Source of the DNA: a virus
Taxonomy: Duplodnaviria; Caudoviricetes
Virus record (IMG/VR): IMGVR_UViG_3300047314_000186
Location: 1 to 33,823 of that record
DNA length: 33,823 nt
Strand: one strand, 5' to 3'
Positions 1-33,823 of the stretch are shown one piece after another (within the stretch, counting starts at the first letter, position 1; the number at the start of each line of letters is the position of its first letter). The notes beneath the pieces are model-generated. The model did not search any database. It was not told the DNA's origin and saw nothing but the letters and a program-made list of their open reading frames with translations. Both the position numbers and the translations under genes were made by a program.

Positions 1-43
1 TAGATTGACGGAGTCAGAGAAACCTGTCCCAAAGTGGGTTGCG

Positions 44-547
44 TCATCCATGATGCTGTTCTGGCGAAAGAATTTCAATTTCTTCTGACGTAATCCGCGT
101 GTCCATGTGCCTGGTTTTGTGCGGCTCGTCGATTAGGAGCGCCGTCGATCCTTTGAGTGAGAACAACCATTCTCCCAGCCATATGCGGGCTGCAAGCGGT
201 GTTTCATCGCTAATTTTTGCGACTATTTCATCGAGGGGCGGGGCAAGCCGGAACCATTCTGCGCGGAGGTGAAGGTCACGAAAAGTGCGGTGCAAAATGC
301 GTTCTTCTTTTTTGCCTCCTAGAGCGATTGCCGCTAAGGCGATCGGAAACGGATTTCCTACTTGTGCAGCTGCCCACCTCTGCATCGGGTCGCGCGCATA
401 GCCAATCTTGACGTATCCCTCGCAGGTCAGGAAGTAGATGTAGTGTGTCCACTTGGCGCGCCGTCGGTCGATCTCGGCCTGCCGTGTAAGGCGCTCCGCT
501 TCTAGACGGGCAATTCTGGCTGGTGGTAGGGGTCGGCGGTGGTTCAT
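44..547 (-). CDS. GIY-YIG superfamily protein (T5orf172/MUG113-like)
   Basis: YIYFL..YVKIGYARDP..RW...QVGNP...EERILHRTF...RAEWF pattern; ATGA overlap with the integrase stop. Confidence 0.8.
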   Translation of the reverse strand: MNHRRPLPPARIARLEAERLTRQAEIDRRRAKWTHYIYFLTCEGYVKIGYARDPMQRWAAAQVGNPFPIALAAIALGGKKEERILHRTFRDLHLRAEWFRLAPPLDEIVAKISDETPLAARIWLGEWLFSLKGSTALLIDEPHKTRHMDTRITSEEIEILSPEQHHG

Positions 548-1593
548 CTTGCCACCTTGTGGTCTGTGCCGGTTTTTGTGCCGCCCAGAGACTCGGCAAG
601 CGCCTGTTCATTCACGAAAGCATAGTGCTTTTCCGTCACTGAAACCGACGAGTGCCCCAGCAGAACAGAAACATCGTGGATGGTCTTCCCATCACACTGC
701 AACCATCGGCATCCGGCCGTCCGGCGCAAGTCGTGCCAGCGGACAGCGGCGGTGCCACTGCGACGCCTTGCTGCCTCCAGGCCCTTACTCATGTGAACAT
801 ATCGGGTTCCGGTATCAGGATTCACCAGGACGTAGCGCGTGTCCAGGCGACGCGGTATCGCATTCAGGATGAGGCGGCTTCTCTGCGTCAGTGGGACGTG
901 CCGCGCCCGCCCGCTTTTGGTCTTGGTGGTGGTGGCAATGATGCCCCGCGCAAAGTCGATTTGCGGCCATTGCAGCCCGAATAGCTCGCTCAACCGCAGT
1001 CCGGTGTCTATTGCCAGGATAATGGCATCACGCACAGCGGGGCTAGCCTGGGCTAGCAGGGCGGCTTCCTCGGTCTCGGTCAGGTAGCGAGTGCGGGGAG
1101 GAGCCTCTTTGAGGCCGCGCTTGGCCCTCCGACGCAAGTAAGCCGGGATAGGGTTGCCGCCCTCGTCGATCCATTCCCAATCTTCGGCCGATGTAAGCAT
1201 CGAGGATAGACAGGCGAAATCGCGCCGGATCGTCCCAGCTGTGACTCCATCGCTGCGCCGTTTGGTTTCGAAATCCGAAAGGGTGGAGCGGGTGATCCTG
1301 TCGAGGGTGAGTCCAGCGAAATGTGGCGCCAGGTTCTTCAAGCTGACGCCGTAACGCTTCGCGCCGCCCGGCTTGAGCGTCGTCAGGTGCTCCCGGATAA
1401 ATCGCTCGGCCGCCTCCTCGAATGTGCGCCGCGGCTTGTCGCCCCACGCGACCGCGTCGAGCTCGTCGAGCCATGCCCTAAGACGTCGACCAGCAATCGC
1501 TCGATCCGCTGTTTTGAGGCTTCGGCGGTACTCTCGGCCTTGACGCTGGGCACGACCCCAGTAGACGCCGCCCCTTCGGTATAGCCCGGCCAT
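544..1593 (-). CDS. int: Tyrosine recombinase / phage integrase
   Basis: TGLR, TKSG, HDLRR, LGH and HY catalytic motifs; start placed at MAGLYRRGG (ATG 1593, GAGG upstream) rather than at the ORF-track start 1911. Confidence 0.95.
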   Translation of the reverse strand: MAGLYRRGGVYWGRAQRQGREYRRSLKTADRAIAGRRLRAWLDELDAVAWGDKPRRTFEEAAERFIREHLTTLKPGGAKRYGVSLKNLAPHFAGLTLDRITRSTLSDFETKRRSDGVTAGTIRRDFACLSSMLTSAEDWEWIDEGGNPIPAYLRRRAKRGLKEAPPRTRYLTETEEAALLAQASPAVRDAIILAIDTGLRLSELFGLQWPQIDFARGIIATTTKTKSGRARHVPLTQRSRLILNAIPRRLDTRYVLVNPDTGTRYVHMSKGLEAARRRSGTAAVRWHDLRRTAGCRWLQCDGKTIHDVSVLLGHSSVSVTEKHYAFVNEQALAESLGGTKTGTDHKVAR

Positions 1594-1778
1594 GCCGATA
1601 CCTCGCGTTGCGTTGATCGCCACCATGCCACGAATGCTTGGCGGTCGAAAAGCCATCCGCCGCCGTGTCCACTGGGCTGATGGGCGCCGGGGATGCGGCC
1701 CGCGGTGGCAAGCCGTGTCCAATGCCGCGCCGTGAAACCGTAATCGCGGGCGAGTTCTGATGCGCGAAGCTGGATCAT
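1383..1778 (-). CDS. xis: Excisionase-like winged-helix DNA-binding protein
   Basis: MIQLRASELARDYGFTARHWTRLATAGRIPGA..GGGWLFD pattern directly upstream of int; ATGA-coupled to the upstream gene; 3' part overlaps int in another frame. Confidence 0.7.
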   Translation of the reverse strand: MIQLRASELARDYGFTARHWTRLATAGRIPGAHQPSGHGGGWLFDRQAFVAWWRSTQREVSAWPGYTEGAASTGVVPSVKAESTAEASKQRIERLLVDVLGHGSTSSTRSRGATSRGAHSRRRPSDLSGST

Positions 1779-2206
1779 TTTCGCTTTTCTCGTTCGGCAA
1801 AGACCACGGCCCGCATTGCGCCAAGGCTCGGCGAGGCCGCGTAGAGCTGCTGGCAGATCGGCAAAGGGTCGAGCCCGAGGTCGCGCCAGAATGGCACCTC
1901 CCCGACGACATGCTGCGCTCCGGGTCCGTCCGTGTGGCAGGTTCGGCATAGCGGCAGCGTCCAGTGATCCCCCGGCTTGAGCCCGGCGCCAGTGATCGGC
2001 TTTCCGGTCCGCGTCATGCGGACATGCGCAGCAACGCCGGCAGGGTCGGTATCGCATCCCAAACAGGGGCAGCGGCGCACGAGCGCGAGATACTTTGCAT
2101 CGTTGTGGACGGCGCCCTGCACGAAAGCGCGGCCCTTGGGCGGCTTGCCGGTGCTTTTGAAAAGCGTCCCCGGCTTGGCGACCGGCGACACGCGCCGCGC
2201 TCTCAT
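1775..2206 (-). CDS. DUF968-like zinc-binding HNH-type nuclease
   Basis: PCLGC...AAHVR...GLKPGDHWTLPLCRTCH motif. Confidence 0.7.
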   Translation of the reverse strand: MRARRVSPVAKPGTLFKSTGKPPKGRAFVQGAVHNDAKYLALVRRCPCLGCDTDPAGVAAHVRMTRTGKPITGAGLKPGDHWTLPLCRTCHTDGPGAQHVVGEVPFWRDLGLDPLPICQQLYAASPSLGAMRAVVFAEREKRK

Positions 2207-2667
2207 GCGCTCCTCCTATCGACTGCGTGCTCTCCGTCACACATCAGGATCAGCTCCCTGCGAACATCTTCCGGCGTGATGCCAGCGTGCATCCATCTGT
2301 TTGCTATAACGTCGATAGCCGCATCGAAGAACCGGTTGAACTCAGTCTGGTCGCACGCTGCCCACGATATCGATCGGCAGACGTAGAACGTCTGGCAAGT
2401 ATCGGCGTCAACGTAGCGCCGCACGAAGCCGGTTGCGAGCTTCACGGCGTCCTTGATCTCGTCGATTGATGCATCCTCGAATAATTCGCAATGCATTTTG
2501 ACAAAACGAAATATCGAAAATGCCAGTCTGTGCTGCCTAACATTGCGAGCCGCCGTCACGTCGACCATCACGTCGCGCCCGTCCTTGAGCCTCGCCAGCA
2601 CTTCGAGGCCCTCGTCGTCGACGGGCGTCAGGGACTTGCCATTCTTCCGGCAGGCGATCTTGGTCAC
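2203..2667 (-). CDS. DUF1367/NinB-like phage recombination accessory protein
   Basis: LTPVD..GLE.L...RNVRQHRLAF...RSISWAACDQTEF..F motifs; located in the recombination operon. Confidence 0.65.
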   Translation of the reverse strand: MTKIACRKNGKSLTPVDDEGLEVLARLKDGRDVMVDVTAARNVRQHRLAFSIFRFVKMHCELFEDASIDEIKDAVKLATGFVRRYVDADTCQTFYVCRSISWAACDQTEFNRFFDAAIDVIANRWMHAGITPEDVRRELILMCDGEHAVDRRSA

Positions 2668-2668
2668 A

Positions 2669-3889
2669 TCACCCTCCCGCCAGACCGTTCTGCGGGTCTA
2701 TGGCATCCAGCCGCTCGCGGTACATCTTCACAGCCACCCGCCATTGATCCTGCGTTAGCCTGTCCCGCTCCGGGATCAACAATTTATCCTTGACCTTGGC
2801 CAGTTGCTCGGGCGTTTCCGCGCCCGACAGCGCGCCGGCCAGATCGCCGGCAAGCCATGTCTCGGCATCGAACACCGGATTAGCCGTCAGCCATTGCACC
2901 CGGCCGCGGAATATCGTCACGGCCTTGAGCCATGCGGTGGGCGACACCTTGCGCTGCTGCGCCGGGCTCATGTGCTTGATCTGCAGGTCCATCATGGTCT
3001 GCGTGTCAGGCGCCGCAGCCGCGACCGACGTAAGCAGATCGAGCCACAAGGCCTCCTGCTTGGGCGTCAGGCGCTTGAGCGGCTCGGGGATGTCGAGCGG
3101 GTCAGGGACCAGTCCCTCGGGGACATCCGCCGCGGTCGCCGGGCGCTCGCCATCCTCCTCCCAAATGACTTGGTCGGCGAAGATCTCGCCGGTTTCGGCA
3201 TTGACCGTTTCGGCTACCCCGCGCTCCTCGTTCTGCAGCTGAACAATTTTATCTTGGGCGCGTAGTCGCAAAATGTCCTGCCAGTCCTCCGGCAGCGTCT
3301 TGATACTCTCGGCGTTGTCATTCATCCAAGCTTTGAATGCGGCCCGGTTGCTCGCCTCATCGATCTCTTTCTGCAGTCGAACATAAATGTCCTTGGCGTT
3401 TTTCTTCGGCAGCGTGGTGGGTTGCGGGATGTCCTCGATTTCGGTCTCGTCCAGGAAACCCAGGCCGCATACGGAGAGCGTGGCGCGGCGCTTCGCCTTG
3501 GTTTCTGCCTTCATTAGCGCGTTCGCAAGGGCTTCACCCTTAAGACCTTGAAGGCTGACGGCGCCTTTGGCCGCGTCCATGCGGCCTTTGCCGTTCACGA
3601 CCTTGGCGGTCACTATAAAAACGCCATCGCGCTCGCTCTCGATCAGGTCCGTGACTGATACCTCGTGGATGGCCCTGAGCTGGTCGGTGGCGTCCTTGCG
3701 TGCGTACAACGTAAGACGGCCGTTGAGCGTTATATATTCGAAAGGCCGCGTCATCGGGTTGAGCCCGACCGATTGGCAGACCGTCGAATAGTATTTCGCG
3801 CGCTCTTCCGGCGTGAGAGCCGCAATGTCGCCGCGCGCAATAACGGCCTCGATGATCTCGCCGGCTTTGATAGGTGTGAGGTTGGTCAC
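2669..3889 (-). CDS. Putative ssDNA-annealing recombinase (RecT/Redbeta-like N-terminus, long C-terminal extension)
   Basis: GDIAALTPEER..YY..VC.SVGLNPMTRPFEYI.LNG.LTLYA..DATDQLR and MKAETKAKRRATL; GTG 3889 overlaps the upstream stop (GTGA). Confidence 0.6.
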   Translation of the reverse strand: MTNLTPIKAGEIIEAVIARGDIAALTPEERAKYYSTVCQSVGLNPMTRPFEYITLNGRLTLYARKDATDQLRAIHEVSVTDLIESERDGVFIVTAKVVNGKGRMDAAKGAVSLQGLKGEALANALMKAETKAKRRATLSVCGLGFLDETEIEDIPQPTTLPKKNAKDIYVRLQKEIDEASNRAAFKAWMNDNAESIKTLPEDWQDILRLRAQDKIVQLQNEERGVAETVNAETGEIFADQVIWEEDGERPATAADVPEGLVPDPLDIPEPLKRLTPKQEALWLDLLTSVAAAAPDTQTMMDLQIKHMSPAQQRKVSPTAWLKAVTIFRGRVQWLTANPVFDAETWLAGDLAGALSGAETPEQLAKVKDKLLIPERDRLTQDQWRVAVKMYRERLDAIDPQNGLAGG

Positions 3890-4095
3890 AGTTTGCCCTT
3901 TAGGTCGTATATGAGTGAGAAATACAGGTCGGCAATTGCCGTTCGCTGAATGATCCGATGCCGGAAAGCTTCCGCCCAAGCGGCGTCCGAAATCTCGGGA
4001 AAGTCGCTCACCCGGATGATCAGTCGCCGCAGGGCAATGTCCTCCATCACGCGAAGGCGCCTGCGAGCGATCAGGTGTTGTATGGCGATGTCCAT
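3886..4095 (-). CDS. Hypothetical phage protein (69 aa)
   Basis: MDIAIQHLIARR...; packed between neighbours with a GTGA overlap. Confidence 0.55.
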   Translation of the reverse strand: MDIAIQHLIARRRLRVMEDIALRRLIIRVSDFPEISDAAWAEAFRHRIIQRTAIADLYFSLIYDLKGKL

Positions 4096-4097
4096 GA

Positions 4098-4178
4098 TCA
4101 CGCGAATGCGCCTGCGAGCGCGAGGACGGCGATGATGAATGCCGAGAGGACGACGGCTTCGAGCGCAGCGGCGATCAT
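4098..4178 (-). CDS. Small hydrophobic peptide (26 aa)
   Basis: MIAAALEAVVLSAFIIAVLALAGAFA; ATGA-coupled to the upstream gene and fills the operon gap exactly. Confidence 0.45.
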   Translation of the reverse strand: MIAAALEAVVLSAFIIAVLALAGAFA

Positions 4179-4501
4179 CGGTCGCGCTCCATTGCATCGT
4201 CGCGTCGGCGATCGAGTTCGGCATCCGGGTCTTGGCATTGGCCGCAGGCCCAAGTCTCGATCCCGTGGTACCAGACGCGCGACAGCGGGCGGCGCTTGCC
4301 GCAGCAGTCGCACTCGCCGCGCAGTCCGTCCTCGCGCGCATCGCGCTCGTCGTCGGGCGACATGAGTTTCCAGGCGTCATATCCTCGGATGGTCATTTGA
4401 TTTACTCCACTTTTTCGCGGTGAGGCTAAGTAGTCCCAAATACAACATCCGGCGCTGGTAATAAAAACGATGGCCCATGCGGTAATCACATCAAAGCTCA
4501 T
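4175..4501 (-). CDS. Zn-finger-like phage protein (alternative start at 4396)
   Basis: YDAWKL motif, CDCC...CGQC; ATGA coupling at 4501 and a GGAG-preceded ATG at 4396. Confidence 0.6.
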   Translation of the reverse strand: MSFDVITAWAIVFITSAGCCIWDYLASPRKSGVNQMTIRGYDAWKLMSPDDERDAREDGLRGECDCCGKRRPLSRVWYHGIETWACGQCQDPDAELDRRRDDAMERDR

Positions 4502-4662
4502 GATCGGTCCTCGATCTTCTGCTTGAGGTCTTCGATGGCCTCCTGCTCGGTCGCTCCGAGCCCGATCGGGCTGTCGTAGTCATAGGTGTTGTCATCGATC
4601 GCGATCCAGTCGAAGCCTCGAACAGGAATTGGCGGCGGGTCGTAGTAGGTGCGGATTTTCAT
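4498..4662 (-). CDS. Small acidic phage protein (54 aa, missing from the ORF track)
   Basis: MKIRTYYDPPPIPVRGFDWIAIDDNTYDYDSPIGLGATEQEAIEDLKQKIEDRS; ATGA overlaps at both ends. Confidence 0.75.
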   Translation of the reverse strand: MKIRTYYDPPPIPVRGFDWIAIDDNTYDYDSPIGLGATEQEAIEDLKQKIEDRS

Positions 4663-4973
4663 GGCCGCACCCGGTGGAAGGGGCCGCGCGGCAGGCCGTC
4701 ATACCGGTCTTCGAGCAGCCGCTCGGCGACTTGGTTAAGCGTTCCCGCGACATCACCCGCGAGATCGCTCAAGTGCGCGTCGATAGTCGCGACCAGATCG
4801 GCGTGCTGCATAATGGCGGTGGGGTCGTTCTCGGCCGCCTCCCGCACGATCTTGGTCAAGACTTCGCGCGCGCCGGACAGGACCAGCTCGGCCATCGTGG
4901 CGCGGCGGGTGAAGTCCTCCGGGCTCGGGTACACGGGGATGGGCGGGAGGGCGTCGGTGGTCTGGGCGGTCAT
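4659..4973 (-). CDS. Hypothetical protein, first gene of the leftward early operon
   Basis: GGAG upstream of ATG 4973 (MTAQTTDALPPIP), just downstream of the pL-like promoter. Confidence 0.7.
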   Translation of the reverse strand: MTAQTTDALPPIPVYPSPEDFTRRATMAELVLSGAREVLTKIVREAAENDPTAIMQHADLVATIDAHLSDLAGDVAGTLNQVAERLLEDRYDGLPRGPFHRVRP

Positions 4974-4998
4974 AGCGGTCTCCGTTGTCGATGGGGAG

Positions 4999-5051
4999 AC
5001 GGTACCAGATCGGTACATGGCGTCAATAGAAAAATGTACCGTATCGGCACT
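4999..5051 (-). promoter_or_regulatory. pL-like promoter with two operators
   Basis: Minus strand TTGACG (5026-5021), 16 nt, TACCGT (5004-4999); operators GGTACC-AGATC-GGTACA (5001-5017) and TGTACC-GTATC-GGCACT (5035-5051). Confidence 0.75.
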
Positions 5052-5126
5052 TATTTTTCCATGCCAAGAACCAGCGCGGTACGGCCGCGCGGCGCGACAT
5101 CCGAACGCTCGCGATGAGGAGACTAG

Positions 5127-5441
5127 CTAAGTACCTGTTTTCTTAATAATATCGGCTAAATCTGCAATTTTTTGGAGCACTTCCTCAAGTTGGGTGTCGG
5201 CGGTTTTGGTGCCTTCTGGATGAGGTGGCTGCCAAAGCGCCTCAGGCTTGCAATCGAGGGCCGCGGCGAGGGCGGCGATCTTGTCCGGATTGAGCCGGTG
5301 CTGCTGATTACGCCAGCGGGTTACGGTCTCTCTGGCCACGCCAATTCGGTTGGCGATCTTCTCATCAGATAGGCCACGGGCCTCCATATGCTCTTCGATG
5401 TAGAGGTGAGCGGCCGACTTACGCCCTATGTTTGTAACCAT
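5127..5441 (-). CDS. cI: XRE-family HTH repressor (CI-like, no S24 peptidase domain)
   Basis: ARGLSDEKIANRIGVARETVTRWRN HTH; divergent from the cro-like gene. Confidence 0.8.
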   Translation of the reverse strand: MVTNIGRKSAAHLYIEEHMEARGLSDEKIANRIGVARETVTRWRNQQHRLNPDKIAALAAALDCKPEALWQPPHPEGTKTADTQLEEVLQKIADLADIIKKTGT

Positions 5442-5528
5442 GCTGGTACAATAGCCTGATTAGGCCATGGCGTCATGTACCATGCTGGCACAAAGCTATT
5501 GACAGGTTAAGTACCTATTCGGTACAAA
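5434..5528. promoter_or_regulatory. OR-like switch: three operators and divergent pRM/pR-like promoters
   Basis: Operators GTAACC-ATGCT-GGTACA (5434-5450), TGTACC-ATGCT-GGCACA (5476-5492), AGTACC-TATTC-GGTACA (5510-5526); plus-strand TTGACA (5499-5504)...TACAAA (5523-5528); minus-strand ATGACG (5476-5471), 17 nt, TATTGT (5453-5448). Confidence 0.8.
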
Positions 5529-5534
5529 TTTGGG

Positions 5535-5753
5535 ATGGACACGATCTATCCCATCAAGGCTTTCCGCGAACGACTGGAGCTTTCGCAGCAGCAGCTTGCC
5601 GATCTTCTCGGCGTGGCCCGAGAGACGATCTCAAGGTGGGAAACCGGGGCCCGCAAGATTGATGGCGACTTGCTGCATCGGGTTGTCGAGCGCACCGGCA
5701 TCCCGGCCACCGAGCTGCGTCCCGATCTGGCCAAGCTACTGGCCGCCGAATAA
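5535..5753 (+). CDS. cro: Cro-like HTH regulator
   Basis: LSQQQLADLLGVARETISRWETG HTH and terminal ELRPDL motif. Confidence 0.85.
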   Translation: MDTIYPIKAFRERLELSQQQLADLLGVARETISRWETGARKIDGDLLHRVVERTGIPATELRPDLAKLLAAE

Positions 5754-5778
5754 TGACGTTGCGTAAGCGTGGCGTGCG

Positions 5779-5810
5779 CCCCTCCCGTGTGTGTTGTTGC
5801 GCGGGAGGGG
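5779..5810 (+). terminator. GC-rich hairpin after cro (tR1-like position)
   Basis: CCCCTCCCG (5779-5787) pairs with CGGGAGGGG (5802-5810); no U-tract. Confidence 0.4.
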
Positions 5811-5840
5811 TGACCTAAGTGTGCAACCATTGGAGATCAA

Positions 5841-6440
5841 ATGAGTACGTTGGCAGTGAATGAAGGCAACCGACAAGTAGCACGCCCGCTTGCGGCGCTG
5901 GTGCGGCTGATCAAAGAAGATTTGGCGCATGGCGATGAAGCTGCGAAGAGTGCAGCACGCCCCTACTACACCGCCGCTGGAGAAAAGATGCTTGAAGCCA
6001 AGGGGCAGATGCAGCGCGGCGAATTCACCGGATGGATCAAGCGCAACTTCGATTGCGGTATTCGCAACGCGCAACTGTATATGTCCGTCGCGCGCGCAAC
6101 CCTGGATCTGGAAAAGCGAAACGGCGTTTCGCATTCCGACGATACCAGTTTTCGTGAAGCTATTCGTAAGCACACCGGCAACACCAATTTTGGCAAGCCA
6201 GCAACATGGCGCGGTGAAATCGATGACAAGGTTAAACAGGCGCAGGAACAAGCCAAGCGCCTGCGCGACGAGGAATTGACCCGTCAGCAGGAACGTGAGG
6301 CTGAGCGGAAGCTCGCAATCCAATTGATCGACATTGGCTTCAAGGCTCTCGCTTCGAAATTCCATCCTGACAAGGGTGGATCGAGGGACGCAATGTCGCG
6401 TCTCAACCGCGTGCGTTATCGCTTGAAACAACACGCTTGA
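5841..6440 (+). CDS. DUF3102-like protein with C-terminal J-domain-like HPD segment
   Basis: AGEKMLEAK..MQRGEFTGWI..NF..GIRNAQLYM, then FKALASKFHPDKGGSRDAMSRLN. Confidence 0.7.
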   Translation: MSTLAVNEGNRQVARPLAALVRLIKEDLAHGDEAAKSAARPYYTAAGEKMLEAKGQMQRGEFTGWIKRNFDCGIRNAQLYMSVARATLDLEKRNGVSHSDDTSFREAIRKHTGNTNFGKPATWRGEIDDKVKQAQEQAKRLRDEELTRQQEREAERKLAIQLIDIGFKALASKFHPDKGGSRDAMSRLNRVRYRLKQHA

Positions 6441-6455
6441 ACAGGAGAACTACAA

Positions 6456-6947
6456 ATGGACTTGTTTGGCAAGGATACCTCGGTCACCAAGGTGATCGAA
6501 AGAACCAAGCCGACACTGATCACCATCGGGAAGCGACAGGTAATCTCTAGTGGTCGTTGGAACAATGACCTTATGGCCGACTACGTAATGATGCACGGGG
6601 CTTCCAGATATATTCCGATCGGGGAGTTGGCCAAGACCGCCTACATGCAGGCGATGCCGCGCAACAAGGAACGGGTGCGCAAGAATATATTTCATCTGTT
6701 CCGCACCATTCTGCTGAAGTACGGCCGTCTGCTCGTAGTTGAATACGGGTCACCACATAATCGTGCCCAAGCGGTGAAGCTGTTTGATACCAGCTCTGAT
6801 CTGGATCGGAAGGCGCTATGGCCAAAAATAGAGCGAATGCGCAAGCGCCGCGAATTGAGTGAGGCCCAATACGAGATGGCTGTGGAGGTATTGGAAAGAG
6901 GTGTGGATACAGTCACCGAGGCGACCCGACCCGACGCCGGAGCATGA
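6456..6947 (+). CDS. Hypothetical basic protein
   Basis: AGGAG RBS; 163-aa ORF in the operon. Confidence 0.7.
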   Translation: MDLFGKDTSVTKVIERTKPTLITIGKRQVISSGRWNNDLMADYVMMHGASRYIPIGELAKTAYMQAMPRNKERVRKNIFHLFRTILLKYGRLLVVEYGSPHNRAQAVKLFDTSSDLDRKALWPKIERMRKRRELSEAQYEMAVEVLERGVDTVTEATRPDAGA

Positions 6948-7300
6948 GCAAGCTCGGCGCGATAATCACTGGCCTTGCGCTGGCCTCGATCCTGGTCGCG
7001 GCCGTGAGCGTGCGGCAAGGTCCCCGCGCAGGCGGGGAGGCGCGGCCGTCGAAGCCCGCAGTCGAGGCGCGGCAGGTGGACATGCCGGTGCCACCCAAGG
7101 CCGATCGCCTGCCGTTGCCGGCTGTTCCAGCGCCACTAGTGGCCGAGCCCGAGCCGCCGCTGTTGAAGGCCGATCCCGTCCCGATCGCCGTCGCGCAGCT
7201 CAAGCCGCCCGCTTCCCGCGCCGATCCGGTCTGCGGCCCGCGCGGGCGTGTCTGGTACACGAAAGACAACGGCTACCGATACTGGAAATGCATCAGGTGA
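6944..7300 (+). CDS. Exported or membrane-anchored Pro-rich protein with C-terminal Cys pair
   Basis: Hydrophobic N-terminus, Pro-rich linker, CGPRGR...YWKC; ATGA overlap. Confidence 0.7.
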   Translation: MSKLGAIITGLALASILVAAVSVRQGPRAGGEARPSKPAVEARQVDMPVPPKADRLPLPAVPAPLVAEPEPPLLKADPVPIAVAQLKPPASRADPVCGPRGRVWYTKDNGYRYWKCIR

Positions 7301-7305
7301 GGCAG

Positions 7306-7521
7306 ATGACAGGCTCGAACCCATGGATCGTTGATCGTCACGGCGGGCGCTATTTTGATACGCGCAAGGTTCGCGCCGTAGGACCGGACGAAGCGTCAGT
7401 CCGGCCCGTCTTCGATAAGATCAAGCGCGACTTACGACAGGGCGAAGTGAGGTTGCTCGACCCGACCGGAAAGATCGTCGATCGGTGCTGGGCGCCGTGC
7501 GCCAGAGTTCATTTGGGTTGA
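7306..7521 (+). CDS. Hypothetical protein (71 aa)
   Basis: MTGSNPWIVDRHGG...; GAGG upstream; 3' part of track ORF 6859-7521. Confidence 0.6.
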   Translation: MTGSNPWIVDRHGGRYFDTRKVRAVGPDEASVRPVFDKIKRDLRQGEVRLLDPTGKIVDRCWAPCARVHLG

Positions 7522-7528
7522 ATTCCAA

Positions 7529-7852
7529 ATGACATGCGGGCACGCGCACTGGGAATCCGAGGCGGCGGTCGCGGACGGAATGTGCCCAATCTGCTTGGCG
7601 GCCGAGATCGATGGGCTGAGAGAGGAGATCGATGACCTGATGAAGGCCAACGCGCTGTTGGACGCGCTTATCGGCAACCGCGAGGCCGAGATCGAGCGGC
7701 TGCGGGCCGATTTGCGCCGCCTTTGGCACTTCGCCGGCTGCCCATTTGATCACTGCCAAACCTGCATCGATGACGCGAAATGGATCAAGAGCCTGGAGGA
7801 TCGGCTAGGGCCGCCGTCTGCCAATTCCGTTATAGCGCAGCGCAATTACTGA
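7529..7852 (+). CDS. Modular Cys/His-finger plus coiled-coil protein (copy 1)
   Basis: CGHAH...CPIC, AEIERLRA coiled coil, C-terminal CPFDHCQTC. Confidence 0.7.
   Translation: MTCGHAHWESEAAVADGMCPICLAAEIDGLREEIDDLMKANALLDALIGNREAEIERLRADLRRLWHFAGCPFDHCQTCIDDAKWIKSLEDRLGPPSANSVIAQRNY
7530..7611 (+). repeat. 82-bp direct repeat, copy 1
   Basis: 80/82 identical to 8561-8642 by manual alignment. Confidence 0.95.
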
Positions 7853-7895
7853 CGGGCCTGGAGCAGAAATACGACGAAGCCACCAAGGAGGAAGC

Positions 7896-8276
7896 ATGAC
7901 CATCGAGCAAGAGCGCGACCGCGTCCGCGACCAAGAGAATAACTACATGCCGCCGCGCGCGCGCGACCCGCTCGCCCTTGCCGGCGTCACCGTCCAGGCC
8001 GTCGACCAGATCGGCGAGTCCGCCGCGCATGAGATCGAGGAAGCGGCCGCAGCGGTCGAGTTGGCCGCGGGCGAGATCGGCACGAAGCTTCGCAAGCTCG
8101 CCGCCGCCGTGCGCGAGCACAGCAAGATCGCCGGCGAGCAGGTCGCCGACTTCGTCAACCGCTCGACCAGCGTCATCGAGACGATCCGCGCGCTGCAGGA
8201 GCGCCTCGACGCCGGCGCGCCCAAGAAGGGCAACGGCGCGGTGAATGAACAAGCGGAAGTTCGCTCACGGGAATAG
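7896..8276 (+). CDS. Hypothetical helical/coiled-coil protein
   Basis: AGGAGG RBS; strong GC3 codon pattern. Confidence 0.75.
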   Translation: MTIEQERDRVRDQENNYMPPRARDPLALAGVTVQAVDQIGESAAHEIEEAAAAVELAAGEIGTKLRKLAAAVREHSKIAGEQVADFVNRSTSVIETIRALQERLDAGAPKKGNGAVNEQAEVRSRE

Positions 8277-8299
8277 TGGAAACCAGAAAGGACCGATAG

Positions 8300-8509
8300 A
8301 TGACCGATCTTGAGATCGCAGAGTGGGTTGGTTTTTACTACGGGCTGCAGCGTGCCGGCGACATGCATGTCGCTCACACCACAGACGAGGCTGGTAGAAC
8401 GCTCAATGCCCTGCGCCGGTTGATCCAAGCAGAAATGGACAAGACCAAAGCAAAGCTGCCGCCTGGGGCCTTGGAGGAATGGCCAAGCGATACGAAAGGC
8501 GCAGACTGA
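8300..8509 (+). CDS. Hypothetical protein (69 aa)
   Basis: AAGGA RBS; in the operon. Confidence 0.55.
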   Translation: MTDLEIAEWVGFYYGLQRAGDMHVAHTTDEAGRTLNALRRLIQAEMDKTKAKLPPGALEEWPSDTKGAD

Positions 8510-8544
8510 CCCGCACACGAGAGTTCTGCGCACCAGATGGGATT

Positions 8545-9015
8545 ATGATGGCGATACCTTTGACATGCAGGCACGCGCACTGGGAATCCGAGGCGGCGGT
8601 CGCAGACGGAATGTGCCCAATCTGCTTGGCGGCCGAGATCGAGCAACTACAGGCGGCACTCAAACCATTCGCTGACATGGCCACTATCGCACTGCGCACT
8701 CCGGGAGATTGCGCCCATGGCACCATGACAGTCGCGATCAACCATCTGCTTTTTGCCAAGGGCGTTCTGGAGCGGAAATTCCCAAAGGCCGAGATCGAAC
8801 GGCTGCGAGCCGAACGCGATGACCTGATGAATGCTGGCATCGAACGCTTCCACCTGCCGGAAGGCAAGACGTGGAAGGACGTTAAATGGGGCACGTTGTT
8901 TTTGGCATTCAAGGACGGGACTTTCGATAGCCTCGACTACGACGAGCGCCCTCAAGATACGGCAAGTCCTGATGCTGCCGAAGACAAGTCATTAGGGGCA
9001 ACAATTGAACCATAG
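8545..9015 (+). CDS. Modular Cys/His-finger plus coiled-coil protein (copy 2; start uncertain, 8545 or TTG 8560)
   Basis: Shares TC.HAHWESEAAVADGMCPICLAAEI and AEIERLRA with 7529-7852. Confidence 0.6.
   Translation: MMAIPLTCRHAHWESEAAVADGMCPICLAAEIEQLQAALKPFADMATIALRTPGDCAHGTMTVAINHLLFAKGVLERKFPKAEIERLRAERDDLMNAGIERFHLPEGKTWKDVKWGTLFLAFKDGTFDSLDYDERPQDTASPDAAEDKSLGATIEP
8561..8642 (+). repeat. 82-bp direct repeat, copy 2
   Basis: 80/82 identical to 7530-7611. Confidence 0.95.
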
Positions 9016-9024
9016 GATAACGTA

Positions 9025-9789
9025 ATGAAACACCTACTTGCCACGACCGCCATCTTGGCGGCGCTCGCGGTGCCGGCTGCGGCCAGCACCGTCACCCTGG
9101 GCGGCGTGACCTGGGACACCACCAATTCCGGCAGCCTGAGCCTTGGCAACGTGGTGCCGGCCGGCAATCAACCGCAGAACGCACCTTGCGTCATCTGCGG
9201 TGCCAACCAGCCGAGTCAGCCTGCGAACTTCGGCTACAATGACTACAGCAACAACGGCAACGTGTCCTCGATCACAGCGTTTTCGGATCAAGGCAACGGC
9301 GGTCGGAATACGTTGGCGGATAACACATTCGCCACCGGCTACACAATCGGTGCAGGCAGTCCGTTCCTGGCATTCCTGCTTGCCAACAACGACACCAGCC
9401 TGGGGTTCAGCATCGGCGTGGACGTGAATGATACCAATCAGGCCCAGACGCTGAACTCGTTTTTCTTCCTCGACTTCACGACGCGTACCGTGCTGGCGAG
9501 CTTCACTGGTGGAACGACTGGCAACGTGCCATCGAAGAACAACGGTACCGGCTTCCCGGATTACTCCATCACCGGGGCGCTGCTGAACCTGAACGATGTG
9601 CATGTGGGTGACACGATTGGCTTCGTGGCGCTCATGTCTGGGTTGAACGACGGCCCGGATAGCTTCTTTATCGAAGCGGCTCCGGCAGTGGCACAGACCC
9701 CGCTTCCGGCCTCGGCCTTCTTGTTCGGCATCGGCCTCGTCGGCCTCGCCGGGCTGGTCCGCAAGAACAGCACCCGTAAGCTGGCGTAG
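9025..9789 (+). CDS. Secreted surface protein with VPLPA-CTERM (PEP-CTERM-like) sorting signal
   Basis: Signal peptide MKHLLATTAILAALAVPAAA; N/T/G-rich body; C-terminal TPLPASAFLFGIGLVGLAGLV-RKNSTRK (motif, TM helix, basic tail). Confidence 0.85.
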   Translation: MKHLLATTAILAALAVPAAASTVTLGGVTWDTTNSGSLSLGNVVPAGNQPQNAPCVICGANQPSQPANFGYNDYSNNGNVSSITAFSDQGNGGRNTLADNTFATGYTIGAGSPFLAFLLANNDTSLGFSIGVDVNDTNQAQTLNSFFFLDFTTRTVLASFTGGTTGNVPSKNNGTGFPDYSITGALLNLNDVHVGDTIGFVALMSGLNDGPDSFFIEAAPAVAQTPLPASAFLFGIGLVGLAGLVRKNSTRKLA

Positions 9790-9810
9790 CTCCCGCTCCG
9801 TCAGCTCACA

Positions 9811-9859
9811 GGCCCGCCGGGATGATACCGCCATCCATCGGCATCCCGCCCGGCGGGTC
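9811..9859 (+). terminator. GC-rich hairpin after the VPLPA-CTERM gene
   Basis: GGCCCGCCGGG (9811-9821) pairs with CCCGGCGGGTC (9849-9859); no U-tract. Confidence 0.35.
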
Positions 9860-9894
9860 ACTGTCAGCAGGCCACTAGGGTAGGAGTGGTATCC

Positions 9895-10014
9895 ATGAAC
9901 ACTCACGGACGCCGACAAGGCCGGCAAATTCCGCGTAGTTGCCCAACAGTGACGGGTGTGCCGGTTCGATCCCGTCACGCGCCTGCTGATCCTTCACAGC
10001 GAGGCCAGGCATGA
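9895..10014 (+). CDS. Possible 39-aa peptide
   Basis: AGGAG at 9882-9886, ATG 9895, stop overlaps the next ATG (ATGA); protein unremarkable. Confidence 0.35.
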   Translation: MNTHGRRQGRQIPRSCPTVTGVPVRSRHAPADPSQRGQA

Positions 10015-10325
10015 GCACGGCAGACGAAATCGCCGAGGTCCCGATCGAGAAGCTGCGGGACGCCGTCAACGACGTGTCCATACAACTCGAGGAACTGCGC
10101 GAGCGCATGGCGGCCGTCATCAACGAGCTGGCCGAGGATATCGCCGAGATGGCCGGCCGCTTGGAGAACCCCCAGGGCGCCGACCTGGCGGACGCCGTCG
10201 AGGCGCTCCTTGACGAGGCCGTCCTCATGCCCGGCACCAAGCGGCCGACCGTCCCGGACACCCCCGGCGCCCGCAAGGCCCTCCTCGCCCTCTACGACGC
10301 CGTGGGTCGCGACAAGCCAGATTGA
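10011..10325 (+). CDS. Hypothetical acidic coiled-coil protein
   Basis: Strong GC3 codon pattern; 104 aa. Confidence 0.7.
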   Translation: MSTADEIAEVPIEKLRDAVNDVSIQLEELRERMAAVINELAEDIAEMAGRLENPQGADLADAVEALLDEAVLMPGTKRPTVPDTPGARKALLALYDAVGRDKPD

Positions 10326-10344
10326 CCCCCATCAAGGGAGGCAA

Positions 10345-11082
10345 ATGATGTCACGCGCTTGGATGCCGATGTACTGGGGCGACTACCTTCGCGACACGCG
10401 CGAGCTGACCGCCGAAGAGCACGGGGCTTACCTGATGCTCATCGCCCACTACTGGAACCGGGGGCCACTGCCCGACGACCAGGAGGCCCTCTGCCGGGTG
10501 GCGCGGGTCAACCCAAAACGCTGGTCCAGAGTGTGGAAAACCATCAGCCGGTTCTTCGATCTGAAGCCACTTTTGGCCGACCAGATAGTGAATGGTTCGG
10601 AAGCAAATGCTGAGCAAATGCTTAGCAAATGCTGGCGCCACAAGCGCATTGATGCGGAGATAGAAAAGGCCGAAATCATCAAAGCCAAGAGGCAGATAGC
10701 GGGAATGAAGGGCGGTTTGGCCAACCGAGGCCAAACGAACCGCGAAAGAATATTGCGGAAAGCAAATGCTAAGCAAACGGTCGACCATCCACAAAGTAAG
10801 AAGATAGATTCTTTCTTTACTGAACCGCGCGCGCGAGCAGAACCGCCGCCAGAACCAGCCAACCCACCCAGCCAGAACCTCACCGTTTCCCCAGCACTCG
10901 AAGCCGTCATTCGCAACAAAGGCTGGAAAGAAAGCGGACTTCCGAGAAAGGAAGTAAGGAAGCACCCGAGCCTAGGCGACGGGCGCAGCCTCGACCAGAT
11001 CGTCCGCGACGTCGACCAGATCGAGCGCGACAAAGGCTGGACTGCCGAAGAACCGCCCATCACGTCGAAGTTGCTCGCATGA
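10345..11082 (+). CDS. YdaU/DUF1376-family phage replication initiator
   Basis: WMPMYWGDYLRDTRELTAEEHGAYLMLIAHYW..GPLPDD..L.RVAR and WRHKRID.EI; GGAGG RBS before ATG 10345. Confidence 0.85.
   Translation: MMSRAWMPMYWGDYLRDTRELTAEEHGAYLMLIAHYWNRGPLPDDQEALCRVARVNPKRWSRVWKTISRFFDLKPLLADQIVNGSEANAEQMLSKCWRHKRIDAEIEKAEIIKAKRQIAGMKGGLANRGQTNRERILRKANAKQTVDHPQSKKIDSFFTEPRARAEPPPEPANPPSQNLTVSPALEAVIRNKGWKESGLPRKEVRKHPSLGDGRSLDQIVRDVDQIERDKGWTAEEPPITSKLLA
10602..10821 (+). repeat. Iteron-like repeats and AT-rich tract (putative replication origin)
   Basis: AGCAAATGCT at 10602, 10613, 10624 (11-bp period) and 10761, partial copy at 10772; AT-rich AAAGTAAGAAGATAGATTCTTTCTTTACT at 10793-10821. Confidence 0.7.
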
Positions 11083-11939
11083 AGCCGCTCGCCATAGACC
11101 TTTTTGCAGGATTAGGCGGCTGGACCGAGGCGCTGCTGGCCGAGGGCTACCGCGTGGTGGGCTTCGACATCGAGCGACACGTCTACGGCGCGCACCGCTA
11201 CCCGGCGCAGCTCGTGATCCAGGACGTGCTGACGCTGCACGGCAGCCAGTTCCGCGACGCCGCCCTCATCGTCGCCAGTCCCCCCTGCCAGGCCTACAGC
11301 TACCGCGCCATGCCCTGGAAGCGCGCCAAGGCGCTCCCGCCGCCCGACAACAGCCTGTTCGAGGCGTGCTTCCGCATCCAGCGGGAAGCCTCGGAGGCCG
11401 CCGGCCACAAGGTGCCGCTGATCGTCGAGAACGTGCGCGGGGCGCAGAAATGGGTCGGGCGCGCGCGCTGGAACTTCGGCTCGTTCTACCTGTGGGGCGA
11501 CGTGCCGGCGCTGATGCCAGTGACGTTCAGGGGATCGAAGGTTCCGGGATTCCGCTTTGACGGCAACGGCGGTTCGTTTCAGACAGCTTCAGTGAAGGGC
11601 TACCCGCGCGCCAACGAGCCTCACGCCATCAAGAACACCGGCGGCTCCTGGTTGGCCATCGCCCACAACACGACCAGCGGCAAGGGGCGGAATGATGGGC
11701 GGAAGCAACCTGGCATCGACCTATCGCAAGTCGGCTTCAATTGCGCCAATGCACGCGAATTCGGTCACATGGTCGAAGGGGCGGAATATCGGCGCACCGC
11801 CGACGACAAGCGCCAGCACATCGGGAAAACGCGCAAGTTCGCCTCGGCCATGATCGCCAAGATACCGCAGCCGCTCGCCCGCCATATCGCGCGGACATTC
11901 GTGCCTCTCGTCGAAGTCCCTCGCATAGCCGTCGAATAG
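11079..11939 (+). CDS. C5-cytosine DNA methyltransferase (orphan, atypical)
   Basis: Motif I IDLFAGLGG, motif IV ASPPCQ, motif VI IVENV. Confidence 0.85.
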   Translation: MKPLAIDLFAGLGGWTEALLAEGYRVVGFDIERHVYGAHRYPAQLVIQDVLTLHGSQFRDAALIVASPPCQAYSYRAMPWKRAKALPPPDNSLFEACFRIQREASEAAGHKVPLIVENVRGAQKWVGRARWNFGSFYLWGDVPALMPVTFRGSKVPGFRFDGNGGSFQTASVKGYPRANEPHAIKNTGGSWLAIAHNTTSGKGRNDGRKQPGIDLSQVGFNCANAREFGHMVEGAEYRRTADDKRQHIGKTRKFASAMIAKIPQPLARHIARTFVPLVEVPRIAVE

Positions 11940-11971
11940 GTAAGTACCACTGCCGAAAGCAGTCGAATTTC

Positions 11972-12493
11972 ATGTCCCGAGCCGGCCGAAAACGCACGCA
12001 ACGCGGATATTTGTCCCGCGAAGTCAAGGACTTGTCTGGCCGTATCGCAACCAGCGAGCAGCCGCACCGGCGGACGCTTCCGGCCAGCCTGCGGCTCTCC
12101 GAGAAGGCCGCAACGCCGCTCGGCCGGGCCAATCTGGTCGGCCTGATCACCGACGAGCAGCACGAGGCCGGGCAGCGCTTCCAGGTGACGGTGGGCGAGT
12201 ATCGGGCGAGCATCGGGGCGCCCGGCAATGGCGCGCACGGCAGCGGCTACGCCTGCGTACCGCGGTGGGACGGCGAGCGGATGGTGTGCCTGGCGGCTGC
12301 TTGCGAATGCCGGCGGCGGTTGGAGGCGTTTGAGGATGCCGCGCGCGCGCTATGGGACGCAGGCAGTACGGCGGCGTCTGTGGTGCGGTGGGTGGCGGTG
12401 CTGGGCGAGGAGCCGGGCCCAATGGTGGCCCAACTGCGGGCCGGGCTGACGGCGCTGGTGGGCTTCTACGGGCTCGATCGGAGGTGTGCTTGA
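11972..12493 (+). CDS. Putative late-gene regulator (DUF6456-like, at the Q position)
   Basis: MSRAGRKR...TPLGR..L.GLITDEQHEAGQRF...LRAGLTALVGFYG; last early gene before a non-coding promoter region. Confidence 0.55.
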   Translation: MSRAGRKRTQRGYLSREVKDLSGRIATSEQPHRRTLPASLRLSEKAATPLGRANLVGLITDEQHEAGQRFQVTVGEYRASIGAPGNGAHGSGYACVPRWDGERMVCLAAACECRRRLEAFEDAARALWDAGSTAASVVRWVAVLGEEPGPMVAQLRAGLTALVGFYGLDRRCA

Positions 12494-12613
12494 CGAAACG
12501 CGAAAACAGGTATCCTGTATGAAATATAAAATTGTTGTGTTGCGCCCTGTCAGCACAGACGGGCGGTTTGACCTCCCCATCCGCCCTCCACTGAACCGCC
12601 CGTTTCCTTTCCC
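12490..12613 (+). promoter_or_regulatory. Putative late promoter and attenuator (pR'/tR'-like)
   Basis: TTGACG at 12490-12495, palindrome ACAGG-TAT-CCTGT at 12506-12518, AT-rich tract, then stem ACGGGCGGTT (12559-12568)/AACCGCCCGT (12594-12603) followed by TTCCTTT. Confidence 0.5.
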
Positions 12614-12694
12614 GGCTAGCAGCACGCCGCCGGATCTAGGGTGTGGCCGCTTTAGCGGACGGCCCCACTCCCTCACCCCATGGATGGCTTCACG

Positions 12695-13420
12695 ATGTCA
12701 GTAGGGCATGTGAAGCGCGTCACCAAAACCACCGAAGAGCTGTATCTCATACTCGGCGAGGCTGACACCTCGGCGCACTACGCCAAGCCGGTCAAGCTCG
12801 ATACCAGCCACGACATCCCGTATGCGGGCGGCGTGTCGGTCGACAGTCGCATGGTCTACATCGATCGGCGGCTGTACGACGATGTGAAGGCCGGCAAGGT
12901 CTGTGTCCGCGGCATGGGCTGGAAACAGATCATCAACTGCTTTGTCGAGCACGAGCACACCGAGAAGTCGGTCGACGACGGCGATAACCCCGTTGACGTC
13001 TACCAGGCGGCGCACGGCATGGCGACCGCCAAGGAGTACGAGGCGGCCGAGGCGATCCTGGGCAAGGGCAAAGCCGATCGCTACGAGGATGCGCTAGAGG
13101 GCGCGCTGGCCGCGTGCGAGAAGCGCGATCCGGCCAATCCGCCGAAGGATCTGTGGTGCGGCCCGTACCTCGATGAGCCGACCGCGCGCGACAAGGAATT
13201 GTTGCGCATATTCAAGGCCAAGGGCGTCACCGACGCATTCAAGCTGGCGAAGTCCGATCCGACCGTGATGTACCGCATGGCGGGGCGCAAATGCGAGGAC
13301 TGCGCCATGTACGAGCATCCGGGCAAGGACTTGTCGACGTGCGAGCTGGTGTGCGGGCTGGTGCGGAACAACCGCCAGTGTGAGCGATACGTTTCCCGTG
13401 AAACAAAAGGCAGGCGCTGA
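12695..13420 (+). CDS. Putative metal-binding protein with C-terminal HiPIP-like four-Cys domain
   Basis: VEHEHTEK and YQAAH..A in the N-terminal domain; C-terminal KLAK..Y..RKCEDCAMY...CELVCGLV....CERY; alternative start 12680. Confidence 0.6.
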   Translation: MSVGHVKRVTKTTEELYLILGEADTSAHYAKPVKLDTSHDIPYAGGVSVDSRMVYIDRRLYDDVKAGKVCVRGMGWKQIINCFVEHEHTEKSVDDGDNPVDVYQAAHGMATAKEYEAAEAILGKGKADRYEDALEGALAACEKRDPANPPKDLWCGPYLDEPTARDKELLRIFKAKGVTDAFKLAKSDPTVMYRMAGRKCEDCAMYEHPGKDLSTCELVCGLVRNNRQCERYVSRETKGRR

Positions 13421-13632
13421 TGCCGAGCGTAAGCCAAGCTCAGAGCCGTTTAATGGCGGCAGCCGCTCATTCGCCGGGCGGCTATGGCGGCGTGCCGCAG
13501 TCGGTCGGCCGTGAGTTCAACGAGGCGGACACCGGCAAGAAGCGCTCGGCGCTGCCGGTGCGCGTCAAGAAGCTCAAGAAGCGCGGCCTGATCTCGGATC
13601 GGGCGCTGGACAAGGCAAGGAGCCGGACATGA
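13420..13632 (+). CDS. Small conserved-looking phage late protein
   Basis: MPSVSQAQSRLMAAAAH...GVPQSVGREF..AD pattern recalled from podovirus late regions; TGATG overlap. Confidence 0.75.
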   Translation: MPSVSQAQSRLMAAAAHSPGGYGGVPQSVGREFNEADTGKKRSALPVRVKKLKKRGLISDRALDKARSRT

Positions 13633-13901
13633 GCAAGAAGCAGGACAAGTACGAGGACAAGTACGCCGAGCACGAGGACGCGCCGTTGGCCGAGGGCGAC
13701 CTCACGCCGGCGCAGCAAGCCGAGCTCGGCGAGCAGGCCAAGCCGTGGCTGGAGCGGTTCAAGGCCGCGGTGGACGATGTAGCCGCTCGTCACGCACAGG
13801 GCACGGCGCCGTCGCCGGCCGTGGTGGCCGAGCTGCGGGCGCTCTACGCCGAGATGGACCCGAATGCGGCCACCGAGCCCGAGCCGGCACCCACGGCATA
13901 G
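13629..13901 (+). CDS. Hypothetical acidic protein
   Basis: ATGA-coupled; GC3 codon pattern. Confidence 0.7.
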   Translation: MSKKQDKYEDKYAEHEDAPLAEGDLTPAQQAELGEQAKPWLERFKAAVDDVAARHAQGTAPSPAVVAELRALYAEMDPNAATEPEPAPTA

Positions 13902-13926
13902 CGACATAGTCGCATAGGAGGCGATC

Positions 13927-14397
13927 ATGGCTGAATCGATGCGAGCACTGGCGCGGCGCGGCTTGGTGTCGTCCAAGGGCGTGCAGAACGCCATCAACAA
14001 CTCCACCAAGGTGCAGAAGTCCAAGATGGCGCCGTTTCATGGCCGCCAGAAGGACGAGGGCGAGGCGCACGGCCTCGGCCACGCCATTGCCAGGGTCGAT
14101 GAGATCAATGCCAAGGCCACGCAGGCCGATCGTGCCAGGTCGGCGCCGAGCACCAAGGGCCGCGCCAGCGCACCGCAGGGCGGCCATGTGGGTGCGAGCC
14201 AGACGCCGACGCGCTACCAGATCGACAAGTTCCCGCGCGGCCAGGGCAAGACGTTTCCGGCCGGCGGGAAGGTGAGCGCCAAGGGCAAGAAGAGCGTCGG
14301 CGTCAAGGGCCCCCCGGCCAAGCGCACCGGCGGCCCGGGTGGCAGCGGGCGGAACTACTACGGCGGCAGCAACCGCAACCCACCCGAAGGCGGGTAA
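13927..14397 (+). CDS. Basic, low-complexity (K/R/G-rich) protein
   Basis: AGGAGG RBS; likely disordered and nucleic-acid binding. Confidence 0.7.
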   Translation: MAESMRALARRGLVSSKGVQNAINNSTKVQKSKMAPFHGRQKDEGEAHGLGHAIARVDEINAKATQADRARSAPSTKGRASAPQGGHVGASQTPTRYQIDKFPRGQGKTFPAGGKVSAKGKKSVGVKGPPAKRTGGPGGSGRNYYGGSNRNPPEGG

Positions 14398-14400
14398 ACC

Positions 14401-14700
14401 ATGGCCAACGCGCTGCGACGAGCCGATCGGATGAAGGTCGAGACGATCGGCGGCGAGCAGTTCACGGATGCCGCCGCGGTCGTGGAGGACGTGCCGACCA
14501 CGCACAGCTTCGACCCGCAGGCCGATAAGCTCGCCAAGGTCAAGGCCGTCAGAGCGCAGGCGCAGGCGTTCAAGGCATTGCTGCGAGAGCTCGGCTCCAA
14601 TCGGGCGTTCTCGATCTCCCGGCAGCGGATAGAGGAGGCCGTCCACTGGGCGGTCGATGGAATCATCAATGAGCGGACCACTGAAAGACACCCGACGTGA
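14401..14700 (+). CDS. Acb2/Tad1-like helical hairpin protein
   Basis: KVKAVRAQAQAFKALLRELGSNRAFSISRQRIEEAVHWAVDGI resembles the R..SLA.T.LEEAVMWA.KAI family signature. Confidence 0.55.
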   Translation: MANALRRADRMKVETIGGEQFTDAAAVVEDVPTTHSFDPQADKLAKVKAVRAQAQAFKALLRELGSNRAFSISRQRIEEAVHWAVDGIINERTTERHPT

Positions 14701-15139
14701 GTTGCTTGCCCAGGCGCTGGCATCCGGCAAGAGCATGGTGGAGGCCAATGAACTCGCCGGTTATGCGAAAGGTAAGCCCTGCACCGGCACGAACGGCCAT
14801 CGCCTCGCGCACCATCCCGCGGTGAGGGCGCGCATCAACGAAATCCAGGCCACCGCCATGGCCCGCACGCTGAAGCTCCAGGCCATCGCCGCGGTGCGCT
14901 CCGCGACCACCGTGGCCTCGCTGATCGCCGAGGCCGAAGAGGCCCGTGTCCTGGCTATGAAGATCAAGAATCCCGCCGCTGCCGTCGCCGCCATCAAGGA
15001 GAAGGGCATTCTCTCGGGCATGCGGATCGAGAAGAGCGAGCATCTGAACCGCAATGTTGAACAGCTCACCGACGACGAGCTCGCCGCATATCTCACCACA
15101 GACGGCGGCGCGCCAGATCCTGAAACGACGACGCATTAG
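14669..15139 (+). CDS. terS: Terminase small subunit
   Basis: RRELLAQALASGKS..EA...AGY...HPAVRARINEI; C-terminal EQLTDDEL; directly upstream of terL. Confidence 0.85.
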   Translation: MSGPLKDTRRELLAQALASGKSMVEANELAGYAKGKPCTGTNGHRLAHHPAVRARINEIQATAMARTLKLQAIAAVRSATTVASLIAEAEEARVLAMKIKNPAAAVAAIKEKGILSGMRIEKSEHLNRNVEQLTDDELAAYLTTDGGAPDPETTTH

Positions 15140-16547
15140 GGCTTCGCTGGTCGCCTGGGCGCGCCACTGCGGTTACGAGCCGGCGCGCCACCACCGGCTG
15201 CTGATCGAGAAGCTGACGCAGGTTGCCAATGGCGAAATCGATCGTCTGGCTGTCTTTATGCCGCCCGGCTCGGCCAAGTCGACTTACGGCTCGATACTGT
15301 TTCCGCCATGGTTCATGGCTCGTGCGCCTGGCCGCTCGATCATTGCGGCCTCGCACACCACCGAGCTGGCGCAGAAGTGGGGCCGCAAGGTCCGCAATCT
15401 GATCGCCGAGCATGGCCCGACGCTGGCGGCGGTTCTTTCGCAAGACAGCCAAGCAGCGGGACGCTGGGCGCTTGCGTCGGGTGGCGAATACTATGCGGCA
15501 GGCGTTGGAACGGGCATCACCGGCTTCCGCGCCGATGGTGCCATCATCGACGACCCGATCCGGTCGCGCGAGGACGCGGACTCCGAGACGGTGAGGGAGC
15601 GGACCTGGGAGTGGTACAAATCGGACCTGCTGACGCGGCTGCGCCCTGGCGGCTTCGTTGTGCTGATTCAGACCAGATGGCACGAGGACGACCTTGCCGG
15701 CCGGGTACTTGAGGAGATGGCCAAGGGCAGCGGCGACCGCTGGAGCGTGCTGTCGCTGCCGGCCGAGGCCGAGGAGAACGATCCGCTGGGCCGCGCGCCC
15801 GGCGAATGGCTGTGGGATGACGCCTACGGCTACGCCAAGTTCCTGGCGCGGGAAAAGGCCACCCAGATCCCGCGCAACTGGAGCGCACTCTACCAGCAGC
15901 GCCCGACGCCCGAGACCGGAGACTACTTCAAGGAGGAGTGGCTGCGGCCGTATACGAAGGCGCCGGCGCGCGCCACGCTCAACGTCTACGGGGCGAGCGA
16001 CTACGCGGTCACGAGCGACGGCGGCGACTACACGGTGCATGTGATCGTGGGCGTCGATCCGGAAGGCAAGATGTGGCTGCTGGACCTGTGGCGCAAGCAG
16101 GCTTCGTCCGATGTCTGGGTCGAGGGCGTCTGTGACCTCGTGCTGGAATGGAAGCCGTGGCTGTGGGCCGAGGAGCAGGGCCAGATCAAGTCCGGCATCG
16201 GGCCGTTCCTCGATCAAAGGCTGATCGAGCGCAAGGCCTGGATCGGTCGCGAGCAGTTTCCGACCCGCGGCGACAAGGCGGTGCGGGCGCAGTCCATCCG
16301 CGGCCGCATGGCGCTGCAGGGGCTGCACGTCCCGACCGCGGCGCCGTGGTACGCGGCATTCCGTTCCGAGCTGTTGAGTTTCCCGGCCGGCAAGCACGAC
16401 GACCAGGTGGACGCGCTGGGGCTGCTGGGACAGCTCCTCGATCAGGTGTCGAGCGGGCGCAAGCCCAAGGTGCCGGTCGCCGAGGAAGAGACCGGCTACA
16501 AGCCGTTCGAGCACGAGCCCGTCAACGATAGCTTCCTGGCAATGTAG
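15054..16547 (+). CDS. terL: Terminase large subunit
   Basis: MPPGSAKST Walker A, AIIDDP Walker B, QTRWHEDDL, ALYQQRP, FPAGKHDDQVDA; start uncertain (overlaps terS). Confidence 0.95.
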   Translation: MLNSSPTTSSPHISPQTAARQILKRRRIRASLVAWARHCGYEPARHHRLLIEKLTQVANGEIDRLAVFMPPGSAKSTYGSILFPPWFMARAPGRSIIAASHTTELAQKWGRKVRNLIAEHGPTLAAVLSQDSQAAGRWALASGGEYYAAGVGTGITGFRADGAIIDDPIRSREDADSETVRERTWEWYKSDLLTRLRPGGFVVLIQTRWHEDDLAGRVLEEMAKGSGDRWSVLSLPAEAEENDPLGRAPGEWLWDDAYGYAKFLAREKATQIPRNWSALYQQRPTPETGDYFKEEWLRPYTKAPARATLNVYGASDYAVTSDGGDYTVHVIVGVDPEGKMWLLDLWRKQASSDVWVEGVCDLVLEWKPWLWAEEQGQIKSGIGPFLDQRLIERKAWIGREQFPTRGDKAVRAQSIRGRMALQGLHVPTAAPWYAAFRSELLSFPAGKHDDQVDALGLLGQLLDQVSSGRKPKVPVAEEETGYKPFEHEPVNDSFLAM

Positions 16548-16556
16548 AGGCACATA

Positions 16557-18668
16557 ATGGCATTCGGCGGCCTTCCGGCGCGATCGCAGAGCAATCCGGG
16601 CGATCAGCTCCCGAGGCGCAACATTCTCTCGGGCGTCGGCGTGCTCGGCGGGCGGCAATTCGGCGGCGATACCATGGGGCGCCGGGCGGCGCAGAATAAT
16701 CCCGGCTTCAAGTCGCAGACCGGGACGGTGGGCAACTGGGGCACCGAGGCGCCCGACGAATACGACTTCTCGGGCGACGAGGACGGCTATTTTCCGGTCA
16801 CGCGACTGCGGCAACAATACACCGACTATCTGGCAACGAAGGTGCTGGAATATGAGGAGCAGAAAGTCTCGCGCCACTATTACCACGGCGCGCACTGGAC
16901 GGCCGAGGAAATCCGCATCCTACGGCAGCGCAAGCAGCCGATCATCACATTCAACCGGATCAACCGAAAGGTTGACGGCATCACAGCGCTTGTGCAGCGA
17001 CTTCGCCAAGACCCGAAGGCTTTTCCCCGATCGCCTAAGAATGCCGGCGGCGCCGAGCTCGCAACGCAATGCATCCGCGCCGCGCTCGACGGGATGGACT
17101 TCAAATACCTCGACTTCGAATGCACCAAGCAGGCCGCCATCGACGGCATCGGCGGGATCGAGCTCAAGCTGATCGAAGGCGACCATGGCGATCCAGATAT
17201 TGGTGGTGATTTCATCTTCGGAGATGACTTCTTCTACGACCCGCGTTCGTATAAGCCGGATTTCAGCGATGCGCGCTATATGGGCATCGCGAAATGGCTT
17301 GATGTGGAAGCTGCGATTGAGCTTTTCCCTGATAAAGAGGATGAGCTGCGGACCCTTATGGTGGATACCGGCTTCGATCTCACGACGCATTCCGATCGTG
17401 AGTTCAAATGGGTCTATGTCAACGAGCAGAGACTTCGACTGATCGAGCACTGGTACAAGCACAAAGGTAAATGGTACTGGGCGTTCTATTGCAGCTTCAT
17501 TTTGCTGGATCAGGGCGTGTCGCCGTTCCTCGATGAGCGCAACAGGCCGATGAACCGCTACGTGATGTTCTCGGCCGCGGTCGACCACGATGGAGATCGC
17601 TATGGTTTTGTTCGCAACCTCAAAGGCCCGCAAGACGAAGTCAACCAACGACGCTCCAAAGCGCTCTTTATCTCGAATGTTACGCGCACTTTCGCGCAGA
17701 AAGGCTCGGTTGACGATGTGGAAACAGCTCGCCGAGAAAGCTCGCGCCCCGACGGATGGGTAGAATACAACAAGGGCTTCGAGAAGCCGATGCCGGACGA
17801 CCGGCAGGCCGATCTGGCGGCGCAACTGCAACTCATGCAGACAGCGACGAGCGAAATCGATGGATTCGCCAACATACGACCCGACGCCATCGGAGCAGAT
17901 GACTCTACGTTTCATTCAGGGGTGGCGATTAATTACCTTCAGAAGGCCGGCATCGCTGAACTCGGTTCGTTTATATTGGCGTATCGCGCGTGGAAACTGC
18001 GTGTTTATCGTACCGTGTGGAATATCGTCAAACGCACCTGGAACCAGGAGCGGTTCATCCGCGTGGGCACCGACGACACCCAGAAACTGATTCAGATCAA
18101 TGGTTTCGGCAAGGACCAGTTCGGCCGTCCCGGTTTCATCAATGCGATCGGCGATATCGAGGTCGAGATCGTGCTGGACGAGGGGCCGGACAACGCCAAC
18201 CTGATGCAGGATGCCTACGAGGTGCTGGCACAACAGCCTCCGGGGACGATACCGCCGCAAGTCCTGATCCAGATGATGCCGATCGCGGACAGCATCAAGA
18301 AGCAGCTCGTGCAGATGATGAGCCAGCAAGACCCGATGGCGCAGCAGGCCAAGCAATTGACCAACCAGCGGCTCGGCGCCGAGGTGGACGAGAAGAAGGC
18401 CGGCACGATCCATCGCTATGCGCAGGCCGCCAAGGCGGCGAGCGAGGCGCACACCAACGTCACCCAGCTCGTGCATCAAGCCATGGGCATCACGCAGGCG
18501 GGCGTGCTAGATGCCAACACCCCGGATCAGCCTGGGCAGGGTGGCCAGCAGCCGCCATCTGGACTGCCGCCGCCCGTGCAGCAACCACAGCCCATGCGCG
18601 TCCAGCCGTTCGCCCGGCCCGCAGCGCCTCGGCGTTTCGCACCAGCCCCGATGCGGCGTCCAGCTTAA
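16557..18668 (+). CDS. Portal protein (P22-like)
   Basis: YYHGAHW..EE...L..RKQP.ITFNRI, GFVRNLKGPQDEVNQRRSK, SGVAI; Q/P-rich tail; follows terL. Confidence 0.9.
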   Translation: MAFGGLPARSQSNPGDQLPRRNILSGVGVLGGRQFGGDTMGRRAAQNNPGFKSQTGTVGNWGTEAPDEYDFSGDEDGYFPVTRLRQQYTDYLATKVLEYEEQKVSRHYYHGAHWTAEEIRILRQRKQPIITFNRINRKVDGITALVQRLRQDPKAFPRSPKNAGGAELATQCIRAALDGMDFKYLDFECTKQAAIDGIGGIELKLIEGDHGDPDIGGDFIFGDDFFYDPRSYKPDFSDARYMGIAKWLDVEAAIELFPDKEDELRTLMVDTGFDLTTHSDREFKWVYVNEQRLRLIEHWYKHKGKWYWAFYCSFILLDQGVSPFLDERNRPMNRYVMFSAAVDHDGDRYGFVRNLKGPQDEVNQRRSKALFISNVTRTFAQKGSVDDVETARRESSRPDGWVEYNKGFEKPMPDDRQADLAAQLQLMQTATSEIDGFANIRPDAIGADDSTFHSGVAINYLQKAGIAELGSFILAYRAWKLRVYRTVWNIVKRTWNQERFIRVGTDDTQKLIQINGFGKDQFGRPGFINAIGDIEVEIVLDEGPDNANLMQDAYEVLAQQPPGTIPPQVLIQMMPIADSIKKQLVQMMSQQDPMAQQAKQLTNQRLGAEVDEKKAGTIHRYAQAAKAASEAHTNVTQLVHQAMGITQAGVLDANTPDQPGQGGQQPPSGLPPPVQQPQPMRVQPFARPAAPRRFAPAPMRRPA

Positions 18669-18679
18669 GAGGTTCCCCC

Positions 18680-19096
18680 ATGCTCAGATTGCTTCTCGCC
18701 GCGCTGGCAACAGCGTGGTGTTCGTGGACTAGTCCACCCGCGTTTGCGCAGTCGGCGCCGCTCAAGTACGACAGCCTCGCCTCCACCAACTCGACCCTGG
18801 TCGTTTCCGGCGCCGTGCAGCTTCGCGTGCTCGGCCTGTTCAATACGACGGCCGCGATCTATTGGCTTAAGCTGTACGATCTCGCCGTGGCGCCAACCTG
18901 CGGCACCTCGGTCGTGAAATGGAAGGTGCCGATCCCGTTCGGGGCAGCGAATGCCGGCGGCGGCGCCGTCATGCCGATTTCCGATGGCTTGGCATTCGCC
19001 AACGGGCTGGGCTTCTGCCTCACCGGACTGCAGGCCGACAGCGACACCACGGTGGCGGCGACCGGCCTGGCGATCAATTTCGGCATCAAGCAGTGA
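18680..19096 (+). CDS. Signal-peptide-bearing beta-rich spike/fibre-base-like protein
   Basis: GAGG RBS; MLRLLLAALATAWCSWTSPPAFA|Q; STNSTLV...WLKLYD.A.APT.GT...GLAFANGLGF..TG..ADSDTT. Confidence 0.7.
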   Translation: MLRLLLAALATAWCSWTSPPAFAQSAPLKYDSLASTNSTLVVSGAVQLRVLGLFNTTAAIYWLKLYDLAVAPTCGTSVVKWKVPIPFGAANAGGGAVMPISDGLAFANGLGFCLTGLQADSDTTVAATGLAINFGIKQ

Positions 19097-19121
19097 TGGT
19101 GCTTCAGGATGAGGGCTCACC

Positions 19122-19571
19122 ATGAGGGGGCTCATAACGGCGCTTCTCATCTGCCTAGCCTCATCGGCGCCGGCGCAACTGCTGACCACGGGATACGGCT
19201 CCGGGAGCTTTGCCAGCGGCGTGTTCATTGCGCTGTCCAACACCTCGATCCTGGAAATGTCCTCGAACGGCACCACGCTCGGCACCGCGAGCATCGCGGG
19301 CGGCAGCACCACGGGCGTTCCGGTCTGGGCCCTGACCGACCCTTTGGGGGTTTTCCAGATCAACTCGGGCACAGGTATCGTGACCGTGCTCAGTAACGTG
19401 AACCTGGTGTTCGCGACCCACCCGATCATCCCGATCACCATCTCGGTGACCGGAACGGTGCCGACGGTTCCTTCGCGGATCGTCAACATCAACGTGTTGC
19501 CGATCGGCTGTACTGGCGCGCTCGATCTTTCCAAAGGTTGCCCACAGGCCATGCTTGGAGGTGTGCCATGA
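19122..19571 (+). CDS. Signal-peptide-bearing cadherin-like domain protein
   Basis: MRGLITALLICLASSAPA|Q; ILE....GTTLGT...WAL...FQINSGTGIVTV...ITISV pattern; terminal Cys pair. Confidence 0.65.
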   Translation: MRGLITALLICLASSAPAQLLTTGYGSGSFASGVFIALSNTSILEMSSNGTTLGTASIAGGSTTGVPVWALTDPLGVFQINSGTGIVTVLSNVNLVFATHPIIPITISVTGTVPTVPSRIVNINVLPIGCTGALDLSKGCPQAMLGGVP

Positions 19572-20593
19572 ACAAATGGCATCTGCGTTTTCTTCGCCTG
19601 GCCTATTTTGGCCTTGCCGCCATCCTGCCGATCTACGCCCTGGCCGACTACAACGCCACGCAGGGTGCCGGCACGATCTTCCGCGCTTTCGATTCCACCC
19701 ATGGCGGCACCTCTCTTTGCGCCGCCGCCAACACCCAGTGTCAAGGTATTGTCAATACTAACTCTGCAGGTGCCGAAGTTGGTATCGCTGCTGCCCCTCT
19801 TCGAATCGACCCCACTGGCACCACCACCCAGCCCGTCTCCGGCACCGTCGCCGCCACCCAATCCGGCGCTTGGACCGTCAACCCGACGACCGCGGCGAAC
19901 TGGGGCATCGGCACCAGCACCTACAACAGCGCGCTTGTGGCCAACGGACAGTTGATGCTCGGACAGTTCCTGACCTCGCCCGGCACCCTGACCACCACCA
20001 ACATGGCCCCGCTCCAGGTTGACTCGACTGGCAACCTCCGCGTCAACGTTGTCGCGGGCGGCGCAGGCGGCGGCGCCGTCACTGTGGCAAACGGCGCCGA
20101 TGTCGTCGAAGGCAACAACACCGACGCCGCCAGTTGCAGCAGTGGCACTTCCGTTGTTGCTTGCTTGCGACAGATCAACACCAATATTGCCGCTCCGATC
20201 CCCGCTGGCACTGCTCATATTGGCACCGTCGGTGTGGCACCATACGCAGACGGCGCCGTGCCGATCACAGCTACTGCGACCGGCACGACTGCGGCCACCA
20301 CCGCCACGCTCGCGGCCTCGGCCGGCGGGCTGAAGACCTACATCTGCGGGTTCTCGATCCGTGCCAATGCCACAGCAGCGGTGACCAACAATGCGACGGT
20401 GACCGGCGTTATCACCGCGACCATGAATTTCACGCAATGGACCGCGCCACTTGCCAGTGGCCTGGGCGTGACGGAAATGGTGTTCACGCCCTGCATTCCA
20501 TCGAGTGCGACGAATACGGCGATCGCCGTGGTGTCGGGCGCGCCAGGGACCGGCGGCGTCATATCCGTCTCGGCCTGGGGATACCAACTCTGA
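19568..20593 (+). CDS. Signal-peptide-bearing T/A/G-rich fibre/decoration-like protein
   Basis: GGAGG RBS, ATGA overlap; MNKWHLRFLRLAYFGLAAILPIYALA|D; C-terminal beta-sandwich-like segment ending SAWGYQL. Confidence 0.7.
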   Translation: MNKWHLRFLRLAYFGLAAILPIYALADYNATQGAGTIFRAFDSTHGGTSLCAAANTQCQGIVNTNSAGAEVGIAAAPLRIDPTGTTTQPVSGTVAATQSGAWTVNPTTAANWGIGTSTYNSALVANGQLMLGQFLTSPGTLTTTNMAPLQVDSTGNLRVNVVAGGAGGGAVTVANGADVVEGNNTDAASCSSGTSVVACLRQINTNIAAPIPAGTAHIGTVGVAPYADGAVPITATATGTTAATTATLAASAGGLKTYICGFSIRANATAAVTNNATVTGVITATMNFTQWTAPLASGLGVTEMVFTPCIPSSATNTAIAVVSGAPGTGGVISVSAWGYQL

Positions 20594-21510
20594 TGTGGCA
20601 CCGTCTTACAGTCTGGGTGCTTCTGCTTGTTGGAATTGTGTGCCTGGCACAGCAAAGGCCGTCTAGCGCCTACTGGCAAACTCGGGACTCAGCGTACAAC
20701 AATCCACCAACCAGCGGTCCCGCCCGTATGTGCACCGACGGCGCCCACGCTGCCGCGTTCAACGCCCGCACCTCGGGCCAGAACGCCGCCCACCTCGATG
20801 CCAACTGCAACTTCATCAACGGCCTCGATAGCGACTCCCTCTATGCCTCTGCCGATCTCATCTATCTCCTCGCCACCGACACCGCGCCCAACGCACGCCT
20901 CAACATCACCTCCGCCAGCTTCACCATCACCGAGGTCAACTCCCCGGTCTTCACTACCGACTCGGGCTACACCGTTGGCGGCACCTCCACCGCCAACCTC
21001 GACACCAACTACAACATGGCCACCAACGGCGTTACCTTCCTGCAAAACAGCGCCTCTGCTTTCATCTGGACATTGACCAACCTCAACAACACCATCGATT
21101 ACAAATATGCAGTAGGTACGCACCAGGCCGTTCCATTGCTGGCCATCTATCCGATGTTTTCCTCTGCTACAACTTTTCTGCGGATTAACTCCACCACCAA
21201 TGCCTCGAATACAGGCATGGGTCACTTCTTCGGAGTCGAACGCGACCTATCCACCGGCTCGACTGCTGAGGATGGCTACCAGGACGGCGTTAATTGTTGC
21301 TCCGGCGCGAGCACCTCTTTGGCCCCATTTAGCGGCAACATCATCATCCTGAACTCCGATGCTGGTGGCGTGAACTCATCCCCCTTCGGCGGCAACGTCG
21401 CCTTCTTCTGGGCTGGCGGAACCATCGGCGCCACCCAAGAGGTCAAGCTCTGCCACCGAGTCAACCTCTACCTCACCACCATCGCAGGCGCTGGCGCAGG
21501 AGTTTGCTGA
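20593..21510 (+). CDS. Signal-peptide-bearing lectin/ConA-like protein
   Basis: TGATG overlap; MWHRLTVWVLLLVGIVCLAQQRPSSA|YWQ; GL..D.LY...DLIYLLA......ARLN...FTTDSGY......LDTNYN. Confidence 0.65.
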   Translation: MWHRLTVWVLLLVGIVCLAQQRPSSAYWQTRDSAYNNPPTSGPARMCTDGAHAAAFNARTSGQNAAHLDANCNFINGLDSDSLYASADLIYLLATDTAPNARLNITSASFTITEVNSPVFTTDSGYTVGGTSTANLDTNYNMATNGVTFLQNSASAFIWTLTNLNNTIDYKYAVGTHQAVPLLAIYPMFSSATTFLRINSTTNASNTGMGHFFGVERDLSTGSTAEDGYQDGVNCCSGASTSLAPFSGNIIILNSDAGGVNSSPFGGNVAFFWAGGTIGATQEVKLCHRVNLYLTTIAGAGAGVC

Positions 21511-24500
21511 TGCGGATCGCGGCCCTTCTCCTCTCCATGCTCCTTGCCGCCCCCGCCTATGCCTGGCCTCGCCACGGCGCCTCCACTGGCGGTGGCACCA
21601 TCGCCCCCGGCCTCGTCCTCGGCACTTACGGCTCCACCACCGCTTCGGGCTGGACTACCATTGGTCCGAGCGATAACACGATGCCCTCCTTCGCCACCTG
21701 CCCTGGTGGCACCAACATCGTATACATCTCCGACTCGCTCGGCGAGGACAACCGTGACGGCTCAACCCCAACCTTCGTCGACGACAACAACACCGCGCAG
21801 TTCGTTCTAAGCTCTGCCATCGTCCCGGTGGTGAACGACGTTTACACAGAGATGTCCACCGGGTTTACATTCACCGTCGCGACGACCGCAAGATCAAGTT
21901 TCGGCACAGTTTCTAATGTATTTTTGCAGACGAAGAACCGCACCGGCACTCCTCCTACCACCGGTACGCTGAATCGAACCTCTGGCACCGGCCCTGCCGG
22001 CCCTCTGACCTACACTGCGAGGACACTCGGCATTCACGGCCCGATCAAGACCATCATCAAGGCCATCTCAAGCGGCATTGGCTCTCCCAATACAACAACC
22101 GGCCCAGGCCCCTACGATCCCGACAACACCGGCGGTCCCTTTGTCCCCAATGGCGACGGCACCGGCCTCGGCACCATCGGCAACTGGCGAACAGCCGGCA
22201 GCGTCGGTGCCAGCTTCGGCCTTCGCGATCACTGCCCAGACTGGGCCCTTCTTCGGATGGGCGACACCTTCGTCGGTCAGGCATTTGAGACGAATTGGAA
22301 TGTTGCTGCGTCCGATAACTTCCAATGGAACGGATTCTCTGAACAAGAGCCGATGGTCATCTCGGCCTATGACGAGGCCGTCCTTGTGACAACCCCAGAC
22401 TTAGGTTCAGGATTGCGGGCACGGCCGATTGTTCAGGTCCCTTCTTCAAACCCCGCCTACGCAGGCGGCCGACCAGCCGGAACCCAGCACGCCTTTTATG
22501 CCCGCCCTGGAATGAACTTGACGGCTGGCAAAGGCAACTACGTCGCCGTCATGGGCATAGACTTCTACTCCGCGCAGCGAAACCCTAGCGACGGGGCGTA
22601 TGTCGGCGCAGGAAACATAAGCAACGACAACAACATCGGCATTGACCATCGCGGACAACAAACCGGCTCCCTGATCGAGGACACCCACGCTAGATGGTTC
22701 ACCAACGGTTTTACATACGACAACGCCAGTGGTTCATCCATCACGCGCAACAACTTCGACATAACCATCCGTCGCAGTCAGGTTGACCACTGCTACGACT
22801 CCGCCGGGAACAAGCACAGCGGCATAGTCGTCGACAGCGTCGGGGCCATAGGCGGCGCCATGTCTCCAGGGTTTTCCTTTGAGGAAAATGTAATGGATCT
22901 GTGCGGCTGGGATAACGTCGGCTTCACGTCCGGCAGCCAGTACAGCCGGGACGCCTATTTGCAATGGGATGCTGTCTTCGGCAATCGTCGAGGAAACACC
23001 GCCACCAGGAGTGCATCAGAGGGCATTCAGTTCCGCTCCGGCGGTGTCATCGACAACAACTTCTTCTACAACGGCAACTACGGTCTTGATGTCGGCCACC
23101 AGGAAGGCGACCCGACGATCACCAGCAGCACGACCGTCACCAACAACGTAGTCATGTCTCCCGTGATCACCCACGGCGTTGCCGTATTAGGGTTCAACTT
23201 CTACAACGCAAACAACATAACGGCCACGGGCAACATCGTAGCAAATGTTGATAGCGCCATAGGTGACGCCACTGCGAATTGGGTTGCAACGGATGGCAAC
23301 AGAGGCGCTCCCGCCTACTTGAACCTGACGAATGCAGGAACCGGTGGAGCCCCGGGAAATTACGCTATTGGTGCATGGAACGCGGGAGCTGAAGGGTGCA
23401 ATGGTTCGCCTCCCAACTTCACCGGAGGAGCAGTCACCGTCATGGGCATCTATTCTATGCTCATTGGCGCTGGTGGAACAATCACCCCTGATCCCCTCAC
23501 CGGTGGTTTGTCTTACATGGAGCCGAGTCCTGGCGGGGCATCTCTGCCCGGGGACGTTCTGACCCCTGTAGCCGGCTACCCGAGCATCAACACCGCTGGC
23601 CTGTCGCTTACCGCTGTCGGATCAGGCGGCACGCTGGGTGACTACGGCACCGGCTTCGGCCATTGCCCGCGCGATCCGGCCAGTACGACACCCGGAGACA
23701 CCCAGTACGGCGTAGCTCTGACCAATTTCAGCGGGAGCATGTCCGGGTCAGGCGCAGCCGCGACTTTCACTTCAAACAGTTTCAGTGGAATTACGCGAGC
23801 CTTCAATGGCGGCACGGGAACCTATCACGCTGTTGGCACGACGACCAACACCAACACCATCGACACGACGGCTGGTGTCGGGACAAACAAGATTACTGTC
23901 ACTGGCGTGACCCCGTCGGCTTATAATAGCACCTGGACGATTGTATCCTTCAACTCAACGGCGATAGAATGGGACACTGGCCTCGCGGCTGATCCCGGTC
24001 CCGTGACCGTCCCAGGGAAATTAAATGCCTTCGCCATCATTGCGACCGGCAAGAACTACGTCGCCGGTGACGTTCTCTCCATCGCCTCGACCGACATCGG
24101 AGGGCAAACCGGCGTTCGCATCACGGTCGGTAACGTAGCGCATCTGAGCGGATGGACCGTTTCTGTCGCTTCTACGGAGAGTGCCGGCACTCACGGTCTG
24201 ACCTGGACCAACAACATCGTCTACAACTGGTCCGGTCAAAACCCTCCATTGATCGACGACGAGGGCGGCACGCACGACTCTCCTGGCGGCGTCCTCGGCA
24301 GCGGAACCGCCAACACCTTCACCGGGAACAGCGTCTGCGTGGGATCGCAGTTCACTGGAGTGATCACTGGGCCGAACACTCTTACAACAAGCGCCATCGT
24401 CAACGGCCCCATCGCCATCGGCCAGAACCTCGCCGGACCTGGGGTCACCGCTAACACTACGATTACTGGGGGCAGCGGTACGAGCTGGACGGTGTCGCCA

Positions 24501-24743
24501 AATCAAACTGCTCCTAGCGCTACAATGTACGGCTACACCTGCACGCCGACCAAGGTCTACGCGCATCCCGAGCGCACCGTCCAAACCTACGCCGCCTTCC
24601 TCGGCCTCACCGCCACCATCGACGGCTACCTCTACGGCAATGGGACCACCACCGGCGCGATGAACAACGCGAAGTGGAACTGGAACCCTGCCTACACCGC
24701 CAACAACGGCATCAACCCATACATCCGACTTGGATTTCAGTGA
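21510..24743 (+). CDS. Large signal-peptide-bearing right-handed beta-helix (pectin-lyase-like) tailspike/depolymerase-like protein
   Basis: TGATG overlap; MRIAALLLSMLLAAPAYA|W; VYISDSLGED..DG...PIKTI.KAI, LLRMGDTF, Asn-ladder repeats (IDNNFF, VTNNVV, ATGNIV, WTNNIV). Confidence 0.75.
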   Translation: MRIAALLLSMLLAAPAYAWPRHGASTGGGTIAPGLVLGTYGSTTASGWTTIGPSDNTMPSFATCPGGTNIVYISDSLGEDNRDGSTPTFVDDNNTAQFVLSSAIVPVVNDVYTEMSTGFTFTVATTARSSFGTVSNVFLQTKNRTGTPPTTGTLNRTSGTGPAGPLTYTARTLGIHGPIKTIIKAISSGIGSPNTTTGPGPYDPDNTGGPFVPNGDGTGLGTIGNWRTAGSVGASFGLRDHCPDWALLRMGDTFVGQAFETNWNVAASDNFQWNGFSEQEPMVISAYDEAVLVTTPDLGSGLRARPIVQVPSSNPAYAGGRPAGTQHAFYARPGMNLTAGKGNYVAVMGIDFYSAQRNPSDGAYVGAGNISNDNNIGIDHRGQQTGSLIEDTHARWFTNGFTYDNASGSSITRNNFDITIRRSQVDHCYDSAGNKHSGIVVDSVGAIGGAMSPGFSFEENVMDLCGWDNVGFTSGSQYSRDAYLQWDAVFGNRRGNTATRSASEGIQFRSGGVIDNNFFYNGNYGLDVGHQEGDPTITSSTTVTNNVVMSPVITHGVAVLGFNFYNANNITATGNIVANVDSAIGDATANWVATDGNRGAPAYLNLTNAGTGGAPGNYAIGAWNAGAEGCNGSPPNFTGGAVTVMGIYSMLIGAGGTITPDPLTGGLSYMEPSPGGASLPGDVLTPVAGYPSINTAGLSLTAVGSGGTLGDYGTGFGHCPRDPASTTPGDTQYGVALTNFSGSMSGSGAAATFTSNSFSGITRAFNGGTGTYHAVGTTTNTNTIDTTAGVGTNKITVTGVTPSAYNSTWTIVSFNSTAIEWDTGLAADPGPVTVPGKLNAFAIIATGKNYVAGDVLSIASTDIGGQTGVRITVGNVAHLSGWTVSVASTESAGTHGLTWTNNIVYNWSGQNPPLIDDEGGTHDSPGGVLGSGTANTFTGNSVCVGSQFTGVITGPNTLTTSAIVNGPIAIGQNLAGPGVTANTTITGGSGTSWTVSPNQTAPSATMYGYTCTPTKVYAHPERTVQTYAAFLGLTATIDGYLYGNGTTTGAMNNAKWNWNPAYTANNGINPYIRLGFQ

Positions 24744-24931
24744 CCTACAACGCGCAATTCGCCCATATGGCCGCGCTCGACCGCTGGCCGAAGCGATGGC
24801 GCGAGCTCGCCTACGAATACGGCTTCAAGATCGTCAAGGAAATGCGCGATCAGCACGGTGGCTATCACGCCGTCAAGACCGACCTGGAAACATGGCGTGA
24901 ACGCCGCCAGGACGAACTGTTGAGGAATTAA
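24740..24931 (+). CDS. Small hypothetical protein (63 aa)
   Basis: GTGA overlap with the preceding stop; MAALDRWPKRWRELAYEYG. Confidence 0.6.
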   Translation: MTYNAQFAHMAALDRWPKRWRELAYEYGFKIVKEMRDQHGGYHAVKTDLETWRERRQDELLRN

Positions 24932-24935
24932 AGCA

Positions 24936-25922
24936 ATGGCACCGAGAACACAGCACCCGCCGGCGCAGGATGCGGATGACGAAAGCCTCCTGGTCGCCGC
25001 CATGGCCAATACCGAGAGCGAGATCTTCACCGAGGCGATGGGCGACGACGAGGACGATAACGACGGCGATAACTCGCTCGAACAGATGGAAGACCCGGTC
25101 GGCGACGACGAGGAGGACGCCGGCGAGGAGGAGGGTGACGAGGAAGGCCAGGAGGAGACCGGTGACGAGGCACCGCAGGAAGGCGCCCGTGAGCCTCCTC
25201 CGCAGGAACGCCCGAGTTACCGCCTGCCGCCAGTCGACCCTTCCGCCCAACGCATTGCCGAGCTCGAAGCCAGGCTGGCACGCATGGAAGCGCCCCGGCA
25301 AGAACAGCCGGCGCCGCCCCCGCAGGAACTGCCCGACCCCGTCCTCGACCCGGCCGGCTTCCGCGAAGGCATGGCGGCGCAGATGCGGGCCGAATATCAG
25401 CAGGCCACCAGAACGGCCATTCTGGAGAACAACTTCAAGGCAACCGAGGCGGCCTATTCGCGTGAGAACCGAAGGGACGAATTCACGCTGGCAGCAAGCC
25501 AGTTAAACGAGCTTTCGTTTCGCGCCAGGACGGACCCGAATGCTGCGGCTACGGTACGCGGCATCGTGAATGCACCCGATCCCGGCTACGCGCTGATGCA
25601 ATGGGCCGAGGATACCCTCGACCTGGAGAACTTCCGCCAGGAGCAGGCGGAACGCAACCGCGAGCAGGCAGCACGCCTGCTCGGTGTAGACCCTGCAGAT
25701 CTTGAAGGCATTGCCCCGCAGCGCCAGGCGCCGCGGCAGGATACCCGGGAGCGCGGCGAGCAACGCCAAGCGCCCGCACAACGCGGCAGGGGGACTAGTC
25801 CCCGGCTTCCCTCATTGAACTCAGCAGGCGGCGTCGGGCGCGAGGGCGGCAATAGCCGTAACCTCGACCCGCGCGGCTTCGACGGTTCCGAGGAAAGCAT
25901 CTTCCGAGACGCATTCAACTAG
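24936..25922 (+). CDS. Capsid scaffolding protein
   Basis: Very acidic N-terminus, coiled coil, PDPVLDP, C-terminal PSLN...ESIF; directly before the capsid gene. Confidence 0.8.
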   Translation: MAPRTQHPPAQDADDESLLVAAMANTESEIFTEAMGDDEDDNDGDNSLEQMEDPVGDDEEDAGEEEGDEEGQEETGDEAPQEGAREPPPQERPSYRLPPVDPSAQRIAELEARLARMEAPRQEQPAPPPQELPDPVLDPAGFREGMAAQMRAEYQQATRTAILENNFKATEAAYSRENRRDEFTLAASQLNELSFRARTDPNAAATVRGIVNAPDPGYALMQWAEDTLDLENFRQEQAERNREQAARLLGVDPADLEGIAPQRQAPRQDTRERGEQRQAPAQRGRGTSPRLPSLNSAGGVGREGGNSRNLDPRGFDGSEESIFRDAFN

Positions 25923-26003
25923 CTACGCTTCGCGCTTCCCGGCCTAGCCGGTTCGGCGCGCTCCGCTAAGAAGTCCGTAGCCAACCCTTGAAGGGGTCTG
26001 GCC

Positions 26004-27152
26004 ATGGCCATCACTACCGTACAAGCCCAAAATAAACTCATCGTCTTCCGCAAGGAAGTCACACGAGAATACATCCGGCAGAACCTGTTTAGCCCGTATG
26101 TGGGCACAGAACTCACCGCGATCATCCGCGTCATCAATGACCTGAAAAAAGGCGGCGAGCAGATCAATATCCCGCTGGTCGCAAGGCTCAAGGCCAACGC
26201 GATCTCGACCGGAACGCTCGTCGGCAACGAAGAAAATATCGACAATTTCGGCGATCGGATGTGGATCGACTGGGCGAGAAACGCCGTCCGCATCCCGAAG
26301 TCCGAAGAGCAGAAGTCGAGCATCGACCTATTCGGCCAGGCGCGTCCGCTGCTCGAAGACTGGGGCAAGGAGCTCCAGCGCAACGAGATCGTGGACACGT
26401 TCAACACAATCCCGATCCAGAACACACAGCCCGCCGGTCTCGGCTCTGCCGGCGGCCAGCGCGTCAACGGCGCGTTTTTCGACGCGGCAACCCCAGCACA
26501 ACGCAACACATTCACCACCGACAACAACGATCGCATCCTGTTTGGTGGCAGCCAAGGCAACCTGTCGCCCGGCAACTGGGCAACCTCGGCCGCTAATGTC
26601 ACGTCCGGCATGACCTTCAGCGCCGCCGCGGCAAATAAGATGAAGCGGCTGGCCAAAAAAGCCAACCCGAGGATCAGACCCTACAAGCTGAAAAACGGCC
26701 GGGAATATTTCGTGGTCTTCGTGGGGTCTAATTGCTTCCGCGACATCCAGCTCGACACCACGATCATCAACGCCAATACCCAGGCGCGTCCGCGTGAAGG
26801 CGACGGGCTCGACAAGAACCCGCTCTTCCAAGACGGCGACCTGCTCTACAACGGCATGATCTTCCGCGAGATCCCGGAATTGGATATCCGACTGCCCACG
26901 ACCTACACCACCGCTGGCGCCGGCGGTATCCAGATCGCGCCCGTGTTCATGTGCGGACAATCCGCCATGGCCTGGGCGTGGGGCAGAATGCCTCGCCCGA
27001 CGTTCCTCAAAGAGGACGACTACCAGTTCTACCGCGGCGTCGGCGTGGAGATGGCCTATGGTCTCAAGACCATAGCCAAGGCGAACCCGGCCGGAAACTA
27101 CAAGAGCTGGGGCATCTTCTACGGGTATTTCGCCTCGGCGAACGACACATAA
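26004..27152 (+). CDS. Major capsid protein (DUF4043/N4-gp56-like)
   Basis: DLKKGGEQINIPLV..L, GTLVGNEE, RNAV, NPLFQDGDLLYNG...REIP, CGQSA. Confidence 0.9.
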   Translation: MAITTVQAQNKLIVFRKEVTREYIRQNLFSPYVGTELTAIIRVINDLKKGGEQINIPLVARLKANAISTGTLVGNEENIDNFGDRMWIDWARNAVRIPKSEEQKSSIDLFGQARPLLEDWGKELQRNEIVDTFNTIPIQNTQPAGLGSAGGQRVNGAFFDAATPAQRNTFTTDNNDRILFGGSQGNLSPGNWATSAANVTSGMTFSAAAANKMKRLAKKANPRIRPYKLKNGREYFVVFVGSNCFRDIQLDTTIINANTQARPREGDGLDKNPLFQDGDLLYNGMIFREIPELDIRLPTTYTTAGAGGIQIAPVFMCGQSAMAWAWGRMPRPTFLKEDDYQFYRGVGVEMAYGLKTIAKANPAGNYKSWGIFYGYFASANDT

Positions 27153-27219
27153 GAGCCGCGGCTGCCCTCGCGGTTCTATCGGCCCGGCGCTGCTGCTCGT
27201 CAGGAGGCGGCAGCGTCGG
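27152..27219 (+). terminator. Two GC-rich hairpins after the capsid gene
   Basis: AGAGCCGCG...CGCGGTTCT and GGCGCTGCTGC...GCGGCAGCGTC; may stabilise mRNA or attenuate transcription. Confidence 0.4.
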
Positions 27220-27253
27220 TTCCGTCCCTCAACCCAACTTGAAAGGCAATCCC

Positions 27254-27844
27254 ATGAAGAATCTCATCTCGCGGGTGAGCGGCGGATTACTTGCCGGCCT
27301 CGCTCTTGCTCTGCTTGTCGTCGGATCTGGGCTCTATGTCGCGGCTCAACCCGTGTTCTCGCCGCGCATATTCCCGACCCAGCAAGTCCACTACATGCGG
27401 TTCCCGGTCAACTTCAATTCCTGCCCACTCCCTGCCGCGGCCGGCAACTGCTCCTATAAAGTCGGCGCAGTTCCATACAATTCATGGATCCTGCGCGGCG
27501 TCCTCGAGGTATTCACCTCGTTCAACTCCACCACCACCGACACCGTTGCATTGAGCACGGCTTCCGGCACGGGTGCATTGCTCGTGGCGGGAACCTCGAC
27601 GCACGGTGCCGCCGGGGTCACGCAATTGACCATCGTCACGGCGACCGGCCTCGGTGTGCAATCGACCGGCAACAACATTGCCCAGACCGGGAGCAATGGC
27701 GGCTTCGATATCTGGGCAAATCTCGCGTACACGGGCGCCTCGCCCGCAACGGCTGGAGCCGCCGCCATCGTGCTGGAATACGCCGCTCCCAATGACGGAC
27801 TATGCGGGCCGGTCGCACTCGGCGCCACCGCTCCCGGATGCTGA
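27254..27844 (+). CDS. Signal-peptide-bearing capsid decoration/cement-like protein
   Basis: AAAGG RBS; MKNLISRVSGGLLAGLALALLVVGSGLYVAA|Q; VG.VP.NS.IL...EV.T.FN...D...TAGAA.IVLEY jelly-roll-like pattern; immediately after the capsid gene. Confidence 0.7.
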   Translation: MKNLISRVSGGLLAGLALALLVVGSGLYVAAQPVFSPRIFPTQQVHYMRFPVNFNSCPLPAAAGNCSYKVGAVPYNSWILRGVLEVFTSFNSTTTDTVALSTASGTGALLVAGTSTHGAAGVTQLTIVTATGLGVQSTGNNIAQTGSNGGFDIWANLAYTGASPATAGAAAIVLEYAAPNDGLCGPVALGATAPGC

Positions 27845-27851
27845 GGGCAAC

Positions 27852-27872
27852 GGGGCGGGATCTCCCCGCCCC
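27852..27872 (+). terminator. Short GC hairpin
   Basis: GGGGCGGG-ATCT-CCCCGCCCC followed by TTCCT. Confidence 0.4.
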
Positions 27873-27895
27873 TTCCTCCATGAAAGGATAAATCC

Positions 27896-28282
27896 ATGAG
27901 CCTAGCCAATAGCGCGCTTCTCAATTCACTGTCGCTCGCCGGCACGGTGCTGGACGACAACCAGACCGCCGGCGGCGCCACCGGCGTGACCGTGCAGGCT
28001 GGCGCCACCTCGATCGTCGGCGAGGGCATCCGCGTGCTGCGCGGCGCCGCCGGCACCAGCGTCATTCTCAAAAGCGTGCTCTCGGGTGACGCCGGCCCCT
28101 TGGTGTGGATCGTCAACGACGGCCCCAACTCGATCAATGCCTTCCCGGCGGCCGGCGAGTTCAACAATGGCGGCGCCAATCAGGTATTGGCAGTTCCGGC
28201 CGGTCAAGGTGCCATCTTCGTTCGGGTACCGAATAACTTGGCTGGGTCCAGCAGCGGTTGGCGTAGCGCCGTAATTCCTTGA
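27896..28282 (+). CDS. Small beta-rich virion accessory protein (no signal peptide)
   Basis: AAAGGA RBS; IVNDGPNSINAFPAAGE..N.GAN..LAVPAG pattern. Confidence 0.65.
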   Translation: MSLANSALLNSLSLAGTVLDDNQTAGGATGVTVQAGATSIVGEGIRVLRGAAGTSVILKSVLSGDAGPLVWIVNDGPNSINAFPAAGEFNNGGANQVLAVPAGQGAIFVRVPNNLAGSSSGWRSAVIP

Positions 28283-28292
28283 GAGGTGAAAA

Positions 28293-28871
28293 ATGAACAG
28301 CACCGCAGAACTGACCCGCGCCAAGACCGCCGAGCCGAAGGCCGAGATCAAGGTCACGTTCCATCCCGGCCCCGAGGACAAGGCACAGGCGACCGTAAAT
28401 GGCATCCTCTTTGTCGCCAACAAGCCTGTCGTGATGTCACGAAAAAACAAGCGGCATTACTTCGAGGACGACATGCCCCAACACCATGTCGCGGCCGACG
28501 GAACCCATACCACGCGCACCGTGAGGACACTCACCTTCATGCCGGATCGACTGAAGGACAATCCGTTCTTCGAGGTCGAAGGCTTCCCGCGGTTCGTCAA
28601 ACCGATCGCGCACGGCCGCAAGCCGCAAACCGCGGAAGAATACCGGTCCTGGGCGCAAGCCTGGTTCGCGGCGGCGGGGACCGATGGAAGCGACGAGCAA
28701 ACCCCGCGGGAAATGGTCTATCGCTGGGACGTCGAGAAATCGATGCGCGAGCTGATCGGCGTCGGCGAGGAGGATATTGCGATGCTGCGGCCGTTCTTCG
28801 ACATGAAGGTCGAGCAGATGAACAGCAACCTCGGCATCAAGCACGCCAGCAATGACGGCGGGGATATGTAA
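28293..28871 (+). CDS. Hypothetical late protein
   Basis: GAGGTG RBS; KVTFHPG...NGILF..NKPV...LKDNPFFEV. Confidence 0.7.
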   Translation: MNSTAELTRAKTAEPKAEIKVTFHPGPEDKAQATVNGILFVANKPVVMSRKNKRHYFEDDMPQHHVAADGTHTTRTVRTLTFMPDRLKDNPFFEVEGFPRFVKPIAHGRKPQTAEEYRSWAQAWFAAAGTDGSDEQTPREMVYRWDVEKSMRELIGVGEEDIAMLRPFFDMKVEQMNSNLGIKHASNDGGDM

Positions 28872-29323
28872 TGGCTCCCTACGCCGGCCAGTACCGCACA
28901 GTCAACGACCTGATTGACGAGGCGCTGGCAAAATTGGGCGTGAAATCGGCCGGCCAGCCTACCGATCCGGAAGACTACAACTACGTGTTTTCAGCCTACG
29001 ATGCCATCCTGCGCAAACTGGCCGGCCTGGAGATCATCACGCTGTCGAGCTACGACACGAGTTCCGTTCCCGGCGCGTGGTTCCTCGATCTCGCCTCCAT
29101 CATCGCCGGCGAGGTATGTCAGAAGTTCAGCTACACCGGGCAGGACCGCACCGACATGATGAATGCGGGGCTCGGCGACGGCGTGACGGTCGAGATCGGC
29201 GGCGGCGCCGCCGCCAAGTCGCTCAAGCAGATCACGCGGTTGAAGCCGACCTTAGAACCGTTGAAGGCCGATTACTTCATCTGGGCGGCACTTTTTATTG
29301 CAGCATCGGGAATGATTTCATGA
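28871..29323 (+). CDS. Head-to-tail adaptor (P22 gp4-like)
   Basis: TVNDLIDEALAKLGV.SAGQ...PED; lies before the gp10-like gene. Confidence 0.7.
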   Translation: MAPYAGQYRTVNDLIDEALAKLGVKSAGQPTDPEDYNYVFSAYDAILRKLAGLEIITLSSYDTSSVPGAWFLDLASIIAGEVCQKFSYTGQDRTDMMNAGLGDGVTVEIGGGAAAKSLKQITRLKPTLEPLKADYFIWAALFIAASGMIS

Positions 29324-29844
29324 ATCTAACCCATGAGAGGCTTCTACGGGTTCTCTTCTACGATCCAGAGAGCGGTATTTTCTCGTGGAATACTAAAACA
29401 GTCACACGCGGACGCCCCAGTAAGCTTTTCGGTGTGAGAGCCGGAACCATTTCGGGCGCTGGAAAGACCCGCACAAAATCTTACCGAATGATCGGCGTAG
29501 ACGGCACAAAATATCAGGAGCACCGATTGGCTTGGTTCTATATGACAGGCGAATGGCCGGCCTCTCTTGTCGATCACAAAGATCTCGATGGCCTCAATAA
29601 TAAGTGGCTAAATCTCCGTGAAGCTACGCACAGCACGAATAAGGCAAATCGCGCGGCGCCTGCAAACAATACAACAGGCTTCAAGGGCGTCAGTTTCAAC
29701 AAAGCCCAAGGGCTCTATCAGGCGAGTATTTGCCGCCAATACAAGCAGATGCATCTCGGATTTTTCGATACCGCAGAGCTTGCAGCTGCGGCCTATGAAA
29801 AGGCTGCGCGCGAGCTATTCGGTGAGTTTGCACGAGCATCCTGA
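29320..29844 (+). CDS. HNH homing endonuclease with AP2 domain (1)
   Basis: YDPESGIF.W, HRLAW..MTGEWP..VDHKD.DGLNN...NLR.AT..N, NNTTGFKGVS...HLGFFDT; ATGA overlap. Confidence 0.9.
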   Translation: MNLTHERLLRVLFYDPESGIFSWNTKTVTRGRPSKLFGVRAGTISGAGKTRTKSYRMIGVDGTKYQEHRLAWFYMTGEWPASLVDHKDLDGLNNKWLNLREATHSTNKANRAAPANNTTGFKGVSFNKAQGLYQASICRQYKQMHLGFFDTAELAAAAYEKAARELFGEFARAS

Positions 29845-31583
29845 TGCCTAACACTCCCTACATCCCAATTCCATGGCCGTTGAGCTCGTTTCCTGGCTCA
29901 AACCTGCATCCCGGCGACAACACGCAGGAATCGGCCGGGAGGATCGTCAATCGATACGCAGAAGCCCTGGGCGAGGCGCAGCACCCTACCGGACCATCGG
30001 CCCAGGTCTGGCGACGATCGCCTGGGCTGACACGCCACGCCGTCACGTCCCAGACCGGTTACCGCGGTGGTCTGATCGTCAACAATCTGTCCTATGAGGT
30101 GTGGAACAACAACCTATCGACGGTCGACGCCGGCGGCGGCGTGACCTCGCTCGGCAGCATACCGGGGACGGCTCCTATCAGCATCGCGCGCGATCTGGCC
30201 GTCACCGTCGATGTCGTGATCGTTAGTCCGGGAGATGGGGCGTTCACGTCGACCGGTGGGGCGGCGCCCGTCTCCTACAACGGCGGCGGCGTGCTGCCGC
30301 AGCCTAACAGCGTGGCGTTCCAGGATGGCGTCTTTCACTTCACGATCGCGGACGGCCGGGTGTTCGCCTCCGGGATCAATGCACTGACGCAGAACGCGCT
30401 CACGTTCGTCAAACTGCAGTCGAAGTCAGATGTCGTCCTGCTCCGCGGCATTGCCTTCAACGGCATGATGTACTTTTTCACCACGGGCGGCTGCGAGGTC
30501 TGGCAGGACACGGCAGCCCCGACACCAGCCTATCCCTATACAAAATTCATGACGCTGGCCTATGGGCTGGTGCAGCAGAGCGCAATCGCGGGATGGGAAA
30601 CCGGTTTCGACGATCTGATCTGGGTGGCGCAGGATTTCAACGTCTATCGCCTGCCGTACAACACGCTGCAACCGGGACCGGCGATCTCGCCGCCCGCGCT
30701 CAACACGCTGATCGAGTTCGCGGTCAAGGCCGGCGACACGATCAAGGCCGGCGTCCATATCTCGGCGGGTCGTAAATTCTGGACGCTCACCTCCTCGACA
30801 TGGACCTGGCAGTTCAACCTCTCGACGCAGAAGTGGAACGAGCGGCAGAGCCTCAATGCCTTGACCGGGCTCTATGGCCCGTGGCGCGGCGTCGGCGGCC
30901 ACAACGCCTTCGGCAAATGGCTGATGGGAGACACGCAATCAGGAAACCTGCTGTTTACCGATAGTCAGAACTTCACCGAGGATGGGGCACCGCTGCGCTC
31001 GCGGATCGAGAGCGGGCCAGTGAGCGCATTCCCCGGCCAGACCAGGATCGCGCGCGCGGATTTCAATTTCGTGTTTGGGGTGGGCGAAAACGTCGCCAAC
31101 TTCATCACCAACGTGGTCGGGACGGCGGCCTCGCCTTCGCATCTGATCCGGCTGGAGGTCATCTCGACAGCGGGGATGACAAACAACGATCAGGTCAATG
31201 TCGCCGGCGTCCATGGCACGACCGAAGCCAATGGAACGTGGGTGGCAACCATCGTCGATCCGACGCACATCGATCTGCAGGGCTCGCTGTGGGCCAATGC
31301 CTGGACCTTTGGCGGCACGGTTACCGATGTCACGGCGCCGCATAACATGGTCGCCCCGGTGTGCGCCATATCGTGCTCGAAGGACGGCGGCATCACCTGG
31401 GATTACCCCGCAATCCGCCAGATCGGGACGCAGCAACACGTCAAAGGCGTGCGCGCCTCGGTGAAATCGCGCGGCATGTCGGGGATACAAGGCGTGCGCT
31501 GGCGGGTCGATTGCAGCGATAGTGTCTATGATGGTTTTTTAGGTGGTACTATGAGTACAAATCCATTGGAGCCTCCCCCGTAA
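29844..31583 (+). CDS. Tail hub / DNA stabilisation protein (P22 gp10-like)
   Basis: VNRYAE...RRSPGL, SVAFQDG.F, EVW...YP, TW.FNLSTQKWNER.S, GD..SGNL, SKDGG.TW. Confidence 0.8.
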   Translation: MPNTPYIPIPWPLSSFPGSNLHPGDNTQESAGRIVNRYAEALGEAQHPTGPSAQVWRRSPGLTRHAVTSQTGYRGGLIVNNLSYEVWNNNLSTVDAGGGVTSLGSIPGTAPISIARDLAVTVDVVIVSPGDGAFTSTGGAAPVSYNGGGVLPQPNSVAFQDGVFHFTIADGRVFASGINALTQNALTFVKLQSKSDVVLLRGIAFNGMMYFFTTGGCEVWQDTAAPTPAYPYTKFMTLAYGLVQQSAIAGWETGFDDLIWVAQDFNVYRLPYNTLQPGPAISPPALNTLIEFAVKAGDTIKAGVHISAGRKFWTLTSSTWTWQFNLSTQKWNERQSLNALTGLYGPWRGVGGHNAFGKWLMGDTQSGNLLFTDSQNFTEDGAPLRSRIESGPVSAFPGQTRIARADFNFVFGVGENVANFITNVVGTAASPSHLIRLEVISTAGMTNNDQVNVAGVHGTTEANGTWVATIVDPTHIDLQGSLWANAWTFGGTVTDVTAPHNMVAPVCAISCSKDGGITWDYPAIRQIGTQQHVKGVRASVKSRGMSGIQGVRWRVDCSDSVYDGFLGGTMSTNPLEPPP

Positions 31584-32119
31584 TGCCAGTGCCTGCAGCC
31601 GAGTTGCCATCACAAGACGCGTTGCTCGCGTGCTTTGATTACGATCCAATTACCGGCGTTCTGCGCTGGCGTCGTCGTGACCCGATAAAACAAGGAATGA
31701 AGATCGCCAACGGCAAATGCGCCGGGAAGGCAGCCGGATACGTGCGCGAAGGCAAATATATTGCCGTCATGCTGGATGATGTCACCTATTACGCACATCG
31801 CATCATCTGGAAGATGGTTACCGGAAACGATCCGCCGGATTGGATAGATCACGAGGACGGCGACGGAACCAACAATAGATGGCTCAATATGAGAGCGGCT
31901 ACCCACGCTCAGAATATGTGGAACACTTCTATTTTCAGGAACAACACAAGCGGCTATCGCGGCGTTTCGTTCATTAAGTCCCATGGCAAATTTAGAGCAG
32001 CAATCGGCATTGGTGGAAAGAAAAAGCATATCGGCTACTTCAATACGGCGGCTGAAGCGCATCTTGCTGTGGCTGAAGCGATCTTTAAGACCCGCGGCGA
32101 TTTCGCGAGGGTCGCATGA
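31583..32119 (+). CDS. HNH homing endonuclease with AP2 domain (2)
   Basis: YDPITG.L.W, AHRIIW.MVTG.DP..IDHEDGDGTNN..LNMR.AT..QN, NNTSGYRGVS...HIGYF; TAATG overlap. Confidence 0.9.
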   Translation: MPVPAAELPSQDALLACFDYDPITGVLRWRRRDPIKQGMKIANGKCAGKAAGYVREGKYIAVMLDDVTYYAHRIIWKMVTGNDPPDWIDHEDGDGTNNRWLNMRAATHAQNMWNTSIFRNNTSGYRGVSFIKSHGKFRAAIGIGGKKKHIGYFNTAAEAHLAVAEAIFKTRGDFARVA

Positions 32120-32340
32120 CAGCAGGAGCAAAGCCACTCGGCCCGGCCGGAATGCCGGTCGTGCATACGGATGGTGTCCCGACCACCGAGTTCGGCGCCT
32201 GGCTCGATTACGTCAATCGCTTCATCGCGGCACCGGGGCCGCTCGTGAGCGCGGCCAATGACGCCGCCGCCGCCGCCGCCGGGGTGCCGGTGGGTGGAAT
32301 CTACAGAATCGGCAACGCCGTGCAGGTACGGCTAGTATAG
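32116..32340 (+). CDS. Small tail accessory protein
   Basis: P.V..DG.PT.EF..WL and ANDAAAAAAGVPVGGIYR.GN motif; position equivalent to P22 gp26. Confidence 0.6.
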   Translation: MTAGAKPLGPAGMPVVHTDGVPTTEFGAWLDYVNRFIAAPGPLVSAANDAAAAAAGVPVGGIYRIGNAVQVRLV

Positions 32341-32351
32341 GAGTACGTGTC

Positions 32352-33272
32352 ATCGGCCTCTTCGACTACTTTAGCGGGCAAGACGCGCAGAACGCTGCGG
32401 ATGCGCAGAAGGCCGGCATTCAGCAGGGCTACGCCAATCTAACTCCGTTTTTCAGCCAGGGCCGCGATGCGCTCACGGGTGCGCTCGGCACCGGCACTGG
32501 CGCGCTGAATACCGCGCTCGGCAACGCGACGAATGCCTATGGTTCAGGCCTGACCGGCGCGACCGGCGCCTATGGACAGGCGCTCGGCGCCGGTACCGGC
32601 GCGCTGGGGGGAGCGCTCGCCGGATCAGTGGGAGCATACCAGCCCAACCTACAGACTGGTCAGGCCGGGCAGAACGCCTATGCCAATGCGCTCGGCGTCA
32701 ATGGTCCGGCCGGCAACGCTCAAGCCGTGCAGAATTTCCAAGCCGGCCCCGGCTATCAATTTCAAATGGACCAGATGATGCAAAACCTGCTGCGCAATCA
32801 GCAGGCGACGGGACAGGCCAATTCGGGTGCGACGAATGTCGACACCTTGCAACAGGCTTCCGGCATCGCCAATCAGGGCTGGCAGCAATATCTGCAAAAC
32901 CTGCAGCCGTTCATCGGTTCTTCGAATGCGGCGGCGCAAGGAACTGCCGGCGCCTACCAGAATTACGGCAACCAGGTCAGCGGTCTCAACCAGAACATCG
33001 CCTCCGGCATTGGCGGCGCGAACCTCAACACGGCCTCGGGCCTCGCCGGCAGCAACGTCAATGTCGGACAGCTCCTCGCCGCCCTCAATCAGGGCACCGG
33101 CAGTCAACTGAACCAGAGCCTGCAGGGCCAGGGCAATGCGGCCTACGGCGCCGCCACGGGAATCGGCAACGCCCAGGCCAATGCGGATCTCGCTCAATAC
33201 ACCGCGTCCGGCAACTTGTGGAATACGCTCCTCGGCGGCGCCAATGCCGCCGCCAAAATTGCTGCGGCGTAA
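32352..33272 (+). CDS. DNA ejection/pilot protein (P22 gp7-like); apparent start codon ATC
   Basis: Stop-free frame from ATC-GGC-CTC-TTC (xGLFDYFSG), 8 nt after AGGAG; FQAGPGYQF and SGAT motifs; G/A/Q/N-rich. Confidence 0.75.
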   Translation: MGLFDYFSGQDAQNAADAQKAGIQQGYANLTPFFSQGRDALTGALGTGTGALNTALGNATNAYGSGLTGATGAYGQALGAGTGALGGALAGSVGAYQPNLQTGQAGQNAYANALGVNGPAGNAQAVQNFQAGPGYQFQMDQMMQNLLRNQQATGQANSGATNVDTLQQASGIANQGWQQYLQNLQPFIGSSNAAAQGTAGAYQNYGNQVSGLNQNIASGIGGANLNTASGLAGSNVNVGQLLAALNQGTGSQLNQSLQGQGNAAYGAATGIGNAQANADLAQYTASGNLWNTLLGGANAAAKIAAA

Positions 33273-33283
33273 AGGGCTGATCA

Positions 33284-33823
33284 ATGGCCGGTCCCCAAGA
33301 CTATCTGACGGTGAAAGGACCGGAAGGCGCCAGCTATTCGCTGCCGAAGTTCGATCTCGGCTCGCAGATCGCGTCCATCCCGACGTCATACCAGGAGGGC
33401 CAGCAGTACGGCGTCAAGCGCGCCCTGCAGACGGCGTTCAAGGACGGGTTTCCTACCGATCAGCAGGGAAATCCCGATTACAATGCAATGGCAACCCGCT
33501 TGCTGGCGATCGGCGGCCCTGAAGCCGCGCAGCCATATTTCCAAATGGGCTTGCAGCAGGGCAATGCAGCCGGCAATCAGGCAGTTCTCGGCGGCCAGCC
33601 AGCGCCGCAAGGTGGCCAAGGCAATCCGCCGCAGACATTCACGCCGATGGCGCCGAATGCAGCGACCGGCCCCAGCGGCATCACGGGCGAGCATCTGAGC
33701 ACGGGCGGCGGCTCGATCTTCCCGTACAAGCCGGGAACGTCGCCGCCGCAGATCATGAGCGGCGGCCCGCAAGGTGGCGCCGGCCTTGGCGGCCAGCCAG
33801 CGCCGTTTGCCGGCAATCGCGAT
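33284..33823 (+). CDS. Ejection protein (gp20/gp16-like position), truncated by the window end
   Basis: Open frame MAGPQDYLTVKGPEG...QQGNPDYNAMATRLLAIGG... to the window edge; G/Q/P-rich; absent from the ORF track. Confidence 0.65.
   Translation, partial: MAGPQDYLTVKGPEGASYSLPKFDLGSQIASIPTSYQEGQQYGVKRALQTAFKDGFPTDQQGNPDYNAMATRLLAIGGPEAAQPYFQMGLQQGNAAGNQAVLGGQPAPQGGQGNPPQTFTPMAPNAATGPSGITGEHLSTGGGSIFPYKPGTSPPQIMSGGPQGGAGLGGQPAPFAGNRD

Follow-up and report, generated by a model that had tools for sequence, protein, structure and literature searches.

Predicted Sec-type leaders on late genes of a P22/Pam1-like podophage suggest periplasmic maturation of outer virion parts

The window analyzed here, the whole 33,823-nucleotide stretch of record IMGVR_UViG_3300047314_000186, belongs to a temperate P22/Pam1-like podophage from soil whose host is probably alphaproteobacterial and whose contig is estimated to be 76% complete. 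Only seven phage records match its capsid protein, every one at <36% identity, and a search of GTDB returned three MAG contigs and no prophage integrated in the genome of any named isolate. The late genes discussed below are the following:

16557..18668, + strand, portal gene (PF16510, E 8e-90; phrog_156), no leader
18680..19096, + strand, g1, stop-free translation
19122..19571, + strand, g2, stop-free translation
19568..20593, + strand, g3, stop-free translation
20593..21510, + strand, g4, stop-free translation
21510..24743, + strand, g5, stop-free translation
24740..24931, + strand, gene for a charged 63-aa protein, no leader and no Cys, coupled to g5
24936..25922, + strand, scaffold-like acidic gene (position and composition), no leader
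26004..27152, + strand, major capsid gene (PF13252; Pam1-related, 7eel_A E 1.4e-57), no leader
27254..27844, + strand, g6, cement-like, directly 3' of the capsid gene, leader at 27254-27346

The sequence-only reading had placed five tightly packed genes between portal and scaffold, and the coordinates, the overlaps and the PF16510 match of the portal all agree with that arrangement. The portal is separated from g1 by 11 nt and g1 from g2 by 25 nt, g2 and g3 overlap by 4 nt (ATGA), g3/g4 and g4/g5 each overlap by 1 nt (both TGATG), and the 63-aa gene overlaps g5 by 4 nt and lies 4 nt upstream of the scaffold-like gene. As suspected earlier, the true starts of g1, g3 and g4 are masked in the open reading frame list by upstream starts at 17990, 19538 and 20134, respectively. 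Shine-Dalgarno-like motifs precede most starts in the block and, as judged from the sequence, the portal-to-scaffold genes form one tightly coupled late operon. Family searches are largely silent here: the scaffold-like gene has no match in Pfam or PHROG, the 63-aa protein, which recurs near the portal in relatives, weakly matches phrog_33180, and none of g1 to g5 matches a known virion protein family in Pfam (0/5) or NCBIfam (0/5), with g4 alone among them matching PHROG families, all of unknown function.

Leaders were called with a rule-based n/h/c-region test of our own making, not SignalP. By this Sec/SPI test every one of the five genes is positive, as had been proposed, and in the window as a whole 7 of 17 proteins score (g1-g5, g6 and an early PEP-CTERM-like gene), the ten negatives including terminase, portal, scaffold, capsid, adaptor and nozzle; as background, the rule scores 11 of 1,636 windows taken from inside the g1-g6 proteins. 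All six combine a basic n-region, a hydrophobic h-region and small residues at -3/-1, and none (0/6) shows a lipobox or Tat motif, or a transmembrane-like stretch in its mature part. For g4, the cleavage after residue 26 assumed previously is favoured by homologues reading PALA|YWQTR, though the rule preferred residue 19. A recount of mature cysteines reproduced the always even series 2, 2, 6, 6 and 8 for g1 to g5, and g6 has 4. N-glycosylation sequons in g2-g6 occur at the expected frequency.

The first two genes are candidates for a small base and for a short fibre or linker. g1 encodes a 23-aa leader (18680-18748) and a 115-aa chain predicted to form a single jelly-roll domain (all-beta model, pLDDT 94) with one Cys pair, mature C51 and C90, of which C90 is invariant and C51 near-invariant in an alignment of 97 rows. 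The jelly roll is a common fold, and no structural match is specific (best VIA Z 8.0); 100 of 109 homologues are leader-positive, and we regard g1 as a candidate spike base. g2 consists of an 18-aa leader, a conserved QLLTTGYG-type N-terminal peptide, an insert with a weak cadherin match (E 0.042) and a two-Cys C-terminal motif; versions of 60-65 aa exist that keep both ends and have no insert. It is a candidate short fibre or linker. When four g1 copies were co-folded with a close relative's short g2 (43 aa), the score was 0.00 (mark 0.32), which speaks neither for nor against an interaction, and four copies cannot make up a pentamer.

The remaining three genes are larger. In g3, a 26-aa leader precedes a stalk rich in Ala, Thr and Gly, in which two Cys pairs are local, and a C-terminal domain of ~111 aa (20258-20593) with a third; this domain also occurs as a stand-alone gene of 143-192 aa in the same slot of many relatives, and 25 of its 27 distinct carriers are leader-positive. 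By eye only, the g3 N-terminus resembles leaderless proteins starting MADN- (hhalign 0.6%). g4 carries a 26-aa leader, a YWQTR-type N-terminus and six mature Cys, and the nearest annotated look-alikes of its viral domain are ConA/laminin-G lectin-like (Atlas 0.98 to viral clusters without a name, 0.96 to a ConA-like cluster with PF13385 in 24% of members). g5, an adhesin or depolymerase candidate, has an 18-aa leader, a WPRHG N-terminus and a 1,059-aa mature chain with eight Cys, in which an Atlas lead (0.86) is the sole pointer to a possible beta-helix region; Pfam, PHROG and NCBIfam searches gave no match. PDB profile searches with g1, the g3 C-terminal domain and g6 yielded nothing usable, no cultured-phage homologues of g5, g6 or the g3 C-terminal domain were found, and no similarity emerged when profiles of the cement, of mature g1, of the C-terminal domain of g3 and of the spike-base-like protein were compared. 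One profile match among these proteins was dismissed, as it aligned leader to leader.

A further leader-bearing late gene, g6, which the sequence-only reading had not included, lies beyond the capsid gene. It encodes a 31-aa leader and a 165-aa predicted jelly-roll chain whose four Cys form two pairs. The best Foldseek match is the Pam1 cement (7eel_H, E 9.6e-4), and the top three VIA matches are all cements (Z 8.8, 7.7 and 7.3, the first with rmsd 3.5 over 128 aligned residues; next row Z 6.7), while similarity to Pam1 gp6 by sequence is weak (hhalign 10%, E 0.003). The mature chain is thus predicted to have a capsid-cement fold, the match being structural and modest. A PHROG match to an Rz-like spanin (E 3e-5) was rejected given the cement fold, the gene position and the missing lipobox and transmembrane segment. 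In Pam1 the cement is described as touching the capsid by its N-terminal loop (PMC9698820), and a leader left uncleaved would extend that loop.

To place these features in context, we surveyed 49 representative relatives, which are not independent of one another. Among them, 1 of 268 core genes has a leader, as do 34 of 42 cements (38 if four long leaders judged by eye are counted) and 62 of 130 genes of the portal-scaffold slot. In the survey of co-occurrence that had been proposed earlier, Cys pairs track leaders: in these non-independent relatives, Cys counts are even in 52, odd in 6 and zero in 4 of the 62 leader-positive slot genes, versus 20, 28 and 20 of the 68 leaderless ones, and the g1 domain carries its Cys pair in 50 of 54 leader-positive but only 4 of 12 leader-negative calls. 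Of these four, two show leader-like sequence when read from another start, and the calls of the other two have probably been cut short. Disulfides were probably not what first favoured export, because three cements with a leader lack Cys altogether. The portal-scaffold slot is hypervariable; 68 of its 130 genes have no leader, so ordinary passengers are also taken up there. A Wzy_C (O-antigen ligase/O-OTase-like, PF04932) cassette occurs in 5 of 47 genomes and is absent from our 76%-complete contig and from relatives G001, G002 and G003. Furthermore, the same protein families occur with and without a leader, the leaderless forms beginning at the predicted cleavage site, and conserved N-terminal peptides stay in place while the bodies behind them are swapped, the g5 N-terminus, for example, recurring on different ~750-aa bodies in relatives L007 and L102. 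Such retention is what the earlier idea of docking peptides exposed by cleavage predicts, docking itself being putative.

Taken together, the comparison strongly supports export, itself predicted, and oxidation of the leader-bearing parts, and with export-type leaders and paired Cys the outer parts likely fold in the periplasm. Rather than being cleaved export signals, the leaders could act as membrane anchors or pro-peptides, keeping the proteins at the inner membrane up to their assembly in the cytoplasm, as the long leaders (>=31 aa) of g6 and some homologues might suggest. We hold this to be quite unlikely: in ~100 g1 homologues small -1/-3 residues are followed by a conserved mature start, the mature start stays fixed while leader length varies, and Cys pairs track the leaders.

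The same trait extends to the tailspike, a gene that lies beyond the contig end and is known here from relatives. In the complete relative G001, whose capsid protein is 99% identical, a leader directly precedes the head-binding domain (7eeq E 0.009, 9vyg E 0.004) of a protein with a phrog_8763 tail match (E 3e-27). Tailspike leaders are found in 23 of 30 relatives, and the other seven start at the cleavage position. The presence of one leader type on both the cement-like gene and the relatives' tailspike makes the link to the virion stronger than the sequence-only reading could see. At the same time, since the true tailspike has its own gene downstream of the ejection genes, g1-g5 look more like a head-spike or vertex module than tail fibres. 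Relative L061 has a leaderless homologue of the RcGTA head-spike base in the same slot (6tb9_E3 E 1.3e-5); between g1 and that homologue of Rcc01079 no sequence similarity was detected (hhalign 0.17%, from a shallow profile), and the Rcc01079 chain is not among the listed fold matches of g1.

The sharing of the leader by cement and tailspike also weighs against morons, that is, lysogen-expressed periplasmic or surface proteins for superinfection exclusion or host adhesion that are merely parked in the late operon. Differences in slot content between close relatives and a GC skew of the g1-g5 block unlike that of its flanks are what such insertions might leave. However, promoters would find no space between the block genes, whose start and stop codons overlap or lie <=25 nt apart, and a sigma-70 scan, which is weak for this host group, found no promoter-like site in 12400-28400, where terminators are at chance level (15 found, 13.2 expected). 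We consider this explanation highly improbable.

A different division of labour would make only the cement and tailspike exported virion parts and g1-g5 a late secreted toolkit of lectins, hydrolases and decoys, acting on the envelope or EPS or freed at lysis. It would fit with the want of direct virion homologues for g1, g3 and g5, with slot genes of relatives that encode SGNH hydrolase and arabinofuranosidase-like domains, and with the finding of the cassette alongside several different head types. Carbohydrate-active domains, however, are common on spikes, and a secreted toolkit would hardly explain why N-terminal peptides are retained across body swaps, why a g4 homologue without leader or Cys lies directly 3' of the portal in the cultured phage Mwe-JY13, or why relatives without leaders carry a head-spike base at this position. 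We therefore deem it unlikely.

We instead favour, with a probability of roughly 0.65, a model in which outer virion parts, whose presence in the particle we infer, are exported, cleaved and oxidized and then dock on finished particles at lysis. Sec would export g1-g5 and the cement-like g6, signal peptidase I would regenerate a particle-binding N-terminus on each, and DsbA/B would close the disulfides in the periplasm. g1 and the g3 C-terminal domain could serve as bases or anchors on the head, from which g2, g4 and g5 would hang by their short N-terminal peptides, with cadherin-like (g2), lectin-like (g4) and beta-helix-like (g5) heads gripping capsule or soil polysaccharide. Failure of the inner membrane at lysis, the step at which we infer particle joining, would let the exported parts meet cytoplasm-built particles, so that naked, DNA-filled particles would be dressed during or just after lysis.

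The same virion parts might alternatively be acquired in a staged or non-lytic exit, with particles entering the periplasm or a bleb via small membrane proteins, being dressed there and leaving later. The late operons of the complete G001 and the 84%-complete G003 do end in membrane-like genes of 41-75 aa, and no endolysin or spanin was recognised in either. Nevertheless, to our knowledge a ~60-nm particle cannot cross intact peptidoglycan, phage lysozymes are encoded in 3/34 genomes, all of relatives with leaders (G011, G017 and G020), and GH108 occurs in 2/34 genomes including G011. It is simpler to assume an endolysin that went unrecognised; a staged exit appears decidedly improbable.

More broadly, we give roughly even odds to a scenario in which a widespread group of soil phages builds its virions in two compartments. 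In this scenario only the core of head and tail would be made in the cytoplasm; the periplasm would supply cement, head spikes and tailspikes, and there cleavage would expose docking peptides and host enzymes would add disulfides and possibly glycans. Lysis would be the final assembly step, and the trait would have passed one gene at a time into podo-, myo- and siphophage-like genomes. If cement, spikes and tailspikes do pass through Sec, lysis becomes an assembly step, the host's enzymes for disulfide formation and glycosylation become accessible to virions, and the cytoplasm is spared host-recognition proteins that are sticky or hydrolytic. In practical terms, such genes would be annotated by pipelines as morons or as secreted proteins of the host, their starts are missed by gene callers, and in recombinant work such spikes would have to be expressed in the periplasm.

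The cytoplasm is taken to be where assembly of tailed phages ends, and known phage proteins routed through Sec include filamentous-phage coat proteins, spanins, SAR and signal-peptide endolysins, and envelope morons. These share the use of host Sec with g1-g6, and spanins also form periplasmic disulfides, but they serve in lysis or in the lysogen, or are membrane-embedded coats of phages without tails, whereas the present ones would be soluble parts of a tailed virion. We found no description of Sec-exported parts of tailed virions in the largely open-access literature searched; PMC13412088 and PMC9144972, as consulted, deal only with DsbA of the host and with proteins of lysis. The folds of the parts are known, while the export route is without a described counterpart in that literature. 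Among cements, the predicted g6 fold is that of the jelly-roll proteins Pam1 gp6 (7EEL chain H), Ralstonia phage GP4 gp1 (8H89) and Helicobacter phages KHP40/KHP30 (7DOU, 7DN2), and Pam1, with its related capsid protein, likewise has the cement gene directly after the capsid gene; yet Pam1 gp6 and Pam5 gp6 start without a leader, in contrast to the 31 aa of g6, which also adds two Cys pairs to the Pam1 design, one in a C-terminal extension. Similarly, the relatives' mature tailspikes begin with the head-binding domain of the Pam1/P22 type (7EEQ, 9VYG), but Pam1 gp17 and Pam5 gp16 are leaderless, unlike 23 of the 30 relatives. The RcGTA head spike (Rcc01079 pentamer and Rcc01080 fibre, 6TB9) places a small jelly-roll protein next to a fibre gene, much as the predicted jelly-roll protein g1 lies beside g2, and its pentamer is described as gripping the fibre via N-terminal residues 2-10 (PMC7296036). 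The start of that fibre alternates hydrophobic residues and Gly, which the peptide of g2 homologues resembles in pattern only, without identity. The RcGTA spike is built from two genes, whereas the putative module described here comprises five, with leaders and Cys pairs.

Translation, leader calling and cysteine counts bore out the sequence-only reading, in which five consecutive late genes, mostly joined by start-stop overlaps, each encode a Sec-type leader ahead of a chain with an even number of cysteines. Leaders were called with a purpose-written n-/h-/c-region rule used in place of SignalP; applied identically to all genes, the rule was positive for 7/17 window proteins against a background of 11/1,636 internal windows. 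A sixth late leader gene, which that reading had overlooked, directly follows the capsid gene, its true start masked by an upstream GTG.

18680-19096, plus strand: g1, predicted jelly roll
19122-19571, plus strand: g2, with a weakly cadherin-like insert
19568-20593, plus strand: g3
20593-21510, plus strand: g4, viral domain with lectin-like look-alikes
21510-24743, plus strand: g5, with close relatives only; its beta-helix lead falls short of the Atlas mark
27254-27844, plus strand: g6, cement-like

The leader-bearing g6 is the main evidence of the analysis. In none of the six genes (0/6) is there a lipobox, a Tat motif or a membrane segment within the mature chain, and cleavage would therefore free soluble periplasmic chains; that the leaders persist as uncleaved anchors appears improbable. 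The late operon is a single unit of coupled genes, and we give very little credence to a reading of the leader genes as morons.

Comparison of the mature g6 model (pLDDT 85) with known structures predicts a cement fold: the cement of podophage Pam1 (7EEL chain H) ranked first in Foldseek, as the sole match of 500 with E below 0.001, and first again in VIA-align (Z 8.8, rmsd 3.5, 128 aligned), where the cements of GP4 and KHP40 came next. The link to Pam1 by sequence is weak. Pam1 gp6 shares the gene position of g6 but lacks its leader. The tailspike gene lies past the end of the window contig; in the complete relative G001 a leader stands immediately ahead of the tailspike head-binding domain. 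A tailspike gene was detected in 34/46 genomes searched, and 23 of the 30 loci returned carry a leader, the other 7 starting where their counterparts would be cleaved. The leader is an addition to these known virion proteins, cement and tailspike; that the five slot genes between portal and scaffold form a free secreted toolkit is, in our estimate, rather unlikely. Three loci (L054, L056, L106) combine an exported-type cement with a leaderless tailspike in the same genome, so the trait would have been gained gene by gene.

To follow the pattern across relatives, 80 IMG/VR loci were fetched with the capsid protein and 80 with the g1 profile, and the 74 with a full capsid gene were reduced to 49 representatives at 95% identity. 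The leader rule was positive in 34/42 post-capsid cement-like genes, with long leaders seen by eye on four further cements, and in 62/130 slot genes. Core genes gave 0/9 for terminase, 1/34 for portal, 0/49 each for scaffold and capsid, 0/40 for adaptor, 0/34 for nozzle, 0/22 for g7 and 0/31 for g8, and the remaining genes 13/241 and 7/184. Cysteine counts of slot genes with a leader were even in 52, odd in 6 and zero in 4, versus 20, 28 and 20 without one (Fisher p 2e-7, inflated by kinship). In the capsid tree, a 41-row clade (support 100/100) comprises 38 cements with a leader (counting the four called by eye), one without and two that received no call, and in the 8 rows outside it 3/3 called cements are leaderless. 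Three leader-positive cements, all outside a 32-row core group, lack cysteine altogether, suggesting that export arose before disulfides. Leaders and cysteine pairs are confined to accessory genes with leaderless counterparts in other phages, and in several relatives a leaderless fibre adaptor gene sits beside leader-positive neighbours. The leader and cysteine pattern is real and clade-wide. Separately, g7 (27896-28282), a conserved 128-aa gene after the cement, is leaderless and cysteine-free and possibly encodes a second, cytoplasmic decoration protein; in G002, two short portal-flanking genes (L104 6904-7173 and 9284-9535) have a twin-arginine-like leader and a piece resembling the capsid N-terminus.

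The g1 model is a single predicted jelly roll (pLDDT 94) for which the structural search gave no specific match (best Z 8.0, to nucleoplasmin; penton-like and cement chains scored almost as high). Leaders occur in 100/109 g1 homologues, and the cysteine pair is present in 50/54 leader-positive carriers and missing in 8/12 leaderless calls, Caulobacter phage S2B gp4 among them; the g1 cassette also adjoins head genes in contigs of other gene order, myo- and siphophage-like by eye. Versions of g2 from 60 to 149 aa retain both ends, a hydrophobic-glycine peptide at the N-terminus and a two-cysteine motif at the C-terminus, and the g3 C-terminal domain is the slot's most constant gene, usually stand-alone and leader-positive (25/27). 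Comparison of g4 and g5 homologues indicates that the residues right after cleavage act as modules: the g4 body starts with either a WQTR-type or a Q-hydrophobic-Gly-type peptide, the g4 start also occurs on a laminin-G body (P0128), and the g5 start is found on differing 750-aa bodies. In cultured phage Mwe-JY13, a g4 homologue without leader or cysteine directly follows the portal.

We propose, at a probability of about 65%, that the outer parts in this clade, known from sequence alone, are exported, cleaved, oxidised, stored in the periplasm and docked on finished particles. Leader-bearing parts would pass through Sec, cleavage would restore a binding N-terminus, DsbA/B would oxidise the cysteines, and the stored mature parts would dock once the inner membrane fails, which predicts their presence in virions. 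Late addition is feasible, given that decoration proteins such as lambda gpD and T4 Soc attach to completed capsids in vitro.

No endolysin was recognised among scanned G001 genes, nor any endolysin or spanin at the late-operon ends of G001 and G003, though G001 is complete; phage lysozymes occur in three leader-bearing relatives (3/34 genomes). Staged or non-lytic exit has a low likelihood in our assessment. Small membrane-like genes lie at the late-operon end (L167 6884-7720 in G001, L169 6450-6896 in G003). A 299-aa lysis-region protein of G002 (L170 12474-13373, minus strand), with no family match, seems by eye to consist of three segments: a holin-like N-terminus, then a second leader, then a stretch resembling outer-membrane proteins. 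Among membrane genes adjoining the cassette in relatives, 8/12 scanned proteins match Wzy_C (O-antigen ligase/O-OTase-like), 3 above cut-off, and these stand in head modules beside leader-bearing genes:

L025 2202-3281: Wzy_C gene
L027 7527-8672: Wzy_C gene
L053 7719-8705: Wzy_C gene
L106 3958-5049: Wzy_C gene
L110 1926-3110: Wzy_C gene
L114 8780-9910: Wzy_C gene
L130 8865-9890: Wzy_C gene
L108 3608-4768: Wzy_C gene

This neighbourhood hints at periplasmic glycosylation; Wzy_C is present in 5/47 genomes and was not found in the window contig or its three nearest relatives.

The window, an entire virus contig of 33,823 bases (76% complete by CheckV), has on its left an integrase-like gene and repressor pair, read by eye, followed rightward by terminase, P22-like portal, major capsid, head-closure and DNA-ejection genes. 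Its capsid protein is 99% identical to that of G001 and related to Pam1's (35% identity; 7eel_A E 1.4e-57). The host is probably alphaproteobacterial, because G001 bears a GcrA gene beside its integrase (L167 7713-8186, minus strand; PF07750 E 1.5e-24) and two of three GTDB matches are alphaproteobacterial MAG contigs, the third being a Thermoguttaceae MAG (56%); the 24 listed runs containing the stretch are all metagenomes of soil or rhizosphere, and 11 of them may be where this DNA came from. Elsewhere in the window, an early-region gene (9025-9789) combines a leader with a tail of PEP-CTERM/VPLPA type (PF07589 E 0.006, short of the cut-off), a possible exosortase substrate, and in G001 the equivalent position is taken by a gene that looks unrelated but has a tail of this kind. 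An Acb2/Tad1 hairpin protein (14401-14700; PF24729 E 6e-9) is likely an anti-defence sponge, and G001 carries a Tad2-like gene (L168 6168-6395). Homing endonuclease look-alikes of HNH/AP2 type, seen by eye, flank the nozzle gene (29320-29844 and 31583-32119) and are missing from several close relatives. A 246-aa protein ahead of the terminase region (12680-13420) has nine cysteines, a HEH motif and no family match, and a 118-aa early gene (6944-7300), kept in G001 and G003, has a hydrophobic N-terminus, proline-rich middle and two-cysteine tail.

In the RcGTA head spike, the flexible fibre that binds capsule is anchored to a jelly-roll pentamer via residues 2-10 (PMC7296036). Two relatives have an 81-aa leaderless protein in the slot, the L061 copy matching the RcGTA spike base (E 1.3e-5), and the gene two positions beyond begins with alternating Ile and Gly. 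Profile comparison detected no homology between g1 and that base; a head-spike role would fit. The literature searched yielded no description of Sec-exported parts of tailed virions, and includes one paper on disulfide-linked siphovirus tails (PMC13576161). The individual parts are known folds, and the two-compartment route, for which that literature offered no counterpart, is probably a new way of assembling a tailed virion.
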